Virus record (IMG/VR): IMGVR_UViG_3300046804_004848
Span: 32,001-96,000 of that record
Strand: one strand, 5' to 3'
Length of the DNA: 64,000 nt
From: a virus
A model generated the notes under the pieces. It saw only the letters and a program-made list of their open reading frames with translations. It ran no database searches and had not been told where the DNA came from. How positions within the stretch are numbered: the first letter of the stretch is position 1; every line of letters starts with the position of its first letter. The translations under genes and the position numbers were made by a program. This document shows positions 1-64,000 of this stretch, in pieces.

Positions 1-25
1 TTTAGCTGACTATTGTGGTGTTACT

Positions 26-883
26 ATGACTGATATAGTTTACAAATTAGTATCACCTAAAATGAAAGATATAAAGTTTATTAGCAGAGGAAAACAAGAA
101 TTTAAAAATGTTGACCCTATGGAAATATGGAGCGTGGTATTACCATACGCTGAACCTAACCCACATTTAAACAAAGAAACTAAAAAACAAGTTAGTGATA
201 CAACTAAAAGTCATGCTGATTTAATAAGAGCAATCGTTAACGACCAAGCAGCACGAAACCGTAGTTTACAGGATGCTATGACGTTTAAACATGATGGTAA
301 ATACTCACCTGCTACTCGCATTTTAATGTGGCGTGTTAGTAAAAATGACCACGTTGCTTTAGATGAACTCATTAATTTGTTACAAAAAAATATTGTACCC
401 GCTGATTTAAAACCTTATGTACATGCAGTCTTTAGAGAGTTTTGTCAAAAAGTCAATAGTGACATTGCTATAAAAATAGCTCACTTAGTTCAACATGAAG
501 CACGAAGTTTATCATTACAAATGCTTAAGCAAGCTGCAAAAGTAAGTGATCAAGCTAGTTATGAATTAGCTATGTTGATATTCAATGACCCACATAGTAG
601 TAATACTGAAATAGAAAATGTTATTGGTGATTTAAAAGAAAGTGCAATGAAACGCAAGGTACCTGCTATGTTAAGCCTAGGTAAGTACTATTTGCAAATA
701 AATGACAACAAAAATGCTTTTAGATGGTTGTATGCTGCTAGAGCAGAACATGATAAAGAAGCTCAAAAACTATTAGAAGATTTGACAAAAATTATAAGCA
801 AATCAGATTTTAATAATTATAAAACAGATGGTGATGCATTAGTGGATGAAATTAAATTCATTGATGATAATAGAATGAGATAA
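26..883 (+). CDS. Helical protein with C-terminal Sel1/TPR-like repeats (may begin upstream of window)
   Basis: Motifs ASYELAMLIF, AMLSLGKYY and AFRWLYAA resemble Sel1-like repeats. Confidence 0.5.
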   Translation: MTDIVYKLVSPKMKDIKFISRGKQEFKNVDPMEIWSVVLPYAEPNPHLNKETKKQVSDTTKSHADLIRAIVNDQAARNRSLQDAMTFKHDGKYSPATRILMWRVSKNDHVALDELINLLQKNIVPADLKPYVHAVFREFCQKVNSDIAIKIAHLVQHEARSLSLQMLKQAAKVSDQASYELAMLIFNDPHSSNTEIENVIGDLKESAMKRKVPAMLSLGKYYLQINDNKNAFRWLYAARAEHDKEAQKLLEDLTKIISKSDFNNYKTDGDALVDEIKFIDDNRMR

Positions 884-896
884 TTGTAATAGAAAC

Positions 897-1133
897 TTAC
901 TTAGTTTTATTTTTAATCTTTAAATAAGTTTCTACTTTTTGATTTAAGCGAATAAGGTCATTATCAAGTATTCTAATTCTATCAATAAGTTCAACTAAAG
1001 TTTGATTAGCTTCACTAATAACAGGTTTTACTTCTTTAGTGACCCAATTCCAAACATACCATAATAAACCCATTAACCCAAATGCTGCAACAATTGGAAA
1101 CCCATATTTACTTATAAGTTCAGCGATATCCAT
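897..1133 (-). CDS. Small membrane protein (one TM helix plus coiled coil), paralogue of 1207-1491
   Basis: GFPIVAAFGL hydrophobic N-terminus, heptad C-terminus (IDRIRILDNDLIRLNQKV). Confidence 0.6.
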   Translation of the reverse strand: MDIAELISKYGFPIVAAFGLMGLLWYVWNWVTKEVKPVISEANQTLVELIDRIRILDNDLIRLNQKVETYLKIKNKTK

Positions 1134-1206
1134 AATTTTTCCAATTCAATAAGCATGGGGTGATCATAAGGTATATTTATAGCAGCAGCATGTAAAAGTT
1201 CTATCA

Positions 1207-1491
1207 TTAGTCATTCCTTAAGTCTTTTCTGTCTGCTCTAGCTATTCTGTCATATTCAGGTTCAATTCCTAAAGCTACACTTACTTTTGAGTCTATTTGA
1301 ATGAGTTGATTATTCATAGTATCAATTCTACTATCTAATCTACCAATCATAGATTTCATACTAATGACGCTTGATGTAACTCCTGCTAATATAAACTTAA
1401 AAACTAAAAAAATGAAAAATCCTGCAATACATGCTCCTGCTATAGGAAATCCTAAATCAATAACATGGGTAATCCAATCAAATTCTTTCAT
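1207..1491 (-). CDS. Small membrane protein (one TM helix plus coiled coil)
   Basis: GFPIAGACIAGFF TM segment; RLDSRIDTMNNQLIQIDSKV coiled coil; start overlaps the upstream stop. Confidence 0.6.
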   Translation of the reverse strand: MKEFDWITHVIDLGFPIAGACIAGFFIFLVFKFILAGVTSSVISMKSMIGRLDSRIDTMNNQLIQIDSKVSVALGIEPEYDRIARADRKDLRND

Positions 1492-2141
1492 TTGTTAGCC
1501 AATGGATTATCTAAAGCTTTTTTAAGATCATCATTAATTTTCTTATCTAATGCTTTTAACTTTGCATCCACCTCTTTATTATTAGCAGCAATTGCTTTGG
1601 TATTTTCCGCAGCCATACGATTAATTTCCTTTGTAGCTGCATTTATACTTGCATCAGCAGCTTTTTGTATATTTCGTACATCAGTCTTAACCTCCGCAAC
1701 TGTTCTATCAACTTCACGTTGTTGTTCTTTATTTCTACGTTCAACATCTTCTACAGTTTTCTCAATACGACGAAGATCATTTTTCAAATCATTCTTAATA
1801 TCTCGTGTATATTCTGCAGTTTTATCACTACCTTCTTGCACAGCTTTTTGAGTTTTATTGGCATTTTCTTCAATTAATGACAATCGTTTATCAAACTCTG
1901 TAAGATCAGGTGCAACATATTCAGCAATCTTTTTCTTCATACCGACATAATCTTTGTATACTTCAAAAGCACCATATAATCCACCTAACAATGATGAAAC
2001 TAAAGTAAATGCAACCATTAGTTTAGCAGGTGTAAATTCATACCCACCAATACTAATAACGGTATCTTTACTAGCATACTTTTTTGCAGCAGCTTCTAAA
2101 TCATCAACCTTTTTGTTTAAATCAACTTTTTCTTCTGACAT
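1488..2141 (-). CDS. Membrane-anchored long coiled-coil protein
   Basis: TM LMVAFTLVSSLLGGLYGAF followed by ~150 aa of charged heptads; ends ALDNPLANK. Confidence 0.7.
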   Translation of the reverse strand: MSEEKVDLNKKVDDLEAAAKKYASKDTVISIGGYEFTPAKLMVAFTLVSSLLGGLYGAFEVYKDYVGMKKKIAEYVAPDLTEFDKRLSLIEENANKTQKAVQEGSDKTAEYTRDIKNDLKNDLRRIEKTVEDVERRNKEQQREVDRTVAEVKTDVRNIQKAADASINAATKEINRMAAENTKAIAANNKEVDAKLKALDKKINDDLKKALDNPLANK

Positions 2142-2152
2142 TTTTACTTCCT

Positions 2153-2392
2153 TTAATGTTTTGTAGCAAACCTACTTGATAGTAATTCACGCATCAAGTT
2201 TAATTCTTCTTGATTTTGTATTACTATTTCTTCATCTAAATCATCTTCATCTTCCCAAATATACTGTGGAATTCGTAAGAACATATAGATATCTTTCCAT
2301 GTGGTAGTCACACCTTGTTGATAGCATAACTTAATGACATTAAATATTGCATCAGATACATACTCAGCTATACTTCCAAAATGTGTTTTCAT
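2153..2392 (-). CDS. Hypothetical acidic protein
   Basis: Start moved to MKTHF (2392), just after the stop of the 819-aa gene. Confidence 0.5.
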   Translation of the reverse strand: MKTHFGSIAEYVSDAIFNVIKLCYQQGVTTTWKDIYMFLRIPQYIWEDEDDLDEEIVIQNQEELNLMRELLSSRFATKH

Positions 2393-2393
2393 G

Positions 2394-4853
2394 TTATTTC
2401 CTGTACTGTTGGTCAACCATTTCCTGATGTAAACGGTCACTTCCTAGTTGTCGTAGCGCACGTAAGTTGTCAACAGTTTTTTGATTACGATAAATTTCTT
2501 TTGGTGCATAAAATGCTACATCTTTTAAAGCAACACTGTACGCATTAAATCCTACAGGAGTTATAGCAATGTTGTTTATTGATACTCCCCCTGCTGCATC
2601 ATTATCTTGAACGTTTGTTTTAACAGTTTGTGTTGTTGTATTTTGTGTTGTATTTTCAAACGCAGTTGGTCGCTGTTCAACAATTTGATTTATTGGATTA
2701 TTACGGTCTGTTAAAAAATTAGAACTTACTGTAGGATTATCAACTTGTGTAACAGGCATAACTGTCGTCATACCAAAATTTCTTGTTTGTTGTTCTAAAA
2801 CACTTTGCGTATTAGGAGCAAGAACAAAATCATTACTCAATAAGGTTCTTTCTTGTTGCTGAAAAGAATTTTGTTTTGTATCAATTGATGCATTTTGGCT
2901 TGGGGGTTGATACAATGTTGCACTCGTGCTTGATATTTGATTTTGTATGTTTGGTGGTAATATAGGATTAAATGCTTGTATTCCTAAATTATTAACCTGC
3001 ATAGCATTAAATTGAACTATTGCAACAGTTGATGTAGAAGATGATACATTATCTGTTTGTGTATTAGTACTATTAACTGTTCTTTGTTGTATAGCAGCAG
3101 TTACCACGCTTGTATTAGCAGGTTGTGTTCCAAATCCCATCATATTATTTTGTCTTGAGGTATCATTAGCGAAAATTTGATTAGCATTTTCTGACCCATC
3201 AGCACTAGCACTACTTTTTTCTGCAGCATCTTTTGCAATGTTTTCTGCTTGACGTAAACTTGATATTGCTGCAATATTTGCCCCTTCTATAGCACTTTTA
3301 CTTGCTTGATTAGCTATTGTACTTTCACGCTCTTGGTTTTTACTGACTAAGTTTAATGCAAAATTAGTATTTTCATTGCTTGTTGTCATTGGTTTAGATG
3401 TTACTCCACTTAAGTTACTATTTGTTGACTGTGTAGAATTAGAATTAATTGTAACTGTTGGTTTTGCTAATTCTGTATTTTCTGCGGTAGTAACTGTAAC
3501 TGTAGGGGATGTAGTTGTTACATTGTTAACAGTTGTAGTTATATTACTTGTAGGTGTAGAGGTGACACTTGCTACAGTTGTTGCTAACTGTGCATCTTGT
3601 ATCGCCTTTACTTCGGATGCTATTCGTTTAATTTCTGCATTAAAATTTGAACAATTTGGACTATATAATGGCTGCGTATAGCAAGGATCAGGTGTCCATA
3701 TAGGTCTTGTCCATCCCGCAAATGCAAAATTATTCCATACACTATCTGACCACCATTGTACAGAACCCATGTCTAACGTATTTCTTGATTCATTAAATAA
3801 TACTCGGTTATAATAACTTCCACCTGTATTATTACCTTGACGATATTGTTTGTCGGAAATCAATATATTATTATTTTTATCAGTAACTCTAAAGTTAATA
3901 TTTCCCCCACCATCTGTTCTCCAATCTGTACACCAAAATAAAAAACTTGCATAACAAGAACCGTAGTTATACCAATTAAAACCATATTCATAACCATGTA
4001 ATTGCACACCACCACCTATGTGTGGCAATGAAGTTGCTATATTGTAACTATTAAAAAATAATGGACTTTGTGCATTTTGAATGATATTGTTAAAGCCTGG
4101 GCAGTTGGGGTTAAAAGCAGGATTTAATATACATGGGTCTACGCTGTAATTTGCACGAATGTAAGCATCCTTTACTTGTGGTCCATAACACGTGCTGCCT
4201 AAACAAGCCCAACCACCTGCATCTTGCCCTATAATTCCCATATTAACTGAACCTGCTTGGAATAAAGGTTTAGCACCTGCAAAGGTATAAGTTACTGCTA
4301 ATGTTTGCCAATTAGGATTGTATGCAGGATTACCATCTGTCATATTTTTTAATCCTAGTTGATGTACAATAAAATCGTTTTGCCCTGATGCAGGGTAGTA
4401 TCCTATTTCTACTCTAAGATTGTCTTGTACAGGATTAGCAGGAGCAGCATTTTGGCTAGTTCCATCGCAATTTGTTCCTATACTATTTGCACAAGGGAAA
4501 CTATATTTTAAACCATAACTAAATCCTGTTACAAAAACTGCATTGCTATTTAAATAACCATGTGATAAATTGGATAGACTTACACCTGCTACACCTAATT
4601 CTTCCTTTATATAACTAAATGTATATCCATTTGTTGGGTCAAATGAACCTAGTGGTGAAGCATTAGGCACCCAAGCAGGACTTCCCGATGAACTACTCCA
4701 TCCACCACTAGTTTTTAAACTACTATCAAATGGTATTAAATTTCCTGATGTTAAATCAACACTGTATCCACTTGGTGTATTAGGTGATGTTTGCCCATAA
4801 CAAGTGGATATAGTTATAGAAAATAAGAAAAACGATATTATTTTTTTAACCAT
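2394..4853 (-). CDS. Secreted 819-aa protein with Cys-motif domains and Thr/Asn/Gln-rich linker
   Basis: Signal peptide; repeated DPC-x5-6-PxC motif (DPCILNPAFNPNCPG, DPCYTQPLYSPNCSN); low-complexity C-terminal half. Confidence 0.75.
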   Translation of the reverse strand: MVKKIISFFLFSITISTCYGQTSPNTPSGYSVDLTSGNLIPFDSSLKTSGGWSSSSGSPAWVPNASPLGSFDPTNGYTFSYIKEELGVAGVSLSNLSHGYLNSNAVFVTGFSYGLKYSFPCANSIGTNCDGTSQNAAPANPVQDNLRVEIGYYPASGQNDFIVHQLGLKNMTDGNPAYNPNWQTLAVTYTFAGAKPLFQAGSVNMGIIGQDAGGWACLGSTCYGPQVKDAYIRANYSVDPCILNPAFNPNCPGFNNIIQNAQSPLFFNSYNIATSLPHIGGGVQLHGYEYGFNWYNYGSCYASFLFWCTDWRTDGGGNINFRVTDKNNNILISDKQYRQGNNTGGSYYNRVLFNESRNTLDMGSVQWWSDSVWNNFAFAGWTRPIWTPDPCYTQPLYSPNCSNFNAEIKRIASEVKAIQDAQLATTVASVTSTPTSNITTTVNNVTTTSPTVTVTTAENTELAKPTVTINSNSTQSTNSNLSGVTSKPMTTSNENTNFALNLVSKNQERESTIANQASKSAIEGANIAAISSLRQAENIAKDAAEKSSASADGSENANQIFANDTSRQNNMMGFGTQPANTSVVTAAIQQRTVNSTNTQTDNVSSSTSTVAIVQFNAMQVNNLGIQAFNPILPPNIQNQISSTSATLYQPPSQNASIDTKQNSFQQQERTLLSNDFVLAPNTQSVLEQQTRNFGMTTVMPVTQVDNPTVSSNFLTDRNNPINQIVEQRPTAFENTTQNTTTQTVKTNVQDNDAAGGVSINNIAITPVGFNAYSVALKDVAFYAPKEIYRNQKTVDNLRALRQLGSDRLHQEMVDQQYRK

Positions 4854-6189
4854 TTTCTTTCACATGTTTTGGCATTTTGTCAGGATTCTTTAACCAAGCT
4901 TCTTTGGCTTGCTCGCCAATCAATCCTTCGTATGGGCATGGTGTACCTGCCATAAGCATTGCATCAAATACTCTACGGTCTTGGCACATGGTAGCAACAG
5001 CAGCTACTTTCATGCCCATGTCATACAATGTTTTGCTTAATTTTAAACGTTCACAATTCATATCACGTTGCGTTCCACCTAGTGACATACCAAACAATTG
5101 TGTTTGTACAGCACCACTTGCTCCTGTAGTACACAAATCAGGAGAACCACCACTCATCATTGATGGAGCAATAGCTGTAGGTGGTGGTTGTATAACTTTT
5201 TGCGTAATTGTTGTGTCATTAATATTACGGTTAGTCATATCACCTGTTTGAATATTTTGATTTACCGCAGTGCTACTGTTTTGATTTACATTAGTATTAG
5301 TTGAGGTAGCAGTGGATTGATTAATATTACGATTAGTCATATCTCCCGTTTGAATATTGTTATTCGTAGTAGTTGCTGTCGTAGTATTAATATTACGATT
5401 GGTCATATCTCCTGTTTGAACATTGTTATTATTATTAGTACTTGTGGATGTACTTGCATTGTTGTTATTGTATGTCATTGTGCCTGTATTAATATTGTTA
5501 TTAGTATTAAGACTTGTAGAATTGTTTACATTTGTGCTTGTGCTTGTAGAAGTATTAATATTACGATTAGTCATGTCTCCTGTTTGAATATTGTTATTAG
5601 TGCTTGTGGATGTGCTTACATTGTTGTTATTGTAGGTAACAGAACCTGACATAATATTTCTATTAGTATTATCAGCGGTAGATGTACTTTGATTAATATT
5701 AGTAATTTGTCCTGATTGTACATTATAATTTGTATTTGTATTTGATGACGTACTTGTACTTGCGTTATTATTATTGTAAGTCATTGTACCACTGTTAACA
5801 TTATTGTTATTATATGTTACTGAACCACTCATAACATTATTGTTATTGTTAGTTACTGTGCCACTTTGAACATTGTTGTTTGTATTAACACTAGTGCTTG
5901 TGCTTGTACTCGTATTTTGATTTACGTTGGTATTAACACTATTACTATTCACAGTGCTATTATTTGTGTTAGTGCTTGTAGATGTACTAACATTATTCGT
6001 AGTTACAGAGCTTGTACTGTTGGATGTTGAATTAGTATCAACTAAACTTTTTGAGTCATATCCTCCTTGGTTAAGTGGAGTGGTAGTGCTTGTAGTTGTA
6101 CCATTGGTGGTGCTTTGTGTGCTAGTATTTTGTGCAAATACCGTAGACATGAATAAAGCTGACCAAAGGATTATTATTATTTTTTTCAT
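4846..6189 (-). CDS. Secreted Asn/Thr/Ser repeat protein with Cys-rich C-terminal domain
   Basis: Signal peptide ending VFA; repeats NNN(I/V)QTGDMTNRNIN and (M/N)SG(S/T)(V/M)TYNNNN; C-terminal LCTTG..NCERLK..MCQD..TPCP. Confidence 0.8.
   Translation of the reverse strand: MKKIIIILWSALFMSTVFAQNTSTQSTTNGTTTSTTTPLNQGGYDSKSLVDTNSTSNSTSSVTTNNVSTSTSTNTNNSTVNSNSVNTNVNQNTSTSTSTSVNTNNNVQSGTVTNNNNNVMSGSVTYNNNNVNSGTMTYNNNNASTSTSSNTNTNYNVQSGQITNINQSTSTADNTNRNIMSGSVTYNNNNVSTSTSTNNNIQTGDMTNRNINTSTSTSTNVNNSTSLNTNNNINTGTMTYNNNNASTSTSTNNNNNVQTGDMTNRNINTTTATTTNNNIQTGDMTNRNINQSTATSTNTNVNQNSSTAVNQNIQTGDMTNRNINDTTITQKVIQPPPTAIAPSMMSGGSPDLCTTGASGAVQTQLFGMSLGGTQRDMNCERLKLSKTLYDMGMKVAAVATMCQDRRVFDAMLMAGTPCPYEGLIGEQAKEAWLKNPDKMPKHVKENG
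5210..5990 (-). repeat. Imperfect coding tandem repeats (about 20-25 aa) in the Asn-rich protein
   Basis: Recurrent ttaatattacgattagtcat-like DNA blocks near 5219, 5321, 5387 and 5555. Confidence 0.8.
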
Positions 6190-6274
6190 TTGCGATTCCT
6201 TTTGTACGGTCTATAGTATTTAGGTGCTAATATGGACTAAATACTATGGTAGTTTTTAACAAAGGGGGCTAAAA

Positions 6275-6403
6275 ATGCTAGAAATGATTATATGCCTTGC
6301 AATTGGTGCATTTATTGGATGGAATTTTCCACAACCACCTTGGGCTAAAGTAGTTCAAGAAAAAATAATGAATATGTTTAACAAAGGAAAAACACATGAG
6401 TGA
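6275..6403 (+). CDS. 42-aa membrane protein, not in ORF track (MLEMIICLAIGAFIGWNFPQPPWAK...)
   Basis: AAGGGGG SD, TAAATA late promoter at 6238, overlaps start of next gene. Confidence 0.65.
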   Translation: MLEMIICLAIGAFIGWNFPQPPWAKVVQEKIMNMFNKGKTHE

Positions 6404-6926
6404 ACAAAAAACTGAAGTAAAACCTTTATCTAGAAGTGAAAAAGAAGCTAAAATCAAAGACAAGGCAGGATTTGTTATTGTATTTTTAGCAGCTATTTTA
6501 GCCATTAATACAATGTTAGGTGGTAGTAATAGTAGTAAAATTCAAAACAATACGATACAAGCTAACAATATGTGGGCATGGTATCAAGCTAAAAACGTAC
6601 GTGGTGTATTGTATGAAATCAATGCAGCAGAAACTCAAATTCCTGCTAACAAAGAAAAGTTTTTAGCTGAAGCACAACGTATGACTGATGACAAAAAAGA
6701 GATCATGGAAAAAGCTAAAGCACTAGAAGCAGAGCGTGATGCAGCAAAACAAAAGTCTCCATGGTTTACATGGGGTGGTAGCACATTACAAATTGCGATT
6801 GTGCTATTAACTGCAAGTATTTTAGCAGTAAGTATGCCCATGTTTTGGATTAGTTTAGTAGTTGGTATATTCGGTAGCTTATTTGTAAGTCAAGCTATTT
6901 GGATGTGGATACCATTTTTAGCTTAA
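6396..6926 (+). CDS. Membrane protein with three TM segments, DUF4337-like
   Basis: ANNMWAWYQAKNVR motif; C-terminal LQIAIVLLTASIL TM pair. Confidence 0.65.
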   Translation: MSEQKTEVKPLSRSEKEAKIKDKAGFVIVFLAAILAINTMLGGSNSSKIQNNTIQANNMWAWYQAKNVRGVLYEINAAETQIPANKEKFLAEAQRMTDDKKEIMEKAKALEAERDAAKQKSPWFTWGGSTLQIAIVLLTASILAVSMPMFWISLVVGIFGSLFVSQAIWMWIPFLA

Positions 6927-6930
6927 TAAG

Positions 6931-6955
6931 AAAAGCCTCTTAGGAGGCTTTTTTT
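6931..6955. terminator. Bidirectional rho-independent terminator
   Basis: AAAAGCCTC-TTAG-GAGGCTTTT between convergent genes. Confidence 0.85.
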
Positions 6956-8321
6956 AAATACTATATTTGCTTCTATCTGCATTAAAATTTTGTAGGACTT
7001 GAGCAGATGTTAAAGCAGCATTATATAATCTAGTTACACCAATCCGTCCGTTAAAGTATTGGCTATATTCACCATTATTATAACTACCTAAGTATAAATT
7101 GCTTGGTGTATTTAAAATACTATTTAATGTATGATTAACGCTGCCTATGCTTACGCCATTGATATAAGTTTGTAGTGTTTTTGTTCCACCACTATTTGTC
7201 CATACATAGACAACTTGTTTCCAAGTATTTAATGGTAAGTTATATGTTGTGCTATTGACATATCCACCCGCTCCATCACCCATTTGAGCATAAAGATTAC
7301 CGTTATAACGAATACTATAACTAACGTCTGCAGAAAGTCCACCTGGATCAAACTTACCTAATATGACCTGTGAACCTCCCTGACCTGTTTGGTATACCCA
7401 TGCTTCCATTGTCCAACTACCACTGCTAGGCTCTAGTAGTACATTATCTGCAACAGCTACTTGGCTTGAACTACCATTATAAGTAAAGTATGGATTAGTA
7501 TAGGTTATATTACTTAAAGTCCCCGCTAAAGAGGTATTAGCAAGATTGGTAATTGTAGACCCACTGCCTGAGTAACTTGTACTAAAACTTGGATCATACC
7601 ATAGAACTAAATTTGATGTTACAATGTTTGGTAATTGAAATCTTGATAGTTGGTTATAATAATTTTGCAATATTTGTTCTTGAGTAAGTTTACTAGTATA
7701 AACTTCCATGTTGGCAACATAACCAAATGATTGAACATTGGGTGTTCCAACACCACCTGTCCAATCGTGACTGTTCCCTGCTATAGTTTGAACTGTAGTT
7801 CCTACTTGTTGTCCGTTAATATAAAATGTTTGACCGCTACTATCGCCTGTAACAGCCCACTGTACCCAAACATTTGCAAGACTGCCTACATCATAACCTG
7901 CTGAATAAAATAGGTTAGTATTGTTATCATACATACCCAATGTATTTGAACCTAATTCTATTATTAAAGGGTGATCGGCGGGACTTGTTCTAAACAATGT
8001 GCGCCATGTTGCTGAACTTGATATCATTCTTGCCCAAGCAATATAAGTAAATCCTGTTGTTGGTAATACAGGCACTGCTGATGCAGCTCGCATAACATAT
8101 GTACCTGAAAAATCAAAACACTTAACGCCATTTAACATAGTATATGCTGAGGCACTACTTAAGTTTTGTGTGCGACTATTACCACTTAAATCTGTAACTG
8201 TAGTACCACTACCATTATAGCTAGTACTATTGTTTGCATCAACCCAAATTGCTAGATTATTTAAAATAATGCTAGCATCAACAACTCTTGTACCATTTAA
8301 CGTTACACCTTGTATAATCAT
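6954..8321 (-). CDS. Virion-surface protein with two concanavalin A/LamG-like domains
   Basis: Two repeats starting NL(A/V)xW(V/Y)D..SYxGSG; WTMEAWVY, WKQVVYVW, YING and RLYNAALT..QVLQNF motifs. Confidence 0.8.
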   Translation of the reverse strand: MIIQGVTLNGTRVVDASIILNNLAIWVDANNSTSYNGSGTTVTDLSGNSRTQNLSSASAYTMLNGVKCFDFSGTYVMRAASAVPVLPTTGFTYIAWARMISSSATWRTLFRTSPADHPLIIELGSNTLGMYDNNTNLFYSAGYDVGSLANVWVQWAVTGDSSGQTFYINGQQVGTTVQTIAGNSHDWTGGVGTPNVQSFGYVANMEVYTSKLTQEQILQNYYNQLSRFQLPNIVTSNLVLWYDPSFSTSYSGSGSTITNLANTSLAGTLSNITYTNPYFTYNGSSSQVAVADNVLLEPSSGSWTMEAWVYQTGQGGSQVILGKFDPGGLSADVSYSIRYNGNLYAQMGDGAGGYVNSTTYNLPLNTWKQVVYVWTNSGGTKTLQTYINGVSIGSVNHTLNSILNTPSNLYLGSYNNGEYSQYFNGRIGVTRLYNAALTSAQVLQNFNADRSKYSI

Positions 8322-9997
8322 ATTAATCGTTCAATAGATATCATATTGTTATTGTAACTACCACCAATTAGCATTGTTACACGATAACAAAGACTGTTCG
8401 TTGTGTCACTAATAATATAAGTAGCTAAATCTCCTGCACTAGTGAAATTCCAATTTATAGCAAGAGCAGGTGTAGTTGTAACTGTGACAGAAACTCCACT
8501 CCCGCTAGTGCTACCCGTATATAACGAATATAAACCATTTATATAAGCAGAAAAAGAACCACTGACAGTGGCTATTTGAAGGCTACGATTACCTGCAGTT
8601 GACACAGTGGCCTTTAGATTGTCCATAGTAACATAAGTACCTGCGTTGACATAACCACTTACACGATTGTTTAGCAATGTGCTTACACCTGTACCCGCTT
8701 GACTCAGATCAACGTATGCACCTTTAGTACTGCCATCATAAAATCTTAACTGATTTCGGTACACATCCAAGACCACACGGGTTGATAGTGTAGTATTACT
8801 TGTTGGAATACCAAGATTAATCTCACCCCCCTCATCGCCACCACAAGAAGGTAAGGTGAATACACCTGTATTATCAAATGTCGCTGTGAAATTACTTGCT
8901 ACTAAACTAACATTTGCGCTTGTACCATAATAATTACTTGCTGTAACATTACCATTAACAGTCATTCCTGTGTTACTAATATTTGCCATAATTGCGTTAC
9001 TATTAACACCACCTACAAATATTTTAACGTTTTTACCTGATGTTGATGTACCAATAACTAAATTACCACCACTTTGATTTGTGTTACTTGTATTACCTTG
9101 TGCGTATATGTAGCTATCAGCAGCATAAACAATATTACCTAAACTATTAGTTGGTGTATTAGCATCATAGCCACTATTAATAATACCTAGGTCTAAGTAA
9201 TTTACAGTGTCACTTCCATTATCAGCAGTCACAATAAAGTCTGCTGTAGCATCAGCACCTGTACTTTTATTTTGTAGTGTAACTTGTGTATAATAATTTA
9301 CATTAGAATTAAAACTTGCTATAGTATTTGGTAATGGTGTTGTCGTAACACCTAAATTTATTGCTGAAATTCCTGTTGTTGTATTACCTGATATATTAGC
9401 TGTACCTGCAACAATATTACCTGTAGTTGAGATTGAATTTGAACCAAAACTACTTAGAAGAGTTGTTACGTTACTATCACCGTATGAACCACCACCTGCC
9501 GCTGCAAATACACCATTTCCATATAAAACTTGTGATGAATTACCATTTAAGTTAACTGAAGAAATATTACCAATATTATTGGCAGCTATATTTCCTGTTA
9601 TATTTGCTGTACCACTTACTGAAAGATTTCCAACACTTAATCTATTTGTATCTGTTCTATAAGTTAAATCAACATCCGCTCTTACTGTTTGATTAGTAGT
9701 TCTATTTTCCACAAATGTTGGATAGAAGGTTGTTGTTAAACCATTTGTATTTAAAATATCAACAGTATTCGCCACCACCGTTGAAAAAACACCATTACCG
9801 TATAATACATTACTACTATTTCCATCTAAATTAGTTGACTTTATATTTCCTAAATTTGCTGTTACTGCATTGGAAACACTACTAATTGGTGTTTTATAAC
9901 TTGTAAGTGTACCTGACGTATTACTACTTACTAAAAAGACAGTTGTACTATCTATGTTGCTTAATGATGATAATTGACTTACTTTAGTGTTTGCCAT
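8318..9997 (-). CDS. Tail-fibre/virion fibre-like protein
   Basis: MANTKVSQL N-terminus; Gly/Asn/Ser/Thr-rich; GDEGGEINL module; motifs shared with the 1023-aa fibre. Confidence 0.65.
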   Translation of the reverse strand: MANTKVSQLSSLSNIDSTTVFLVSSNTSGTLTSYKTPISSVSNAVTANLGNIKSTNLDGNSSNVLYGNGVFSTVVANTVDILNTNGLTTTFYPTFVENRTTNQTVRADVDLTYRTDTNRLSVGNLSVSGTANITGNIAANNIGNISSVNLNGNSSQVLYGNGVFAAAGGGSYGDSNVTTLLSSFGSNSISTTGNIVAGTANISGNTTTGISAINLGVTTTPLPNTIASFNSNVNYYTQVTLQNKSTGADATADFIVTADNGSDTVNYLDLGIINSGYDANTPTNSLGNIVYAADSYIYAQGNTSNTNQSGGNLVIGTSTSGKNVKIFVGGVNSNAIMANISNTGMTVNGNVTASNYYGTSANVSLVASNFTATFDNTGVFTLPSCGGDEGGEINLGIPTSNTTLSTRVVLDVYRNQLRFYDGSTKGAYVDLSQAGTGVSTLLNNRVSGYVNAGTYVTMDNLKATVSTAGNRSLQIATVSGSFSAYINGLYSLYTGSTSGSGVSVTVTTTPALAINWNFTSAGDLATYIISDTTNSLCYRVTMLIGGSYNNNMISIERLI

Positions 9998-10000
9998 GTT

Positions 10001-10180
10001 TTATTCCGTTGATATGACTAAATTATTTTCTGTTAAAATAAAACCTGCAACACTTTCTTGTATAATGCCTGTTTCTGCAGGTGGGGGTGGAGGTGTAGGT
10101 CTATCTTGATCGCCAACAACACTACCTAATCCTCCTCCTAAACGTCCTAACCCTTTTAATCCAAGATTACCTATAGGCAT
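10001..10180 (-). CDS. 59-aa Gly/Pro-rich protein, not in ORF track (MPIGNLGLKGLGRLGGG...ILTENNLVISTE)
   Basis: Open frame fills the gap exactly between neighbouring genes. Confidence 0.6.
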   Translation of the reverse strand: MPIGNLGLKGLGRLGGGLGSVVGDQDRPTPPPPPAETGIIQESVAGFILTENNLVISTE

Positions 10181-10181
10181 T

Positions 10182-10481
10182 CTAGTAACCTGTTAATTCT
10201 GTAATACAGACAATCCCTGCAGATGCAACTTGTAATAAACTAACTATCGTCTGCCCAGGCTCCACCGCTAAAAATTCTGTGCTTCCACCTAAAATAATCA
10301 TACTATTTGCTGTAGCAGTTGGTGCTGTTCCTAATTCAACATAAGTATCTTGTTGACATGTAACTCTAATGATAGCAGTGGTGTTACCTACTGCATTGCT
10401 AGAAACTGCAGAACCTGACGTTGTTATATTTTGTGTTGTCCCAGGTACAAACGCACCATTTCTAATCGTTAAAACTGACAT
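10182..10481 (-). CDS. Small beta-rich putative virion protein
   Basis: 99 aa, IIRVTC..YVELG.APTA motif; TAAATA late promoter upstream (10501-10506). Confidence 0.6.
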   Translation of the reverse strand: MSVLTIRNGAFVPGTTQNITTSGSAVSSNAVGNTTAIIRVTCQQDTYVELGTAPTATANSMIILGGSTEFLAVEPGQTIVSLLQVASAGIVCITELTGY

Positions 10482-10538
10482 AGTATAATCCCTTATAGGG
10501 TATTTATCTTAATATTTAAATTAAGTTTACTGTAATGT

Positions 10539-10546
10539 TATAAATA
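10539..10546 (+). promoter_or_regulatory. T4-type late promoter TATAAATA
   Basis: Exact consensus; points at a non-coding ~100-nt element. Confidence 0.65.
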
Positions 10547-10551
10547 AAAGT

Positions 10552-10651
10552 AAGGATCCTAACAGCAAATATTTTTGGCCTTCTTAATCTCTTTGTGCAA
10601 TCCCTCAGATGAGGCTAGCCTCAGCGTGTAGATATCCCAAAATGGATCCTG
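10552..10651 (+). ncRNA. Candidate ~100-nt structured ncRNA
   Basis: Starts at the inferred late TSS; terminal stem AGGATCC (10553-10559) with GGATCCT (10644-10650); internal palindrome TGAGGCTAGCCTCA; no ORF. Confidence 0.4.
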
Positions 10652-10652
10652 A

Positions 10653-13600
10653 CTAACCTATATACCAATTAGTACCATCGCTCCATACAGGTACAGTATT
10701 TGCACCACCATTACTTACATTTGCCCCAAAATTACCTGCTGCTACTAAATTAGAATCATTTATAAATGCTCTAGCACCTGAAGTTGCAGTAAGTGTTGCT
10801 AATGGTTGAGGAGTAGTTACAGTTTTTAATGAACTAATTGATGAAAATCCGCTAATAATTGGGGCAGGACTTGCACCACTTGATATTAGATTGCCTGGTA
10901 ATGTTAGATTACCATCAATACCAAATGTCCAAGTAAACACATTGGATGTGATACTTGCGTTACCTATAGCAGTAAGATTAGCATTGGTATTATCTTGTTG
11001 TATGCTTACACTTTGACTGTTACCGTCCCAAAAATATAAACCGCCACCAGTACCGATATAGATACCTCTACCTATACCATTGGCATCTACAGATTGTATA
11101 TTGACAGTATCTTGATTGCTTCTTATATATGATTCGCCAGGTAACTCTAAAACACCATATCCAACATTACCGATACTAGTATTACTAAATGTCCATGTCA
11201 AATTACCACTATGTATTCTTGCTACATTGTTTGCGCCTTGCGTGACTTCAAACGCAGTATACTCACCACCTAAAAATATGTTGGCTGACGGTTCATCAAT
11301 ATTACTAGACGCATATGCTCGTAAGTGAATATGTCCAGGAGCAGTTGGATCAAGTACTAATACTTGGCTGTTGTAGTTAGCATCTGGAGTCAATGTCATT
11401 GTGCTGACATTTGGATTAGTTGGATCTAAACTGCTATTAGCAGTACTGTAGATTACGCTATTTCCATTCGGTAATACTAAGTTGCCATCGTTACTAAATG
11501 TCCAAACATTAGCATTGGACACATTTCCTGTTCTTATTTGTATATCACCTACATTTCCAAATGGTCCATTTACATATACTGCTGACACTAATGATGTATT
11601 AGATATATCATCGCTCCATTGAACAACAGTTGCGCCACTATTACCTTGACTTATCACACCAAATGGTACATTATTTGAAAGTATTGCATCACCGCCGAGA
11701 ACACTGCCTATGGTTACATTGCTACCTGGTAGTGTTAGTAAACCATTACCATCAAATCTCCAAATCTTTGTAGCAAAACCATTACCTAAATCATCTGATA
11801 ATGATATTCTATAAGTTGCGTTGCCTGTTTCTGAACTGAATGCTAACTCGCCTCCGCTGGTATTAGCATTGCCTACTTCCTTAAGATAATTTACTAAGAA
11901 TCCACCGCCACTACCTGTAACATTAAACGCTACTGTTGTATTATTGTTTGCTGTAATATCGCCGGGTACTGTACCGATAACCATATTACCGACATTTATA
12001 GCACCTGGTGCAGTCATGTTGCCATTAGCATAGAATCTCCAAATATGACCTGAGTTAGCATTGTCTGTGAAAATAGCAAAATCTTGTAGTGCATATATTT
12101 CAGCACCGGTGTCATAAAATAATGCACCAGTATATTGTCCTGCATCGCTATAGATAGAAATATTGTTTGCAGAACTTTCAATAGTACCTGTACCACCTGG
12201 AAGATTAAGTACACCTGTATTATCAAATGTCCAAGTGCTTACGCCGCTTACTAATACGATATTACCATAACTTGGTAAACCTGTACCGGCTGATCCTCCT
12301 GTTAATCTAACTTCGCCGCCATTGTTCCCACCATAACCACCTGTAAGTGCTATGTTGCCACCTTGGTCAGCAGAAGTCACGCCACCATTGATGTTTACAG
12401 CACCACCATCACTACCGCCTTGACCTGCGCTGATATTTACTGTGCCACCAGGACCATTTGCGCTATAACCGCCGGTTACGGATATTTGTCCACCACCATC
12501 ATAACCTGAACCACCGTCAAGATTGATGTAACCACCATAGCCAGCAGACACATTATCAGCATCACCTGCATAAATCTTAATATCACCACCATTAGTGTCA
12601 GCATCACCTGCCCAAAAGTAAACATCCCCACCTTCGCCTGTTCCGTTACCACGCTGACCTTGAATGATTAATCGTTGTGCGTTTACATTGGCTGCAGGAG
12701 TAGGACCTGTGATAACTGCTTGTTGCGTATCATCACCAAACTGTAATGTCTGAGCATATTGATTTCCACCGTTATGTAAATCAACTGTTAATGTTGGGAA
12801 TACAACAGTTCCAGTATCAGTAAACATAAAATTGTTAGCACCAACATCAAGTCTTAAATTACCTGGTGAATACACTAATGCGGTGTTACTCATAGCACTT
12901 GCAAAAGGTAAATTCATTACACCAAAACCGTCTAGTGACCAACTATAGTTACCACCATCTGAATAGAATTGTACTGAACCTGCAGGAGGAGTAAAAACAT
13001 TGAAGTTATTACCTGCAGGATAAATGTTAGAATTATTAGGTGCAGTTAATGTACCATCTGTGCCTATTGTCCATGTCTGACCTGCGGATGTTAGTGTTAC
13101 AGGTCCGTTTGCTGTGGCTATATTAAATTGACTATTTCCATTACTTAAAGGCAAAGAAGCGTTACCACCCCCACCCGCTGCGATCCAAGTACCCGCACCT
13201 GATAAAACATTACCACTATTGCCATCTAAATTTACACCTACAATATTACCTAATGTCGTATTAGCATTACCTTGCAATACAACATTACCACCCCCAGGTA
13301 TCGCAAAAGTCACCGCACTTGCATTTGAAGATAATATAGCAGAACCAAGAAATATAGTATTTCCTGTTAAATATAAATTGTTAAAACGATTTGTATTGTT
13401 ACCTAAATTATATGTATTATTAGCACTAGGTATAATATTACCTGTCACAGTAATATTAGCTGCACTTAAATTACCTGTATAATTAGGTAAATATGCTGCT
13501 ACATTGGAATTACCATAACTTCCACCATTACCACCTGTTACCTCATTTAAATTACCTAAAGCATTACCAATATATAATGTAGGTGGATCAACATCTAAGT

Positions 13601-13724
13601 TGACTACTAATTCACCTGCTCTAGCATTACCATCATAATTTGCAAAAGTCTCTTGTGGAGAATCTTTCATTACTGCACGTGAAATACCTGTTACATTAGC
13701 ATATGGTGGGGGAGGACTAGCCAT
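10653..13724 (-). CDS. Long modular tail-fibre-like protein (1023 aa)
   Basis: About nine W-x-F-x3-G-x-L-x-LP junction motifs; GGx(V/I)x(I/L)x(A/G)G repeats; C-terminal VPVWSDGTNWYIG; TATAAATA upstream. Confidence 0.75.
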   Translation of the reverse strand: MASPPPPYANVTGISRAVMKDSPQETFANYDGNARAGELVVNLDVDPPTLYIGNALGNLNEVTGGNGGSYGNSNVAAYLPNYTGNLSAANITVTGNIIPSANNTYNLGNNTNRFNNLYLTGNTIFLGSAILSSNASAVTFAIPGGGNVVLQGNANTTLGNIVGVNLDGNSGNVLSGAGTWIAAGGGGNASLPLSNGNSQFNIATANGPVTLTSAGQTWTIGTDGTLTAPNNSNIYPAGNNFNVFTPPAGSVQFYSDGGNYSWSLDGFGVMNLPFASAMSNTALVYSPGNLRLDVGANNFMFTDTGTVVFPTLTVDLHNGGNQYAQTLQFGDDTQQAVITGPTPAANVNAQRLIIQGQRGNGTGEGGDVYFWAGDADTNGGDIKIYAGDADNVSAGYGGYINLDGGSGYDGGGQISVTGGYSANGPGGTVNISAGQGGSDGGAVNINGGVTSADQGGNIALTGGYGGNNGGEVRLTGGSAGTGLPSYGNIVLVSGVSTWTFDNTGVLNLPGGTGTIESSANNISIYSDAGQYTGALFYDTGAEIYALQDFAIFTDNANSGHIWRFYANGNMTAPGAINVGNMVIGTVPGDITANNNTTVAFNVTGSGGGFLVNYLKEVGNANTSGGELAFSSETGNATYRISLSDDLGNGFATKIWRFDGNGLLTLPGSNVTIGSVLGGDAILSNNVPFGVISQGNSGATVVQWSDDISNTSLVSAVYVNGPFGNVGDIQIRTGNVSNANVWTFSNDGNLVLPNGNSVIYSTANSSLDPTNPNVSTMTLTPDANYNSQVLVLDPTAPGHIHLRAYASSNIDEPSANIFLGGEYTAFEVTQGANNVARIHSGNLTWTFSNTSIGNVGYGVLELPGESYIRSNQDTVNIQSVDANGIGRGIYIGTGGGLYFWDGNSQSVSIQQDNTNANLTAIGNASITSNVFTWTFGIDGNLTLPGNLISSGASPAPIISGFSSISSLKTVTTPQPLATLTATSGARAFINDSNLVAAGNFGANVSNGGANTVPVWSDGTNWYIG

Positions 13725-13774
13725 CTTAAAATTCCTTAATTATATTAATATTTATACCTATCCTAATTTTATAA

Positions 13775-13808
13775 TTGTAATAATTCTGTAATAATAATAT
13801 GCTACTAT
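13775..13808 (+). promoter_or_regulatory. Pho box with extended -10 promoter upstream of phoX
   Basis: TTGTAAT-AATT-CTGTAAT (11-bp period), 10 bp, then TACTAT preceded by TGn. Confidence 0.6.
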
Positions 13809-13849
13809 TATTGTAAATAGTTGTAATAATCATTTAAAAGGAGAAAAAG

Positions 13850-16063
13850 ATGATTAATAATTCAGAGAATTCATCACAAAACCCACATATTAGTGATGTA
13901 ATTAAAGAAATGATGGCAAATCCTACAAGAAGAAATTTTCTTAAAGGAAGTTCAGCATTCATTACTGCTGCATCAGGAGCAACTTTAGCAGGTTGTGCAA
14001 GTGGGGATGATGATGTTTTTACACGTCCAACCGCTTTAAGCTTTGAAGCTGTTCCTAAAAATACCTTAGATAAAGTCACATTACCTGCAGGTTATCAATA
14101 CACTGTGCTTCATGGTACAGGTGACCGTTTAGTAAGTTCAATTCCTGCTTACTCAAACAAAGGAACAGAGACTGATGATTGGAGCCAACGGGTAGGTGAT
14201 CATCACGATGGAATAGAATTATTTCACTTAGATAGTGCAGGAAAATATACAAAAAATATGACTGATCGTGCTTTGTTATGTATGAATCATGAAAGTTCAG
14301 CAGACGCACACTTCTTTCACCAAAATGGACAAACTAGTAATGGTGTAAGTGGTAAAAAATATGATCAATTTGGTCAATGGGATCTTGGCACCCGTCCAGG
14401 CCTTGAGGCACTTAAAGAAATAAATCATCACGGTGTTAGTGTTGTAGAGATTAATAAAGGAAATACAGGTTGGACATATAAACTAGATAGTGCGTTTAAT
14501 CGCAGAATTACACCACAAACTGTCTGTCGTGTAGCAGGTCCTACTGCTGAACTGTCTAATATAAAAGCTTTATTGGCTACCAAGTTTGACACTACAGGAT
14601 CAACTGCTCGTGGAACAATAAACAATTGTGGCACAGGTTATACACCATGGGGTACATTTTTAACATGTGAAGAAAATTGGGCAACTTATTTTGCTATGCC
14701 TAAAGGTAGCGTTGCTCCTGATGCACGTATGGCACAAACTCGTGCTCGTTATGGTGTTCGTAACGCTGCACTTGCTGCAACTGCTACAACAAGTAATACA
14801 CAAGGATGGCACACGGTTACTGACCAACCTGATACAGCATTTAGATTTAGTCGTTGGGATGTAAGCATCAAAGGTGCTACTGATAAAGATGACTTTCGTA
14901 ACGAACCGCAAACCTTCGGTTATATAGTAGAGATAGATCCTACCCAACCTAACAGTCAACCTGTTAAGAGAGTGGCAATGGGAAGGACTGCTCACGAAGC
15001 TTGTGTATTCGGAAAGTTAGAAGCAGGAAAACCTGTTACATTTTATATGGGATGTGATAGTCGCAACGAATATATTTACAAATGGGTAAGTACAAAAACG
15101 TGGGATCCTGCTGATTTTGGTGGTGGTACTGCTGCAGGTGACAAATATCTTAATGATGGTAACCTATATGTAGCTAAATTTAATAGCGATGGAACAGGAC
15201 TTTGGTTAGAATTAAGTATTACTACCCCCGCAATTGCAAATTATGCTACTTTTAAATTTAATAACCAAGCAGAAGTTTACGTATTTACTCGTTTAGCAGC
15301 AGATGCAGTTGGTGCTACTAAAATGGATCGTCCTGAATGGGGTGCTGTTAATCCCGCTAATGGCGAGATTTACTTCTCATTAACAAACAATAGTGCAGCA
15401 AATCGGACTCCTAATACCACTGATGCAGCCAATCCAAGAAGTTATGCTGATCCTGATGGAAAAATGGGATCAGGTAATCCAAATGGACATATTATTCGTT
15501 TTAAGGAAGGTTTAACAGGGCTTACTTTCCAATTTGATATTTTCTTATTTGGTTCAGAAGAAGATAACGCTGTAAGTAATATATCTAAACTTACAACTAA
15601 AAATTCATTTAGTAGTCCTGATGGATTATGGTTTAGTAAAGCAACGGGTTTATGTTGGATTCAAACTGATGATGGTGCATATACGGATGAAGTAAATTGT
15701 ATGTTATTAGTGGCGATTCCTGGTCAGGTTGGGGATGGTAAAGCAGTTACAATTACTAATACATTAAGCGGTGCTACTAAAGATCAAGCTACTTTTGTAG
15801 GTGCGGAATTAGGTGAAACTAAATTACGTAGATTTTTGACAGGCCCTGCAGGATGTGAAATTACAGGAATTGCAGAATCTGCTGATGGTCGTACTATTTT
15901 TGTCAATGTGCAGCATCCAGGTGAAAACACTACCGCAGCCTTTTGGACAGGAACAGCACCTGAGAGTCAGTGGCCTGGTAACGCAGGGTATGGCGTTACA
16001 GGTCGCCCACGTTCTGCAACTTTAGTAATAACAAAAGTTGACGGTGGACTTATAGGAGTTTAA
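13850..16063 (+). CDS. phoX: Alkaline phosphatase PhoX (Tat-exported lipoprotein)
   Basis: TRRNFL Tat motif with LAGC lipobox; HHDG, NHE, TPWGTFLTCEEN, GRTAHE, MDRPEW, SPDGL, CEITG and VNVQHPG motifs. Confidence 0.95.
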   Translation: MINNSENSSQNPHISDVIKEMMANPTRRNFLKGSSAFITAASGATLAGCASGDDDVFTRPTALSFEAVPKNTLDKVTLPAGYQYTVLHGTGDRLVSSIPAYSNKGTETDDWSQRVGDHHDGIELFHLDSAGKYTKNMTDRALLCMNHESSADAHFFHQNGQTSNGVSGKKYDQFGQWDLGTRPGLEALKEINHHGVSVVEINKGNTGWTYKLDSAFNRRITPQTVCRVAGPTAELSNIKALLATKFDTTGSTARGTINNCGTGYTPWGTFLTCEENWATYFAMPKGSVAPDARMAQTRARYGVRNAALAATATTSNTQGWHTVTDQPDTAFRFSRWDVSIKGATDKDDFRNEPQTFGYIVEIDPTQPNSQPVKRVAMGRTAHEACVFGKLEAGKPVTFYMGCDSRNEYIYKWVSTKTWDPADFGGGTAAGDKYLNDGNLYVAKFNSDGTGLWLELSITTPAIANYATFKFNNQAEVYVFTRLAADAVGATKMDRPEWGAVNPANGEIYFSLTNNSAANRTPNTTDAANPRSYADPDGKMGSGNPNGHIIRFKEGLTGLTFQFDIFLFGSEEDNAVSNISKLTTKNSFSSPDGLWFSKATGLCWIQTDDGAYTDEVNCMLLVAIPGQVGDGKAVTITNTLSGATKDQATFVGAELGETKLRRFLTGPAGCEITGIAESADGRTIFVNVQHPGENTTAAFWTGTAPESQWPGNAGYGVTGRPRSATLVITKVDGGLIGV

Positions 16064-16068
16064 AATAT

Positions 16069-16091
16069 ATAGGGGATAAATTATCCCCTAT
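16069..16091 (+). terminator. Inverted repeat between phoX and pstS
   Basis: ATAGGGGATAA-A-TTATCCCCTAT followed by T run. Confidence 0.55.
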
Positions 16092-16111
16092 TTTATATAT
16101 AAGGAAAAAAT

Positions 16112-17119
16112 ATGAAAAAATTTTTATCAGCAATTGCATTATCACTTTTTACTATAACTGCACAAGCAGCAGAAATTACAGGAGCAGGTGCCACCTTCCC
16201 TTACCCAATTTATGCAAAATGGGCAGAGGCTTATCACAAAGCTACAGGTAATACACTAAACTATCAAAGTATTGGTAGTAGTGGAGGTATACGCCAAATT
16301 AATAACAAAACAGTTAGTTTTGGAGCCACTGATGCGCCTGTTAAAGGTGAAGATTTAGATAAGTTAGGTCAAGTTCAATTTCCTGCTATCATCGGTGGTA
16401 CAGTACCTGTTATAAATCTTGAAGGCTTTAACCCAGGTGAACTTCGCATCACAGGACCTATTATGGCAGAGATGTTTATGGGTAGTATAACTAAATGGAA
16501 TGATCCAAAATTTTCAGCCCTTAACCCAGGCAAAAAACTTCCTGATTTAAATATTACTGTGGTTCATCGTGCTGATGGTAGTGGCACTACCTTTAATTGG
16601 ACAGACTATCTTACTGAAGTAAGTCCTGCATGGAAAGAAAAAGTAGGTAAAGGTGCAGCCGTTAAGTGGCCAGCAACTTCTTCCGTTGGTGGAAAAGGTA
16701 ACGAGGGTGTTGCTGCTAATGTAAATAGAGTAAAAGGTGCAATCGGATATGTTGAATATGCTTATGTTAAGAAAAATAACATGAATTATATGAAACTACA
16801 AAACAAGGCAGGTAACTTTGTTGACCCTGATGATACAACATTTGCTGCAGCAGCAGCGGGTGCAGATTGGTTTAGTGTTGCAGGAATGGGACTAAGCATT
16901 GTAAATCAAGGTGGCAAGGATACTTGGCCTGTCACTACAGCAAGCTTTATTATTATGTACAAAGACCCTGCTGACAAAAAAGCAAGTCAAGAAGTAATTA
17001 AGTTTTTTGATTGGTCATTTAAGAATGGTAAGAAACTAAGTGAAGAACTTGATTATGTACATTTACCTGATAAACTACAAAACGACATACGTACAAAAGT
17101 ATGGAGTCAAATCAAGTAA
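16112..17119 (+). CDS. pstS: Phosphate-binding protein PstS
   Basis: GAGATFPYP, YQSIGSSGG, HRADGSGTT, GKGNEGV and GAIGYVE motifs; signal peptide. Confidence 0.97.
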   Translation: MKKFLSAIALSLFTITAQAAEITGAGATFPYPIYAKWAEAYHKATGNTLNYQSIGSSGGIRQINNKTVSFGATDAPVKGEDLDKLGQVQFPAIIGGTVPVINLEGFNPGELRITGPIMAEMFMGSITKWNDPKFSALNPGKKLPDLNITVVHRADGSGTTFNWTDYLTEVSPAWKEKVGKGAAVKWPATSSVGGKGNEGVAANVNRVKGAIGYVEYAYVKKNNMNYMKLQNKAGNFVDPDDTTFAAAAAGADWFSVAGMGLSIVNQGGKDTWPVTTASFIIMYKDPADKKASQEVIKFFDWSFKNGKKLSEELDYVHLPDKLQNDIRTKVWSQIK

Positions 17120-17131
17120 TACAACTGTAAT
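17114..17131 (+). promoter_or_regulatory. Second Pho-box-like direct repeat upstream of the plcP-like gene
   Basis: AAGTAAT-ACAA-CTGTAAT with 11-bp period; matching -10 is weak. Confidence 0.35.
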
Positions 17132-17154
17132 ATATAAATTAGTTTAAATTTGTA

Positions 17155-17194
17155 AATAACTATAGGGAGCCGATACTTCCTATAGTTATTTTTT
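17155..17194 (+). terminator. Stem-loop after pstS, overlapping a TAAATA late promoter
   Basis: AATAACTATAGG...CCTATAGTTATT followed by T run directly before the ATG. Confidence 0.6.
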
Positions 17195-17971
17195 ATGAAA
17201 TATAGATCTATATTTATTAGTGATACTCACTTAGGAAGCAAAGGTTGTAAAGCAGATAATTTATCTAGTTTTTTAAAAAATAATTCTGCGGAATATATCT
17301 ATCTTGTTGGTGATATTATAGATGGATGGAAAGTACAACAAAATAAATGGTTTTGGAAACAATCACATACAAATGTAATTCGCAGAATACTAGGCCATGC
17401 TAAACGTGGTTCACAAGTATATTACATAGCAGGTAATCATGATGAATTTTTACGATCACTAATTCCATATGGTTTAAATTTTGGAAGAATTAAAATTTGT
17501 AATCAAATTGAACATAATGGTATTGATGGTAAAAAATACTTGGTTATACATGGTGACTTGTTTGATGGCATAACAAGATTAGCACCATGGATAAGTTTTT
17601 TAGGTGACAAAGCTTATGACATTGTTTTATCTGTTAATACCACATTTAATCGTATTAGGCACCGTTTTGGGTTCGGTTATTGGAGTCTTAGTCAATATCT
17701 TAAACGCAGAATTAAACGAGCAGTGGATTTTATCTTTAGATTTGAGAATAATTTGGCTATTTATTGTGCTAAGCGTGGGTATCACGGAGTTATTTGTGGT
17801 CATATCCATCACGCAGAAATTAAAGACATTAACGGAATAATTTATATGAACGATGGTGATTGGGTAGAAAGTTGTACTGCGCTTGTAGAGCACGAAGATG
17901 GAAAATGGGAAATTATTTTTTGGCCCTATACAAAGGACGATTATGTGGATGTTATTCCTCATAGTAGTTAA
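17195..17971 (+). CDS. plcP: LpxH-like metallophosphoesterase of the PlcP (phospholipase C) type
   Basis: SDTHLG, LVGDIIDGW, GNHDE (His, not the LpxH GNRD), IHGDLFD, CGHIH and NDGDWVESCTALVE; next to a GT4 gene and pstS. Confidence 0.75.
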   Translation: MKYRSIFISDTHLGSKGCKADNLSSFLKNNSAEYIYLVGDIIDGWKVQQNKWFWKQSHTNVIRRILGHAKRGSQVYYIAGNHDEFLRSLIPYGLNFGRIKICNQIEHNGIDGKKYLVIHGDLFDGITRLAPWISFLGDKAYDIVLSVNTTFNRIRHRFGFGYWSLSQYLKRRIKRAVDFIFRFENNLAIYCAKRGYHGVICGHIHHAEIKDINGIIYMNDGDWVESCTALVEHEDGKWEIIFWPYTKDDYVDVIPHSS

Positions 17972-18128
17972 TATGTATGATCCGACAGATGTACCAGGTC
18001 GCATACAGCTACAATTTAAAGATCAAGCTAGTTGTGAATACGCATTACAAAATATGACACATTGGGTAAAATTTCCATGGTTTAAAGTAGAGGGAAAATG
18101 TGAAAAAAATACTTATAGTAACCGATAA
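17943..18128 (+). CDS. Small secreted or membrane protein with two Cys
   Basis: Likely start MWMLFLIVV at 17943 after AAGGA; overlaps both neighbours. Confidence 0.5.
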   Translation: MWMLFLIVVNMYDPTDVPGRIQLQFKDQASCEYALQNMTHWVKFPWFKVEGKCEKNTYSNR

Positions 18129-19095
18129 TTTACATGATCAAATTAATGGGGTCGTTACCACTTACAAAAATATTGAAACGTATGCGATTCGGGATGGTTA
18201 TCAGTTTGTTTATATTACTCCCAATGAGTTCAGCTACTTTGATTGCCCTGTATATAACGAAGTCAAGATTGCCTTACCAAGGCAGATGGGCGAGAAGATT
18301 GAGGAGATCAATCCGAATCATATCCATATCGCAACAGAGGGTCCTGTGGGTCTGTGGGCTAGAGCATATCTTACAAAACATGATTTTAGGTACAATACTG
18401 CTTATCATACTAAATTCCCTGAAGGACTTAAAACCCTTTTGGGATTACCTGAATCAATTACTTGGAAATACATAAAATGGTTTCATAAACATACAGGAAA
18501 AGTTCTAACTACTACAGAATCAATGGTAACACAACTTAAAGAAAAAGGTTTAAAAAGCGATATTATACCATGGACTAGAGGTGTGGATAGATCTATATTT
18601 AAACCAACTTTAAGAACAAAAACAAACGATCAACTTAATTTAGTGTGTGTCAGTAGAATAAGTAAAGAAAAAAATTTAGATGATTTTTGTTCACTAAACT
18701 ATTTCCATGCAAAAAAAATATTAGTCGGAGATGGTCCATATCGTGAAGAATTAGAACAAAAATATCCCGATGTAGAATTTGTAGGTTTCAAAAAAGGAGC
18801 AGATCTAGCAACATATTATGCTAATGCTGATGTATTTGTATTTCCTAGTCGTTGGGAAACATTCGGTATTGTAATGATTGAAGCCATGGCATGTGGTACA
18901 CCTGTAGCAGCATATCCTTGTCAAGGACCACTAGACGTTGTAAAACATGGTGTTACAGGATACTTACGAGAAAATTTAAAATTATCTATAACAGAATGTT
19001 TGACATTAAATAGACAAAATGTAGAGCTTGAAAGCCTAAGTTGGAGTTGGGAAGAAGCTTGGAATATATTTAAAAATAACTTAACCGAGGTATAA
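18100..19095 (+). CDS. GT4 glycosyltransferase, Agt-like (diacylglycerol glycosyltransferase)
   Basis: ILIVTD..QINGVVTT, HIATEGPVG, YHTKFPE, WTRGVD and FPSRWETFGIVMIEAMACG motifs. Confidence 0.8.
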   Translation: MKKILIVTDNLHDQINGVVTTYKNIETYAIRDGYQFVYITPNEFSYFDCPVYNEVKIALPRQMGEKIEEINPNHIHIATEGPVGLWARAYLTKHDFRYNTAYHTKFPEGLKTLLGLPESITWKYIKWFHKHTGKVLTTTESMVTQLKEKGLKSDIIPWTRGVDRSIFKPTLRTKTNDQLNLVCVSRISKEKNLDDFCSLNYFHAKKILVGDGPYREELEQKYPDVEFVGFKKGADLATYYANADVFVFPSRWETFGIVMIEAMACGTPVAAYPCQGPLDVVKHGVTGYLRENLKLSITECLTLNRQNVELESLSWSWEEAWNIFKNNLTEV

Positions 19096-19311
19096 ATGGG
19101 TGACGCAACAGGTGGATTTTTAGGGGTTTTTGAACAGCGAGTTAACATGTTGCGTAAACGGTTAAAAGGTGAATTAGAAAAAGATAAACCAATACGTTGT
19201 CGTAGAACATTAAAAGGTATTATACGTGAAATTAAAGAATGGGAAAAAGTATTACAAGAACATATTAAAGAATCTAAAAAATGCCCACACTGTGGTGGTA
19301 AATTAGAATAA
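19096..19311 (+). CDS. Small basic protein with C-terminal CPHCG
   Basis: GAGG SD; coiled coil followed by a CxxC. Confidence 0.55.
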   Translation: MGDATGGFLGVFEQRVNMLRKRLKGELEKDKPIRCRRTLKGIIREIKEWEKVLQEHIKESKKCPHCGGKLE

Positions 19312-19338
19312 ATATTAGAATATTATAAGGATTTTACC

Positions 19339-19527
19339 ATGAAATTAGAAATGACAATCAATGGTTTAGAGATAAAAGTTGAATTAAACAGTGGGTCAAT
19401 TGACCAACTTGAAACACTTGAAACTGTTAAAAGCCTAATTTATACACTTTCACAATACGATTTTGTTGATATGCACGTTCAATCAGCAGGTTCAAGTCAT
19501 GACTTTCCTGATGCTGACCCAATGTGA
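19339..19527 (+). CDS. Hypothetical protein
   Basis: AAGGA SD; TAAATA upstream. Confidence 0.55.
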   Translation: MKLEMTINGLEIKVELNSGSIDQLETLETVKSLIYTLSQYDFVDMHVQSAGSSHDFPDADPM

Positions 19528-20201
19528 AAAAACGTATAGCATTATTTCAACACGATCCTGAATGCTCAATTTGGTGCTGCAACGGTATGATAAATGCCTT
19601 GCAGCAATCCTACAAAATCACTTGTTGGTCAACTAATGATAATATATATAAAGTACTACTAAAAACTGATATTCTTGCCTTCCCAGGTGGTATCGGTTCA
19701 AGCGATAAATTCTACAAATTCTTCTCACACGAAACTATAACTGCAATACAAAACTTTGTAACCAATGGTGGTTACTATTTGGGTATTTGCATGGGCGCAT
19801 ATTGGGCATCACATTATTACTTTAACATACTTAAAAGTGTAGAGGCTGTGCAATATATTAAGCGACCTGATACAGAAATTAAACGATCATATGCTACAGT
19901 TGCTAATGTACAATGGTTGCATGATGAAGAAGAAATGTTTTTTTATGATGGATGTTCATTGATTGGTAATGAACGTAAGTTTAAAGTAATCTCACGATAT
20001 TCTAATAATGATCCTATGGCAATTATACAAAACAACATAGGTATTATTGGGTGCCACCCTGAAAGTGAGAAGTTTTGGTACAATAAGTACAAATATATAA
20101 AGCAGCATTGGCACCATGGTAGGCACCATATGCTGCTATTAGACTTTGTTAATCGTCTTTCTTCAAACCAAACAACTGTAATAAATTCAAGAAAATATTG
20201 A
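19524..20201 (+). CDS. BPL-N / class I glutamine amidotransferase-like protein
   Basis: FPGG, GGYYLGICMGAY nucleophile elbow and GCHPE motifs. Confidence 0.75.
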   Translation: MKKRIALFQHDPECSIWCCNGMINALQQSYKITCWSTNDNIYKVLLKTDILAFPGGIGSSDKFYKFFSHETITAIQNFVTNGGYYLGICMGAYWASHYYFNILKSVEAVQYIKRPDTEIKRSYATVANVQWLHDEEEMFFYDGCSLIGNERKFKVISRYSNNDPMAIIQNNIGIIGCHPESEKFWYNKYKYIKQHWHHGRHHMLLLDFVNRLSSNQTTVINSRKY

Positions 20202-20835
20202 TAAAATCAAGATACAGTGTTAACGCACCTAATGATTCTACTCTAGCAGTTGCACCTTCTTCCATAATCATTTCACGAATTTTCTGTGTGTCATACGCAG
20301 TTAAACCAAGAAAAATAATAATAGCAAGTGCACTAATAACCATAGCAGCAACACTGCTACCAATAAAGATATTAATAATAGAGGCGATAACAATAGCAAT
20401 AAGCCCAACAAACAGAAACTTACCAATACTATCAAGATTCTTTTTAGTAAAGTAACCATAAAAACTCATCGTTCCAAATAAAACTGCTGCACCCATAAAT
20501 GCAGTAAAAATACTACCCATTTGGTATACTGCAAAGATTGTAGCAAAACTTAAACCCATTAGTGCAGCAAAACCTAGTAGCATCAATAGTGCAACCTCTT
20601 TAGATTGTACTTGTGATAATCCATAACTTACAGCAAACACTGCAACTAATGGAGCAAAAATAACAATCCATTTAATAAAACCTGTAAAAAAGAACTGTAA
20701 TAACTCAGGGGTAGTTCCAACCCAATAAGAAACAAGCATACTTACAACAACAGCAAGTGACATGTTTTTATACACACCTGCCATTGCTGAATTAATCTCA
20801 CTAGCCGTAGGGTATGTAATTGATTGTGAAAACAT
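20149..20835 (-). CDS. Bax inhibitor-1/YccA family membrane protein
   Basis: About seven TM segments; GLTAYDTQKI and GALTLYLDFINIF motifs. Confidence 0.92.
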   Translation of the reverse strand: MFSQSITYPTASEINSAMAGVYKNMSLAVVVSMLVSYWVGTTPELLQFFFTGFIKWIVIFAPLVAVFAVSYGLSQVQSKEVALLMLLGFAALMGLSFATIFAVYQMGSIFTAFMGAAVLFGTMSFYGYFTKKNLDSIGKFLFVGLIAIVIASIINIFIGSSVAAMVISALAIIIFLGLTAYDTQKIREMIMEEGATARVESLGALTLYLDFINIFLNLLQLFGLKKDD

Positions 20836-20864
20836 ATATTTCCTCCTATAAGAAAGTTTTCATA

Positions 20865-20880
20865 GATATTTATATAAATA
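20865..20880. promoter_or_regulatory. Back-to-back late promoters (TATAAATA on both strands)
   Basis: GATATTTATATAAATA. Confidence 0.5.
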
Positions 20881-20963
20881 CTATATGGTAAAACCATTAG
20901 ATACTATAGCAAATTTTTGGATTGATGGCTATGTTTTTGGTTTTATTTTGTGGTGGTATATGC

Positions 20964-21242
20964 CTACTTTCGCCGTTGGTCTTTTAGATGCTCAGGAACC
21001 TTTGAACGGTAATCCACTCCATCAATCGGTGTGTAATCTTTAGTCAGTGGTTGTTTTAATAAACTATCACCATACTTCAAACCAATGTAACTAATAACTT
21101 TTTCAACACCTTTTAAAGGTTTAAGTTGAATAAAACAATGTTCTTTCCATGTTAAGACAGTAAGCAAAAATGGTTTGATATTAGTATCTTTAATAATATC
21201 ATCAAACTTATCACTTTCACGCTTAAAAATTATAGTTTCCAT
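20964..21242 (-). CDS. Divergent member of the LRW small-protein family with C-terminal extension
   Basis: Internal ISYIGLKYG matches the family end motif. Confidence 0.45.
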   Translation of the reverse strand: METIIFKRESDKFDDIIKDTNIKPFLLTVLTWKEHCFIQLKPLKGVEKVISYIGLKYGDSLLKQPLTKDYTPIDGVDYRSKVPEHLKDQRRK

Positions 21243-21243
21243 A

Positions 21244-21435
21244 TCAATACCTTAAACTAAACCATGTGGCATACTTATCGTCATAAATATATAAAACAAT
21301 TTTATGATAATTTCCATAAAACACCCATGTTTGAGGTGAAGGTTGTCCCATCATTTTCCTACATTGTTTTAAAAAATCACTAATAGGACCTACCTCCCTT
21401 ACGGTGAATTCACGCTGAAAAAGTAGGTTTCTCAT
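21244..21435 (-). CDS. LRW-family small protein
   Basis: Ends YDDKYATWFSLRY. Confidence 0.65.
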   Translation of the reverse strand: MRNLLFQREFTVREVGPISDFLKQCRKMMGQPSPQTWVFYGNYHKIVLYIYDDKYATWFSLRY

Positions 21436-21436
21436 G

Positions 21437-21808
21437 TCAGTATCTTTTAATTACATTGAATGTGTGAATTTGATCAACATAGTCTGCTAACTCGCATGCT
21501 TTGCTGTAATCATCAAGTATGATTGCTTTTAGTGATCCATGGTCTAATAATTTTAAATGAACATCTTCTTCTGTTGTTATCAAAATATCGTTTGATAAAT
21601 TAATTAGCATCCAAGAATTTACAGTGTTTGGGTTATGTTCGTAAAACCCCAATGTAATATAATCTAATTTTAAATTCTTGATACACCAATTTACCATCTT
21701 CACTTTACCATTAGGGTTGGAAATACCTGTAGGGTATTCATCCCAAGTTACTGCATATCGTGATTGAAAAGGTTTTATTCGCATACTATCCCCACATGTT
21801 AGTTCCAT
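21437..21808 (-). CDS. Hypothetical protein, possibly a divergent LRW-family member
   Basis: MVNWCIKNL helix; ends FNVIKRY. Confidence 0.5.
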   Translation of the reverse strand: MELTCGDSMRIKPFQSRYAVTWDEYPTGISNPNGKVKMVNWCIKNLKLDYITLGFYEHNPNTVNSWMLINLSNDILITTEEDVHLKLLDHGSLKAIILDDYSKACELADYVDQIHTFNVIKRY

Positions 21809-22008
21809 CGCATTGCAAAAAAGGTTAGAATAGATTCTTCTTTAAAGTAAAAATCAGACTTATAAAAACCATAAACTACATTCCACTTATTTCTTCTTTC
21901 ACCAAACTTTTCAATTAACCATAGTTCAATATCAATAATTTGAGAATCAGCAGGATAGTTTACTGTAATTTTATAAGGCCAAATTTCTTTTTTAAGTCTT
22001 CTCATCAT
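21799..22008 (-). CDS. LRW-family small protein
   Basis: IELWLIEKFG..W..FYFKEESILTFFAMRWN. Confidence 0.7.
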   Translation of the reverse strand: MMRRLKKEIWPYKITVNYPADSQIIDIELWLIEKFGERRNKWNVVYGFYKSDFYFKEESILTFFAMRWN

Positions 22009-22032
22009 TATATCATAACATAGTAAAAATGA

Positions 22033-22272
22033 TTATTCTTTATCTTCATTGGCAGCATCCAAAAAATCTAATAACTCTATAGATGGGTGTGGGTAGATAC
22101 CGTATCTGCTGCCAAGTTGTCCTGGGTCATTGCTGTTGGTGCATCCTAATCTATGATCAGTAGCGTGTGGACAACGTTTGTTACCACAGGTATCACATAC
22201 GATAAAGGTACTGATAAACTTGGTAAAATTTGGTTTGAGGCATTCAAAACATTGACACTCCTTAGTATTCAA
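22033..22272 (-). CDS. Cys/His-rich putative Zn-binding protein
   Basis: CQCFEC and CDTCGNKRCPHATDH..CTNSN motifs. Confidence 0.65.
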   Translation of the reverse strand: MNTKECQCFECLKPNFTKFISTFIVCDTCGNKRCPHATDHRLGCTNSNDPGQLGSRYGIYPHPSIELLDFLDAANEDKE

Positions 22273-22273
22273 T

Positions 22274-22459
22274 CTACGTCCACCTCAATATAAACATCAT
22301 ATAATCACTTTCTTTTTCAAATGCAAAAACACCTTCACCTACATATTGAGAATGTGTGGCACCTATCTTTTCATGGCACCACGATATTACATCATACCAA
22401 CCACGTTTACCACCATCAGGAGGACAAATAGATGCAATATACGGATATTTAGGATTCAT
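22274..22459 (-). CDS. LRW-family small protein
   Basis: VISWCHEKIG..VFAFEKESDYMMFILRWT. Confidence 0.7.
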   Translation of the reverse strand: MNPKYPYIASICPPDGGKRGWYDVISWCHEKIGATHSQYVGEGVFAFEKESDYMMFILRWT

Positions 22460-22670
22460 ATTTTAACCGAAATAATGTAGAGTACTGTTCATCGTAAAAT
22501 GTAAAGATAACTTTTTTTGGAGTAATTCTATATTTTTCATAATCATATACTGATGGAATATATTTAAAATCAAAATGTTCTCCTTGATTAAATCCTGAGG
22601 CACGTAGTTCACGCACAATATCCATATATTGTGATAATTCTTTACCTTCAATGACTACATCAATAGCCAA
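22449..22670 (-). CDS. LRW-family small protein
   Basis: VIFTFYDEQYSTLFRLKYES. Confidence 0.65.
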   Translation of the reverse strand: MAIDVVIEGKELSQYMDIVRELRASGFNQGEHFDFKYIPSVYDYEKYRITPKKVIFTFYDEQYSTLFRLKYES

Positions 22671-22671
22671 T

Positions 22672-22920
22672 TTATCTCCATCTTAAATTATATAAAAATT
22701 CATGTTCAGGCTCTTTAAAAGTTACTATAAGTGTAGGAGGCAATCCTTGTATTCTAAACTTCCATGTTTCTTTATCCATACTGCGCCATTCTAAAAATTG
22801 AGCCACTGTACTTTTATTAAACGGTCTACCATCATTGGTATAATTTCTTTGTATAGTTTCATCCAACCATTTTAATTGTTCTTCCCATTCTTTTTTAAAA
22901 GGACTATCAAAATTATACAT
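22672..22920 (-). CDS. LRW-family small protein
   Basis: Likely start MYNF (TAATG coupling); ends VTFKEPEHEFLYNLRWR. Confidence 0.65.
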   Translation of the reverse strand: MYNFDSPFKKEWEEQLKWLDETIQRNYTNDGRPFNKSTVAQFLEWRSMDKETWKFRIQGLPPTLIVTFKEPEHEFLYNLRWR

Positions 22921-23135
22921 TATGCCCATCTCAAAGTAAACCAAACAGCATCTTGGCTATGCTGAAAACATACTATGATTTTATGACTTTGTTGGCTGTA
23001 ATAGGTATACCAAGTTTCACCGTATCTACCTAAATGTCGCCTACACCATTCATGTATAGCATCTTCATGACTTTTAGTCAATATAGGTTCAATTTCTATA
23101 CGATGTTCAAAATCTTGTGGTCTTACTACGCCCAC
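22920..23135 (-). CDS. LRW-family small protein
   Basis: IHEWCRRHLG..W..VCFQHSQDAVWFTLRWA. Confidence 0.7.
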   Translation of the reverse strand: MGVVRPQDFEHRIEIEPILTKSHEDAIHEWCRRHLGRYGETWYTYYSQQSHKIIVCFQHSQDAVWFTLRWA

Positions 23136-23136
23136 C

Positions 23137-23364
23137 TTACGCCCACCTCAATATAAACCAATTTAAGCTATGCTCATCTTCAAATATCACTTTATCGGGG
23201 TCACGAAAGTTTGCGGGAACATATTTTGCTTTATATGGCTTGAGTTTTTGGTTAAGTATTCTTAATGCTATATCATGATCAGGATTATCCTGATTGGCCT
23301 TTACAAAGTTTTGCCAATGTTTGGGACAATTTATAAGCATACTCTCTAAGTAAAAACCAATCAT
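23137..23364 (-). CDS. LRW-family small protein
   Basis: Likely start MIGF (ATGA coupling); ends VIFEDEHSLNWFILRWA. Confidence 0.7.
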   Translation of the reverse strand: MIGFYLESMLINCPKHWQNFVKANQDNPDHDIALRILNQKLKPYKAKYVPANFRDPDKVIFEDEHSLNWFILRWA

Positions 23365-23570
23365 GACCACCTCAAGGCAAACCACATGGCATCTCTGCTA
23401 TCTTCGAATTGAATATACTTTGTATCTGACCAACCAGGATTGTGATAATAGCGTCCCTGACAATGTTCTTCCAACCAACGATCCACATTATAATCTAGTA
23501 GACTGCGAATATGTACTGCTAACTGCCCTTGTTCCAATCTATGATAAACAACTGTATGTAGAGCCATCAT
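23361..23570 (-). CDS. LRW-family small protein
   Basis: Start MMAL; VDRWLEEHC..IQFEDSRDAMWFALRWS. Confidence 0.7.
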   Translation of the reverse strand: MMALHTVVYHRLEQGQLAVHIRSLLDYNVDRWLEEHCQGRYYHNPGWSDTKYIQFEDSRDAMWFALRWS

Positions 23571-23833
23571 GACCACCTCAATATAAACCAATTAGCATCA
23601 CGTTCATTTTCGAACCAAAATATGTTACCAGTCCAAGTATAGTGTTTCCCGCCAAATTCATGCTCACACCATTTACGTACATCATGCAAATCAACTAAAA
23701 GACTTTGACCTGTCAATGGAACACTATAATAGCCACCCTCAGCTAACCTATTGCTCCACCTTGTAATAGTTGGAGCAGAAAGCCCATCATAATGCTTCCA
23801 AGCTGCAATAAAATCTTGGATACAATCTTTCAT
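23567..23833 (-). CDS. LRW-family small protein
   Basis: Start MKDC; VRKWCEHEFG..FWFENERDANWFILRWS. Confidence 0.7.
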   Translation of the reverse strand: MKDCIQDFIAAWKHYDGLSAPTITRWSNRLAEGGYYSVPLTGQSLLVDLHDVRKWCEHEFGGKHYTWTGNIFWFENERDANWFILRWS

Positions 23834-24117
23834 GACCACCTCAATAAAAACATATTAATATCATCTTCATTGGTAAATCCCCATATTTCACCATCATTAC
23901 CACGCATGAAACATCGTGTTTTCCCAATCAATAATTTATCTGACCATTCCCAAAAATCACTTTTGTTCCAACGTTGCATCACAGGAATAAACAAAAAATA
24001 TTGACATTGTTCACCTAAACTTACTTCAGGTATCCATAATGGGCTAGTATTATTTGTACCTATCTTAGGCCAATGTTTATTAGCATATTTTATAAATTCT
24101 GTTCTAGTTAATAGCAT
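23830..24117 (-). CDS. LRW-family small protein
   Basis: FWEWSDK..WGFTNEDDINMFLLRWS. Confidence 0.7.
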   Translation of the reverse strand: MLLTRTEFIKYANKHWPKIGTNNTSPLWIPEVSLGEQCQYFLFIPVMQRWNKSDFWEWSDKLLIGKTRCFMRGNDGEIWGFTNEDDINMFLLRWS

Positions 24118-24118
24118 A

Positions 24119-24358
24119 TTAAGAATAATTTAACATAAACCAAGTATAATGTTCTGCACTTTTAAAAATCATACCTTTTAACGCATGTCCATTATAAACA
24201 AGGTTGATACCATAATTATCATAATACCAATCACAAGCTTGAATCCTAGAATCAATACCCAATTTTGGTACACTTTTTTGTCCTGAACCTTCCCACAAAT
24301 TATATAAAACTTGTATTACTTCACGATTTTTTTCAACAAAATATGCCATTATCGCCAC
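24119..24358 (-). CDS. LRW-family small protein
   Basis: MIFKSAEHYTWFMLNYS. Confidence 0.65.
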   Translation of the reverse strand: MAIMAYFVEKNREVIQVLYNLWEGSGQKSVPKLGIDSRIQACDWYYDNYGINLVYNGHALKGMIFKSAEHYTWFMLNYS

Positions 24359-24576
24359 ACTAAATTAAACCATACAAAATCACGTTCATGTCTAAATTTC
24401 ACCTCAGTATGCGCATGGAAAAAACGCCAACGACAATGTTTTTCACATCCTTCCACATTAGCGTATAACCAATCAAGGACTTCTTCATAATTACCACTGT
24501 TGACATGTGCTAGATACCACCCATTACAATTAGTATCCCATCCCCATACATGAGCAAGGTATCGTCTATCACTCAT
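24349..24576 (-). CDS. LRW-family small protein
   Basis: VLDWLYANV..VKFRHERDFVWFNLVWR. Confidence 0.7.
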   Translation of the reverse strand: MSDRRYLAHVWGWDTNCNGWYLAHVNSGNYEEVLDWLYANVEGCEKHCRWRFFHAHTEVKFRHERDFVWFNLVWR

Positions 24577-24578
24577 GG

Positions 24579-24779
24579 TTACTTCAATAAATCTAACGCA
24601 GTAGCATACTCCATCACGTAATCAACATCCCACGGTTGTTTCCAAGTAATACGTACTCTACGTTTGTAGCATTTTTTCAACCATAGCATGTTACCTGAAA
24701 TAGTGACTTTAGGCAATAATGCATAAGTTTCTACCCAATCGTAGCAACCTTCTTTATCAACCTCTTTAGTTTCAATCAT
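24579..24779 (-). CDS. Hypothetical protein (not LRW family)
   Basis: Likely start MIETKE overlapping the upstream stop; W..YALLP...LWLK..YKR motif. Confidence 0.55.
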   Translation of the reverse strand: MIETKEVDKEGCYDWVETYALLPKVTISGNMLWLKKCYKRRVRITWKQPWDVDYVMEYATALDLLK

Positions 24780-24921
24780 CAATTCTTGTGTAGTTGAGGA
24801 CATTACCTACTCCATATTGTGCCTCACCAAGCATTTTAGCTTCATAGTCATTATTTGCCCAAATGATGGTGTTAGCAGTTTGATAGTCGTTAAGTCGTAC
24901 CCAAAGTTGATATTTGTACAT
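24772..24921 (-). CDS. 49-aa protein, not in ORF track (MYKYQLWVRLNDYQTANTIIWANNDYEAKMLGEAQYGVGNVLNYTRIDD)
   Basis: Open frame fills the gap in the array. Confidence 0.65.
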   Translation of the reverse strand: MYKYQLWVRLNDYQTANTIIWANNDYEAKMLGEAQYGVGNVLNYTRIDD

Positions 24922-24926
24922 TTCAT

Positions 24927-25157
24927 TTACATCCATTTTAACATAAAAAACACGTAGTTGTCAAGCGTTTCAAACTTGATATAACGTGCGCCCCATGGTG
25001 CTGAATCATTTTCAGTCATAAATTGTGCCCCATAAGGTTCCAACATAATATTTATTTGATAGATTGGAAAGTAGATTGCATCATTTTGCTTTAAAAAATT
25101 AATCCACCATATAGGTTTTGGCTCAGTCTCAGTTTCTTCAAATAATTTAATAAGCAT
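24927..25157 (-). CDS. LRW-family small protein
   Basis: PIWWINF resembles PKHWQNF in 23137; ends IKFETLDNYVFFMLKWM. Confidence 0.7.
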   Translation of the reverse strand: MLIKLFEETETEPKPIWWINFLKQNDAIYFPIYQINIMLEPYGAQFMTENDSAPWGARYIKFETLDNYVFFMLKWM

Positions 25158-25159
25158 GA

Positions 25160-25390
25160 TTACATATATTTCAACGCAAATAAGTTGTAACTTGCTTCAT
25201 TATGAAACTCAATATACGCAATACAATTAAATTGTTTAATTCCAACAGATAACACGTAATGGTGTACAAAACAATCATGTCTTTTTTCAAAAGCAGGTAC
25301 AAATTCATTGCTTTCTTGGTCAATACCTAAATCTTTTATTGCGTTTTGGCAATCAAAAGAATCAACAATAATAGACATAATTAACTCCAA
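25160..25390 (-). CDS. LRW-family small protein
   Basis: IEFHNEASYNLFALKYM. Confidence 0.65.
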   Translation of the reverse strand: MELIMSIIVDSFDCQNAIKDLGIDQESNEFVPAFEKRHDCFVHHYVLSVGIKQFNCIAYIEFHNEASYNLFALKYM

Positions 25391-25626
25391 GTAAGTAGAA
25401 AAAATGATTGTAGTTCTGCTGTGGTAAATTGTAGAACAATACCTTCTAATTTAAAATTATTTACCCCAATATTTTTTAGTAACCAACTTGTAATTTCTGC
25501 ATCATTTTCTACCCACCATGTAAAATCTATGATAAAACAACAGTGTTCATGAGTAGAAATATTAGGCACCCCTGAAAAAACTAAAAAACGTTGACCTACA
25601 TCCATTTCATTGCAAAAAAAGTACAA
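25381..25626 (-). CDS. LRW-family small protein
   Basis: ITSWLLKNIG..LQFTTAELQSFFLLTWS. Confidence 0.65.
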   Translation of the reverse strand: MYFFCNEMDVGQRFLVFSGVPNISTHEHCCFIIDFTWWVENDAEITSWLLKNIGVNNFKLEGIVLQFTTAELQSFFLLTWS

Positions 25627-25787
25627 TCATTTTCATTACTAAAACTTACTACATAGTGTCCTGCTTGTTCACCGCCTACATCTAAATTAGCAAAGTGCCA
25701 TTCGCCTGTGCAATTATGTTGACACCAATCAAAAATATCGCCTAACTTACCAAATGGTATGGTAACTGTTAAGGTATGATTATCCAT
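25596..25787 (-). CDS. LRW-family small protein
   Basis: IFDWCQHNCTGEW..VSFSNENDCTFFAMKWM. Confidence 0.7.
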   Translation of the reverse strand: MDNHTLTVTIPFGKLGDIFDWCQHNCTGEWHFANLDVGGEQAGHYVVSFSNENDCTFFAMKWM

Positions 25788-26283
25788 GTGAAATAACTTC
25801 TACTCCACTTTTTTCAAGAAATTTTATCCCTGCATCGTCCCTATAGTGTGTACCAAAATACACACGACGAATACCTGCACTGTATATACTTTTTGCACAT
25901 TCAAGACACGGTGCATGAGTAATAAACATTGTTGCTCCATTCCCACCCTCTGATCCTTTAGCTAGTTTGTCCAAGGCGTTCCGCTCAGCATGCAGTACTT
26001 CAGGTCTAGTTTTTAGTCTGTATCTTCTTTCTACACTGTAACCACTAATCCAAAAATTACCTAACAATGGATAGTCTTGTAATTTAGCACTAGTATCATT
26101 GATAGGCATAAATTCAGTATATTCACAGCCATTGTCCCATCCACTAGGCATACCATTGTAGCCAATACTAATGATACGATCATCTTTTACAATGATCGCA
26201 CCAACTTTTAATCGCACTGCATAACTAAGTTCAGATACTCGTTTTGCTATATCAGCATAAAGTTGTATAAATTTTTCTTTCAT
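25780..26283 (-). CDS. dCMP deaminase
   Basis: VGAIIV, GYNG, HAERNA and PCLEC motifs; start MKEKF at 26283. Confidence 0.92.
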   Translation of the reverse strand: MKEKFIQLYADIAKRVSELSYAVRLKVGAIIVKDDRIISIGYNGMPSGWDNGCEYTEFMPINDTSAKLQDYPLLGNFWISGYSVERRYRLKTRPEVLHAERNALDKLAKGSEGGNGATMFITHAPCLECAKSIYSAGIRRVYFGTHYRDDAGIKFLEKSGVEVISHG

Positions 26284-27014
26284 TTGTAGTTTGATAAAAA
26301 TTCTAGCGTAGTTTTTGTTGCTTGCTCTGTGGCAGTAGCACTGTATTGTGTAACATGACCCCATCTTGCGTTATTGTATGAACGGTCAAAACTATGATAT
26401 GCCCCATCATAAACAAATACTTGCTGTAATTTATTTAAGTCTTTAAATGATTCGCATAAACTACTTGGAGTCCATGTATCAAGTGAACCAATATGTATTT
26501 GTGATGGTACTTTTACATGGTGGTAGGAATAATTGCATTTAGGATAATACGCTATCACACCATCTAATTTTGTATTTGATATAATTCCTGCCTCTAATAC
26601 ACTAGCAGCACCGTGACTAAAACCTATTCCAATTACTGCTCCACGATGCCATGATTGTTGTTTTACCCATGCAGCCATTGCGTTAATATCCTCACCACGT
26701 TGGGCAAATGTCAATTTATTTGAGTTGCATGTTGTTGGTAAATTTCTTGCACCTAAACTATCAGGAATAACGACATTAAATCCTGCCTTAAATAACAAAC
26801 TTACCCATTGATAATCTTCAGTATTAATCCCATTACAACCATGTGCAAGTACTACTGTGGGAGAGGGAACATCTTGCAATTTTTTATCAAACGCTACTTT
26901 AATAGGTACTACAGAACTAAGGTAAGGATCAATCACCTCAATCTTTGTCCACCAAAATGCTGCATGTACGATGTTTGTAAACAATAGTGATAAAAAAATA
27001 AGAATGATTTTCAT
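26280..27014 (-). CDS. Secreted alpha/beta hydrolase (dienelactone hydrolase-like)
   Basis: Signal peptide from MKIILIF (27014); HGCNG, GFSHG, DTWTP and GAYHSFD motifs. Confidence 0.8.
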   Translation of the reverse strand: MKIILIFLSLLFTNIVHAAFWWTKIEVIDPYLSSVVPIKVAFDKKLQDVPSPTVVLAHGCNGINTEDYQWVSLLFKAGFNVVIPDSLGARNLPTTCNSNKLTFAQRGEDINAMAAWVKQQSWHRGAVIGIGFSHGAASVLEAGIISNTKLDGVIAYYPKCNYSYHHVKVPSQIHIGSLDTWTPSSLCESFKDLNKLQQVFVYDGAYHSFDRSYNNARWGHVTQYSATATEQATKTTLEFLSNYK

Positions 27015-27015
27015 A

Positions 27016-27546
27016 TTAATCCCATAGTGAACGATAATATTTTGCAAACAAATCCAATCCTTCTTGAATACGCTCTTGATATAAGGCGTATCCTTCTGCG
27101 TCAAAATAATGACTAGTAGGATCAGGATCAACCATCTGACTTAATTCTTCAACTTGATTGGTAACAGGATTTAACATGGTTTGACCTGTTTTAACAAATT
27201 TAAACCTAGGTACTTTACCATAATGGAAGGATTCTTCATTATCCCGTATAAGTTGACCAAATGACCATATCATTTTATCAAGAACTACGTCCCACTCTTT
27301 AATTTTTTCATTAAATGCCCAATCATATGATTCTTTGTAAAAATCAAAACATCCTTGGTCGTGCCAATCTTCCCCACCAACATGAGCAAAGTCAGCAGGA
27401 ATACCATGTTTTACCATGCGTAATTCCAACAAAGCAGGATAAATGATATATGCTAATGAAGTATCCAAACTCCATAAATCATGATTATCAATATGTACGG
27501 CAATTTTTCTACCTACTTTTAGGTATTTGGACATTTTAACTTTCAT
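27016..27546 (-). CDS. Conserved phage hypothetical protein
   Basis: DLWSLD..LA.II.P.L, W..VLDKMIWSF and RIQEGL.LF.KYY..LWD motifs. Confidence 0.65.
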   Translation of the reverse strand: MKVKMSKYLKVGRKIAVHIDNHDLWSLDTSLAYIIYPALLELRMVKHGIPADFAHVGGEDWHDQGCFDFYKESYDWAFNEKIKEWDVVLDKMIWSFGQLIRDNEESFHYGKVPRFKFVKTGQTMLNPVTNQVEELSQMVDPDPTSHYFDAEGYALYQERIQEGLDLFAKYYRSLWD

Positions 27547-27549
27547 AAT

Positions 27550-27933
27550 TTACTCTTTTACAGGTAAACATTCAAAATCATGGAATACAAACTTTTTACC
27601 GTCAACCACAATCATACCTACAAATTCGTTTTTAGTGTTGGTACAAAAGTTTTTTGCAGACTCATCAAGCGTAGAACCTTGGCAAACAAATTTATCATCT
27701 TCACAATTATAGAATAACATCAGTCCGTCTACGTGTTCAACACGCATGATACAGGCTGGCATGCTGACACGGGTAATTTTTTCTGATGATTCTCCATCTT
27801 GTGTTTTTGCTTTTAATTCTTGTTTAAGTAGTTCGGTAACACGTTTTTGTAGTATTCGCATACCAAACATCGTACCCATAAAAAAACAGACTGCGTATGA
27901 TGCTGCTAATATTAGTAGGTTAATTTCGTTCAT
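27550..27933 (-). CDS. Membrane-anchored hypothetical protein
   Basis: N-terminal TM; TATAAATA 5 nt upstream of the ATG. Confidence 0.6.
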   Translation of the reverse strand: MNEINLLILAASYAVCFFMGTMFGMRILQKRVTELLKQELKAKTQDGESSEKITRVSMPACIMRVEHVDGLMLFYNCEDDKFVCQGSTLDESAKNFCTNTKNEFVGMIVVDGKKFVFHDFECLPVKE

Positions 27934-28032
27934 GTTGGTATTTATAAAAAGAAAAGAACGGATTTTTAATAGATCCGTTCAAAACTATTTCAGGAGATAG
28001 AAATTGAGGGAGCATTGCACTCCCCATGTTGC

Positions 28033-28257
28033 TTAGACAGGTGCTTTAGTTGAGTAAACTGTAGCACGTCCGCTACGCTGAATTGCGTAGACTTGGAGAC
28101 CACCACGACGAACATCGCTAACGCTAGCACGTGGATTTGCCAATCCAAAACGTTGCTTGATTTGTGCTGCGGTAAAAGTCTTACCTGCACGAAGTTGCTC
28201 ACCCAAGCGAGCGGTTTTGGAAAGAACGGGTTTTGAAGCTTTAACAGTAGTTTTCAT
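28033..28257 (-). CDS. Basic (winged) helix-turn-helix DNA-binding protein
   Basis: G..FTAAQIKQRFGLANPRASVSDVR; start MKTT after AAAGGA; has its own sigma70 promoter. Confidence 0.6.
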   Translation of the reverse strand: MKTTVKASKPVLSKTARLGEQLRAGKTFTAAQIKQRFGLANPRASVSDVRRGGLQVYAIQRSGRATVYSTKAPV

Positions 28258-28302
28258 ATTTAAATTTCCTTTTAAAAAATCGTTGTTTAACAACGTATAG
28301 AG

Positions 28303-28331
28303 ATAATAACTTCTTTCGGCTCAATTGTCAA
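28303..28331 (-). promoter_or_regulatory. Sigma70 early promoter
   Basis: TTGACA-17-TATTAT. Confidence 0.7.
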
Positions 28332-28336
28332 TCAAT

Positions 28337-29176
28337 TTAGATAACTTCGTAATACTGAAGTGTCCACTGATCAGCAATTACCTCGTGACCAATGTAGCCA
28401 CGTGGGTTTGAAACTACACGGCAATTTCCTACCATGTAATCATTCTTAGCATGAACATGTCCATGCACCCACAATTTAATTTGTGGATTGTTTAAAATTT
28501 CATTGGATAAATCGCTAGCATATCCTCCATTTGTTAAGGTTTCACCAACATAATCAGGACTAATTGACTGAAAAGTAGGAGCATGGTGTGTTACCATAAT
28601 CACTTTATCATGTTTAAATTTGTCCCACTGCTCACTAAAATACTTCATACTTGCTAAATGCCGCTGTAAAGAATCAGCAATGCTTAATCTACGATACCCC
28701 TCTTTTTCATTTTTAATGATGCGGTAATCATTTAATACAGCTTCTACGTGAATTTTGGTAAGTGGATCTTGTTTATTAGCATCAGTCCACATGGATGCAC
28801 CAACAAACTTATATCCATCAATATCAACTGTGGTATCTTCCATAAAGGTAATATTTGGAAAATATTCTGCTTCATGCTTAAGTATGTCAAGGGTTTCAAA
28901 CCATTTACCATGATAAAACTCATGGTTACCTGCTACCCATAGTACATGTTTAAATTTAGTACTACATTCTTTTAAAAATTTACGATATGCTAGAACACGT
29001 TGATAACGATTAGACCATTGCTGTAGTGGAAGCACTGCATCATCACGTGCAAAATCTTTTAAGTCTTTGGCAACAAGAATATCTCCTGCTAATATCAATA
29101 CGTCTGCGTTTTGATCATTATCAAAGAATAAATCGCCAAACTCTAAGTGTGCATCACTAACTAACGCTATTTTCAT
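28337..29176 (-). CDS. Calcineurin-like metallophosphoesterase
   Basis: SDAHLE, LAGD, GNHEFY, THHAP and HGHVH motifs. Confidence 0.88.
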   Translation of the reverse strand: MKIALVSDAHLEFGDLFFDNDQNADVLILAGDILVAKDLKDFARDDAVLPLQQWSNRYQRVLAYRKFLKECSTKFKHVLWVAGNHEFYHGKWFETLDILKHEAEYFPNITFMEDTTVDIDGYKFVGASMWTDANKQDPLTKIHVEAVLNDYRIIKNEKEGYRRLSIADSLQRHLASMKYFSEQWDKFKHDKVIMVTHHAPTFQSISPDYVGETLTNGGYASDLSNEILNNPQIKLWVHGHVHAKNDYMVGNCRVVSNPRGYIGHEVIADQWTLQYYEVI

Positions 29177-29342
29177 GTTGTTTTTCCAAAATAGTAACCA
29201 TCCAACCTAAAGAATTTGTTGGACAGCTACTTATTTTAGTATCATTTACGTACCTTTGTACAGGCACAATATATCCAATTTCTTTAAGCAATTGGTAATC
29301 ATCACCTAATGCTACCTGTACTAACTGTTCTAACGCATTCAT
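29157..29342 (-). CDS. Hypothetical protein
   Basis: Coupled to both neighbours. Confidence 0.45.
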   Translation of the reverse strand: MNALEQLVQVALGDDYQLLKEIGYIVPVQRYVNDTKISSCPTNSLGWMVTILEKQHENSVS

Positions 29343-29653
29343 GCTTCTTCCAAATCAAGTAGGTTCACCTGGACATGCAACGAATGTGGATAAATCTTGT
29401 GACTAACCCAACGTGGTGCATCTGTTACAATACCAACCGCATTAGGATCAGATAATGCAATCTCTTGTAATGCGTTGATAATAGTATCACGATGATCTGC
29501 ATTTTGAATATTGAGCACATCACCAATGGTTGAAATATTACTAAAAGCAAACCGTGTACCATCTTGATGAATGAAGTCAAGACGATAAGAAATACGGTCT
29601 TTATTCTTCATTGAACGGTTATGAAGCTTTTCTTTCTTGATTACTTTATGCAT
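29339..29653 (-). CDS. Hypothetical protein
   Basis: Likely start MHKVIK after GGAG. Confidence 0.5.
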   Translation of the reverse strand: MHKVIKKEKLHNRSMKNKDRISYRLDFIHQDGTRFAFSNISTIGDVLNIQNADHRDTIINALQEIALSDPNAVGIVTDAPRWVSHKIYPHSLHVQVNLLDLEEA

Positions 29654-29831
29654 TTTCCAACTCCTGCGTGGATTGTGTAAGTGCTGCATCAATAATTGTA
29701 TAACGTACTTCCATATCATGCAAGTAATTTATATAGTCTGTCTCAGTAATACCACATAATTCTGCACGTTCAGCAGGACTCATTTCATACCAAATTGCGG
29801 TATTGTTTGCGTATCCGATTGGCATATTCAT
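29646..29831 (-). CDS. Hypothetical early protein
   Basis: AAGGAG SD and its own promoter. Confidence 0.6.
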   Translation of the reverse strand: MNMPIGYANNTAIWYEMSPAERAELCGITETDYINYLHDMEVRYTIIDAALTQSTQELENA

Positions 29832-29858
29832 TTACATCTCCTTATTGACTATAGGAGT

Positions 29859-29887
29859 AGTTTAGCAAATTAGGATAAACTTGTCAA
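29859..29887 (-). promoter_or_regulatory. Sigma70 early promoter with TATCCTAAT spacer motif
   Basis: TTGACA-agtttatcctaatttgc-TAAACT. Confidence 0.75.
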
Positions 29888-30087
29888 GTAGTTAATTGAA
29901 ATAACCTTTCTGCAGCTTCTTTTGGAAAAGATGATCCCCAATCTGCGATATATTGTTCATCAGCAGTTTTGTTTTCACCAAAACCCAACCCAATAAAGTA
30001 TTTGATACCTTCATAGGGCACATCAACCTTGACAACACCTATACACGCATCTTTATTAGTAAACCATGTTGAATTTAAAATTTTCAT
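29884..30087 (-). CDS. Hypothetical protein
   Basis: W....IGVV..IK.FIG.G.G..DEQ.IADWG.F motif. Confidence 0.6.
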   Translation of the reverse strand: MKILNSTWFTNKDACIGVVKVDVPYEGIKYFIGLGFGENKTADEQYIADWGSSFPKEAAERLFQLTT

Positions 30088-30217
30088 CTGTTAGCTTGCT
30101 CCTGTACAGTTTCTTTTACTTTTTCCACACTATTGTCTAGTAATCTTGCTACACCACTAAAACCAACTGTGGCAATAATAATTCCGAAAATAGTACCAAA
30201 TAGGAAGTTTTTCATGA

Positions 30218-30523
30218 TTAATTTCCTGCAGTAAGACGAACTAATTCAGTAGCAAGACTAGGTGTGTAGTGACGATAGCTACGGATTTTGCTATATTTAT
30301 TGGTATGTTTTTCTTTAAACTTAGGAGTGATTCCTACAGCTTTAAGGGCAGTAATATAAGTAGAAAAATCTAAATCTTCTTCAAGATAGGCATGATCGTT
30401 ACGAATGTAACTGTAGGTGGTAATTTTATTAAGAATTCCCAATTTACTAAGACGTGCAAGTGGAACTTTAACCCATCCGTGTCCAGGATCCGTGTAAATC
30501 GTGTCAATCAAAGTAGTCTTCAT
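30218..30523 (-). CDS. Hypothetical early protein
   Basis: TDPGHGWVKVP..YLEED motif; AGGAG SD. Confidence 0.65.
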   Translation of the reverse strand: MKTTLIDTIYTDPGHGWVKVPLARLSKLGILNKITTYSYIRNDHAYLEEDLDFSTYITALKAVGITPKFKEKHTNKYSKIRSYRHYTPSLATELVRLTAGN

Positions 30524-30552
30524 TTCTATCTCCTGTTAATCACTATAGACAT

Positions 30553-30581
30553 AGTATAGCAAATTAGGATATGTGTGTCAA
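30553..30581 (-). promoter_or_regulatory. Sigma70 early promoter with TATCCTAAT spacer motif
   Basis: TTGACA-cacatatcctaatttgc-TATACT. Confidence 0.8.
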
Positions 30582-30714
30582 GTTATTTTTGATTGTTGTG
30601 AAAATGATGATCTAGAATACGTGCAATTTTTTCAATACCATGAATAATACCCAAACCAATCACAGTTAAAACAAGTAATAAAATCCATTCTTGTAGCCAA
30701 CTCATATTATTCTC

Positions 30715-30915
30715 CTATAATTTACGGTTAGTGTCATATTTTAACATAGAAATTTCCCAATCATAGTACTCATCATCAGAAAGTGTTCGTTCACGAAACT
30801 TTTTACATAATGTTACATAATAAGAATATGTAAACTCGTTACCTGTTTTTTGGCTCACAGTATCGTTGTAATCAAACAACGCTTCTTGATTTATACTATA
30901 ATTATAAACAATCAC
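30715..30915 (-). CDS. Hypothetical protein
   Basis: ORF in operon context. Confidence 0.45.
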   Translation of the reverse strand: MIVYNYSINQEALFDYNDTVSQKTGNEFTYSYYVTLCKKFRERTLSDDEYYDWEISMLKYDTNRKL

Positions 30916-30916
30916 A

Positions 30917-31354
30917 TTAATCCCAATAAATGTAAATTCTTGTATTAGCGGATTTATTCCATCTTACTTTACATCCACTTTCTTTAATGATTGGAAGGAT
31001 ATCTATAAGATTTTGTAAACCTTTGTCATCACCACTAAAGCAAAATAAACTACCATTTGTTTGTTCAGGTTTGTGACATGGAAAGGTTGAGTAATCATCT
31101 TTGGTCATACCTTCAGGCAAAATATATTCATCTTTTTCTTCGTCATATTCACAGTCCATTGAACAATCTTGCTCATGATTAAATAAGACTTTTGATAAGT
31201 CTATACTTTGTCCCTTGAACACTCCTTCCTCATGTTGATAGGGAATTTCTTGCCATGCACATGTTTGGCAACATGGTAATGCCCAACCAACATACCAACC
31301 TTCTTTTTGTAAATTTTGTTGCAAATTTCTAAATGGATGCATAATATTCACCAA
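30917..31354 (-). CDS. Hypothetical protein with CCxxC motif
   Basis: PCCQTCAW motif. Confidence 0.6.
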   Translation of the reverse strand: MVNIMHPFRNLQQNLQKEGWYVGWALPCCQTCAWQEIPYQHEEGVFKGQSIDLSKVLFNHEQDCSMDCEYDEEKDEYILPEGMTKDDYSTFPCHKPEQTNGSLFCFSGDDKGLQNLIDILPIIKESGCKVRWNKSANTRIYIYWD

Positions 31355-31758
31355 CTTGAGTTATAAAAAACTTTTAAACCAATAATAAGTTCAGCTTTGG
31401 CATCAGCAATAAACTGCAAATCTTGGTTACGATAATAATCATCTTTTGGGGTACCAAAGAAAAATCCTTCTATTTCAAGGGATTTTACATATCCGTTCTT
31501 AATGTCTCGTTCTAAATGGTTAAGATCATCCCATGTTAATTCAAGTTCAATCCCATTAAAACTTGAACCCCATGAACGATCAGAATTTGGGTCAGGTGTA
31601 CCACCTTTTTGTAACCAAAGTTTTTCCATCCACCCTTGTAAATTAGGGTGTTTACGCCAATAAGCTAATTCACGTGGTTTAGCAACATTTTTGTTTTCAT
31701 AGTATGCGTCATAATCACCTTGATTGGCAGACACGTATGCGTACTGATCTAATCCCAT
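31348..31758 (-). CDS. Conserved phage hypothetical protein
   Basis: Start MGLDQY; YWRKHPNLQGWM, GFFFG and VFYNSSW motifs. Confidence 0.7.
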   Translation of the reverse strand: MGLDQYAYVSANQGDYDAYYENKNVAKPRELAYWRKHPNLQGWMEKLWLQKGGTPDPNSDRSWGSSFNGIELELTWDDLNHLERDIKNGYVKSLEIEGFFFGTPKDDYYRNQDLQFIADAKAELIIGLKVFYNSSW

Positions 31759-31941
31759 GTTTTGCTCCGAATTGTAACGTTTAAACTTCATTCTTTAATT
31801 GTTTTTTACTGCAATCATACATCATACTACGTATGACTATGTTTTTATTTAAATCACATTCTAACATAAATTTTTGCTGTGCGTACATTGAACCAAGTAC
31901 ACTACCAAAAATAAATCCGATACCTGCTACAAGTGTTTTAC

Positions 31942-32160
31942 TCATGTTGTTTTTAATATTTCAAAAGTTTTACGTGCACCATAGTTAATATGATAATCAG
32001 CTTCTTCATAATCTAGGTAAAAGTCACTATCACGGTCATAGTATTGTCCTGCAGTAGGATCATAATACAACACTTTACCTGATTCATACATAAAAGGTCC
32101 TTCAAGACCTTTCATTTTAGTATAGCGAGCGGGAATTGAGGGAATAATTTTGTAACCCAT
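31942..32160 (-). CDS. Hypothetical early protein
   Basis: GLEGPF..GKVLYYDP..GQYYD motif; AGGAGG SD. Confidence 0.65.
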   Translation of the reverse strand: MGYKIIPSIPARYTKMKGLEGPFMYESGKVLYYDPTAGQYYDRDSDFYLDYEEADYHINYGARKTFEILKTT

Positions 32161-32186
32161 ACAACCTCCTGTGTTATGACAAGATC

Positions 32187-32215
32187 AGTATATGATAAGT
32201 TTTATAGTTTGTCAA
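32187..32215 (-). promoter_or_regulatory. Sigma70 early promoter
   Basis: TTGACA-17-TATACT. Confidence 0.75.
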
Positions 32216-32421
32216 ACCCAATATAAACTAAAATTAAGCAAATCAGATTCTTGTTGGAAGGATACAACACGTTCATTAAAGTTAAATCCTTGTCTCCAAG
32301 TATACGGACCAACACAATATTGTTTTAACCAATTTAAAATTTCTTGTATATTATCTTTGTTCTGCACAACAATTTTCGTAACATGCATATAAGTAATACC
32401 TGGTTTGATGATTTCGTACAT
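32212..32421 (-). CDS. LRW-family small protein (dispersed copy)
   Basis: ILNWLKQYC.G..W..VSFQQESDLLNFSLYWV. Confidence 0.65.
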   Translation of the reverse strand: MYEIIKPGITYMHVTKIVVQNKDNIQEILNWLKQYCVGPYTWRQGFNFNERVVSFQQESDLLNFSLYWV

Positions 32422-32423
32422 AG

Positions 32424-32452
32424 ATTATACATATTTATGTACCTATTGTCAA
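32424..32452 (-). promoter_or_regulatory. Sigma70 promoter
   Basis: TTGACA-17-TATAAT (perfect consensus). Confidence 0.7.
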
Positions 32453-32456
32453 GTAG

Positions 32457-33239
32457 TTACGTAGCCCATTTCAAACTAAACATAGTTGCATGTTCATCAT
32501 TATCAAAACTGAACCCTACGGTGTGATACATGTCAGGTTTACATAGTAACTCATAAGATAACTTACTACCTTGTAACCAAGTAACCATATCATTAAAATA
32601 TGCCATACTTGGTAATTCTACAAAGACATAATGTTTTGTTGGTGGATTTATTACGTTAGCTATAATATTATCTTTTTTATTTGTAAGCGTAATAGATGCT
32701 CCGTTGTTCCACGTCATAATACAAGTACTATAAGGTAAACTGTAGGTAGTTTCTATAATGTTTTCTTCACATTCACTCCATAGAAAATCTTGTGCATCAA
32801 CATCAAAATCATTATATTTCTCATCATTTGGATCAACAGGGTATCCATTAAGTTCTCTAACAATTTCTTCTAAATCAACATCACTAATCCACTCCCAACC
32901 TTTACCATCTGCATCTTCATTACATAAATCAAGCAAAAAATCTTTATCATGTATGGTAAAGTAAAGTTGAGTATCACTTGTACGATTCTCACACATTGAC
33001 AGTGCTATGGCACAAACTGAGTCTGAATCCCAATAATTATAGTAATCTAATTCATTTAAGCTACCGCTTTTTTGTTGAATATAAATCCAACCTTTAGATT
33101 CTTCGTTAGATTGACCTACGACTTTATCATGATAAGTCCATTCACTTATTTCTGAAATCCAACCTGTTACCCCAATTTCTTTAGGTAACCCATAAAGATC
33201 AATAAATTTTTTAACTTGCTTATATGCTTTAGTGTTCAT
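32457..33239 (-). CDS. Acidic protein with C-terminal LRW-family domain
   Basis: Ends MVTWLQG..GFSFDNDEHATMFSLKWAT. Confidence 0.65.
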   Translation of the reverse strand: MNTKAYKQVKKFIDLYGLPKEIGVTGWISEISEWTYHDKVVGQSNEESKGWIYIQQKSGSLNELDYYNYWDSDSVCAIALSMCENRTSDTQLYFTIHDKDFLLDLCNEDADGKGWEWISDVDLEEIVRELNGYPVDPNDEKYNDFDVDAQDFLWSECEENIIETTYSLPYSTCIMTWNNGASITLTNKKDNIIANVINPPTKHYVFVELPSMAYFNDMVTWLQGSKLSYELLCKPDMYHTVGFSFDNDEHATMFSLKWAT

Positions 33240-33948
33240 TTTTCTTAAACCATTTTACAAAATTGCTATAGGATTTGACAAAAGTAAGGGTTCTTGTATC
33301 CTTTCCAACCCATTCATCCTTTGATATAACTTTTGTTTTTATATCAAAAAACGTGTCACTTGTGCTAATATATTGGACTAATGGAAAACCCGCAGGAATA
33401 AAAATTCTATATGGTTCGGGTTTGTGCTTAAACAAAATAAACACATTAGTGGTGTGACTGTAATAAAAATCAAGAAACCCAGGCATCACCGTGTAATTAA
33501 CTATGCCATGATGGTGATAAAATGGAGCAGTAGCATAAAAATTTGTAGGTTTTGATGCTTCTGCAACCCAAGGTGATTGTAATTTTAAGTGACTATACTC
33601 AGGGGCAAACTCACCAAATTGTTTACTATCATGGATGGTTCCACTTGAATTATTATGTGAAAAAAGATAGTTAAACGATTTATCAGGGTAAACATCTATA
33701 ACCAAATCGCACCACATAGGTAAAATTATACCATTTGTTAGCGTGTTTTTAATACCTGCACAACTCCTAACCGTTGGTGAATCCACCTCAATATTATAAT
33801 CCTGTTCTATTCTTTTATAAACAGGTTTTAATTTTTCAAACCATGATGGATAACATTTTGAGGTGTTTATTGGTGGTAATGCTTGGCTAATAATTCTATT
33901 TTCTTGTGTGCAAGAAAATGTTATACTAGTTTTTTTCTTAACAAACAT
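33229..33948 (-). CDS. Hypothetical protein, possibly dUTPase-like beta fold
   Basis: TVRSCAGI, GIILPMWCD, LKLQSPW, PGFLD and IPAGFPLVQ motifs. Confidence 0.5.
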   Translation of the reverse strand: MFVKKKTSITFSCTQENRIISQALPPINTSKCYPSWFEKLKPVYKRIEQDYNIEVDSPTVRSCAGIKNTLTNGIILPMWCDLVIDVYPDKSFNYLFSHNNSSGTIHDSKQFGEFAPEYSHLKLQSPWVAEASKPTNFYATAPFYHHHGIVNYTVMPGFLDFYYSHTTNVFILFKHKPEPYRIFIPAGFPLVQYISTSDTFFDIKTKVISKDEWVGKDTRTLTFVKSYSNFVKWFKKNEH

Positions 33949-34481
33949 TACTTTTTAGTGTTAGCAAAAGGCCATGCATTTGGATTATTCTGCACAGGGT
34001 CTCCATCCTCATCTTCTTCAGTATCAGGATAATACTCTTCCAAAATATAATCTACAACATCCATGAGTACATCTTCACCCATTTCACTATCTAAGTCAAA
34101 AGTATTAACAAAATCCCATGATTCATTGTTTACATCATACCAAGCAAAAATACAAACTTCTTCTTTTGGACGATGTAAAATTAAATTCCAAGCAAAATCA
34201 TGTTCGGGAAATTCTCCTTCTTTACTATCTTTGTGGATAAAAATTGCATAACAACGCATATCTTTATTACCACCTTCCTCATAAACATACTCACCATCTT
34301 CATCTTCAGTTTCAAGATCACCGTATTGTTCAAAGATGCATTTGATGCCTGGGGTGTCGCTATAGTCAGTACCACGTTCCCATCCATCGTAATCATCAGG
34401 ATAAAACATATCATCAACCACATGTTGAAGTAATTTTTCAAGTCGCTCTAGTTGATCATCTTCAAGTTGCATAGTCATCAT
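33948..34481 (-). CDS. Highly acidic hypothetical protein
   Basis: Asp/Glu-rich; ends NPNAWPF. Confidence 0.6.
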   Translation of the reverse strand: MMTMQLEDDQLERLEKLLQHVVDDMFYPDDYDGWERGTDYSDTPGIKCIFEQYGDLETEDEDGEYVYEEGGNKDMRCYAIFIHKDSKEGEFPEHDFAWNLILHRPKEEVCIFAWYDVNNESWDFVNTFDLDSEMGEDVLMDVVDYILEEYYPDTEEDEDGDPVQNNPNAWPFANTKK

Positions 34482-35536
34482 TTTTCTCCTATATATTCAT
34501 GTGACCAACACTCTCTATTAGCATGTGCAAGTAACGACTCAACAGAAAGCATTTGTTTATCATGCTGTGTACCACTTAACAAATAATCTTTGCGTTTCAT
34601 CTTGTTCTTACTTGTAGGTTTCCATAGAGGAGAGTTATCTCTATAACCACCCATTCTTGGATTAGCAGTTTTGCTAAAATAACGTTTACCTTGTTGTACG
34701 TGCATTTTAGCTATTGCATCACTAAATCTTACACCAATTCCTAATCCTTGAAAATCAGGTAAGATAACTGTGCGGTGTCCACGATAAGCATTTTTTAATG
34801 TTCCGCTAGGTTGTGGCAATACAGCAGCAAATCCTATGATAACATCATTCCATACTGCTGCCCAACATTTAGATGATTTATTCATGCTTCCACTTAAATA
34901 GTGATGTGGAGCGAAGGCTGTCCACAATTTTCTGTCAGCAGGTATGATTTCCAAAGTGATTGTTGGACGTTGCCGAAGTAACCCCCTTGTGAGTTCGCCC
35001 GTTGCGGTATCAAATACCCAATCAGGACGAAGCCACTCAACAATATCATAATGACATGTAGCAAACGTTACCTTTTGCAAACCCTCTGCTCTGATATAAC
35101 GATTAATCGCATTACTTAAACTTTTTGCTACATTGCGATCAACCACACTAGTAAATTCATCAATAACTGCACCACTTTGTAGCTGCCTAGCCATATCAGC
35201 ACGATGTTGTTCACCATTACTGCACACATGATATGGTCTACATAATGTGGGAATACTATTTAAACCAACCGCATGTAACTCATCTAAGCGATTAAAATGA
35301 CTACAGATTGCTTTATTTTTATCCCACTGTGGTATTTCAATATTTCCAATAGTTTTTAAGATACTAGATTTGCCACTGCCACTCGGACCGACAATCAACC
35401 CGATTTGATAATCAGTAGGTATGATAAATTGTGGAACTTCAAAGGTTGAAACACCTGTAAATTCATAATCAAAAGCAGTACTAACTGCTTTGACCATATC
35501 ATCAACAACTACTGTGGATGTAAGTATATTAGACAT
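34478..35536 (-). CDS. Soluble ABC-type ATPase fused to a GNAT acetyltransferase
   Basis: [21 protein letters not shown] and ATCH motifs; then [14 protein letters not shown] acetyl-CoA motif; start MSNIL. Confidence 0.8.
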
Positions 35537-36125
35537 TTTCACGTTTCGCAATAATTTTATCAACTAACCCATAATTAATTGCTTCTTGTGCTGACATAAA
35601 CTTATCACGATCCATATCATGTTTAAAGTCATCATATGTTTTACCTGCGGTATTATGTTTTACATATAATTCAGTTAACATGTGTTTCATTTTAAGTATT
35701 TCTTTTAATGAAATTTCCATATCACTTACCATACCACGTGCTCCACCACTAGGTTGGTGAATCATATGACGTGCGTGTGGAAGTATATACCGTTTACCCG
35801 CTGCACCTGCTTGTGCTAAAAATGAACCCATACTGCATGCTTGACCCATAACGATAGTAGATACATCAGGTTTAATAAACTGCATGGTATCGTATATGCT
35901 CATACCATCGGTGACAGAACCGCCTGGGCTGTTGATGTAAAAACTAATATCCTTATCAGTATCTTCACTTTCTAAAAAAAGTAATTGTGCAACAATTAAA
36001 TTTGCACTAATTTCATTTACTTCACCATTTAAAATGACCACACGATCACGCAGTAATCTGCTGTATATGTCATAACTACGTTCACCACGACTAGTTTGTT
36101 CAACAACGATAGGTACTAAACTCAT
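35529..36125 (-). CDS. clpP: ATP-dependent Clp protease proteolytic subunit
   Basis: [26 protein letters not shown] and DRD motifs. Confidence 0.97.
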
Positions 36126-36724
36126 GCTTTTTCCTTTTTAGATTTCTTGTCTTTTTTGTCTTTCTTAACCTTTTTATCTTCTTTTCTGCACTTTAGAGCA
36201 GCTTTGACTGAATCCCATATATCTACATTAAACTTTCCATACTCTGCTAAAGTATCAGGTTGATTACCAAATTTTGATAAACTGATAGGTGAAGGAACAA
36301 AATCTTGTGCCACTAAATAAAAATCAACATCCCAATCATAGGCTAGTGTTGAATTAGAGTAACCATTTTGGATAAAGTGATCATTTGCTTTTTTGTTAAG
36401 AAGTATTAAACCATCTAGAGTAACTGCGGTTTGATGGGTAGGGTCGCTAAAAAAAGCAGTGCTAAAATGGTATGGGAAAGCAAGTTCAACAACCGCATCA
36501 TGTTTACATATTCTATACATTTCTTTCCATGCATTTTTATAACCTGATTTAGACAAATGTTCTAATACATGATGAGCAACAATATGTTCAATAGAATTAT
36601 CTTCAAAAGGCCAATTTGCTTGTTCTAAATCTAATTGTATATCAGTCTTAACAAGGGTACTAACATCAACGTTTATAAAACCATCTATATATTTGTTACC
36701 ACATCCCAAATTAATCTTTTTCAT
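36122..36724 (-). CDS. Class I SAM-dependent methyltransferase-like protein
   Basis: NLGCG, WPFEDNS, HVLEH and DPTH motifs. Confidence 0.8.
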
Positions 36725-37197
36725 TCTTCAACCTCTATCCATGTATAATCACCTAACCATTTAACTTTAGTAATATACTCATAATGTGCGGGTACACCCG
36801 TTGACCAATCTTTAGGACCAAGCAACGATAGACGTGTTTTTTGTATCTGACTATCAAACAATAACCAATATGTTTGACCGTGAGCTATTTGAAACCTATA
36901 TTCTGCTGCGTGAACCCAATCTGTAATATCTAACCTACGTTTAATTTGTGCTGCTTGATCTTGTAAAACATTTACAAGTTGCATAATCCTATCATATTCT
37001 TGCTGAGCATGCAACCTTGCAACGTTAAGCATAATATCTTTTTGTTGCGTAATGGGAACAAGGTCAAACTTTGGCGCACTAACTTCAACAGGATATTCTG
37101 TTACATTTCTATTGATAAAAATCGCAGGTAAACCTCCAATTTCAGAATCGTAACTTGTTCTACCCTTCATTGAGTTGGGTTTTTTATCTTCAGACAT
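36721..37197 (-). CDS. Hypothetical protein, DUF2452-like
   Basis: HAQQEYDRI coiled coil; A.Y.F....GQTYWL and LS..P.DW motifs. Confidence 0.55.
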   Translation of the reverse strand: MSEDKKPNSMKGRTSYDSEIGGLPAIFINRNVTEYPVEVSAPKFDLVPITQQKDIMLNVARLHAQQEYDRIMQLVNVLQDQAAQIKRRLDITDWVHAAEYRFQIAHGQTYWLLFDSQIQKTRLSLLGPKDWSTGVPAHYEYITKVKWLGDYTWIEVEE

Positions 37198-37385
37198 GGT
37201 ATATTATATCGTATAATTGTTTAGAAACAATCATAAACTTATCCAATTATATGATTTTTTGCTCATATTTTGGTGGTAAAGGAGCATCCATAAGTTAAAC
37301 AATCTTAGAATTTTTCACAGTTATATTTACCAAAATAAAAAGCCGTAGATAATTTGGTTAAATACTATACTAAGGAGATATTAAA

Positions 37386-37688
37386 ATGCTAGAAAAATTT
37401 GGCAAATTTTTAAGAGAATTATTTATTCACGGACCTAAAGGTTTAGAACCTGCACCACCTGCTGAAGCTAAACCCCTTGAGGCTAAACCTGCTCAAGATA
37501 GAGTAGAAGCACCTGCGCCAAAAGCGGAACTTAAACCTGTGCCTAAAGATAATGTTGTCATTGCACCTATTAAAAAAGAAAGAAAACCTGCAGCTAAAAA
37601 ACCTGCAGCAAAACCTGCATCTGAAGCAAAACCTAAGGCAGCACCTAAAGTAACTAAAGCGAAAAAACCACCTACTGCTAAAAAATAA
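37386..37688 (+). CDS. Lys/Ala/Pro-rich histone-like protein
   Basis: KPAAKKPAAKP repeats; AAGGAG SD; TAAATA upstream. Confidence 0.65.
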   Translation: MLEKFGKFLRELFIHGPKGLEPAPPAEAKPLEAKPAQDRVEAPAPKAELKPVPKDNVVIAPIKKERKPAAKKPAAKPASEAKPKAAPKVTKAKKPPTAKK

Positions 37689-37692
37689 CTGA

Positions 37693-38397
37693 ATGGATAT
37701 TCCGTTTTCATTAGATTTAATCAGTGATTTAAATTTATCAGACGATGAGCAATTTGATTGGACAGGTAACCAAACTTCATTATTTTGTATAGTAGCAGGT
37801 AATGTTGCACCAAGTTTAAGAAAATTACATCAGGTTTTAACACATTTAGGTACGCTATACAGGGGCGTTCTTTATATTGATGGGCAGCTTGAACATCAAA
37901 ATATACAACATTATGAGTCAAGAGTTGATCAAATTAAAACATTATGTGCCCCTATTCAAAATGTTATATACTTACATCAGCATGTAGTCATACTTAATGG
38001 TATAGCTTTTGTTGCAATTAATGGATGGTATCCTGTAAATTATCATAGTTACGATGCTACTCAACAAATGTATATTGATGCTCTTCGTATTAAAGATTTA
38101 GAATACCTTACTAGAACTATTAAAAACTTACAATCACATAATGATGCTAAACGTATATGCGTTATAACTAATAGTATACCAAGCGAACAATTAACATTTA
38201 AAGACCCTGATAATCATCTGCCTGACCCAATTGGTATCATTGTTTCATTAATGTCTGACATTAATCACAAAGTTGACCATTGGGTGTTTGGAAACTATAA
38301 TAAAATTATTGATGGTGTATATAATGGTAGACGGTATGTCAATAACCCCAAACTTCAAAATCAACCCTATTGGCCTAAACGAATTGTTTTAGGTTAA
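37693..38397 (+). CDS. Degenerate (probably inactive) metallophosphoesterase
   Basis: SDLNL, AGNV, DGQLEH and WVFGNY replace the canonical metal ligands. Confidence 0.6.
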   Translation: MDIPFSLDLISDLNLSDDEQFDWTGNQTSLFCIVAGNVAPSLRKLHQVLTHLGTLYRGVLYIDGQLEHQNIQHYESRVDQIKTLCAPIQNVIYLHQHVVILNGIAFVAINGWYPVNYHSYDATQQMYIDALRIKDLEYLTRTIKNLQSHNDAKRICVITNSIPSEQLTFKDPDNHLPDPIGIIVSLMSDINHKVDHWVFGNYNKIIDGVYNGRRYVNNPKLQNQPYWPKRIVLG

Positions 38398-38711
38398 TCA
38401 TCTACCTCTAGTTTAATTTGTAGTGGAAAACCATTAGAACGTGCTTCCATAGTCACTTCAATGCCTTTTTGTTCAGCAATTTCATACGGTAACACAGCAA
38501 CTACAGCACTGCCTGATTCATGTATATTATTAGTAATATCTATCGCAGTTTCTGCAGTGTATTGAAAATGGCTAATTAAAGTTGCAACAACAAATTCCAT
38601 GGTTGTAACACTATCATTGATGTAAATAATTTTATATAAAGGTGGTTGTGCCAACTTCATATTGGGTTTAATTCTTGTTTTTACATCACTTTTAGTATCA
38701 ATTTTAGCCAT
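38394..38711 (-). CDS. clpS: Clp protease adaptor ClpS
   Basis: PPLYKIIYINDSVTTMEFVV, IHESGSAVV, YEIAEQK and FPL motifs. Confidence 0.92.
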   Translation of the reverse strand: MAKIDTKSDVKTRIKPNMKLAQPPLYKIIYINDSVTTMEFVVATLISHFQYTAETAIDITNNIHESGSAVVAVLPYEIAEQKGIEVTMEARSNGFPLQIKLEVDD

Positions 38712-38736
38712 ATATATTCCTCTTAAATGTGAGAGG

Positions 38737-38758
38737 ACAGCGTAGCAAACTACGCTGT
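38737..38758. terminator. Stem-loop between hsp20 and clpS
   Basis: ACAGCGTAG-CAAA-CTACGCTGT. Confidence 0.55.
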
Positions 38759-38780
38759 TTACTCTGTATTTATTATTTTA

Positions 38781-39230
38781 TCACTTTGTATACGTGATTG
38801 CAATAGATTTTGGTTTCTTTTCTTCAGGAACTTTACGCTCTAGCGTAACACTTAAGATACCATTTTCTTGTATGGCACTAGTTACTTCAACATATTCAGC
38901 AATAGGCCATGAACGCTCAAATGAACGTGAGCCAATACCTTGATGAATATATTTGGTTTCTTGACCCTCTACTGTAGCAACTTGTCGCTTACCTTTAATA
39001 ATTAAGCTACGATTATGTACAGTAATATCAATTTCACCCTCTTTGAATCCTGCTACCGCAAGTTCAACAATATACTTGTCATCAGTTACTTCAATGACAT
39101 TGTATGGTGGGTAATTGGTAGTGATAGTTCCTTCATGTAAACGTGAAAGTTCATCAAACATACGGTCAAAACCAATACCAAATTTTGTGATTGTAGGAAT
39201 ATCAAACGAACGAAGTGTAAGATTTGTCAT
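38781..39230 (-). CDS. Small heat-shock protein (Hsp20/IbpA-like)
   Basis: IGFDRMF, NYPPYNV, ELAVAGF, HQGI..RSF and NGIL motifs. Confidence 0.95.
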   Translation of the reverse strand: MTNLTLRSFDIPTITKFGIGFDRMFDELSRLHEGTITTNYPPYNVIEVTDDKYIVELAVAGFKEGEIDITVHNRSLIIKGKRQVATVEGQETKYIHQGIGSRSFERSWPIAEYVEVTSAIQENGILSVTLERKVPEEKKPKSIAITYTK

Positions 39231-39330
39231 GTTATTTCTCCTTTATTTAAGCAAGATGACATTTGAATGTAGACCCAACCATTGGCATCTACATTAATAT
39301 ATATTTTACATTTTTTCGCAATATATGCTA

Positions 39331-40443
39331 TTATTTTTGGATAAACACATCATTGATTTGACGGTTTACTCTGATAAATGTAGTGCATTTAGGTAGTTGT
39401 TTAAGATTAGCTGCGCCAACATAGGTACACGTGCTGCGTAAGCCACCTAATATATCAAGTACAGTATTTTTAACTTGTCCTTTATAAGGTATTTCTACTG
39501 TACGTCCTTCGCTAGAACGATACTCTGCTACACCACCATGTGTTTTATTCATAGCAGTATCGCTACTCATGCCATAAAATTGTACGAATTTTTTAATGTC
39601 TAACATTGGTTCCATTTCATGGCTATGAGTATTATCATCATTCCAAACTGTAAGTGGATTAATTTCTGATGTATTATAATATTTTGTAATAACTTCTCCA
39701 CCACCTTCATCGTGTCCACCAAACATGCCACCTAACATTACAAAATCTGCTCCTGCACCAAAAGCCTTTGCAACATCCCCAGGACAAGTACACCCTCCAT
39801 CAGCAATAATATGTCCACCAAGACCATGAGCGGCATCTGCACATTCAATAATTGCACTAAGTTGAGGATAACCCACACCTGTTTGTACCCTAGTAGTGCA
39901 AACACTGCCTGGACCAATCCCCACTTTCACAATATCTGCTCCACGTAATATTAACTCCTGTGTCATATCTGCTGTAACTACATTACCTGCAATAATTGTT
40001 TTATCAGGCCAACGTGTTCTAACTTGTTCTACAAAGTCACCAAAATGTTCACTATACCCATTGGCTACATCAATACAAATAAATTGAGCACCAATACCTG
40101 TGATAATAGTGTTTAAGTTACGAAAATCTTCTTCACTAGTTCCTGTACTAACAGCATAATCATCTTTGTTTACATTAAATTCAGAAAAATTTTCAATGTC
40201 TTTGTTATAGGTTTTAATAAGGCAGGTAAATAACCTATGTTGACTTAATGTTTCTGCCATTTTTAAAGTGCCAACACCATCCATATTAGCAGCCATAATA
40301 GGAATACCTTCGTATTCATAACGGCTGTGTTTAAACCTATAAAATCTTAGCAAATCTACTTCTTTACGACTTGATAGTGTGCTTCGCTTTGGACGAATCA
40401 ATACATCCTTGAAATCAAGTAAGATTTCATTTTCAATTCTCAT
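39331..40443 (-). CDS. guaC: GMP reductase
   Basis: [46 protein letters not shown] and YRSSEG motifs. Confidence 0.95.
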
Positions 40444-40453
40444 GGGATTCCTT

Positions 40454-40654
40454 TTAAATAATTAAAAACATTAGAAAAAATGCTGATATTAATAAGAACA
40501 ATACACCAACTTCTTCACGAATATCTAGTTCTTTGTTAATTTGTTCTATATCTTGTGGTGGCATACTCATTTTAACCTGTGGGTCAACATTCCATCGTGA
40601 ACTTGAAAGTGTAACCACTCCTGCAATAAAAAATACTACAAAAAATATAATCAT
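40454..40654 (-). CDS. Small protein with two TM segments
   Basis: Hydrophobic at both ends. Confidence 0.5.
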
Positions 40655-40659
40655 AATGT

Positions 40660-41412
40660 TTAAATTTTATCTTTTATAAAATTAGATAAATCGCTTTCCC
40701 ATACAATTGTTACAGTATATCCCAATGATTCAAAATATTTTTGTCTTTGATAATCTTCATTCCATTTTTCCTTGGCTGTTTTTTTAAGTTGATGATGGTA
40801 GAAATCTGCGTGAAATATATTAGGATTACAATGCCAATAGTCACCATAAACTTCTATGATTGACATAGTTTCTTTGTTTACATAATCAGGCTTATACTTA
40901 CCTATTTTTATATTTGGTTGATAACTTGGTAAAATATTTTCTAAAAGTTTTTCTTTTTTACTTCTAGACGATTGCTTTGCTAATTCAAACGCACATGTAA
41001 CTCCGTATTTTTCTAATACAGTTTTATCTCTTTTTGAATAATATTCTGACTTATGTTTTTTGCCAAAAAAGGGCTGTAATTCTGTGGGCAATTCTTTATT
41101 CCAAGGTATTTGTAATCCAACGGCATTTTTATTCCATGGAACTCTTCCTTTACATGCATTAGATAAATTCTTGATCCACGATTCTCTATTTTCCTCTCTA
41201 GTTTTGTATCTACAAGAATTCCAAATTCTAGATTCTTTCATTTCTGGATTTCTTTTCCAATGTAATTGTGCTGAACAAGATTTGGAACAACATTCAGTCG
41301 CAGATCTTTTAACAAAATTATCGCACATTGGGCACTGCTTATGACCTTTTTGATACCCACTCTTATTATCTTTTCTTAAAGATATTCCACATCCACATTT
41401 ACAAATATTCAT
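40660..41412 (-). mobile_element. Free-standing homing-endonuclease-like gene (Vsr/DUF559-type nuclease with Zn and NUMOD3-like N-terminus)
   Basis: CKCGCG and PWNK repeats; YKPD..IIEVYGDYWH..D..R...LGY.V..VWE. Confidence 0.75.
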
Positions 41413-41438
41413 AACTTTATTTATTAAAGTTATTTGTT

Positions 41439-41825
41439 CTATGTTAGATTATGTTTTTTCTTGTAATCTGCTATTGCGGCTTCTATAGCAGACTCAGCCA
41501 AAATTGAACAATGAATCTTCAATGGCGGGAGTGCGAGTTCCTCTGCAATTTTCGTATTCTTGATAGACGTTGCTTCGTCCAAAGTTTTACCCTTAACCCA
41601 CTCCGTAACCAACGAACTACTTGCAATCGCTGAGCCACATCCATACGTCTTAAAACGTGCATCTGTAATAACACCATCTTCATTCACCTTAATTTGAAGT
41701 TTCATTACATCACCGCAAGCAGGTGCCCCAACCATACCTGTACCAATGGAAGTATCAGACTTATCAAAACTGCCCACATTTCTTGGATTTTCATAATGAT
41801 CAATAACCTGTTCACTGTATGCCAT
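41439..41825 (-). CDS. iscU: Fe-S cluster scaffold IscU
   Basis: YSEQVIDHYENPRNVG, GAPACGD, FKTYGCGSAIASS and KIHCS motifs. Confidence 0.97.
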   Translation of the reverse strand: MAYSEQVIDHYENPRNVGSFDKSDTSIGTGMVGAPACGDVMKLQIKVNEDGVITDARFKTYGCGSAIASSSLVTEWVKGKTLDEATSIKNTKIAEELALPPLKIHCSILAESAIEAAIADYKKKHNLT

Positions 41826-41976
41826 CTTTTTTCTCCATGGGTATTGTAGTTTCTAAATTTTCTTGTCTTGGAGGATTATCGTTATACTTAGTTAAAAAAT
41901 TCTGCCACGCCTCTTCTTCTTCGGGACTTACTTCAATTTCCATCCATTTTAGGTGACTATCGTTCATACCACACCT

Positions 41977-42186
41977 CTAATAAAGTTTTGTAGGTAATTC
42001 CTGTGTACGTAAATATTTTTTCCAACGACTTACTGCTTTGCCTCTAGCAATTTTTCTAGCGATGCTAGGTTTAGTATACTCTTGACGATCACGTAATTCT
42101 TGCATAATACCACTTTCAAGAACTTTCTTCTTGAATTTTCTTATGCCACTTTCAAATGACTGTCCTTCACGTATTACAACTTTCAT
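41977..42186 (-). CDS. rpsU: Ribosomal protein bS21
   Basis: V..REGQSFES.IRKFKKKV..G...ELR.R..Y.KPS..RK. Confidence 0.88.
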   Translation of the reverse strand: MKVVIREGQSFESGIRKFKKKVLESGIMQELRDRQEYTKPSIARKIARGKAVSRWKKYLRTQELPTKLY

Positions 42187-43436
42187 TTCTTTCCTTTTTT
42201 CAATAAGGTTCCAAGATAAGATTCTGCTTTAGGTTCCCAAAGTTTATTTAGCAAATTTGGGTCAACAACATGACTTTTATCTATGATAATTTTTTGACCT
42301 TTTAAAAACTTAGTATAAAACATAACCTTAAGTAGCACACGCTCAATTTCACTTTGTAAACCACGTGCACCTGTTTTTAATTCTAAACAATTTTCAGCAA
42401 TTTGTTCAATGGCATCTGCTGTAAAACTTAACTCTATTTCATCCAAACTTAACAAATACTGATATTGCTCAATAAAATTGTTTTTAACTTTAGTCAAAAT
42501 TTGAACCAATTGTTCTTTAGTCAGTTCGTTAATAGAAACACGACATGTAAACCTACCTGTAAACTCAGGAATCATACCAAACTTGGTTAAATCATCAGGT
42601 GAAACTTGCGATAATATATGATCCATAGAAGCACTTTGTCCAACCATCGCAGAAAAACCAATACTATTACCATGCAATCTACGTGAAATAATATCGCTTA
42701 ATCCAACAAAAGCACCACCTGATATAAACAATATGTTTTTAGTATTGACTTCTAACATATCATTACTTGGATGTTTTCTTTTACCAAGCTGTGGTACTCT
42801 ACAAACAGTACCCTCTACAATTTTTAATAGTGCTTGTTGTACACCTTCTCCACTAACATCACGTGTAATACTTGCGCTTTCGCTTTTTCGTGCAATTTTA
42901 TCAACTTCATCTACAAAAATAATACCACGCTCTGCTCGCTCAATATCACCATCAGCAGCAGCTACTAATCGTTGTATCATACTTTCAACATCATCACCAA
43001 CATAACCTGCTTCAGTTAATGATGTGGCATCAGCAATAACAAATGGCACATCTAAATATTTTGCTACTGTTTTAGCCATTAGTGTCTTGCCACCCCCGCT
43101 TGCTCCGAGAATAAGTACATTGGCTTTTTGTATTTCTAACTCTTTAGTTTCTGCTGTGATGCGTTTGTAATGATTAGATACTGCCACACTAAGTAACATT
43201 TTGGCATTATCTTGTCCAATGATATATTGGTCTAAAAATGTTTTAATGTCATCAGCATAAAAACTTATTTTACGTGGTGAATCATCCTCAAGTGGTTCAT
43301 CATCCTTGAGCAAATCATTACATAAATCAACACAATCACTACATATTGCAGTGCCTTCACCGACAATAAGTTTCTTGACAACATTTTTATGTTTGCCACA
43401 AAAACTACACTCTTGAAAATGATAAACTTCACCCAT
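42183..43436 (-). CDS. clpX: Clp protease ATP-binding subunit ClpX
   Basis: CSFCGK Zn domain; GGGKT, DATSLTEAGYVG, DEVDKI, ITRDVSGEGVQQ, IGF and TGARGL motifs. Confidence 0.97.
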   Translation of the reverse strand: MGEVYHFQECSFCGKHKNVVKKLIVGEGTAICSDCVDLCNDLLKDDEPLEDDSPRKISFYADDIKTFLDQYIIGQDNAKMLLSVAVSNHYKRITAETKELEIQKANVLILGASGGGKTLMAKTVAKYLDVPFVIADATSLTEAGYVGDDVESMIQRLVAAADGDIERAERGIIFVDEVDKIARKSESASITRDVSGEGVQQALLKIVEGTVCRVPQLGKRKHPSNDMLEVNTKNILFISGGAFVGLSDIISRRLHGNSIGFSAMVGQSASMDHILSQVSPDDLTKFGMIPEFTGRFTCRVSINELTKEQLVQILTKVKNNFIEQYQYLLSLDEIELSFTADAIEQIAENCLELKTGARGLQSEIERVLLKVMFYTKFLKGQKIIIDKSHVVDPNLLNKLWEPKAESYLGTLLKKGKK

Positions 43437-43444
43437 ATTTTTAC

Positions 43445-44557
43445 TTATCTTCCTACACAGTTACGCACAGCTTTTGTTTCTAAACGTTGATAATTTTTCA
43501 AATTATGTAAGTCAGTATTGTTTAAATTAACTACATAAGACTTAGTTTCCCAACGGTCGCCCCTTATCAATCCTGTGTTACTTCCTTGCAACATAACATT
43601 GTTTACTTCAATGTTCATGTCACATAATTGCAACAACACATTATTTGCTGCATCTACAAAACTAAATTGTATACCGCTACGTGAACTTGCAAATGTATTA
43701 ACTAACTCTTTGTAGTTACCCTCGTTTAGAGTAATTAAATCTGATTCACCTATTATATTACCATTTTGTCGCATAGTAAGTTTTACTGAGCGAATACCAT
43801 TACTGTTTCTTGCCATATGTATAGCACAAGATGTATCTATGCGTGTGCCATCACTACAACGACTATCAAAAACATTTAACAATTGTGGTTTTACTTTAAT
43901 TGAATCTAATAATGACCACAAACCATGCATAAATTTATAGCTAAATTTGTATTCGTAATTAATCCTAAGAAAAGATTGACGATTGTTTACACCACTTTCT
44001 AAATTTTGTACTTTAATATCAAAAGCACCTTCAGGATAAAAATTAAAATATGCCTTGATTAAATTATCTTGTGTCTGTCTACTTTGTATGAGTGATTGTA
44101 TAGCAGCTTGATGTTGGTCACCTTGAATGCTTTCCATTTTATTGCTATCACCTAATATTCTACCATCAATACTATTAGGTGAGGTTGTAACATCCATTTC
44201 TATACTGTAACGTCTTTGCGCAACACGATTGTAAAATTCATCAGTGGCTAGAATTGTGTAGTTTTTAACGTAACAACTACTGCTTGAAACAACACGGTCA
44301 GTTGCCAAACGTCCATTGATAGAACTACGGTCACTTATTACACTACTCCCCCATGTTTGATTACAAGCTTCTCTAAACGCACCTTGTCTTGCACTTTCAG
44401 GTGAATCTGCCTCTACTTTAACTCTAATTTTTTGTGTTGGTGGGTTATTAGGTAAATTTTCAATGACAAATTTAGTGACGCTAACGATAGTCCATGTATC
44501 AGTGGCACAAACTATCGTAGGCATTGTAAGTAGCAATCCTGCAAGAAACCTTTTCAT
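43445..44557 (-). CDS. Secreted protein with FlgT-N/LPP20-like N-terminal domain
   Basis: Signal peptide; ESARQGAFREA...G..V.S...S..YVKNYTIL pattern. Confidence 0.5.
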   Translation of the reverse strand: MKRFLAGLLLTMPTIVCATDTWTIVSVTKFVIENLPNNPPTQKIRVKVEADSPESARQGAFREACNQTWGSSVISDRSSINGRLATDRVVSSSSCYVKNYTILATDEFYNRVAQRRYSIEMDVTTSPNSIDGRILGDSNKMESIQGDQHQAAIQSLIQSRQTQDNLIKAYFNFYPEGAFDIKVQNLESGVNNRQSFLRINYEYKFSYKFMHGLWSLLDSIKVKPQLLNVFDSRCSDGTRIDTSCAIHMARNSNGIRSVKLTMRQNGNIIGESDLITLNEGNYKELVNTFASSRSGIQFSFVDAANNVLLQLCDMNIEVNNVMLQGSNTGLIRGDRWETKSYVVNLNNTDLHNLKNYQRLETKAVRNCVGR

Positions 44558-44558
44558 A

Positions 44559-45242
44559 TTATCGGCTCATCATACGACGAACATCTTGAATGTCGCCTGT
44601 ATGTCTTGCATCCCAACGATAAACAACGCTTACTACTTTTCCTCCATCAAGTACAGCGTTATCAACCAAACGCAATCCACTTAGAATACCTTTGTTATTG
44701 GTACGGATAAAATTATTCATAGTGGTAGCAATTTCTACTGCATCATTGCGTGTAGCAACGTTGACATTTTGTGGTGAACCTGCTGCTTGGGTAGGTTTAC
44801 CTTCAACATCAATGTCACTGATTGATACGTTTTGATTATCGTAATTACTTGCAATACGATTAGTTTTTTGGTCACGACCACGCTCAAGCGATTTACTAAT
44901 CATGTTTACACTAGTATCACTTGCTACAGTTTCTTTCCAAATAAAATCTATTAGTTTCTTCTTAGCATCAAGTTCTGCGACCTTGTACGCACTTTCTGTT
45001 GCGCTTGGGCTGTTACCCCAAACAGGAGCATATCCTGTTACTTCAATAGCTTTAATATCACGGAAAAACATACTGTATTCAACTTTTACACCACGTCTTT
45101 TAAAATCTTGTGTAACACGTTGCTCGCTTATTGCGGTTTGTTCGCCGCTGCGGATGCCTGGGTCGCTGAGCATTTTAGTTGCGGTTGAACATCCACCCAT
45201 GAACACAGTAAGTACAGCCATAGCTAAAAGACTTTTTTTCAT
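44559..45242 (-). CDS. Lipoprotein, LPP20/FlgP-like
   Basis: Lipobox (MGGC); VTGYAP..AYKVAELDAKKKL..I..ETV.S and GILSG motifs. Confidence 0.6.
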   Translation of the reverse strand: MKKSLLAMAVLTVFMGGCSTATKMLSDPGIRSGEQTAISEQRVTQDFKRRGVKVEYSMFFRDIKAIEVTGYAPVWGNSPSATESAYKVAELDAKKKLIDFIWKETVASDTSVNMISKSLERGRDQKTNRIASNYDNQNVSISDIDVEGKPTQAAGSPQNVNVATRNDAVEIATTMNNFIRTNNKGILSGLRLVDNAVLDGGKVVSVVYRWDARHTGDIQDVRRMMSR

Positions 45243-45274
45243 TTTTGCCTCACAAAAGTTTATAAGATAGGTGG

Positions 45275-45303
45275 AGTATACGTAATTTAAGATTTTTTGT
45301 CAA
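45275..45303 (-). promoter_or_regulatory. Sigma70 promoter
   Basis: TTGACA-17-TATACT. Confidence 0.7.
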
Positions 45304-46858
45304 GTGATAAACGTGTTTCTATTTCTTCACGCTCTAAATCAGTCAATGAATCTATGTCTATACTGCCATTTTTAAGACATTCAATCAAATAATCTAGATA
45401 ACTTGCATCTGTTATATAGGTACTATTTTGTTGTTTATCCACAACAATCCACTTTTTGCCATTAAATTTAAATACAATATGTGGTATACGATCAATACGA
45501 ATAAATGTATCGCCACTAAGTGCTTCTTTTGGAAACTCTGTACCATAGTGTATTTCATTAGGCCATGGTTTGTCAGCAGGAAAAATCAAGTCAGGGCGTA
45601 AACCTTTTAATGCTGCCATGCTCGTACTTTTACCTTCAAACGAAACATATTCATCAGTAGACTTAAACAATGGTCGCAATTTGGTTACATTTTCAGTAAT
45701 AATTTCTTCATTATTGTTTTTTGTAAGTGGTACAGGTTTAAATTTAATTGAATCAACTTCACTCGTAGCAATTGTATTATCAGCAGTCAACGTAATATCA
45801 TCTATGGTTGGTTCAGGAACTGTAAGCTCAGTAACAGGTTGCTGCACAATAGATGGTGGTGTATATACTTGATGTGGGAAACGGATGCCTGGCACTTTGT
45901 CGTTCCAAGGTTTTGTTAAATAAACTTGTTCAACAGGTTTGGCTTCTTCTTTAACTTCTTCAATAACTTCAGGTACAGGTTCATCAGGTTGTACAGTGGC
46001 TTTAGGTTGGTCAATCTGACCGTCAGTCAATGCACTATCATCTTTTTCATGTTTTGGTTCATCTTCTTTACGTTTTTGTAAACGATCTTCTCGTTCCCAT
46101 TTAAGGGAATTATTAGCAGCAAGTATTAAAATAATAGCTAGTGGATCAAACACAGCTACAATTAATATTATAACCCAACGTACAGCACGTTCAAGCATAG
46201 TTGCGTCAGGATTATCATCATAAATTAATGCTGCTATGTACTTGATAGGTCCAACCTCTGCCTCTACTTGTCGTAATTGACTAGCTACAGGAGCACGTTG
46301 TTCATTTAATTCTTTAATTACATTTTGTGATTTTGCAATATCATTTTGTAACGCAGTACGTTCTTTTGCTTGTTGTCTGCGTATTGCTACTGCTCGTTCA
46401 GCATTTTGCTCAGTTGTACCACGTGATAACAATTGATCAACCTGACTATCCATCTGTTGCAATGCTTTTCTTGCAGTTTCTATATTATCACGCTCTGTTT
46501 TAATTTTTTCATCTAATAAAGCAACTTGTGCTGCAACATCACCTGTTGGTATGCCTTGGTCAATATGTGCTTTAGATAGATAACCAAAAATACCCATACT
46601 TGTCAAAAATGCTAACGCAATGACAGCAGTAGTTAGATAAGTTTTTATTACCCATCCTGAACGTTTCCAATACATGTGCAACCATACGGTAGTAGTGACT
46701 TTAGCAATTTCAAGTACACTACCCATGACAATAATGGATATAAAAGCACCTGCAAAAATGGCAGTTAATCCAATGATACTATAATATGCTGCTATAACAC
46801 TTATAGATAAAGCAACAAATAGTGTCCAACGACTATAGGTAAAAAAATCTCTGAGCAT
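45287..46858 (-). CDS. Membrane protein with coiled coil (phage conserved hypothetical)
   Basis: AAYYSIIGL, TSMGIFGYLSKAH, EVGPIKYIA and VFDPLAI motifs. Confidence 0.75.
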   Translation of the reverse strand: MLRDFFTYSRWTLFVALSISVIAAYYSIIGLTAIFAGAFISIIVMGSVLEIAKVTTTVWLHMYWKRSGWVIKTYLTTAVIALAFLTSMGIFGYLSKAHIDQGIPTGDVAAQVALLDEKIKTERDNIETARKALQQMDSQVDQLLSRGTTEQNAERAVAIRRQQAKERTALQNDIAKSQNVIKELNEQRAPVASQLRQVEAEVGPIKYIAALIYDDNPDATMLERAVRWVIILIVAVFDPLAIILILAANNSLKWEREDRLQKRKEDEPKHEKDDSALTDGQIDQPKATVQPDEPVPEVIEEVKEEAKPVEQVYLTKPWNDKVPGIRFPHQVYTPPSIVQQPVTELTVPEPTIDDITLTADNTIATSEVDSIKFKPVPLTKNNNEEIITENVTKLRPLFKSTDEYVSFEGKSTSMAALKGLRPDLIFPADKPWPNEIHYGTEFPKEALSGDTFIRIDRIPHIVFKFNGKKWIVVDKQQNSTYITDASYLDYLIECLKNGSIDIDSLTDLEREEIETRLSLDKKS

Positions 46859-47064
46859 AGAATATTATTTATCGGTTTTTTTACTGCAAAAACCGTACTT
46901 TCTTATACCATCGGCACACAATGCCGAGTTATCTGTGTGATAATATCGTAGTTCTTGTTGGGGTATAATATCTTTTTCAGAATAATTCTTGTCTAAAAAC
47001 AGTAATAAATTTCTAAATAATACAAGTATGATGCAAAAAAATATAAGTCTGTATAGATGTGAAA

Positions 47065-47520
47065 TCATTTAGTGAGTTGATAAACCATCATAAAGTTATC
47101 ATATGCTGCTTTTACTGTGGGGTTTTGTAATTTTTGTGCAGCTTCATGCACAAGTGCAGCTAATCCACTCTCAACTGCTTCATATATACTAGGATATTGT
47201 AGTGGATGACATTCTTCTCCAAAAGCTTCAGACAATTTTATCCAAGCAATATTTTGTTCTTCAGTAATTGGAACTTTACTAGGGCGCATTTCCAAACTTT
47301 TACGCAATGATTTACTAATCTCCTCACGTGCAAATGTTGCTGCTGCAATTAATGGAGCAAATTCAGGATCTATGTTGTACTTGCGGATATAGTGGCCTGG
47401 GCGACTGATGACCAAATGACACCCTTCACTAAAAGCATTCTCAAAACTAGGATCATGTTCAAGAATAGGTATATACTTATGCCTAACTTTTTTATAAAAC
47501 GTTTCGCTCATAACGGGCAA
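47065..47520 (-). CDS. Hypothetical protein
   Basis: ORF in operon; ends NPTVKAAYDNF. Confidence 0.6.
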   Translation of the reverse strand: MPVMSETFYKKVRHKYIPILEHDPSFENAFSEGCHLVISRPGHYIRKYNIDPEFAPLIAAATFAREEISKSLRKSLEMRPSKVPITEEQNIAWIKLSEAFGEECHPLQYPSIYEAVESGLAALVHEAAQKLQNPTVKAAYDNFMMVYQLTK

Positions 47521-47750
47521 TCTTCACTAGCTTCTTTAATACGTTTGTATTTGATATAACTCTTGCTAACTTTTTCCTTGATAATTGAACCCAACCCAAT
47601 TAACGGAACCAAAGTCATACATGCAACAAATACATAAGGTTGTTGCACAATTGCACTAGAAATACCAACAACAAAACAAAAAATAATTAACCAAGTTTCT
47701 TTTTGCCATTGACTAGCTGACCACACAATATAACCGAATAAATTACGCAT
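47508..47750 (-). CDS. Small membrane protein
   Basis: Two TM segments. Confidence 0.55.
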   Translation of the reverse strand: MRNLFGYIVWSASQWQKETWLIIFCFVVGISSAIVQQPYVFVACMTLVPLIGLGSIIKEKVSKSYIKYKRIKEASEDCPL

Positions 47751-47753
47751 TAT

Positions 47754-48005
47754 TTACTCCATCGGTGCAGGGTTAATTTTGTCACGCATTGCTTGGATAT
47801 TTTGATTCACATTGATAAGAATTGCGGTATAACCACAAGTGACAATACCCACTACTAAAATACCAAGGGCTGACATAACCGCAGGTAAAAAATTGTCAAA
47901 CATTTCGCCAACTAATGTGATACCTGCCATAACAACAAAAATTAACGCAAGCACTTTATTAAGTAAATCAAGTGACTCTACGATTTTACGATTGAAAGAA
48001 CCCAT
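47754..48005 (-). CDS. Small protein with two TM segments
   Basis: Start MGSFN after AAGGAG; has its own promoter. Confidence 0.6.
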   Translation of the reverse strand: MGSFNRKIVESLDLLNKVLALIFVVMAGITLVGEMFDNFLPAVMSALGILVVGIVTCGYTAILINVNQNIQAMRDKINPAPME

Positions 48006-48025
48006 TTGTATCTCCTTAAAGATAA

Positions 48026-48058
48026 AGGGATTGTAGCACAATCCCTATGTTTAGTCAA
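48026..48058 (-). promoter_or_regulatory. Sigma70 promoter overlapped by an inverted repeat
   Basis: TTGACT-17-TACAAT; AGGGATTGT-AGC-ACAATCCCT covers the -10. Confidence 0.6.
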
Positions 48059-48067
48059 CAACCAAAA

Positions 48068-49321
48068 TTACTTCACTTCGTGAACTGAATAATCAGCCCA
48101 TTGTCCTCTCCAATTGTTGTACTCCTCGTCAATGCCTTCATCATCAAGAGCAACATCATCGTAATAAATTGTTTTAATATGTGAAGATCCATCTACATCA
48201 ACGGTATCAATTCTGAATTTAGCTAAATCTAAATTATCAGTTACTGTTAACGTATGTTGAAATGAACCACCTTTACCACCTTGCTTGTACATTAAGTAGT
48301 ATCCTTTACCATAAGTGTGTGGGTAAATTTCGTCTACTTCATTACTACAATCATAATAGGTTGCTTCATCACCGTGACCAATTTCAAATATTTGTGAAAA
48401 CTCACCTTCAAAAATAGTTTCACCATCGCTATTAATAATTTCAACATCAGCATCTTCTTCCATACCATAAAAGTCTATTACATCATTGAATTCATAATAA
48501 CCACTACTTGTAAAACGTGCTTCTTCAGGTGTGTCATTTTCATCAAAATCGTATTCTTCATTGATTGCAGCACCTAAGTCATAATAGTGCTCATCTTTGC
48601 TCCAATGTTCGTATTGTTCTTTGGTAATCTTACCAATACCAAGCTCAGTAGTGCGAGCAAAAATACGTATAATATATTCTCCTGCAGGATGAATACGCTG
48701 ATAAGCTTCATCTTCGTCATCATCAGTTGCATTTCTTAATTCATCTAGTTCATTTTCTAAATTAGTGATATCTTCATCTTCGGACTCATCAACTTCAATT
48801 TCATCAAGTTCTTTGTAAAGTTTTTGCATTTTGGCTTCTTGCTCAAGACCTTCAGGAGTAAGTTCTACCGCACTATCACACATTGGGCATACATCACCTG
48901 TATGATGAAATTCTAGTTCATCATCAGTATGAATAGTTCCATCTTCATTATAAAATTCAGTTTTGGTTTCGTACTTGCTACCTTTCCAACGACATTTGGT
49001 ACACTTGTGGGTAGGTGCAGGAGGTTCAGGGTCACTGTGCCAACTATTCTCATCACCTAGTTCATAAGTTACTTCATATCCACCTTTACGGTCACTATAC
49101 CAATCATCATATTGACGTTCCCACATAATTTCTACATCATTATCCCAAGCATGTTCAATAAGCTCATCAACATCGTATGTGCCATCTTCTACCGCATCAA
49201 GAATTGATTGTAGTTCATCTTCATCCTTGTCAGGATAAATTTCTTGTAACAAGTCTATATCAAGCTCAACGGCAAATTGACTATCAACACTATGCCATTC
49301 ATGTTTAACTAAAGTAACCAT
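48068..49321 (-). CDS. Very acidic protein with Zn ribbon
   Basis: CTKC...CPMC; very rich in Asp/Glu. Confidence 0.7.
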   Translation of the reverse strand: MVTLVKHEWHSVDSQFAVELDIDLLQEIYPDKDEDELQSILDAVEDGTYDVDELIEHAWDNDVEIMWERQYDDWYSDRKGGYEVTYELGDENSWHSDPEPPAPTHKCTKCRWKGSKYETKTEFYNEDGTIHTDDELEFHHTGDVCPMCDSAVELTPEGLEQEAKMQKLYKELDEIEVDESEDEDITNLENELDELRNATDDDEDEAYQRIHPAGEYIIRIFARTTELGIGKITKEQYEHWSKDEHYYDLGAAINEEYDFDENDTPEEARFTSSGYYEFNDVIDFYGMEEDADVEIINSDGETIFEGEFSQIFEIGHGDEATYYDCSNEVDEIYPHTYGKGYYLMYKQGGKGGSFQHTLTVTDNLDLAKFRIDTVDVDGSSHIKTIYYDDVALDDEGIDEEYNNWRGQWADYSVHEVK

Positions 49322-49330
49322 ATTTTTCCT

Positions 49331-49579
49331 TTATGAATATTTCAATTTAATGTACGTAATTTCCTCGTCAGGTATGTCTACCATAATATCACTTTCATCA
49401 CTTAAATAAAAGTTGTAATTAGTAATTTTGGATAACTCATTTAAACGATCACTTACTTTAGTCGCCATTGAATCTTTGTAAGTTAATTTTACAATGAACT
49501 TATATTCATGTGCTTTACATAATGACGTAAACCAATTAAACACCCATGGTTCATCAACATTAAAAATATTGACAATCAT
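49331..49579 (-). CDS. Possible divergent LRW-family protein
   Basis: Ends IPDEEITYIKLKYS. Confidence 0.5.
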   Translation of the reverse strand: MIVNIFNVDEPWVFNWFTSLCKAHEYKFIVKLTYKDSMATKVSDRLNELSKITNYNFYLSDESDIMVDIPDEEITYIKLKYS

Positions 49580-50919
49580 TTGTCATCCCTAAATCGTAGA
49601 AACCTTGGAAATCTCAATGAATGTGTACCATCTTGATTTTGTGTTACTGCATCAGCAAGAATTTCTACAGTGCGACCAACAATTACATTACGGTTTACCC
49701 AATAATCATCACGATCACCATCACTAAACCCACTACCAACGTTAACCACAATGTGCTTTCCATGATCTTCACCTTCGCAAATTAATGCGCCTAATCTATT
49801 TTTATTACGTCCTGTACCTGCTTCCACCCCAACAATCTCTAAATCTACTGAAATGGTTGGTTTCCATTTTAACCAAAATTTATTACGTTTGCACTCGTAT
49901 GGGGCATCAACACTTTTAATCATAATGCCCTCAAACCCTTGTGCTACACAATCGTTGGCATAACGCTCTAGTTGATCCTTACCCTCAGCAATGTCTAAAT
50001 CTACGACAATATGTGGCAACAATTTGACATGTGGCATATTTTCTAGGGCAGGACGCATATCTTCTAATATTTTAATTCGTTTGCTTAATTGTGCGTTCCA
50101 ATATCCACGCCTAAAATCTGCTAGCGGAAGAATATCAAACACATGGAACACACTGTCGCTAGCATCAGCATTGTCTTTTCTACGTGCTTGTCGCATTAAG
50201 TCTTGAAATGATTCGCCCATTACTTCACCATCAAGCACAAATCCTGTATTTAAATTACTTGATGATGCTAGACGTATCATACGGACAAAATTATTTTTTA
50301 CTTCTTCTTCAATGTGCGTAAAATTATTGAATACCTTACCATTACGACTGTAGCATGTTACAACAATTTTATCATCATAGTCAGAGGGTGGTATAACAAC
50401 CATTAATACTCGTACACCATCTAGTTTAGGTTCAAGACGTTTAAAACCCACCATTTCAGGGCGACCTTCGCTATCAGTAGCAAGTTGGCAAGAAAAAATC
50501 GGTATTTCGTATTCTGTATTTTTACAAATCTTGTTGATAGTTTTATCAGATATACCGCAACGTAAGTCTTTACCAATCACATTGATACAGAAATCATTCC
50601 ATGTTGGACTATTAAATCTTACGCTCATAGCTTCAATAGCATCATGAGCAGCATTACCTGTTAAACTACGTAAAGCTAATTCTACTAACAATGAGCTAAA
50701 GTCTTGCCATGGGTTTTCAGCATTCACAATACCAACAGTTGGTTCTACAGCTTTTACACCAAAAGTGGTAAATGGATCATAAGCAAAATATACAAATTTA
50801 AGAAAGTGTTTACAATTTTCATCACCAAGCGTAGCTAAATTTAAAACTTCTTGTATGACTGATTCTTTGTGTAAGCGACTATTACTCTCGTTCAGCTTAT
50901 AGATCCATGATTCAAGCAT
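49576..50919 (-). CDS. ATP-dependent DNA ligase
   Basis: EPKLDGVR, SRNGK, LDGE, FDIL, EGIMIK, KWK, VGSGF and LRFPRF motifs. Confidence 0.96.
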   Translation of the reverse strand: MLESWIYKLNESNSRLHKESVIQEVLNLATLGDENCKHFLKFVYFAYDPFTTFGVKAVEPTVGIVNAENPWQDFSSLLVELALRSLTGNAAHDAIEAMSVRFNSPTWNDFCINVIGKDLRCGISDKTINKICKNTEYEIPIFSCQLATDSEGRPEMVGFKRLEPKLDGVRVLMVVIPPSDYDDKIVVTCYSRNGKVFNNFTHIEEEVKNNFVRMIRLASSSNLNTGFVLDGEVMGESFQDLMRQARRKDNADASDSVFHVFDILPLADFRRGYWNAQLSKRIKILEDMRPALENMPHVKLLPHIVVDLDIAEGKDQLERYANDCVAQGFEGIMIKSVDAPYECKRNKFWLKWKPTISVDLEIVGVEAGTGRNKNRLGALICEGEDHGKHIVVNVGSGFSDGDRDDYWVNRNVIVGRTVEILADAVTQNQDGTHSLRFPRFLRFRDDK

Positions 50920-50921
50920 AA

Positions 50922-51527
50922 TTACACCTTAGTTTTGTGTTTGTTGATAGCTTCCCATAACATGTTTTCCACTAGTTGGTTTAGCGTTATGTCACGCTCA
51001 TGGGCTAAACTCATTAGATTATACATTTCTTCTTTATCTAATTCAAGTGGTACTTGCACTTTGGTATTGTATGGTTGTTTATTTACAATAGCAGTAAGTT
51101 TTTCAATAAAGTCCTCATCAGTTTCTAACGTAACATAATTAACTTCATCGTAAGCGTTATTCTCAACTACATTTTTATCTTTACATTCTTGACGATATGC
51201 TTCAACGTAATCAGGATTGATCAAACGATATGACCGTCTTTTTGCGTAATCGTGTACAGTGGCGTAATATACCTCTTGTGTTTGTGTATCAAAAGTAATA
51301 TCAGCACTTACTCCATCATGATCATTATCCCAATATGATAGGGTAAATGGGTGGTCACCAAAACATTTCCAAAGGTATTCTGTACCCTCAGATATTCTGT
51401 AATTAATTGCTTTCATGTAATCTTCAAGGTTTATCACTTTCTTTTCCTTCCAATAATCGTTTAAATGTTTGTCCTGCACGATACTTTTCTTCTTTACTTG
51501 TGCGGTTTTTATCATGGTTTTTACCAA
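50922..51527 (-). CDS. Hypothetical protein with C-terminal RHH-like segment (true start probably GTG near 51437)
   Basis: AHERDITLNQLVE motif. Confidence 0.6.
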   Translation of the reverse strand: MVKTMIKTAQVKKKSIVQDKHLNDYWKEKKVINLEDYMKAINYRISEGTEYLWKCFGDHPFTLSYWDNDHDGVSADITFDTQTQEVYYATVHDYAKRRSYRLINPDYVEAYRQECKDKNVVENNAYDEVNYVTLETDEDFIEKLTAIVNKQPYNTKVQVPLELDKEEMYNLMSLAHERDITLNQLVENMLWEAINKHKTKV

Positions 51528-51774
51528 ATATCATACCATCATAACCACGTGCCCATTCTATACCTCGTAACCACATTTGTAAATCTTTTATGGTTCCAAT
51601 AAAAACTTCAGCATCACGTGAATACAAAGGTAATGCTTCATCATCTTTTGGTTTTACTGCAACTACATCACCAAATTCATTATAAAAATGCTTTGCGTGA
51701 CACATCATTAGACCAAGACGCTCACAATCTTCTTCAAGCCTACGTATTTCTTGGATTAAATTATATCCTGCCAT
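51424..51774 (-). CDS. Hypothetical protein
   Basis: LP.YSRDA and WL.G.EWAR.YD motifs. Confidence 0.6.
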   Translation of the reverse strand: MAGYNLIQEIRRLEEDCERLGLMMCHAKHFYNEFGDVVAVKPKDDEALPLYSRDAEVFIGTIKDLQMWLRGIEWARGYDGMIFGKNHDKNRTSKEEKYRAGQTFKRLLEGKESDKP

Positions 51775-51776
51775 GA

Positions 51777-51992
51777 TTATCGTGTATTTTTAAATGGGAT
51801 TAAATTACCGTTTTCATCATAGCGACCAATCATCACCCTACGATCATCCTTACTATAAGCAGGTCTATCTTTCCAATAATGCTTCTCAGCTAGGATTTTG
51901 CACTCAGGATCAATATTTAACTTGCCTTCTTCATCACGAATAAATCTGCTAACAAAAGGTGGCAATGCATTTGATGTTGTATTTTCTTCCAT
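51777..51992 (-). CDS. Hypothetical protein
   Basis: GAGGA SD. Confidence 0.5.
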   Translation of the reverse strand: MEENTTSNALPPFVSRFIRDEEGKLNIDPECKILAEKHYWKDRPAYSKDDRRVMIGRYDENGNLIPFKNTR

Positions 51993-52009
51993 AATATCCT
52001 CATAAAATT

Positions 52010-52030
52010 ATAGGGGCATTACGCCCCATA
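52010..52030 (-). terminator. Probable terminator
   Basis: GGGGC-N5-GCCCC followed on the minus strand by an AT/T run. Confidence 0.5.
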
Positions 52031-52047
52031 GTGGTTTAAATTAATAT

Positions 52048-52440
52048 TTACTTCTCTAGAACATAGGGTTTGTTCCACTTACCGATATTTACCCGAATAT
52101 AGTGCGAGCAATTGAAGTAATCAATTTGGGCATCACTTTCATCGTAGTAATCAGGACCGTACATCGCTTGTGTTACTTCAGTAAGAAATTCTTTAGCAAC
52201 ACCGCTAAAGTGGTCTTGAAACCAATAAGGGTTTACGTCAAGGTAATCACGGTCAGCTTTAAGACTTTGCTTGCATGTTTCATTAAAGTTACCTAGAAAG
52301 TCAATCTTACTAGACTTAATATTAAGAACTAACGTACTGTGATAATTCACACCTAACGTGGCTTTTACACCGTATTTCTTAAGAACTTGTTTGATGGCAA
52401 CTGCGAGGTTTTGCTTCTTTTCTTGGGAAACGTAAGCCAT
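52048..52440 (-). CDS. Conserved early phage protein
   Basis: MAYVSQEKK, VNPYW, YDESDAQIDYF and IGKWNKPY motifs; AGGAG SD. Confidence 0.7.
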   Translation of the reverse strand: MAYVSQEKKQNLAVAIKQVLKKYGVKATLGVNYHSTLVLNIKSSKIDFLGNFNETCKQSLKADRDYLDVNPYWFQDHFSGVAKEFLTEVTQAMYGPDYYDESDAQIDYFNCSHYIRVNIGKWNKPYVLEK

Positions 52441-52479
52441 TTGGCATCTCCTAGTTGGTTATCAATCACTACAGAAATA

Positions 52480-52508
52480 ATTATGCCACAATATGGATAT
52501 ACTGTCAA
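52480..52508 (-). promoter_or_regulatory. Sigma70 early promoter
   Basis: TTGACA-gtatatccatattgtgg-CATAAT. Confidence 0.75.
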
Positions 52509-52516
52509 GCAGTTTT

Positions 52517-52729
52517 TTACCACTCATCAGTTGTTGTAATTGGGATACGAATTGTTGCCATTCTACCTTTAAATTGTTGATGAAATTCTAAGTCTACTTC
52601 ATACCCAATACCACTACCACCTGTTTTGATGATAGTAAAATGGTTGACTTCAAACTCTTTTAGAGTATCCATCAACTTTTGTAAGTCAGTATAATTAAGT
52701 GTTATTTTTTCTATCATTTCTTCGTTCAT
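52517..52729 (-). CDS. Hypothetical protein
   Basis: SGIG motif; ends DEW. Confidence 0.55.
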   Translation of the reverse strand: MNEEMIEKITLNYTDLQKLMDTLKEFEVNHFTIIKTGGSGIGYEVDLEFHQQFKGRMATIRIPITTTDEW

Positions 52730-52935
52730 AAATTGTACAATTGTTTAAGTTTGTTAGATATGGTTTTTTCAGGATCTTTGTATCCTTCAGTCCACCAAGC
52801 ATTTAGCATGCAATCATTTGCCACTGCCAATCCAATTTTTTCAATTGTATTTTCTAGTGGTAGATCTGATCCTACGATATAATCATGAGGTAAAATATTA
52901 TGTTCAGTGGCTATTTTAAGTAAACGTCTATTCAT
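52726..52935 (-). CDS. MNER-like small protein
   Basis: Start MNRRLLKIA after GGAG; IEKIG..VANDC. Confidence 0.5.
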   Translation of the reverse strand: MNRRLLKIATEHNILPHDYIVGSDLPLENTIEKIGLAVANDCMLNAWWTEGYKDPEKTISNKLKQLYNL

Positions 52936-53149
52936 CTCCACCCCAATCTTTAAAATCTGTGCACTCCTCAAAACCAAGTTTGTATGCATCATACTCAGGT
53001 GTACCTTGTAGGGCAACTACACGTTGAGTGCTATATGTTGCACCAACGAAGTAATGTGGGTCAAATACACGACCATAGTATGCATCTGCGTTACCACGAT
53101 CATAAGCACCACCATGGCGAGTATATTGTACAGTTAATTCAGTATACAT
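52928..53149 (-). CDS. Hypothetical protein
   Basis: RHGGAYDRG.AD.YYGR..PHY and AY..G......KDW motifs. Confidence 0.65.
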   Translation of the reverse strand: MYTELTVQYTRHGGAYDRGNADAYYGRVFDPHYFVGATYSTQRVVALQGTPEYDAYKLGFEECTDFKDWGGDE

Positions 53150-53151
53150 AA

Positions 53152-53394
53152 TTATACAACCTCCTTTTTCAACTTACGGATAATTTCTTCCTCTTGATTT
53201 AAAGTGGCAAGAACCATATTTTCAATCAAAACATTTTGCTGACGCTTGAGAAGCAATGGCATTATACCAACGATCACACTTTCCAAGTAACCTGCTTCAT
53301 AACTATGACTACCGTAGTTTTTATGACTAGCTTCACCAAAAGCTTTAAGAACAAGCTTCATAGTTTCTTGGTTTTTTAAGGTACATGTTCCCAT
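53152..53394 (-). CDS. Hypothetical early protein
   Basis: Start MGTC after AAGGAG; YGSHSY.AGYLES motif. Confidence 0.6.
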   Translation of the reverse strand: MGTCTLKNQETMKLVLKAFGEASHKNYGSHSYEAGYLESVIVGIMPLLLKRQQNVLIENMVLATLNQEEEIIRKLKKEVV

Positions 53395-53426
53395 TTTCTG
53401 CTCCTTGTTTGCTAATTTATGTAAGT

Positions 53427-53455
53427 ATAATAACACCAAAGAAAAACATTGTCAA
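53427..53455 (-). promoter_or_regulatory. Sigma70 early promoter
   Basis: TTGACA-17-TATTAT. Confidence 0.7.
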
Positions 53456-53508
53456 CAGAAATAAAATTTAAAGAATGCTTTTATTTGCTTGGGTAGATAA
53501 ATATATTA

Positions 53509-53976
53509 ATGATATATTATACATACGCATATTTAAGAATAGATGGCTCTCCATATTACATCGGAAAAGGTAAAGGAAAGCGAGCATATCAAAAGCACAA
53601 AACATTTAATCCTCCTAAAGATAAATCAAAAATAGTTTTTTTAGAAACTAATTTGACTGAACTTGGTGCCCTAGCTTTGGAGCGCAGGTATATTCGTTGG
53701 TATGGTCGTAAAGATATTGGAACAGGAATTCTCCATAATAAAACCGATGGTGGCGATGGGGCATCTTTTTTCGGGAAAGAAAATAATCAATTCGGTAAAA
53801 AAGGAGAATTAAGTCATTGGTTTGGGAAGAAACGTCCATGGACAGATGAACAAAGAAAGAAGCAATCAGAAGTTCAAAAGCATACTAAAAAATATATTAG
53901 GACTCCTGAACATAATGCTATGATGTCACAGCGAGTTAAAGAGGCATTGTCACGTAAAAAACTTATTCCTCACTAG
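53509..53976 (+). mobile_element. GIY-YIG-type free-standing homing endonuclease
   Basis: YYTYAY..PYYIGKG..R, A..LE..I..YGR, L.N.TDGGDG and NUMOD3-like tail; opposite strand to neighbours. Confidence 0.8.
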
Positions 53977-53992
53977 TTATCTAACAGAAACA

Positions 53993-54021
53993 AGTATAGC
54001 AAAATTAGGATAAGTTGTCAA
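53993..54021 (-). promoter_or_regulatory. Sigma70 promoter with TATCCTAAT, firing antisense into the GIY-YIG gene
   Basis: TTGACA-acttatcctaattttgc-TATACT. Confidence 0.75.
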
Positions 54022-54197
54022 GCAGTTTTTGGTTCTTTAACTTCAAAGACAAATGAGTTGTTTATTTGCTCACTGTTGTCATCAGGGCATTTAAATTTAA
54101 CTGAAGTACCACTATATTTAATTTCTTTGGTTTCAAGAATTTTGATGAAGTTTATATCATGGCGACCATCACAAGCATAGCATTTAACAAATTTCAT
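54018..54197 (-). CDS. Small Cys-containing protein
   Basis: Start MKFVKCYAC after AAGGA; FKCP motif. Confidence 0.55.
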   Translation of the reverse strand: MKFVKCYACDGRHDINFIKILETKEIKYSGTSVKFKCPDDNSEQINNSFVFEVKEPKTA

Positions 54198-54228
54198 CTC
54201 AAGTTCCTTATCAATCACTACAGAACAT

Positions 54229-54257
54229 AGTATAACAGGGTTCAAAAGACCTGTCAA
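54229..54257 (-). promoter_or_regulatory. Sigma70 early promoter
   Basis: TTGACA-17-TATACT; leader CTGTAGTGATTGAT. Confidence 0.75.
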
Positions 54258-54266
54258 CCTGTAGGG

Positions 54267-54488
54267 TCATTCAACTCCAAAATGTTTTTTAAGTTTACTT
54301 TCTGTAATTGAACCCACTTGACTAATTTCAATGCATTCCTTAACAATCAACTCGGCAAACTTTTGATTATAAATTTCCCTACCCTCAGTAAAAGAATAAA
54401 GACGATTATGGACTCGTTCCAGATGTGCTAATTCATCCTCAGCAAATCGTTCAGCCTGTTCAGCCAGTTCCTTAATTCGTTCGTTCAT
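54267..54488 (-). CDS. MNERIKEL-family small protein
   Basis: MNERIKELAEQAE...KFAELIVKEC...KKHFGVE. Confidence 0.7.
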   Translation of the reverse strand: MNERIKELAEQAERFAEDELAHLERVHNRLYSFTEGREIYNQKFAELIVKECIEISQVGSITESKLKKHFGVE

Positions 54489-54498
54489 TCTTCTAATC

Positions 54499-54582
54499 CT
54501 AATTCTTTTGCCAGCCCCAAACAAAACCAGTGACAAAACCTATCACATAACAGGCCAGCAGTGCCAAACCAATCTCGTTCAT
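54499..54582 (-). CDS. 27-aa TM peptide, not in ORF track (MNEIGLALLACYVIGFVTGFVWGWQKN)
   Basis: ATGA-coupled to the upstream gene; GGAG SD. Confidence 0.45.
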   Translation of the reverse strand: MNEIGLALLACYVIGFVTGFVWGWQKN

Positions 54583-54926
54583 TCTTCAACTCCGAAATGT
54601 TCTTTTAGACCTTGAATATTATCATAACACTTTTCAGCACAAATTTCAAAATTTGATTGAAAAACAGGATCTTCTTCTGATTCAGAAAGACCAAACAATC
54701 TTTCTGCTTCATTGTCGAGATATTGGCAACATTCTTTCACAATCAACAGGGCGAACTTTTCTCTACCTTTTTCACACGCAAACAAAAGACTGATGATTTC
54801 TGCTGGAGTGGCTACTCGCCATTCGCCATCTTCTCGTCGAAGAATTTCACGATCATTGTAATCCCACATGCCATCTATTACAGGTAGTTCAGCCTGTTCA
54901 GCAAGTTCTCTAATTCGTTCGTTCAT
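54579..54926 (-). CDS. MNERIKEL-family small protein
   Basis: MNERIRELAEQAE...KFALLIVKEC...KEHFGVEE. Confidence 0.7.
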   Translation of the reverse strand: MNERIRELAEQAELPVIDGMWDYNDREILRREDGEWRVATPAEIISLLFACEKGREKFALLIVKECCQYLDNEAERLFGLSESEEDPVFQSNFEICAEKCYDNIQGLKEHFGVEE

Positions 54927-55164
54927 TTTTTTGTTCCAATTTATGCTTCTCAGCAGCTTGTGTAGCTAAAATATAACGTGCGCTATCACTAATTTCTACC
55001 TTAACCGCAGGTTCAACTTTACGTGGTTCAGGCTCACTTTTTCTACCTGATACTCGTTGTTGTAAATCATGTTGAACACGTTGAGTCATGGTCATACGCC
55101 ATAACTCCATCATCACGTTACGTGCTCCACTTGAATCTGCTGAACCTACTGATTGAACTTTCAT
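54910..55164 (-). CDS. Hypothetical protein with VEIS..AR motif (FlgM-N-like)
   Basis: AVKVEISDSAR; similarity is tentative. Confidence 0.45.
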   Translation of the reverse strand: MKVQSVGSADSSGARNVMMELWRMTMTQRVQHDLQQRVSGRKSEPEPRKVEPAVKVEISDSARYILATQAAEKHKLEQKNERTN

Positions 55165-55171
55165 ATGTACC

Positions 55172-55468
55172 TTACTTAACTAAGGTTGACAATTTCACAG
55201 CAGCACTAACTTTGCTGATTTTGGTATATGCTTCAGCAAGCGATTCTACTTTGGCATCACCAAGTACATCACGCACCATAGCTTCATACTTAACACTAGC
55301 ACGTTCGTGTTGGGGAACTACAGTGGCAACCGTAGCAGTACCGAAAAACGTCATGCTATCAAAATTAGCAGCAGTAATCAACGCAGTTTCAACCTTCTTT
55401 TCTGCTACCTTCAATAGAGCAATTTCAGCACGAATCTTGGCAAGTTTGTTTACTAGGGCTTTACTCAT
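55172..55468 (-). CDS. Hypothetical early protein
   Basis: GGAG SD; own promoter; N-terminal coiled coil. Confidence 0.6.
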   Translation of the reverse strand: MSKALVNKLAKIRAEIALLKVAEKKVETALITAANFDSMTFFGTATVATVVPQHERASVKYEAMVRDVLGDAKVESLAEAYTKISKVSAAVKLSTLVK

Positions 55469-55504
55469 TTCAATCTCCGTTAAGAATTAATCACCACAAA
55501 AACT

Positions 55505-55533
55505 ATTGTACATCAATTAAGATATATTGTCAA
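55505..55533 (-). promoter_or_regulatory. Sigma70 early promoter
   Basis: TTGACA-atatatcttaattgatg-TACAAT. Confidence 0.75.
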
Positions 55534-55889
55534 TCACTAGAATCAACTTCCATGTGCTTGTTGCATTTTATACACACATATAAATTGTAGCAACGACCTA
55601 GGTTTTGCTTGCGCTCCCACTCATGACCATTGCAAGTTTCAGTAGGCAATGTATAACCATACCCGTTACAATGTGAGCAGTTTGAACGGAAGTGTGAATA
55701 ACGATGACGATTTTCTGCAGTATTGGGCTTATCGTGTAGTGGATAAGCGTTTAGTTTAAGATTCCACCCCCCATGGCATTCGCATACAGGACATGGTTTG
55801 GTATAACCTGTATTAACCATTGGTTCAAGCTTTTCAAAATCTACGAATGCATCAGGGTGAGTGTGATCCATATATTGAACGAGTGGCAT
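55530..55889 (-). CDS. Zn-finger protein (CxxCxGxG-like motifs)
   Basis: CPVCECHGG, CSHCNGYG, C.H and CIKC; ends VDSSD. Confidence 0.7.
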   Translation of the reverse strand: MPLVQYMDHTHPDAFVDFEKLEPMVNTGYTKPCPVCECHGGWNLKLNAYPLHDKPNTAENRHRYSHFRSNCSHCNGYGYTLPTETCNGHEWERKQNLGRCYNLYVCIKCNKHMEVDSSD

Positions 55890-55918
55890 GTCTATCTCCT
55901 ATATCTGACTATAGAGAA

Positions 55919-55947
55919 ATTATAGTAAAAATTGGATATACTGTCAA
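55919..55947 (-). promoter_or_regulatory. Sigma70 early promoter
   Basis: TTGACA-gtatatccaatttttac-TATAAT. Confidence 0.8.
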
Positions 55948-55962
55948 GTTGTATTTTTACAA

Positions 55963-56199
55963 CTACTTCATGTATTCTTCAGGATCTTCTTGTTTAAATT
56001 TTGTCAAGTAATTAAAGTTTTTACGTTGCTGTACATCATCAGGTAACTGCAACAATTCTTTTACTTTTAGCCAATCTTCTTCAGTTAATAGTGGACTAAT
56101 TTCTAGAGCAGTTAGCCATATCAAACGTTCAAGACGTACTTGTTCGTAAGTACTACTAAATCCTGCACGTTTAACTAATTCAACTAATTTATCAGACAT
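55963..56199 (-). CDS. Hypothetical protein (distant MNER-like)
   Basis: KLVELVKRAGF..RLERLI.L. Confidence 0.5.
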   Translation of the reverse strand: MSDKLVELVKRAGFSSTYEQVRLERLIWLTALEISPLLTEEDWLKVKELLQLPDDVQQRKNFNYLTKFKQEDPEEYMK

Positions 56200-56428
56200 T
56201 TACAAAATCGTATGTTTTCTCAAAAATTTCACGGTCACAAATATACAGTTCACCGTTTATACCACGCATTAAATAATCACCTGCTTTACCTTGTGCATAG
56301 TCACCTTCTAAACTATTTACTCTAAATTCTTCATTAACTTGTACCGCATGTACAACAATAGGTCGCTTCATACAAGGTTTCATAGTGTCAACAGTTTCGT
56401 ACGTATCAAACAATTTCATTACCAACAT
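56192..56428 (-). CDS. PGDYG-like protein
   Basis: KRPIVVHAVQ, LEG, GDYL.RG..GELY.C and IFEKTY motifs. Confidence 0.65.
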   Translation of the reverse strand: MLVMKLFDTYETVDTMKPCMKRPIVVHAVQVNEEFRVNSLEGDYAQGKAGDYLMRGINGELYICDREIFEKTYDFVNV

Positions 56429-56724
56429 CCTTTACATTCATAAAAACCACGTGTAAGTGGCGAATAGGTTAATTCTTCTATCCAAAATCCTATGATAGCT
56501 CCAAGTAGTAAACACAATAGCGCACCTAGTATAACCCAAATAAAATTACTCATAGATATATTTAGAAATATTCAAGTAAGAATGCAGAAAAGTTACAAGC
56601 AGATACAATAATTCCAAACCATCCTAGCTTGTTATCCATATCATTAAAGTCTTTTGCTGCGATCATTAAAGTCAATACGCTGATAAACAAATAAATCATG
56701 TTTGTTCTCCTTGCATAATACTAT

Positions 56725-56753
56725 AGTGTAACTCAACCCTATTGAGTTGTCAA
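56725..56753 (-). promoter_or_regulatory. Sigma70 promoter with palindromic spacer
   Basis: TTGACA-ACTCAAtagggTTGAGT-TACACT. Confidence 0.65.
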
Positions 56754-56827
56754 GTTTTTATTCTTCGGCATATGGGTACATAAATATTGCCATATACATC
56801 TCACTTATATCTACACTAAGGGCACAT

Positions 56828-58501
56828 ATGGAAGAAAAGTTTAAGCAGTTAGAAGTACTAGTTAGTCATTTTGTAAGACCTCTACCCAAAGAAGCAGTAT
56901 ACGAAAATAGATTAGAAGAAGAACTTAGTTTAATCCTTGATCTTAATTTTGCAAAACATTTTTTACGTGTGGTAGAAATACTACGTATTACACATGATAT
57001 ACCACATATGACACGTGGTAGCGCAGGTAGTAGTTTAGTATGTTGGTTACTTGGTATTAGTGATGTTGACCCTATCAAAGAAAACATTCCACTATCACGT
57101 TTTATCAATCCTAAGCGTGATGACTTACCTGATATTGATTTAGATTTTCCACATTGGCAACAAGTTACGGTAATGAATCGTATATTTAACAAGTGGAAAG
57201 GACAATCAGCTAGAGTAAGTAATTACGTTACCTACAAAGAAAAAAGTGCGCTACGTGAAGCAGCTAAGCGATTTGGTGCAAAAGGTAGACTACCACGTGA
57301 TTTAAATTTAGAAAAACTTATACCTGATTATGCTGAAGATGCTAAAAAATTAGCAAATAAGTTACTTGGTAAGAAACGATGTATTAGTAAACATTGTGGT
57401 GGTATATTGATCTTTGATCGTGCTGTACCAAAAAGTTTAATCAATGCTGAAAATCAAATATTACTAGACAAGTATGAGATAGAAGATTTAGAACATTTTA
57501 AAATTGATATACTCGCTAATCGTGGGTTATCCCAATTATATGAAATTGACCCTACTAAAAACTTACTAGACTATCCTGAGTATGATGAAAAAACATCTGA
57601 GCTATTGAGCAGTGGTAATGTGCTAGGTGTAACTCAAGCAGAAAGTCCTGCTATGCGTAGACTGTTACGTGCGGTAAAACCAAAAAAACGTGAAGATTGT
57701 GTATTGGCTACAGCATTAATTAGACCTGTTGCCACACAAGGTAGACGTAAAGCAAGTTTTTTTCAAGATTGGAGCAAAGATAATTTTAATAACACTATTG
57801 TTTTTGAAGATGATGCTATCGTACTAATCAGTCAATTGTTAGGATGTGATCAATATACTGCTGATATGTGGCGTAGAGCATTTGCTAAAAAAGATGAAGA
57901 AAAGATCTTTGAGTTTATGAACATGATTGGCGATCATGAACATAAAGATGAAATATTTCAAGCATTGCGTGAGTTAAGTAATTTTGGGTTATGTCGTGCT
58001 CATGCCATTAATTTAGGTAGATTGATATGGGCAATTGCTTATCAAAAAGCACATAATCCACAAAAGTTTTGGCAAGCTACGTTAAAACATTGTCAGGGAA
58101 GTTATAGCCGTTGGGTATATCATCATGAGGCTAAATTAGCGGATGCTGTAATTAGTGTGTATGAAGGTAATGAATTATCAGAATTATCAAAAGAAGGTAG
58201 ATGGCATAGTAAAAAATTTATACCGTATTGTAATGAAATCCGCAAACCAGGCGAGGTTGAATTCTGTGGCTTGGTTGCCAACTATCGTGTATTCAAGAGT
58301 AAACCTAAAGAATACATTACCTTCGTTACATTGGGAACAGGCAATGGAAAATACTTAGATGTTATTGTTGACCGAGCCATTAGTCTGCACGACCAACCCA
58401 TACTATGGGGAATAGGACAATTAGGTTATAAAAACAATACAGAGTATGTTACTGTTAAAAAACACAAACGTTTAAAGATAAAGGATTTGATGAATGGTTA
58501 A
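56828..58501 (+). CDS. dnaE: Minimal family-C DNA polymerase (DnaE-like, no PHP domain)
   Basis: RLEEEL..I, RGSAGSSLV, RFINP.R..LPDIDLDF, SKHCGG, KIDIL and LIRP motifs; C-terminal OB-like segment; start Met at 56828. Confidence 0.85.
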   Translation: MEEKFKQLEVLVSHFVRPLPKEAVYENRLEEELSLILDLNFAKHFLRVVEILRITHDIPHMTRGSAGSSLVCWLLGISDVDPIKENIPLSRFINPKRDDLPDIDLDFPHWQQVTVMNRIFNKWKGQSARVSNYVTYKEKSALREAAKRFGAKGRLPRDLNLEKLIPDYAEDAKKLANKLLGKKRCISKHCGGILIFDRAVPKSLINAENQILLDKYEIEDLEHFKIDILANRGLSQLYEIDPTKNLLDYPEYDEKTSELLSSGNVLGVTQAESPAMRRLLRAVKPKKREDCVLATALIRPVATQGRRKASFFQDWSKDNFNNTIVFEDDAIVLISQLLGCDQYTADMWRRAFAKKDEEKIFEFMNMIGDHEHKDEIFQALRELSNFGLCRAHAINLGRLIWAIAYQKAHNPQKFWQATLKHCQGSYSRWVYHHEAKLADAVISVYEGNELSELSKEGRWHSKKFIPYCNEIRKPGEVEFCGLVANYRVFKSKPKEYITFVTLGTGNGKYLDVIVDRAISLHDQPILWGIGQLGYKNNTEYVTVKKHKRLKIKDLMNG

Positions 58502-58814
58502 TACAAAAGGCAGACTACATATGCACAATCATAATGAACCAAACGGACGTGCATTTATTGTAGGTGAAAAAGCAGCATTACGTACACTAGGTGAAGCACT
58601 TATCAAAGCATCACATAGTATGATTGGTTTGGAAAATGTAGAACTTTATACAAGTGATGGGCACAAATATAAAATACTAATAACCTGTGATGTTACTGAA
58701 AACGAATGGCAAACACTACCTGTACCTTATGATAAAACTCATAATCCACAAACATTAGATATTGTAAAAACTTATGATGAAATAATGGAAACAAGGTCAA
58801 ATACCATATCTTGA
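58494..58814 (+). CDS. Hypothetical protein coupled to mini-dnaE
   Basis: A.IVG...L..L motif, SDG..Y and LP.PY; overlaps the dnaE stop. Confidence 0.6.
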   Translation: MVNTKGRLHMHNHNEPNGRAFIVGEKAALRTLGEALIKASHSMIGLENVELYTSDGHKYKILITCDVTENEWQTLPVPYDKTHNPQTLDIVKTYDEIMETRSNTIS

Positions 58815-59009
58815 CTTTAATTCTTTCTTTACCGCATCAATCGCCTTATCCCATCCTTCATCATCACCCATCCATTTAACCTTGCCTAATTCATCGGTTA
58901 AATCCTTTACGATAGATTTAGTAAGGGCAATAGCATAAGCATCACCCATATAGGCTAAATCAACGTCACGACTAGCTTTGGTCGCAATAGTGCGTAAGTG
59001 ATTGTTCAT
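58797..59009 (-). CDS. Hypothetical protein (distant MNER-like)
   Basis: MNNHLRTIA..SIVKD..LKSRYGI. Confidence 0.55.
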   Translation of the reverse strand: MNNHLRTIATKASRDVDLAYMGDAYAIALTKSIVKDLTDELGKVKWMGDDEGWDKAIDAVKKELKSRYGI

Positions 59010-59148
59010 TCTTTAAACCACGGTTTAAGACATTCTTGCAAAAATTGTTTGGGATGAAATAATATCCATAATGGTAGATAAAGCAGTCCAAATAACAGTG
59101 CAAGAAACAAACCTAATGGTGTAAACTTGTTGTCTTTAATTAATAGTC

Positions 59149-59865
59149 TCATGTTTGAAAACTTTCTTGAATTAGAACATTCATTGTATTTTTACCCTTA
59201 CCACCTAAAATCGTTAACCATGTACCTGATCCTGTACCCATCTCAAAGTGATCTTTAACTTTAGTCTCAAGTTTAACAAAACCACCTTTCTCAGTTAGAA
59301 ACTTTGTACCCTTGTACATGTATAGGTTGTCATTAGCATCTTTAATAATAAACTTGTCAACAGTACCATAAACAGTTGGCAACACTTCATGCTTGACTAC
59401 GGTACCCTCTACAATAATTGTATCTCCAACTTCACCCATTTTTACAGATTTTTTAACTTCTTTGGGTTCTTCTTCAGGTAATCCCACAACATCTGCAGGA
59501 CGCTCCCACAATAGTTTAGTTTTCTTGGGGTCAGGTTCCCATCCATCACGCAAGTTACCTTTACCACCTAATTTATAAAAAGCACGTACACCAACACGAT
59601 CAAGGATTGCGACATGGACAACAGGTACTTGACTACGTACACCATATCCTGCCCATACAGCAACAGAATCAATTGACAAGATACGCTCACCTGCTTTAAC
59701 TTCTATCCCATAAGGAGTAGTACGATCTTCTTTTTCAATCAGATCTTTAGGTTTGTCCATCCAAAACCAACGTTGTTTTAGTGACGTGTATACACCTTGT
59801 GAATACTTAATACGGGAACGCACAAAAATCATGTTTTCTTCAGCTTCACGATTCGCATACATCAT
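59149..59865 (-). CDS. Hypothetical protein with C-terminal OB-fold-like domain
   Basis: GEVGD.I.VEG.V..YG...IKD..N.Y...VKDH pattern. Confidence 0.55.
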   Translation of the reverse strand: MMYANREAEENMIFVRSRIKYSQGVYTSLKQRWFWMDKPKDLIEKEDRTTPYGIEVKAGERILSIDSVAVWAGYGVRSQVPVVHVAILDRVGVRAFYKLGGKGNLRDGWEPDPKKTKLLWERPADVVGLPEEEPKEVKKSVKMGEVGDTIIVEGTVVKHEVLPTVYGTVDKFIIKDANDNLYMYKGTKFLTEKGGFVKLETKVKDHFEMGTGSGTWLTILGGKGKNTMNVLIQESFQT

Positions 59866-59900
59866 TTTTTGTTTCCTCTTGAAGTATTTACTATACTGTG

Positions 59901-59929
59901 ATTATAGATAAAAACTCTACCACTGTCAA
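59901..59929 (-). promoter_or_regulatory. Sigma70 early promoter
   Basis: TTGACA-17-TATAAT (perfect consensus). Confidence 0.8.
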
Positions 59930-60219
59930 GCAGTGGCAAAGTCGCTACGTGAAAACTGTTTTAAGAATGGTAATTCCCACTCTTTACAGAATGTCATATC
60001 GTCATCATCAAGAATGTTAAAGTTTACAACACACTCCTCGGCAAACTCATTACTAAAGTTAAATTTATTGCTGAGGATATTAGGGTTATCTTTGAAAAAG
60101 AAAACATCCTTAACAGAAAGGTTGTTTATGAGGTAGGTTTCACCACCCTTAGACTTCCAACGTGGAGCATCAGCAGTACCGTAGTTTTCGGAGTATTGAG
60201 TGTAAACTGCAATTTTCAT
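59926..60219 (-). CDS. Conserved early phage protein
   Basis: TQY.ENYG...WK.KGG.TY motif. Confidence 0.65.
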   Translation of the reverse strand: MKIAVYTQYSENYGTADAPRWKSKGGETYLINNLSVKDVFFFKDNPNILSNKFNFSNEFAEECVVNFNILDDDDMTFCKEWELPFLKQFSRSDFATA

Positions 60220-60254
60220 CGTATTCCCCTTTGGTGTTGACTGACTATATGGGA

Positions 60255-60283
60255 AGTATAAGTGAATTAGGATAACTTGTCAA
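60255..60283 (-). promoter_or_regulatory. Sigma70 early promoter with TATCCTAAT spacer motif
   Basis: TTGACA-agttatcctaattcact-TATACT. Confidence 0.8.
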
Positions 60284-60296
60284 GCGTTTTTTTAAA

Positions 60297-60758
60297 TTAA
60301 ATTGTAATATCTTCCATTCCTGCAACACGCAATCGCACGATATGACCTAGCATAAAGTTTTTAGACTCAAGTGCTTTCATAATACCTAACCATTGATTAC
60401 GCATGAGCGCAACTTCATTGACTAGCGTTTCCATGTCAATAACATCTTGTTCAGCATCAGCATAGCGTTCAGCATCACGTGATGTTAATTGACGTGGATA
60501 ATTTTCAAGATACTTTTTAAAAGCAAGACTACGTGTTTTACGAAGTTGTCCATTCATATAATCTAAAACAGCTTCAATCTCTTGTAGTTGATTGAAACGA
60601 TGCTCGGTGATACCTGGGAGCATGGCTAACAATCGTTCAACACGTTCGCCTTTAATAATTTTTACTTCATATTTTGCTTGATTTAACTCATCTTGATAAT
60701 GGTCAATGAATTCAGGTAATGATGATAAGTTTTGAGTTACTGTATTGAACCAACCCAT
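60297..60758 (-). CDS. UvsY-like recombination mediator
   Basis: Helical; KYLE.Y...L..RDAE.Y.D, K.LE.K.F.L motifs; near uvsX. Confidence 0.6.
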   Translation of the reverse strand: MGWFNTVTQNLSSLPEFIDHYQDELNQAKYEVKIIKGERVERLLAMLPGITEHRFNQLQEIEAVLDYMNGQLRKTRSLAFKKYLENYPRQLTSRDAERYADAEQDVIDMETLVNEVALMRNQWLGIMKALESKNFMLGHIVRLRVAGMEDITI

Positions 60759-60761
60759 GAC

Positions 60762-61019
60762 TTACTCATTATCGTTCCAATCATCATAATCTTCGTCATC
60801 TGCGAAGTCCTCATCATCGTCATAATCTGCTTCATCATCTTGATATGCTTTTAAGGCATTAAGCATGTCTTTTTCACCTGCAAACGCTTCACGTACATCG
60901 TCAAAATGAACATCATGGTCAATCAATACATTAAGTACATCTTCAGAAGCATCACGCATATCGGTTGTGCTGATGTATCGTTTAAGTACTTCATAAACTG
61001 CTGCAACTGTGTCAAGCAT
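60762..61019 (-). CDS. Small protein with acidic tail
   Basis: DDEADYDDDEDFADDEDYDD tail; lies between uvsX and the uvsY-like gene. Confidence 0.65.
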   Translation of the reverse strand: MLDTVAAVYEVLKRYISTTDMRDASEDVLNVLIDHDVHFDDVREAFAGEKDMLNALKAYQDDEADYDDDEDFADDEDYDDWNDNE

Positions 61020-62076
61020 TTTGTTCTGCCTCCGCTAGTTCAGTATTTACTAGTTTTTCACGTTGAGAAAATTCCTTCATTACCAAATCCATAATACCGT
61101 TTTCATTTTTTGTCCACTCTTTACGGAAGTAACGATGTACTTCACCATTTAAATCAGTATACATATAGCGGTTTCCTTCTCTAGTAACAAATCCTTTTTT
61201 ATCAATTAAGTCAAAAAAACCACTATAAGGATTCATACCTGTTTCGTATGGAATTTGTACTTCAACATCTTCAAATGGTTTGGCAAAACGTGTTTTCATT
61301 ACTTTACAACCTGCACGTATACCTAGCACATCGGATGTTTTGTTACCTTCTTCATCTTCTTTTAGTTTAAGTTTTTTCATTGCTACTAAAATACTACTAG
61401 CAAATACAAAACCTTGTCCACCACTTACGTTAGGATCAGGATTGTATGGGTCTTGTGAAGCATAGGTATGATTAGTTGCAACCAATCCTACATTGAATGA
61501 ACCAAACATGTTTACACAGTTAGTAACCAATGCTTTTAATGCTTTAGCTTTGCGTCCCATATCACCTTTAAGGTCACCACTATCAAATTGGTTTACTTCA
61601 GTAGGACTCATAAGCATACCTAAACTATCAATAACAAATAATACTTTAGGTCTTTCAGCAACAGGTGTTTCCTTATAGTCTTTCATAAAAGTTGAAATCG
61701 TTTTAGCAACATCATCAATCATTGCCATATTCATTTTCAACAATTTATCGTCGCTTGTATCTACACCTAGTGCATGTAACCAACTTTCATCAAGTGCATT
61801 TTCGCTGTCAATTAAAACAACAAAAATACCTTGTTCTTGTGCATTTTTTACGATATTACCACTGCAAATATATGATTTGCCACTACCACTTTCACCTGCA
61901 AATACAGTAACTTTTCCAAGTGGTACACCTTTATTAAAATCACCACTGATAAGATAGTTAAGGGCATAGTTGCCTGTTGAAATCCAATCAGTGGGATCAT
62001 GAAATCCTATACTAATTCCTTCAATACTTTTTGTTACGTCTTTACGAAATTTACTTATATCAAACGGTTTTCCCAT
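61012..62076 (-). CDS. uvsX: RecA-like recombinase UvsX
   Basis: ISTG, GESGSGKS, IDSENA, VIDSLG, TNHTY, SGG and KTRF..PF motifs. Confidence 0.92.
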   Translation of the reverse strand: MGKPFDISKFRKDVTKSIEGISIGFHDPTDWISTGNYALNYLISGDFNKGVPLGKVTVFAGESGSGKSYICSGNIVKNAQEQGIFVVLIDSENALDESWLHALGVDTSDDKLLKMNMAMIDDVAKTISTFMKDYKETPVAERPKVLFVIDSLGMLMSPTEVNQFDSGDLKGDMGRKAKALKALVTNCVNMFGSFNVGLVATNHTYASQDPYNPDPNVSGGQGFVFASSILVAMKKLKLKEDEEGNKTSDVLGIRAGCKVMKTRFAKPFEDVEVQIPYETGMNPYSGFFDLIDKKGFVTREGNRYMYTDLNGEVHRYFRKEWTKNENGIMDLVMKEFSQREKLVNTELAEAEQNA

Positions 62077-62081
62077 AGTCT

Positions 62082-62315
62082 TTACTTTGCAATAGAGTTA
62101 TTTGTATATACTTTAAATAATTGTTTATCAAGTATACTTGGAGCACTGTCAGCAAGACAATCAATTTCATAATCATTGGGGAAATGTTTTAGTGTTGATC
62201 TAGCACGATCACGTACTGAGCTTGGTACACGTGGGGTACGGCCTGGGTCGCATAGCTCTTCCAACAATTTTTTACCTTGCTTGAGTGCCCTGTATCTTTC
62301 ATCAGGTAGTGTCAT
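62082..62315 (-). CDS. Conserved small protein (BPSL0761-like)
   Basis: MTLPDERYRA..L.P..TPRVP..VR.RA...LKHFP. Confidence 0.6.
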   Translation of the reverse strand: MTLPDERYRALKQGKKLLEELCDPGRTPRVPSSVRDRARSTLKHFPNDYEIDCLADSAPSILDKQLFKVYTNNSIAK

Positions 62316-62332
62316 TTTGTTCTCCTAAAATG

Positions 62333-62354
62333 GAGTGGTGGAAACCCACCACTC
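62333..62354 (-). terminator. Terminator after the SSB gene
   Basis: GAGTGGTGG-AAAC-CCACCACTC, then CATTTT on the minus strand. Confidence 0.7.
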
Positions 62355-62367
62355 AGCACACTGCTAT

Positions 62368-63351
62368 TTACGCTTGCGCAGTCTTCTTACTACGAATCAT
62401 AGCAAGAATGTTGGCAGTTGTATCAGAGGTTTGAGGTGTTGTAACCTTTACTTCAGAAGTTACAACAGGCTCCTCATCCTCATCTACTACAGGAGTTGAA
62501 ACTTGTTGACGTGGTGTAGCAACATATGAATCGTCATCATGGTAAGCAGTATCTTTAGATGCTTGTACACCACGTGGACGGAAATATGCTCCCCACTTGT
62601 CAGTATCGTATTCCTCACCATTAACACTAGCGTCAAACATTTCTTTCATAACACGTAGTTCGCTTTCGCTAGGTTTCTTTGGTAAGAAATCTTTTAAATT
62701 AAATAAACCATGCTTGTCTACAGCAGCATGCTCAGCCTCAGTGAGTGCACTTTCTTTACGTGCCCATCCACTTGTGCTGTAATCAGCATAACCACCTTTG
62801 CTAGTCTTAACGATTTTGAAATCAAGACCCTTCAAATAATGTGTGGGATTTTCCTCAATCTCAGGATCCATCAAACTACTCTTAATCACACCAAAAATTT
62901 GTGGTGAAATAATAAAACGACGAATTGGGTTTTCAGGTAAACTATCTTCCTTAAACGCAGAACCACGCACAAAACCTTGGAAAATATAAGTACGCTTTTT
63001 CCAATACTTGTTTGCAATTTCTTTCAATGATGCGTCTTTATACCATGTACGTACTTCAGCAAGAATAGGGCAATTGTCTCCATACATTTCAACGCATGGT
63101 ACTTTGACAAATACTTTCCTTGATTCTTGACCCTTGATACCACTAAATTCTAACGTAATTAAATTACGCTCAACCCAAAAATAATCATTCAATCCATCAG
63201 CATCAGGTAAGAAACGAACCGTAGTGGTTGTGTTTTCTTCCATATTCCAAAATGGATAGATGGCATTATCGCCTGTATATTGTGTGTTATTTTGGGGATT
63301 TGATTTGGCTTCTTGTGCAGCCAATTTTGCACGAATTGCAGCTAATGACAT
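62368..63351 (-). CDS. T4 gp32-like single-stranded DNA-binding protein
   Basis: VRFLP, PC.EMYG..CP, YWKKR.Y, G.DF.I.K..GGYADY..S.W motifs; upstream of uvsX. Confidence 0.85.
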   Translation of the reverse strand: MSLAAIRAKLAAQEAKSNPQNNTQYTGDNAIYPFWNMEENTTTTVRFLPDADGLNDYFWVERNLITLEFSGIKGQESRKVFVKVPCVEMYGDNCPILAEVRTWYKDASLKEIANKYWKKRTYIFQGFVRGSAFKEDSLPENPIRRFIISPQIFGVIKSSLMDPEIEENPTHYLKGLDFKIVKTSKGGYADYSTSGWARKESALTEAEHAAVDKHGLFNLKDFLPKKPSESELRVMKEMFDASVNGEEYDTDKWGAYFRPRGVQASKDTAYHDDDSYVATPRQQVSTPVVDEDEEPVVTSEVKVTTPQTSDTTANILAMIRSKKTAQA

Positions 63352-63499
63352 TTTATATTCTCCTTAAAAAGTTAAAAGTGTAGCTAAAATTGAGACCTAA
63401 GTGTAGTTGCGAGAACAACGAACACAGATTGAATAATACTTGATTTCTTTCTGTGTTAAAAGTATTTAGGATAAACAGGTACGCAAAAAATATATATTC

Positions 63500-64000
63500 T
63501 TAACGTACTGAATTATGACCCATAAATTTGCGTAATTCACGTGCTTGTTTGATTGCTCGCTTGGCATCTTTACGCTTTTGGGCAGGTGTGCGTGTATCTT
63601 GCAAATCTTCAGGTGTTCCACCAATTGGGCTTAAACTATTTCCACCAAAATAATTTGGGTTATCAGCCTCATGTAATTCATGCCCCATACGTTTTTTCAC
63701 TATGTCCATAATATATTGTACATCATCATCACTTAATTGTGGACTCATACACTTGCGCCAATATCCAAATTTTTGTTCTTCAGATAAATTAGGATCAATT
63801 AATACCTTGCGCATATCTGTGCCACGTGGTCCATTTATATTCTTATATGGGTCATTCGTTTGTTGCCTACTTAGCACATCTAATGTTTCAAAATTATAAC
63901 TGCGCCCATTATACTCTTTTACATGACTCATGCTATCAGCACGATCATTACCAAATATAGCCGTAACATGCTTATATCCTAATTCATTTAACTTCTTCAA
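63500..64000 (-). CDS. Partial cytidylyltransferase-like protein (5' end outside window)
   Basis: GY..V..IFG.DR, YNG..YNF and GT.MR motifs. Confidence 0.55.
   Translation of the reverse strand: MKKLNELGYKHVTAIFGNDRADSMSHVKEYNGRSYNFETLDVLSRQQTNDPYKNINGPRGTDMRKVLIDPNLSEEQKFGYWRKCMSPQLSDDDVQYIMDIVKKRMGHELHEADNPNYFGGNSLSPIGGTPEDLQDTRTPAQKRKDAKRAIKQARELRKFMGHNSVR

Follow-up and report, generated by a model that had tools for sequence, protein, structure and literature searches.

A probable translationally coupled array of small, one-family genes in an uncultured giant freshwater phage

Sixteen small genes of a single family stand head to tail on the minus strand of a genome fragment from an uncultured giant freshwater phage, at positions 21244–25787 of the window (the whole 64,000-nucleotide stretch of DNA that was analysed). 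Taken as a whole, the array is best explained, with somewhat better than even probability, as a chain of old paralogues with coupled translation and gene turnover, whose products would form a battery of binders. The 16 ORFs encode 61–95 amino acids, and in each the motif F-x-L-(R/K/T/V/N)-(W/Y) stands zero to two residues before the stop codon. Two further family copies lie outside the array, about 6.5 kb away. The array, its neighbours and the outlying copies are as follows.

21244–25787, minus strand: whole array, with 16 family genes, three unrelated ORFs and the doubtful non-member 21437–21808
25780–26364: dCMP deaminase gene, a nucleotide-metabolism neighbour of the array
25596–25787, minus strand: member, 63 aa, ends FFAMKWM, the modelled one (E 9e-11); the ATG of the following gene sits within its K-W codons
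25381–25626, minus strand: member (E 2.4e-4); its start is likely an internal ATG (MDVGQ...), compare cluster representative P0062
25160–25390, minus strand: member, weakest-scoring, ends LFALKYM (E 2.9e-3)
24927–25157, minus strand: member (profile match)
24935–24964, minus strand: sigma-70-like promoter match (pattern match only), TTGACA, 18 nt, TAAAAT, 11/12 with TG; within the array, overlapping the 3' end of gene 24927–25157
24772–24936, minus strand: unrelated small ORF, kept in relatives, dN/dS 0–0.1
24579–24803, minus strand: unrelated small ORF
24349–24576, minus strand: member, ends WFNLVWR (E 3.6e-8)
24119–24358, minus strand: member, ends WFMLNYS (E 2.1e-4)
23830–24117, minus strand: member, 95 aa, junction TTG AGG TGG TCA TGA
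23567–23839, minus strand: member with a conserved N-terminal extension; the orthologue in contig L005 is 60% identical
23361–23591, minus strand: member, FEDxxDA type
23137–23385, minus strand: member, ends WFILRWA (profile match)
22920–23135, minus strand: member; unit 22930–23146 is missing in one run X6 contig
22672–22944, minus strand: member, ends LYNLRWR (E 2.3e-5)
22449–22670, minus strand: member, ends LFRLKYES (E 1.1e-4)
22274–22459, minus strand: member, 61 aa, ends MFILRWT (E 1.9e-14)
22033–22272, minus strand: unrelated Cys-rich ORF, an indel among relatives
21799–22008, minus strand: member, best-scoring, MRRLKKEIWPY type (E 2.1e-22)
21437–21808, minus strand: 123-aa ORF, no detectable membership (E 0.26–0.28)
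21244–21435, minus strand: member, ends WFSLRY (E 1.6e-9)
20964–21242, minus strand: 92-aa ORF, non-member (no profile score)
32212–32421, minus strand: member outside the array, 69 aa, ends FSLYWV (E 5.3e-12), no close downstream gene
32457–33239, minus strand: 260-aa protein with about 200 aa N-terminal to a C-terminal family domain at residues ~207–259 (E 2.8e-7)
42183–43436: phage ClpX gene

Membership was assessed with an independent profile, for which 88 of the 101 outside sequences were used, all of them less than 45% identical to any window member. This profile recovered 18 of 18 members at E values from 2.1e-22 to 2.9e-3. The 137,959-base contig has 875 ORFs in all, and the best-scoring non-member among them reached E 0.28; the recovery is far above chance. 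We therefore read the 16 array ORFs and the two outside copies as one homologous family. An earlier note on this DNA had counted 16 clear ORFs in one array, quoted four motif strings and placed three unrelated ORFs among the genes. All 16 are confirmed on the minus strand by the outside profile, all four strings are present in the sequence, and the three ORFs are those at 24772–24936, 24579–24803 and 22033–22272. Its list overlooked the copies at 32212–32421 and 32457–33239, and its two doubtful ORFs, 21437–21808 and 20964–21242, find no support in the profile; the array therefore starts at 21244 and not, as the note had it, at 20964.

The profile search that the note had proposed also uncovered copies and arrays in further phages. 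Across 1.84 billion proteins, the family comprises 688 cluster representatives at E ≤ 1e-3. Among the 150 representatives listed, nearly all are 55–112 aa long and carry the domain C-terminally, and a single residue follows the motif W in 114 of 146. Contigs of unrelated phages hold arrays of 5, 12, 18 and 20 members, and one of these has a helicase gene on one side and primase/DnaB genes on the other. The cultured Sinorhizobium phage Phosso yields 38 profile matches, whose genes form runs overlapping by 4 nt and are all annotated hypothetical, as is every other homologue. A single-pattern scan of prokaryote genomes, together with Atlas taxon labels, weakly suggests that the family is restricted to phages. 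Ten window members gave nothing below E 0.018 against curated families (Pfam-A, PHROGs v4, NCBIfam 20). With 119 family members, PHROGs and NCBIfam returned no match and Pfam only three unrelated single-member matches (E 4.7e-4 to 4.5e-3); no PDB relative was found by sequence. The note's view that the family is unnamed thus holds.

The AlphaFold model of the 63-residue product of gene 25596–25787 (pLDDT 77.7) places strands at residues 6–11, 30–35 and 44–49 and helices at 15–25 and 52–62. The predicted core of about 55 residues is a β-α-β-β-α ferredoxin-like half sandwich, modelled with moderate confidence and with the order of elements that the note had read from the sequence. A model of a natural two-domain protein displays the same pattern in both halves, the block of the second half reaching pLDDT 84–96. 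Structural comparison, another of the checks proposed earlier, gave generic matches to such a half sandwich: the best neighbours score a VIA-align Z of 7.3 over 55–63 residues and none reaches 8, so the fold match points to no activity.

In the modelled domain, the F-x-L-R-W stretch forms the second and last helix (residues 52–62 of 63). The near-invariant hydrophobic positions are W, F, L and W, which are probably buried, judging from their conservation. The note had seen in this stretch a fixed C-terminal docking helix, by which variable adaptor bodies would attach to one partner, for example phage ClpX/ClpP. Such a role would fit the family's conservation, which peaks at the C-terminus, where the proteins almost always stop one residue past the W, and a phage ClpX gene is encoded in the same window. 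However, the motif is predicted to be the domain's own second helix, packed with the other near-invariant hydrophobic positions, and natural two-domain fusions carry its first copy internally; stop/start overlap and Shine-Dalgarno (SD) geometry account at least equally well for the exact end position. The analyses run here gave no link of the family to ClpX, ClpP or ClpS, to RNA or to defence systems. We consider docking very improbable.

RRM domains are four-stranded β-α-β-β-α-β folds with the aromatic RNP1 and RNP2 motifs on strands 3 and 1, while ACT/PII-like domains, also β-α-β-β-α-β, oligomerise and possess a conserved ligand site in the loop after strand 1 or in the T-loop. The array family follows the β-α-β-β-α order of the ACT, RRM, KH and PII sandwiches (VIA-align Z 5–7.3 over 55–63 residues) but appears to have neither their last strand nor their family-defining motifs, and no sequence relationship to these ferredoxin-like families was found. 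RRM- and KH-type structural neighbours (Z 5.2–6.6; Foldseek KH E 0.19–0.5) could suggest RRM-, KH- or ACT-like nucleic-acid binders that regulate phage or host RNA, such as translational repressors or tRNA-associated factors. In line with this, Phosso members lie among genes for tRNA, aminoacyl-tRNA synthetase and peptidyl-tRNA hydrolase, and a BFVD neighbour, a Caulobacter phage protein, is annotated as peptidyl-tRNA hydrolase (E 0.043). These structural matches, however, fall within the tool's own 'common arrangement' range, no Pfam RRM, KH or ACT match occurs in 119 members, and the models have three strands with none after helix 2, where the fourth strand of RRM, KH and ACT folds would follow. 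The charge is also inconsistent, with pI values from 4.4 to 9.5 within a single array and 43% acidic proteins among 147 representatives, and the conserved positions are hydrophobic, with no conserved basic patch. Nucleic-acid binding is therefore an unlikely explanation.

The best neighbours overall, TyrA ACT domains (Z 7.3 and 7.1), and the PII-like SbtB (TM 0.65, Z 5.3–5.7) would instead fit ACT/PII-type sensors or regulators responding to small ligands, whose oligomers would restore the absent part of the sheet and bind metabolites or nucleotides, and the array adjoins nucleotide-metabolism genes, among them the dCMP deaminase gene. This reading appears quite improbable: no Pfam match and no conserved ligand-binding motif were found, the β2-β3 loop, which occupies the position of the PII T-loop, varies in length and sequence among members, and 16 different sensors in a row are hard to motivate.

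At the nucleotide level, the motif is preferentially spelled TTG-AGG-TGG, which includes GAGGTG, and the ATG of the following gene overlaps either the stop codon (TGG-NNA-TGA) or the K-W codons. AGG accounts for 6 of 9 Arg codons and TTG for 8 of 16 Leu codons in the motifs of window members; in the contig's long ORFs, AGG makes up 67 of 1266 Arg codons and TTG 381 of 2498 Leu codons. A set of 82 non-redundant junctions, taken from the window and from 13 loci, has TTG in 55/82 and AGG in 50/63, and the following ATG stands 2 nt past the W codon in 36/82. The word TTGAGGTGG occurs six times in the window (0.42 expected), five of them at array gene ends. An SD tetramer lies at –16 to –4 in 39% of 76 long ORFs vs 8% of random sites, which argues that the phage uses SD sites. 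At sequence level, the motif is conserved as protein, with its codons selected for SD spelling.

Translational coupling is familiar from ATGA or TAATG overlaps with an SD site inside the upstream gene. Most array junctions have zero intergenic space, and the sequence has the features of a translationally coupled operon, namely stop/start overlaps or gaps of a few nucleotides with the SD in the upstream ORF. As in the textbook arrangement, the array ATG overlaps the stop, with a GAGG-type SD about 9 nt upstream in the preceding ORF; unlike in the textbook arrangement, this SD is made of the conserved Leu-Arg-Trp positions of one family. We thus consider it probable that translation is coupled along the array, with each gene supplying the next one's ribosome-binding site.

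The strong bias of the L-R-W codons towards SD-forming spelling could also mean that the common ending is mere convergence, forced by SD and overlap on ORFs that are not one family or not genes. The note had named SD-driven convergence without a shared fold as the finding that would undo its proposal; the SD idea proves right at the level of codons and fails as a full account, because conservation spans about 45 residues and the motif is kept without a following gene. Profile similarity extends to W-C-x-x-N-x-G in helix 1, the W of strand 2, the F of strand 3 and the E-x-D-A before the motif. Members spelled with non-SD codons (AAA TGG) retain the motif as well, and so does 32212–32421, which lacks a downstream gene. 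Every measurable comparison but one gives a dN/dS far below 1, and hundreds of homologues exist outside the window. As far as sequence can show, convergence alone is refuted, and we give it next to no credence.

The paralogues are anciently diverged. Best pairs within the array score 18–39 bits, with identities mostly below 40% over partial alignments, and several array genes score higher against genes of other phages (70, 82 and 104 bits). Gene 23361–23591, for instance, reaches 70 bits and 50% identity with the distant contig L013 vs 35.8 bits with its best paralogue here, and occupies a different array position in contig L003. A 'genomic accordion' consists of near-identical tandem copies made by recent duplication, and the multigene families of ASFV and poxviruses are lineage-specific expansions in large DNA viruses. 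Such a recently amplified family was rejected for the array on the grounds of the low-scoring pairs and the closer relatives elsewhere: unlike recent accordion expansions, its copies are old and have orthologues in other phage lineages. The ~35-copy zinc-ribbon expansion of Bacillus phage G, as described by Iyer et al. (2021, PMC7824862), likewise multiplies one small domain to tens of copies, in numbers that vary between relatives. The array family is a different, unnamed one, of which we found no mention in passages of that paper.

Purifying selection acts on the array genes: among gap-free comparisons with measurable dS, all but one give dN/dS values from 0.03 to 0.56, the lone value above 1 stems from very few changes, and flanking genes show 0.06–0.21. 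These comparisons give no sign of the positive selection that an arms race would predict.

Related contigs have 18, 23, 21 and 14 members, with a common backbone and a differing middle. Homology blocks mostly end about –7 to +47 nt from a family stop codon. A 10,177-nt metagenome contig (run X6) is without exactly the unit 22930–23146, corresponding to gene 22920–23135, and its join falls inside the L-R-W codons of the two flanking genes. Bases 22016–22266, with the Cys-rich ORF, are missing in contigs of runs X3, X6 and X9, and homology blocks against contig L001 break around this ORF, at 22267 and 22015. Most of gene 24927–25157 (bases 24967–25159) is missing in contigs L003 and L004 and in one run X19 contig. 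By comparison, relatives and natural populations are thus seen to gain, lose and move whole genes, with breaks in or beside the conserved 3' coding stretch. Breakpoints at gene ends are also expected because only whole-gene indels survive, so a role of the junction in recombination is only putative. Apart from the 9-nt junction word, no repeats turned up at the DNA level, which further speaks against recent amplification.

Near-consensus sigma-70 sites, as pattern matches, number 30 in the contig vs 9.2 ± 2.0 in shuffled sequences; near the array they stand at 24964, inside it, and at 28331, upstream. T4-type hyperplastic regions and PeSL (promoter-early stem-loop) cassettes, as outlined by Arbiol et al. 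(2010, PMC2839356) and Comeau et al. (2014, PMC4122927), offer a comparison. Like the hyperplastic regions described there, whose ORFs are non-essential and unassigned in function, the array is a run of small ORFs; as reported for PeSL, close relatives differ by insertions, deletions and replacements at a short boundary repeat, and strong sigma-70-like promoters lie nearby. In PeSL arrays as these papers present them, a strong sigma-70-like promoter and a stem-loop terminator separate most cassettes, whereas the array joint consists of the upstream coding 3' end and the next SD and start. Moreover, the shuffled array genes all belong to one protein family, and neither mini-circles nor recombination events form part of the evidence for the array. 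A PeSL cassette array was rejected, as the array holds one site of at least 11/12 (24964–24935) and most junctions lack intergenic space.

What the products do can be proposed only tentatively. As the best of weak options, we suggest, at somewhat less than even probability, a battery of small stand-alone binders aimed at targets of the host or of rival phages. Members would share one rigid core and differ in surfaces, N-termini and β2-β3 loops; the pI spread among window members was counted towards diverse binder surfaces. Every member would have its own target among the macromolecules of the host or of a rival phage, in the service of host take-over or counter-defence, and would be expressed from host-type promoters within an accessory, hyperplastic part of the genome. 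Against this stand the exclusively 'hypothetical' annotation of homologues, dN/dS values without positive selection and the generic fold match. Expression from host-type promoters is made less certain by a late-type TATAAATA motif (pattern match) upstream of the array on the same strand, at 27939–27946; within the array, no TATAAATA was found, which favours host-type expression.

A more speculative extension, which we regard as doubtful, is that selection has made the Leu-Arg-Trp joint into a plug-and-play cassette boundary. Its 9–15-nt junction word would combine the end of the mini-fold, the RBS/start context of the next gene and microhomology for recombination, and several giant-phage lineages could thereby trade, reorder and expand a library of host-targeting mini-binders without breaking expression. 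If true, the boundary would be a homologous-recombination counterpart of the integron, built into a protein family.

With hundreds of clusters at 50% identity, the family is among the larger unnamed pieces of phage 'dark matter', and with dozens of copies per giant phage genome, one of them cultured, its function is directly testable. If the products bind host molecules, each array would be a catalogue of small inhibitors on a common, probably very stable scaffold. As the SD is built from Leu-Arg-Trp, a protein motif appears to be locked to the translation signal of the neighbouring gene across hundreds of members. Such dual coding would be unusual. It would limit how the proteins can evolve as well as how the genes can be ordered, and it may be the reason why shuffling leaves the accessory arrays of giant phages expressible.

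An ORF listing over 19500–27500 showed consecutive minus-strand ORFs between 25787 and 21244. Among them, 16 ORFs of 61–95 aa carry F-x-L-(R/K, rarely T/V/N)-(W/Y) at their end, with 0–2 residues between it and the stop codon. All four motif strings quoted in the earlier note are found in this listing. Alignment with MAFFT revealed a family pattern: a W-(C/L)-x-x-x-x-G helix, then, after a few residues, another W, followed by hydrophobic-x-F-x-x-E-x-D and the terminal F-x-L-R-W, with a mean column identity of only 18%. When a profile of the 16 ORFs was run against the 875 contig ORFs of at least 35 aa, it found two members on which it had not been trained, 32212–32421 (E 6e-6) and the C-terminus of 32457–33239 (E 7e-5), the next ORF scoring 1.1. 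An independent control profile, for which 88 of the 101 outside sequences were used, all below 45% identity to any window member, recovered all 18 members at E values from 2.1e-22 to 2.9e-3, with the next ORF at 0.28. By this independent measure, the array of end-motif paralogues proposed from the sequence is a real family. Two ORFs previously listed as doubtful members drop out: 21437–21808 reached only E 0.26–0.28, and 20964–21242 received no profile score. The ORFs that stand apart from the typical members are the following.

24772–24936, minus strand: ORF in the array lacking the pattern (ORF listing)
24579–24803, minus strand: ORF in the array lacking the pattern (ORF listing)
22033–22272, minus strand: Cys-rich 79-aa ORF between two family genes, with several C-x-x-C pairs and no Pfam match
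32457–33239, minus strand: 260-aa protein with the family domain at its C-terminus, the sole long member in the contig

Pfam has no match, and the ESM Atlas no usable one, for the N-terminal 200 aa of the 260-aa protein; an orthologue lies at 2138–2920 of the related phage contig L004. The source of the window (its bases 32001–96000) is a single virus contig of 137,959 bases. GC content is about 34%, and the window encodes ClpX, PhoX, PstS-like, dCMP deaminase, DNA ligase and DnaE-like proteins. Since relatives reach 361 kb and a 158-kb relative is rated only 45% complete by CheckV, the contig is a fragment of a giant phage.

The codons at the junctions, where the 3' coding end of one array gene meets the start of the next, are clearly selected. 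Within the window motifs, Arg is spelled AGG in 6 of 9 cases and Leu TTG in 8 of 16, compared with a background in long contig ORFs of 67 AGG among 1266 Arg codons and 381 TTG among 2498 Leu codons. A set of 82 non-redundant junctions, drawn from the window and 13 related loci, has TTG in 55 of 82 and AGG in 50 of 63, and the next ATG begins 2 nt past the W codon in 36 of 82. The word TTGAGGTGG occurs six times in the window against 0.42 expected, five times at array gene ends, and contains GAGGTG, which is complementary to the 3' tail of 16S rRNA. Shine-Dalgarno (SD) sites are in use in this phage: an SD tetramer is present at –16 to –4 in 39% of 76 long ORFs, compared with 8% at random sites. 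The starts of these tetramers, for which positions –20 to –4 were counted, peak at –12 to –10, and the junction GAGG starts at –9. We infer from the sequence that translation of the array genes is coupled from each gene to the next. The one remaining copy of TTGAGGTGG (33783–33791) lies out of frame inside ORF 33229–33948 and may be an internal ribosome-binding site or chance.

Such a codon bias could also be read as the whole explanation of the ending, that is, as mere SD-driven convergence, a possibility raised in the earlier note. The motif is, however, kept in 32212–32421, which has no close downstream gene, and also where the codons read AAA TGG, a spelling unlike an SD site. Convergence alone thus does not account for it, and we regard this reading as effectively refuted.

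Near-consensus sigma-70 sites (at least 11/12) number 30 in the contig, compared with 9.2 ± 2.0 in 30 block shuffles. On the array strand they lie at 28331, 30581, 32215 and 32452, with one more inside the array at 24964. Further minus-strand TTGACA-17-TATAAT sites are located at 45303 and within 52508–60283, and the sigma-70-like sites cluster in small-ORF blocks, as T4-type early promoters do. A perfect 12/12 site on the minus strand (32424–32452) leaves only 3 nt to the annotated ATG of member 32212–32421; the true start of this gene may thus be a later Met, or its transcript may be leaderless. The T4-type late word TATAAATA is found 6 times in the window against 12.9 expected and is absent from the array. 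One copy (20867–20880) lies directly upstream of the gene for a Bax1-I-like membrane protein (20149–20835), and another (27939–27946) lies upstream of the array and directly upstream of ORF 27550–27933.

Within the array, the best paralogue pairs reach only 18–39 bits. Several genes have better partners in other phages: gene 23361 matches a gene of the more distant locus L013 at 70 bits (50% identity over 66 aa), and genes 23567 and 23137 match L005 at 104 and 82 bits, indicating that the duplications are older than the split of these phage lineages. Gap-free comparisons of family genes with L001–L004 gave dN/dS values of 0.03–0.56 where dS was measurable, with one noisy exception (21244 versus L001, 1.5 at dS 0.06); the flanking genes range from 0.06 to 0.21. 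These ratios identify the array ORFs as real genes under purifying selection, and they carry no sign of pervasive positive selection.

The arrays differ between relatives. Related IMG/VR contigs contain 18, 23 (L003), 21, 14, 7, 3 and 3 members, and the truncated L002 has 7. The order of orthogroups follows a common backbone with a variable middle; the counterpart of gene 23361 occupies another position in L003, gene 24927–25157 is absent from L003 and L004, and relatives hold extra inserted genes. BLASTN blocks break at 25161/24971, 23573–23567, 23393–23369, 23158–23137, 22941–22914, 22280–22267, 22027–22015 and 21797. Measured from the stop codon of a family gene, all of these lie between about –7 and +47 nt, except 22027–22015, which is just upstream of the start of gene 21799–22008. 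Homology blocks with L001 break on both sides of the Cys-rich ORF 22033–22272.

Contigs from public sequencing runs were aligned to the stretch, joints with a side below 31 being left out as unreliable. A 10,177-nt contig of run X6 skips 22930–23146, exactly one gene, and its join falls inside the L-R-W codons of both neighbours, with 5 shared letters. Contigs from three runs of three studies skip 22016–22266, the Cys-rich ORF, and one X19 contig skips 24967–25159. Selection for intact genes also leaves breakpoints at gene ends, so a mechanistic role for the junction in recombination is plausible only. The stretch was matched in 20 sequencing runs from 9 studies, with no RNA run among those listed; the RNA-Seq label of two runs probably stands for DNA.

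When 1.84 billion cluster representatives were searched with the family profile, 688 proteins matched at E ≤ 1e-3, 5 of them at E ≤ 1e-10. Among the 150 matches listed, P0042, a 699-aa Cys-rich repeat protein, was judged a false positive; nearly all the remaining matches are 55–112 aa long with the domain at the very C-terminus. Exactly one residue, mostly S or A, follows the W in 114 of 146 of the matches listed. P0040, P0050, P0057 and P0071 are natural two-domain fusions in which the first L-R-W motif is internal, and they probably arose when the stop was lost between neighbouring array genes. A search for longer homologues of fused form found none in 2063 candidates, which is weak evidence.

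More distant contigs carry arrays of 5 (L010), 12 (L011), 18 (L012) and 20 (L013) members. A MoxR-vWA gene pair lies near the first, while the last is flanked by a ResIII/DEAD helicase gene on one side and primase/DnaB genes on the other. Five single members were compared by tblastn with 50,697 phage records: three returned nothing, one only itself, and one a weak match (E 0.3) that led to the cultured 469-kb Sinorhizobium phage Phosso (PV764938.1); megablast of the array against the same records gave no match. The Phosso genome contains 38 profile matches at E ≤ 0.01 in several clusters, with F-K-L-R-W-S-like tails and 4-nt overlaps between successive genes, all annotated ‘hypothetical protein’. 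Scattered through the two clusters inspected are tRNA genes, genes for His-, Cys- and Ser-tRNA synthetases and one for a peptidyl-tRNA hydrolase. A CysRS query for relatives of Phosso gave no useful record.

No already characterised family, a match to which would have told against the proposal in the earlier note, was found in Pfam, PHROGs, NCBIfam or PDB sequences. Among 119 members there were no matches in PHROGs or NCBIfam and only three single-member matches in Pfam, all unrelated; against PDB sequences, the profile reached no better than E 0.077, which is not significant. In the ESM Atlas, the closest clusters, one of which has 6418 members, consist of viral ‘hypothetical’ proteins; their score of 0.89 falls below the 0.9 mark and serves as a lead only. 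Word-indexed searches returned close orthologues only, each unnamed or ‘hypothetical’, and a prokaryote genome scan with one degenerate pattern matched 335 stretches, none encoding a relative, which is weak evidence. Literature searches turned up no paper describing the family or a phage ‘LRW motif’; the supplements of PMC7824862 may list it.

AlphaFold2 modelled a 63-aa member from a 119-row alignment (pLDDT 77.7, pTM 0.57) with strands at 6–11, 30–35 and 44–49 and helices at 15–25 and 52–62. The model of a two-domain member repeats this pattern twice, with block pLDDT values of 84–96 in the second half; its pTM of 0.52 makes the placement of the halves relative to each other unreliable. A homodimer prediction for the 63-aa member scored 0.01 against a mark of 0.42, which speaks neither for nor against oligomers. 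Foldseek against the PDB gave nothing at E ≤ 1e-3, the best matches being PII-like SbtB and KH domains. An exhaustive VIA-align search peaked at Z 7.3 (the TyrA ACT domain), followed by RRM, KH and PII domains at Z 5–7; none reached 8, and by the tool's own grading this range denotes a common arrangement. BFVD matched proteins from uncultured Caudovirales that are uncharacterised (best E 8.5e-5, 32% identity), along with weak candidate neighbours in the jumbo phages Atu_ph07, BcepSauron, PA5oct and pT24.

The truncated ferredoxin-like fold suggested earlier thus stands as a prediction and carries no functional information. The structural neighbours bring two readings to mind: RNA-binding regulators, which the RRM and KH domains recall and which we consider unlikely, and ACT/PII-like sensors, which appear quite improbable. 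The near-invariant positions of the 119-row alignment (W21, F49, F58, L60 and W62) are hydrophobic and distributed over helix 1, strand 3 and helix 2, which argues that the end motif belongs to the domain itself and does not form a free tail. The overall interpretation in the earlier note is partly supported: a single family with a predicted ferredoxin-like fold is, but a fixed C-terminal docking helix is not. Its proposal of Clp adaptors, in a window that does encode ClpX, is more improbable still. DNA-mimic anti-restriction proteins were dropped as candidates because only some members are acidic.

The reading that fits best, which we put forward tentatively, is a battery of small binding proteins that act alone, each with a host or rival target of its own. 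It draws on several features together: a conserved core that we read as rigid, with variable N-termini and β2–β3 loops; pI values from 4.4 to 9.5 within one array; old, individually conserved paralogues whose presence differs between strains; and an accessory-region location adjoining replication and nucleotide-metabolism genes.

Large expansions of small domains are known in jumbo phages, such as the roughly 35 zinc ribbons of phage G (PMC7824862). The closest described behaviour comes from the hyperplastic regions of T4-type phages, where modules are shuffled at promoter-early stem-loop (PeSL) cassettes (PMC2839356, PMC4122927). There, the joint is an intergenic promoter-terminator, whereas here it consists of the coding end of one protein and the translation start of the next; the shuffled genes here also belong to a single family. 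Judged from sequence, this is a real, widespread and unnamed phage family in a putatively coupled, shuffling array, which is a new version of familiar forms of phage genome organisation.

Follow-up and report, generated by a model that had tools for sequence, protein, structure and literature searches.

We propose that a chain of small genes on the minus strand of a large uncultured freshwater phage (21244-25787) is best read as an analogue, within coding sequence, of PeSL (promoter-early stem-loop) or boundary-sequence shuffling rather than as an integron. The chain lies in the window, that is, the whole 64,000-nt stretch of DNA analysed, which belongs to a record of 137,959 bp that is 39% complete by CheckV. 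A preliminary description had taken each gene to be a self-chaining cassette whose end supplies a conserved helix, the ribosome binding site of the next gene and a crossover site, and this interpretation is partly supported. It is probable, in our judgement, that a tail spelling fixed by translation leaves repeats on both sides of the cassettes and that these would permit scarless homology-dependent shuffling, with ordinary illegitimate deletions occurring as well. This view builds on the junction repeats, the protein family, its codon bias, the variation in cassette order and content, and the seamless indels flanked by repeats, all of which we observed.

The array consists of about 20 genes, 16 of which form one unannotated family, and is flanked upstream by a dCMP deaminase gene (25780..26364) and downstream by a gene for a Bax1-I family membrane protein (20149..20835), both also on the minus strand. 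We read it as a polycistronic run of small genes without promoters of their own, and the region originally noted, which takes in just seven of them, is its most variable stretch. The first gene, g1 (25596..25787; 63 aa, ending FFAMKWM), belongs to the family and shares bases with the end of the deaminase gene; its K-W codons AAA TGG supply the ATG of g2 (25381..25605; 74 aa, FFLLTWS). The family members g3 (25160..25378; 72 aa, LFALKYM) and g4 (24927..25157; 76 aa, FFMLKWM) are followed by g5 (24772..24936; 54 aa), which has no family-profile match and takes its ATG from the K-W codons of g4, and by g6 (24579..24803; 74 aa), a small gene outside the family. Then come g7 (24349..24576; 75 aa, VWFNLVWR), g8 (24119..24349; 76 aa, TWFMLNYS) and g9 (23830..24117; 95 aa, NMFLLRWS), all of the family, the last of which closes the collinear left part. 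The next seven genes are family members throughout: g10 (23567..23833; 88 aa, NWFILRWS), g11 (23361..23570; 69 aa, MWFALRWS), g12 (23137..23364; 75 aa, NWFILRWA), g13 (22920..23135; 71 aa, VWFTLRWA, with a GTG start), g14 (22672..22920; 82 aa, FLYNLRWR), g15 (22449..22670; 73 aa, LFRLKYES) and g16 (22274..22459; 61 aa, MMFILRWT). At the downstream end stand g17 (22033..22272; 79 aa, Cys-rich and outside the family), the family member g18 (21799..22008; 69 aa, TFFAMRWN), whose R-W codons CGA TGG supply the ATG of g19 (21437..21808; 123 aa, no profile match), and the family member g20 (21244..21435; 63 aa, TWFSLRY). Further family members are found beyond the array on the same strand (32212-33239), as a 69-aa gene (32212-32421) and as the C-terminal domain of a 260-aa protein (32457-33239).

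The 16 family genes align at a common C-terminal block with the tail F.F..E.DA.WF.LRW, and the paralogues have 16-37% protein identity. A family profile (E<=0.001) retrieved 665 cluster representatives from a library of 1.84 billion proteins, nearly all of them 55-125 aa long and carrying the block at the extreme C-terminus, which gives at least 665 family clusters defined at 50% identity. The 850-aa protein P0048, with six stretches, was recognised by eye from its sequence as a repeat protein and rejected as a false positive of the family. The array genes had no family match in Pfam, PHROGs v4 or NCBIfam 20, and for 92 diverse family members the same profile sets gave none except two single chance-level Pfam hits. 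By sequence, the PDB yielded nothing significant (best E 0.006 over 20 residues), and a homologous-protein search and the ESM Atlas yielded only viral 'hypothetical protein' entries. In a full-text literature search we found described neither the family nor a coding-tail/SD junction as a recombination site. Coding is supported by 224 synonymous and 160 non-synonymous codon differences between the array of this record (hereafter G) and relatives. An AlphaFold2 model (pLDDT 83.2) predicts a strand at 11-15, a helix at 21-34, strands at 42-47 and 52-57 and a helix at 60-70, and places the common tail in this C-terminal helix, as expected from the conserved helix proposed for the gene ends. The best match to a ferredoxin-like (ACT/RRM-type) sandwich had a VIA Z of 6.8 (ACT domain) where noise reaches 7-8, Foldseek against the PDB gave a best E-value of 0.28 and a BFVD fold search returned uncharacterised phage proteins alone, so the function is not readable from the fold. 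The family is best described as a hugely diversified domain of ~60 residues, of predicted beta-alpha-beta-beta-alpha topology, ending in DA.WF.LRW plus one residue. Our guess is that it could form a diversified early repertoire for host interaction or counter-defence.

In five genes, with ends at 22274, 23137, 23361, 23567 and 23830, the L-R-W of the tail is spelled TTG AGG TGG (TTGAGGTGG), as first noted. The whole record holds six copies of TTGAGGTGG on the minus strand and 0 on the plus strand; the sixth, at 33783 inside the gene 33229-33948, is read in another frame (I-E-V-D) and was dismissed as a chance copy. The degenerate pattern TTGAGGTGGNCNTRA (<=1 mismatch) matched six times against 0.05 expected, and 0/100 shuffles reached six. 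All of the exact repeats reported earlier are present in the window: TCATGACCACCTCAA (reverse complement TTGAGGTGGTCATGA) at 23361, 23567 and 23830, CCACCTCAATATAAAC at 22280, 23143 and 23573, and the 21-mer CCACCTCAATATAAACCAATT, common to g10 and g12, at 23143 and 23573. Three minus-strand junctions have the sequence TTGAGGTGGTCATGA, in which the ATG of the following gene lies within ATGA and stop and start overlap, namely g9/g10 (23830..23844, comprising the g9 tail, the SD-like site and the g10 start), g10/g11 (23567..23581) and g11/g12 (23361..23375). Junction g12/g13 (23137..23151) reads TTGAGGTGGGCGTAA, and an 11-nt tandem duplicate directly behind it provides the GTG start, g13/g14 (22920..22934) reads TTGAGATGGGCATAA(TG) and g16/g17 (22274..22288) reads TTGAGGTGGACGTAG. 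That the gene bodies have no visible DNA similarity holds approximately, since similarity, of 60-78% identity, is confined to the last 45-64 nt per gene. Folding of six junctions revealed no stem-loop (z-scores -1.3 to +1.5), and Rfam gave no match in 20000-27000 of the window at E<=0.1. Promoter-like sites were not enriched (34 vs 41 expected) and none was located at a motif junction; terminator-like sites were few, again none at junctions.

The string TTG AGG TGG NCA TGA unites the protein tail, an SD-like site and the ATGA stop/start overlap. Duplex energies were predicted for the 20 nt upstream of each start against the canonical 16S tail motif, which may differ from the tail of the host, and came to -14.1 kcal/mol at three junctions and to -10.7 and -10.3 kcal/mol at two more; by the same measure 94 long ORFs had a median of -3.95 and a best value of -11.0 kcal/mol. 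These values, together with the overlapping start, agree with the proposal that the L-R-W codons could act as the SD of the next gene. Features of coupling are ATGA at three junctions, TAATG at one, and GAGG lying 5-8 nt ahead of the start codon. In 36 cassette groups, AGG accounts for 23/28 Arg codons before the motif Trp vs 13/69 in gene bodies, and TTG for 22/33 Leu codons in the motif vs 20/92 in bodies; the genome background over 115 long ORFs is 4.8% AGG among Arg codons and 14.9% TTG among Leu codons. To see if AGG is kept where no start follows closely, we looked at seven AGG cases that seemed start-less; five of the seven turned out on inspection to have overlapping GTGA or ATGTGA starts. 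An SD core of any kind precedes only 48 of the 115 long ORFs of the phage, so that reliance on SD pairing is an assumption, and we infer ribosome binding and coupling at the junctions from sequence features. Conservation of synonymous sites, a check suggested in the preliminary description, showed no excess in the motif between orthologues (codon differences of 34.6% for motif Leu and 25.4% for motif Arg, compared with 14.6% and 29.2% in bodies), and hence nothing indicates selection on exact DNA identity. The wobble G of Leu, the AGG and the NNA with TGA each match what an SD site and an ATGA start need, and codon choice in the motif can be explained by translation signals alone.

G was compared with the relatives L001-L004 and L086-L091, all of them metagenome assemblies, and ortholog maps were built for G, L002, L003, L004 and L086-L091. 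The INPHARED phage collection held no close relative by DNA and none by the g10 protein, and with the deaminase as query all its matches were below 60% identity. A fixed array order had been named as the outcome that would speak against cassette shuffling; nine related arrays differ in both cassette number and order, as the view of genes as cassettes of one family that are added, deleted and reordered requires. The cassette groups run 13-24-17-20-28 in G, 13-14-...-27-28 in L003 and 35-17-66-22-24-25-13-48-20-14 in L090, and g11 has another array position in L003, L090 and L091. G and L004 have g4, and L001-L003 lack it and carry a consensus TTGACA-17-TATAAT in its place. Profile-positive genes number 16 in the G array and, per locus, 15 in L004, 21 in L002 and 24 in L003, the last two counts including two hits upstream of the array. 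Tandem paralogues varying in copy number and order among close relatives are what a multigene family evolving by unequal exchange (birth and death) presents. L001 and L003 come from separate samples and match across their common part, L087 equals L089, and between L090 and L091 the difference is two cassettes, those of groups 13 and 81.

Homology between arrays ends within -15..+13 nt of a stop in 36/46 distinct break types, and pairwise 97/125 3' breaks fall at -11..+13 nt, counts that are not independent; in same-neighbour controls 119/126 extend past +100. The motif is present at almost every junction of the variable part, which confounds motif breaks with gene-boundary breaks. Adjacency was kept in 7/18 comparisons at motif junctions vs 31/42 at non-motif junctions (Fisher p=0.018, counts not independent). 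Where the downstream gene was common and the upstream genes differed, the L-R codons were identical in 47/94 pairs, against a baseline of 663/2496 (27%). Three seamless events are flanked by direct repeats of the junction: the block of groups 21-27 is a seamless indel between 12-nt ATGGGCATAATG repeats, group 13 is a seamless indel between 15-mers in L090 vs L091, and the crossover at group 16 lies inside TGAnnTGG. At least five indels in the array (groups 32, 34-35, 31, 82 and 81) carry scars; their microhomology is 0-2 nt and the motif is missing at one or both ends, from which it follows that gene-boundary indels can arise motif-free. The array thus contains the indels bounded by a conserved element that define PeSL-like or boundary-sequence shuffling, and scarred non-motif indels too; some seamless indels support the idea of the junction as a crossover site, and several scarred deletions off the motif do not. 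Between G and L090, cassettes 20 and 24 have 92.6% and 91.5% nucleotide identity and GMP reductase 75-78%.

We also compared DNA contigs from individual sequencing runs. A 10,177-nt contig of run X6, which belongs to an independent study, connects 22929 with 23147, the shorter side of the joint being 212 nt long; g13 is exactly lost, and the crossover falls in TTGAG, inside a 13/15 match. A scarred non-motif deletion with the joint 22015->22267, which removes g17, was found in three runs of three studies, and the same deletion is present in L004. Joints from X12 and X7 whose shorter side measured 20-38 nt were excluded from the evidence. Among the loose contig ends listed, 10/23 lie no more than 25 nt from one of the three 15-mers, and 56 further ends exist. 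Contigs of run X12 frequently stop at the repeats. Contig depth in X12 was high at 23231-23604; depth differences were left out of the evidence.

The window encodes, on the minus strand, three phage recombination genes, UvsY-like (60297-60758), UvsX-like (61012-62076) and gp32-like SSB (62368-63351). The suggested UvsX/UvsY route has its candidate genes here, and their action on the array is putative. Known recombinases would find 12-15 identical nt short. A search for tyrosine integrases with PF00589 gave 0 matches in the 39%-complete record, and controls matched in 14/14 genomes. The earlier phrase 'an integron without an integrase' is apt as an analogy of effect and goes no further in structure, attC-like hairpins being absent at the six junctions folded. 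For the shuffling, we infer both the recombination mechanism and the enzymes.

Integron cassettes are promoterless, lie in one orientation, are expressed from upstream signals and vary in content and order. The array here is also promoterless, co-oriented and variable in content and order, and would likewise be expressed from upstream; it differs in that the 39%-complete record contains no IntI-type integrase, the junctions have no attC-like hairpin and exchange would need homology. In translational coupling, ATGA or TAATG overlaps are combined with an SD inside the upstream gene. The junctions resemble such coupled genes in their stop/start overlap and in an SD-like site 5-8 nt upstream within the preceding coding region, but in the array the conserved C-terminal motif of a whole family itself carries the signal, which recurs identically at many junctions and in many phages.

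A close parallel comes from T4-type phages, where PeSL cassettes are ~100-bp intergenic elements with a sigma-70 promoter and a terminator, their recombination was proposed to delete, insert and swap small ORFs at 'acceptable' places, and mini-circles were demonstrated (Arbiol et al. 2010, PMC2839356; Comeau et al. 2014, PMC4122927). Both systems have short conserved expression signals on either side of small, non-essential ORFs of a hyperplastic region, in a phage with a UvsX-type recombination system. PeSLs act on transcription and are intergenic, whereas the present element is 15-25 nt of coding sequence with a predicted role in translation; since the genes overlap at the junctions there is, unlike with PeSLs, no intergenic space. 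Neither a stem-loop nor an enrichment of promoter-like sites is found here, a further difference. The T-even IP loci, small diversified and probably host-directed proteins with conserved PeSL-like flanks (Repoila et al. 1994, as discussed in PMC2839356), are similarly highly variable small-protein loci between conserved elements, and the protein family is unrelated. In mycobacteriophages the inserted gene of Island3 gp67/gp68 has the C-terminal 18 residues (~50 bp) of the upstream gene, suggesting recombination there; Pope et al. 2011 (PMC3029335) describe this as the earliest example in these phages and state that conserved sequences are missing from most mosaic boundaries. A conserved sequence at module junctions is common to both; here it is systematic and family-wide.

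The explanation we consider probable would begin with selection for translation of the next gene, which would fix the tail spelling as YTG AGG TGG NCA TGA. GAGGTGG(TC) is predicted to pair with the anti-Shine-Dalgarno tail of the 16S rRNA, and the next ATG would be provided inside the ATGA overlap; at other junctions the R/K-W codons (AAA/AGA/CGA + TGG) would themselves provide the ATG. With such a tail and start, a cassette could be translated behind any other family member, and the fixed spelling would leave every cassette flanked by direct repeats, putatively 12-21 identical nt within ~45-64 nt of weaker similarity. Homology-dependent events at these repeats, either unequal exchange between co-infecting relatives or copy-choice, could delete, add or reorder cassettes scarlessly. 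The UvsX/UvsY/gp32-type machinery of the phage may perform the exchange, and ordinary illegitimate deletions would act in the array too.

It could instead be that protein function and selection for SD and start keep the motif, and that random illegitimate recombination makes the joints, of which selection retains those with intact expressed genes. Every synonymous choice in the motif fits SD and ATGA needs, orthologues lack extra synonymous conservation, scarred off-motif deletions are present in the same array and in three runs (22015->22267), and mycobacteriophage mosaic boundaries are mostly without conserved sequences according to PMC3029335. However, the genes overlap in ATGA and leave no room between them, so any viable new joint has to be base-exact, and many base-exact joints are seen; moreover, direct repeats of 12-15 nt flank indels, neighbours are kept less often at motif junctions, and the L-R codons vary together with the gene downstream. 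We regard this as rather unlikely to be the whole account. A junction maintained as a dedicated recombination site, by second-order selection or through a specific factor (an integrase-free attachment site, perhaps a Chi-like orientation-dependent hotspot), appears improbable to us. It would agree with the one orientation of all TTGAGGTGG copies (0 on the other strand), with predicted pairing stronger than at the starts of 94 long ORFs, with the same 15-mer ending family genes in IMG/VR loci and with the greater likeness between lineages of cassettes 20 and 24 than of GMP reductase, but single orientation follows from co-directional genes, a site-specific recombinase was not found in the 39%-complete record, and the junction has no conserved structure and synonymous sites that are not frozen.

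Recent tandem duplication or gene conversion, in which identical 3' ends would be leftovers of young duplicates or homogenised with no selection on translation, could account for tandem paralogues, for the 21-mer common to g10 and g12 and for the 11-nt tandem duplication at the g12/g13 junction. We think it very improbable, given that the paralogues have 16-37% amino acid identity, that DNA similarity does not extend beyond the last 45-64 nt, and that the spelling recurs across several hundred different cassettes (490 ORFs in 320 clusters; AGG in 108/153 Arg codons). Differing orders could finally be mis-joins at repeats in metagenome assemblies, since all relatives are assembled and X12 contigs often end at repeats. 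Usual assembly words are longer than 15-21 nt, the length of these repeats; L001 and L003 agree across samples, as do L087 and L089, L090 and L091 differ by two cassettes, and one deletion is common to L004 and three runs of three studies, which makes an artefact extremely improbable.

Phage genomes are mosaic in structure, and the origin of their new gene joints is a matter of long debate, with short conserved sequences at the boundaries as one proposed source and illegitimate events at random places as the other. The array displays both, with seamless events between junction repeats and scarred ones elsewhere, and its boundary sequence is the protein's own end, doubling as a predicted translation signal for the next gene. 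The small phage proteins that travel in such arrays form a very large family without annotation, with at least 665 clusters at 50% identity. Should the junction indeed promote exchange, it would offer a simple, testable rule for diversification of accessory genes without a dedicated recombinase and a handle for spotting such arrays in metagenomes. More speculatively, and with only a modest chance of being right, the tail/SD/ATGA junction might be a portable 'plug' in a phage-wide integrase-free cassette system, selected for evolvability beside translation, that chains RBS-less genes across unrelated (including jumbo) phages and whose product would be a fast-reshuffled small host-directed repertoire. 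In IMG/VR the 15-mer gives at least 138 hits. By our rough estimate a word of 15 nt should turn up by chance in so large a collection, and we therefore counted a single hit only if it ended a profile-positive ORF. In 80 loci (68 contigs of 4-338 kb), 107/138 copies lie exactly at the stop of such an ORF, and the 15-mer ends family genes in 65/80 loci. A further 202 family ORFs in these loci have AGG in 108/153 Arg codons, and ATGA overlaps in 120. The 490 family ORFs of the 80 motif loci fall into 320 clusters, and sharing is sparse, with only 33 clusters found in three or more loci.

On the minus strand, positions 21244–25787 of the window hold an array of about 20 closely packed small genes (g1–g20, numbered from 25787), flanked by a dCMP deaminase gene (25780–26364) and, on the opposite side, by a Bax1-I family gene (20149–20835). 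The region singled out in the preliminary description is real, and proves to be just part of this larger array. The record, of which the window takes up bases 32001–96000, is a single viral sequence of 137,959 bp and 34.7% G+C, classed as linear by IMG/VR, and its completeness of 39% as estimated by CheckV hints that it is a piece of a jumbo phage. Auxiliary or unusual genes (13850–17119, 39331–40443, 42183–43436 and 56747–58501) comprise a PhoX phosphatase, a PstS-like phosphate-binding protein, a GMP reductase, a ClpX-like ATPase and a Pol III alpha-type polymerase fragment.

Sixteen array genes form one aligned family, with 16–37% identity to a reference gene, and all sixteen close with the block F.F..E.DA.WF.L[RK][WY] plus 0–2 residues. 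Two members lie outside the array, at 32212–32421 and as the C-terminus of a 260-aa protein (32457–33239). Searched against 1.84 billion proteins, the 16-gene profile recovers 665 cluster representatives (E≤0.001), most of which, with few exceptions, have 55–125 aa and carry the conserved block at the extreme C-terminus. This is a genuine and large family. Array codons differ between this phage and its relatives by 224 synonymous and 160 non-synonymous changes. The family has no match in Pfam, PHROGs or NCBIfam, a sequence search of the PDB gave none either, and relatives in the source databases are viral and named only 'hypothetical protein'. From a 92-sequence alignment, AlphaFold2 confidently predicts a small beta-alpha-beta-beta-alpha domain (pLDDT 83.2) whose last helix (residues 60–70) is the conserved tail, in agreement with the conserved helix proposed earlier. 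Fold searches with this model returned uncharacterised phage proteins only, or generic ferredoxin-like matches within noise. Two library members (P0023 and P0134) carry two family domains in tandem and have the appearance of fused neighbouring cassettes.

The DNA repeats listed in the preliminary description were all recovered, each in its place. The whole record has six minus-strand copies of TTGAGGTGG and no plus-strand copy, and five of the six are, as described, the Leu-Arg-Trp codons that end genes. The sixth (33783) was rejected as a gene-end motif, being out of frame inside the gene at 33229–33948. The junction pattern TTGAGGTGGNCNTRA, allowing at most one mismatch, has 6 matches against 0.05 expected, a number reached in 0 of 100 shuffles. 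The gene bodies had been said to lack DNA similarity, which is true outside their ends but not of the last 45–64 nt, which are alike (60–78% identity).

Three junctions read YTG AGG TGG TCA TGA with the next ATG within ATGA, one ends TGG GCA TAA TG, and two have GAGGTGG 7–8 nt ahead of a GTG or TTG start; in the variable part of the array almost all junctions read YTGAGGTGGNCATGA. Elsewhere the next gene takes its ATG from the basic-Trp pair itself, AAA TGG or CGA TGG: at g1/g2 (25596–25610), g4/g5 (24927–24941) and g18/g19 (21799–21813). Gene 20 of a relative (L002) likewise has its start codon within AGA TGG. The conserved tail would therefore feed initiation in two ways. Translational coupling via ATGA overlaps is textbook knowledge; the new element here is that the putative signal for coupling lies within the conserved protein motif shared by a huge family of cassettes, an arrangement of which we found no description in the literature searched.

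The spelling of the motif departs from genome codon use, in which (115 long ORFs) AGG makes up 4.8% of Arg codons and TTG and CTG 14.9% and 1.5% of Leu codons. Across 36 cassette groups of the phage clade, Arg before the motif Trp is AGG in 23 of 28 cases compared to 13 of 69 in the respective gene bodies, and the motif Leu is TTG in 22 of 33 compared to 20 of 92. When paired with the canonical 16S tail, a short motif that may differ from the tail of the host, the 20-nt stretches preceding the three ATGA starts give −14.1 kcal/mol and two further junctions −10.7 and −10.3 kcal/mol; the same pairing for 94 long ORFs has a median of −3.95 and a best value of −11.0 kcal/mol. A G at the Leu wobble position, AGG, and an A-ending last codon followed by TGA would all be expected if a Shine-Dalgarno site and an overlapping start were selected for. 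Among orthologues there is no extra synonymous conservation at the motif (Leu and Arg codons differ in 34.6% and 25.4% of cases, compared to 14.6% and 29.2% in the bodies), nor any sign of selection for exact DNA identity. On these comparisons, translation signals are enough to account for the spelling.

The motif 15-mer has at least 138 exact matches in IMG/VR. In 80 loci on 68 contigs of 4–338 kb, 107 of 138 copies coincide precisely with the stop of a profile-positive ORF (overlapping loci being counted twice). Of the 80 loci, 65 contain one or more of these stop-placed copies, and family ORFs number up to 13 per 4 kb. The same loci hold 202 further family ORFs without the exact 15-mer; in this sample, biased by being drawn through the motif, Arg before Trp is AGG in 108 of 153, Leu is TTG or CTG in 138 of 192, and an ATGA overlap is present in 120.

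Relatives of the array, all of them assemblies, were sought in two scans. With the deaminase, IMG/VR gave four contigs (L001–L004) sharing both the flanks and the array (80–85% deaminase identity); the other 76 loci, at about 55% identity, had no family match. With g13, a metagenome scan gave six further arrays, all partial (L086–L091). Gene-by-gene maps describe three zones. The first eight array genes are collinear with one indel, and the centre is highly variable, with 8 genes here, 8 in L004, about 14 in L002 and about 19 in L003. Numbered by ortholog group, cassettes run 13-24-17-20-28 in this record, 13-14-15-...-27-28 in L003 and 35-17-66-22-24-25-13-48-20-14-56 in L090. Thus the order is not fixed across relatives, and the number varies as well.

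Several differences concern single genes. A dienelactone-hydrolase family gene (26280–27131) adjoins the deaminase here and is missing from L001–L004, and in L002 and L003 the array is separated from the Bax1-I gene by a 2OG-Fe(II) oxygenase gene (L002:17810–18349) that is absent here. L090 carries a D12-class N6-adenine DNA methyltransferase (Dam-type; PF02086, E 6.8e-22; L090:6893–7786) as an extra cassette inside the array (group 81), absent from L091 and L086. The Cys-rich 79-aa non-family gene g17 (22033–22272) has several different neighbours in other relatives. At the g12/g13 junction (~23125–23151) this record and L004 have an 11-nt tandem duplication, GGTGGGCGTAA / GGTGGGCGTAG, which here uncouples the overlap and makes a GTG start; in L002, which has one copy of the unit, the genes overlap by 11 nt and the start is ATG.

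In pairs with different downstream neighbours, homology ends −11 to +13 nt from the stop in 97 of 125 local alignments (pairs not independent), whereas it continues past +100 in 119 of 126 same-neighbour controls; 36 of 46 distinct break types fall within −15 to +13. In the variable part, the effect of the motif junction is confounded with that of the gene boundary. Individual events are of two kinds. The block of groups 21–27 (L002 and L003; absent here) is seamless between 12-nt ATGGGCATAATG repeats, as is cassette 13 (in L090, absent in L091) between two TTGAGGTGGTCATGA copies, and the seamless cassette 16 event has its crossover inside TGAnnTGG. Others (groups 32, 34–35, 31 and 81, and one end of 82) are scarred, with 0–2 nt of microhomology and stubs of the lost genes. 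Homology-guided and illegitimate events therefore both shape the array. Logan contigs from four runs of four studies, compared with positions 20800–26400 of the window, gave events of both kinds. In a 10,177-nt contig of run X6, 22929 is joined to 23147 (shorter side 212 nt; 5 letters ambiguous at the joint), so that exactly g13 is gone; the crossover lies in TTGAG, where two junctions match at 13 of 15 nt. A scarred g17 deletion (22015→22267) is common to contigs of three runs (three studies) and L004. Loose contig ends lie within 25 nt of three 15-mers in 10 of 23 cases among the ends listed, 56 further ends existing.

Weaker supporting statistics come from other comparisons. Neighbours are kept in 7 of 18 motif-junction comparisons compared to 31 of 42 non-motif ones (p=0.018; counts not independent). 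Upstream Leu-Arg codons are identical in 47 of 94 pairs with the same downstream and a different upstream gene, and in 43 of 100 in the reverse case, compared to 27% for unrelated junctions, a pattern that points to frequent crossovers upstream of the two codons. Cassettes 20 and 24 of this record have 92.6% and 91.5% nucleotide identity to those of L090, compared to 75–78% for GMP reductase, a single core gene. In X12, an estuary metagenome, summed contig depth, an unreliable measure, is about tenfold higher at 23231–23604 (g11/g12) than in the rest of the array; these genes may reside there in other, more abundant genomes.

We suggest that each family gene, through its tail, supplies the next one with a ribosome binding site and start, so that any cassette set behind another would be translated. 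Since the tail is common to all cassettes, direct repeats lie on either side of each one, and homology-dependent exchange between the repeats could explain how cassettes are seamlessly lost, gained and reordered. UvsX-like, UvsY-like and gp32-like proteins are encoded by the phage and may be involved, UvsX/UvsY having been named as a possible route in the preliminary description; with an identical stretch of only 12–15 nt, copy-choice during replication would be just as possible. We take the recombination role to be a side effect of conservation for translation; the boldest and less probable reading is that it is itself selected for. The proposed integron analogy is one of effect only, and the array is no integron: we found no integrase in the partial (39% complete) record and no attC-like structure at the array junctions. 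The array would work like the PeSL-mediated shuffling known from hyperplastic regions of T4-type phages (PMC2839356; PMC4122927), but it has no intergenic promoter-terminator element and is therefore not a PeSL. It also fits the short-conserved-boundary-sequence model, of which Pope et al. give a mycobacteriophage example with the C-terminal 18 residues in common (PMC3029335).

Since the array genes are co-directional and overlapping, internal terminators are absent, and promoter-like sites lie at 28331–28303 and 24964–24935, the array would be transcribed as one or two early polycistronic units. The second site reads TTGACA-18-TAAAAT, has a TG, and falls within the 3' end of g4; L001–L003 are without g4 and have a similar, perfect TTGACA-17-TATAAT in its place (L002/L003 ~11131–11180, between groups 7 and 8).
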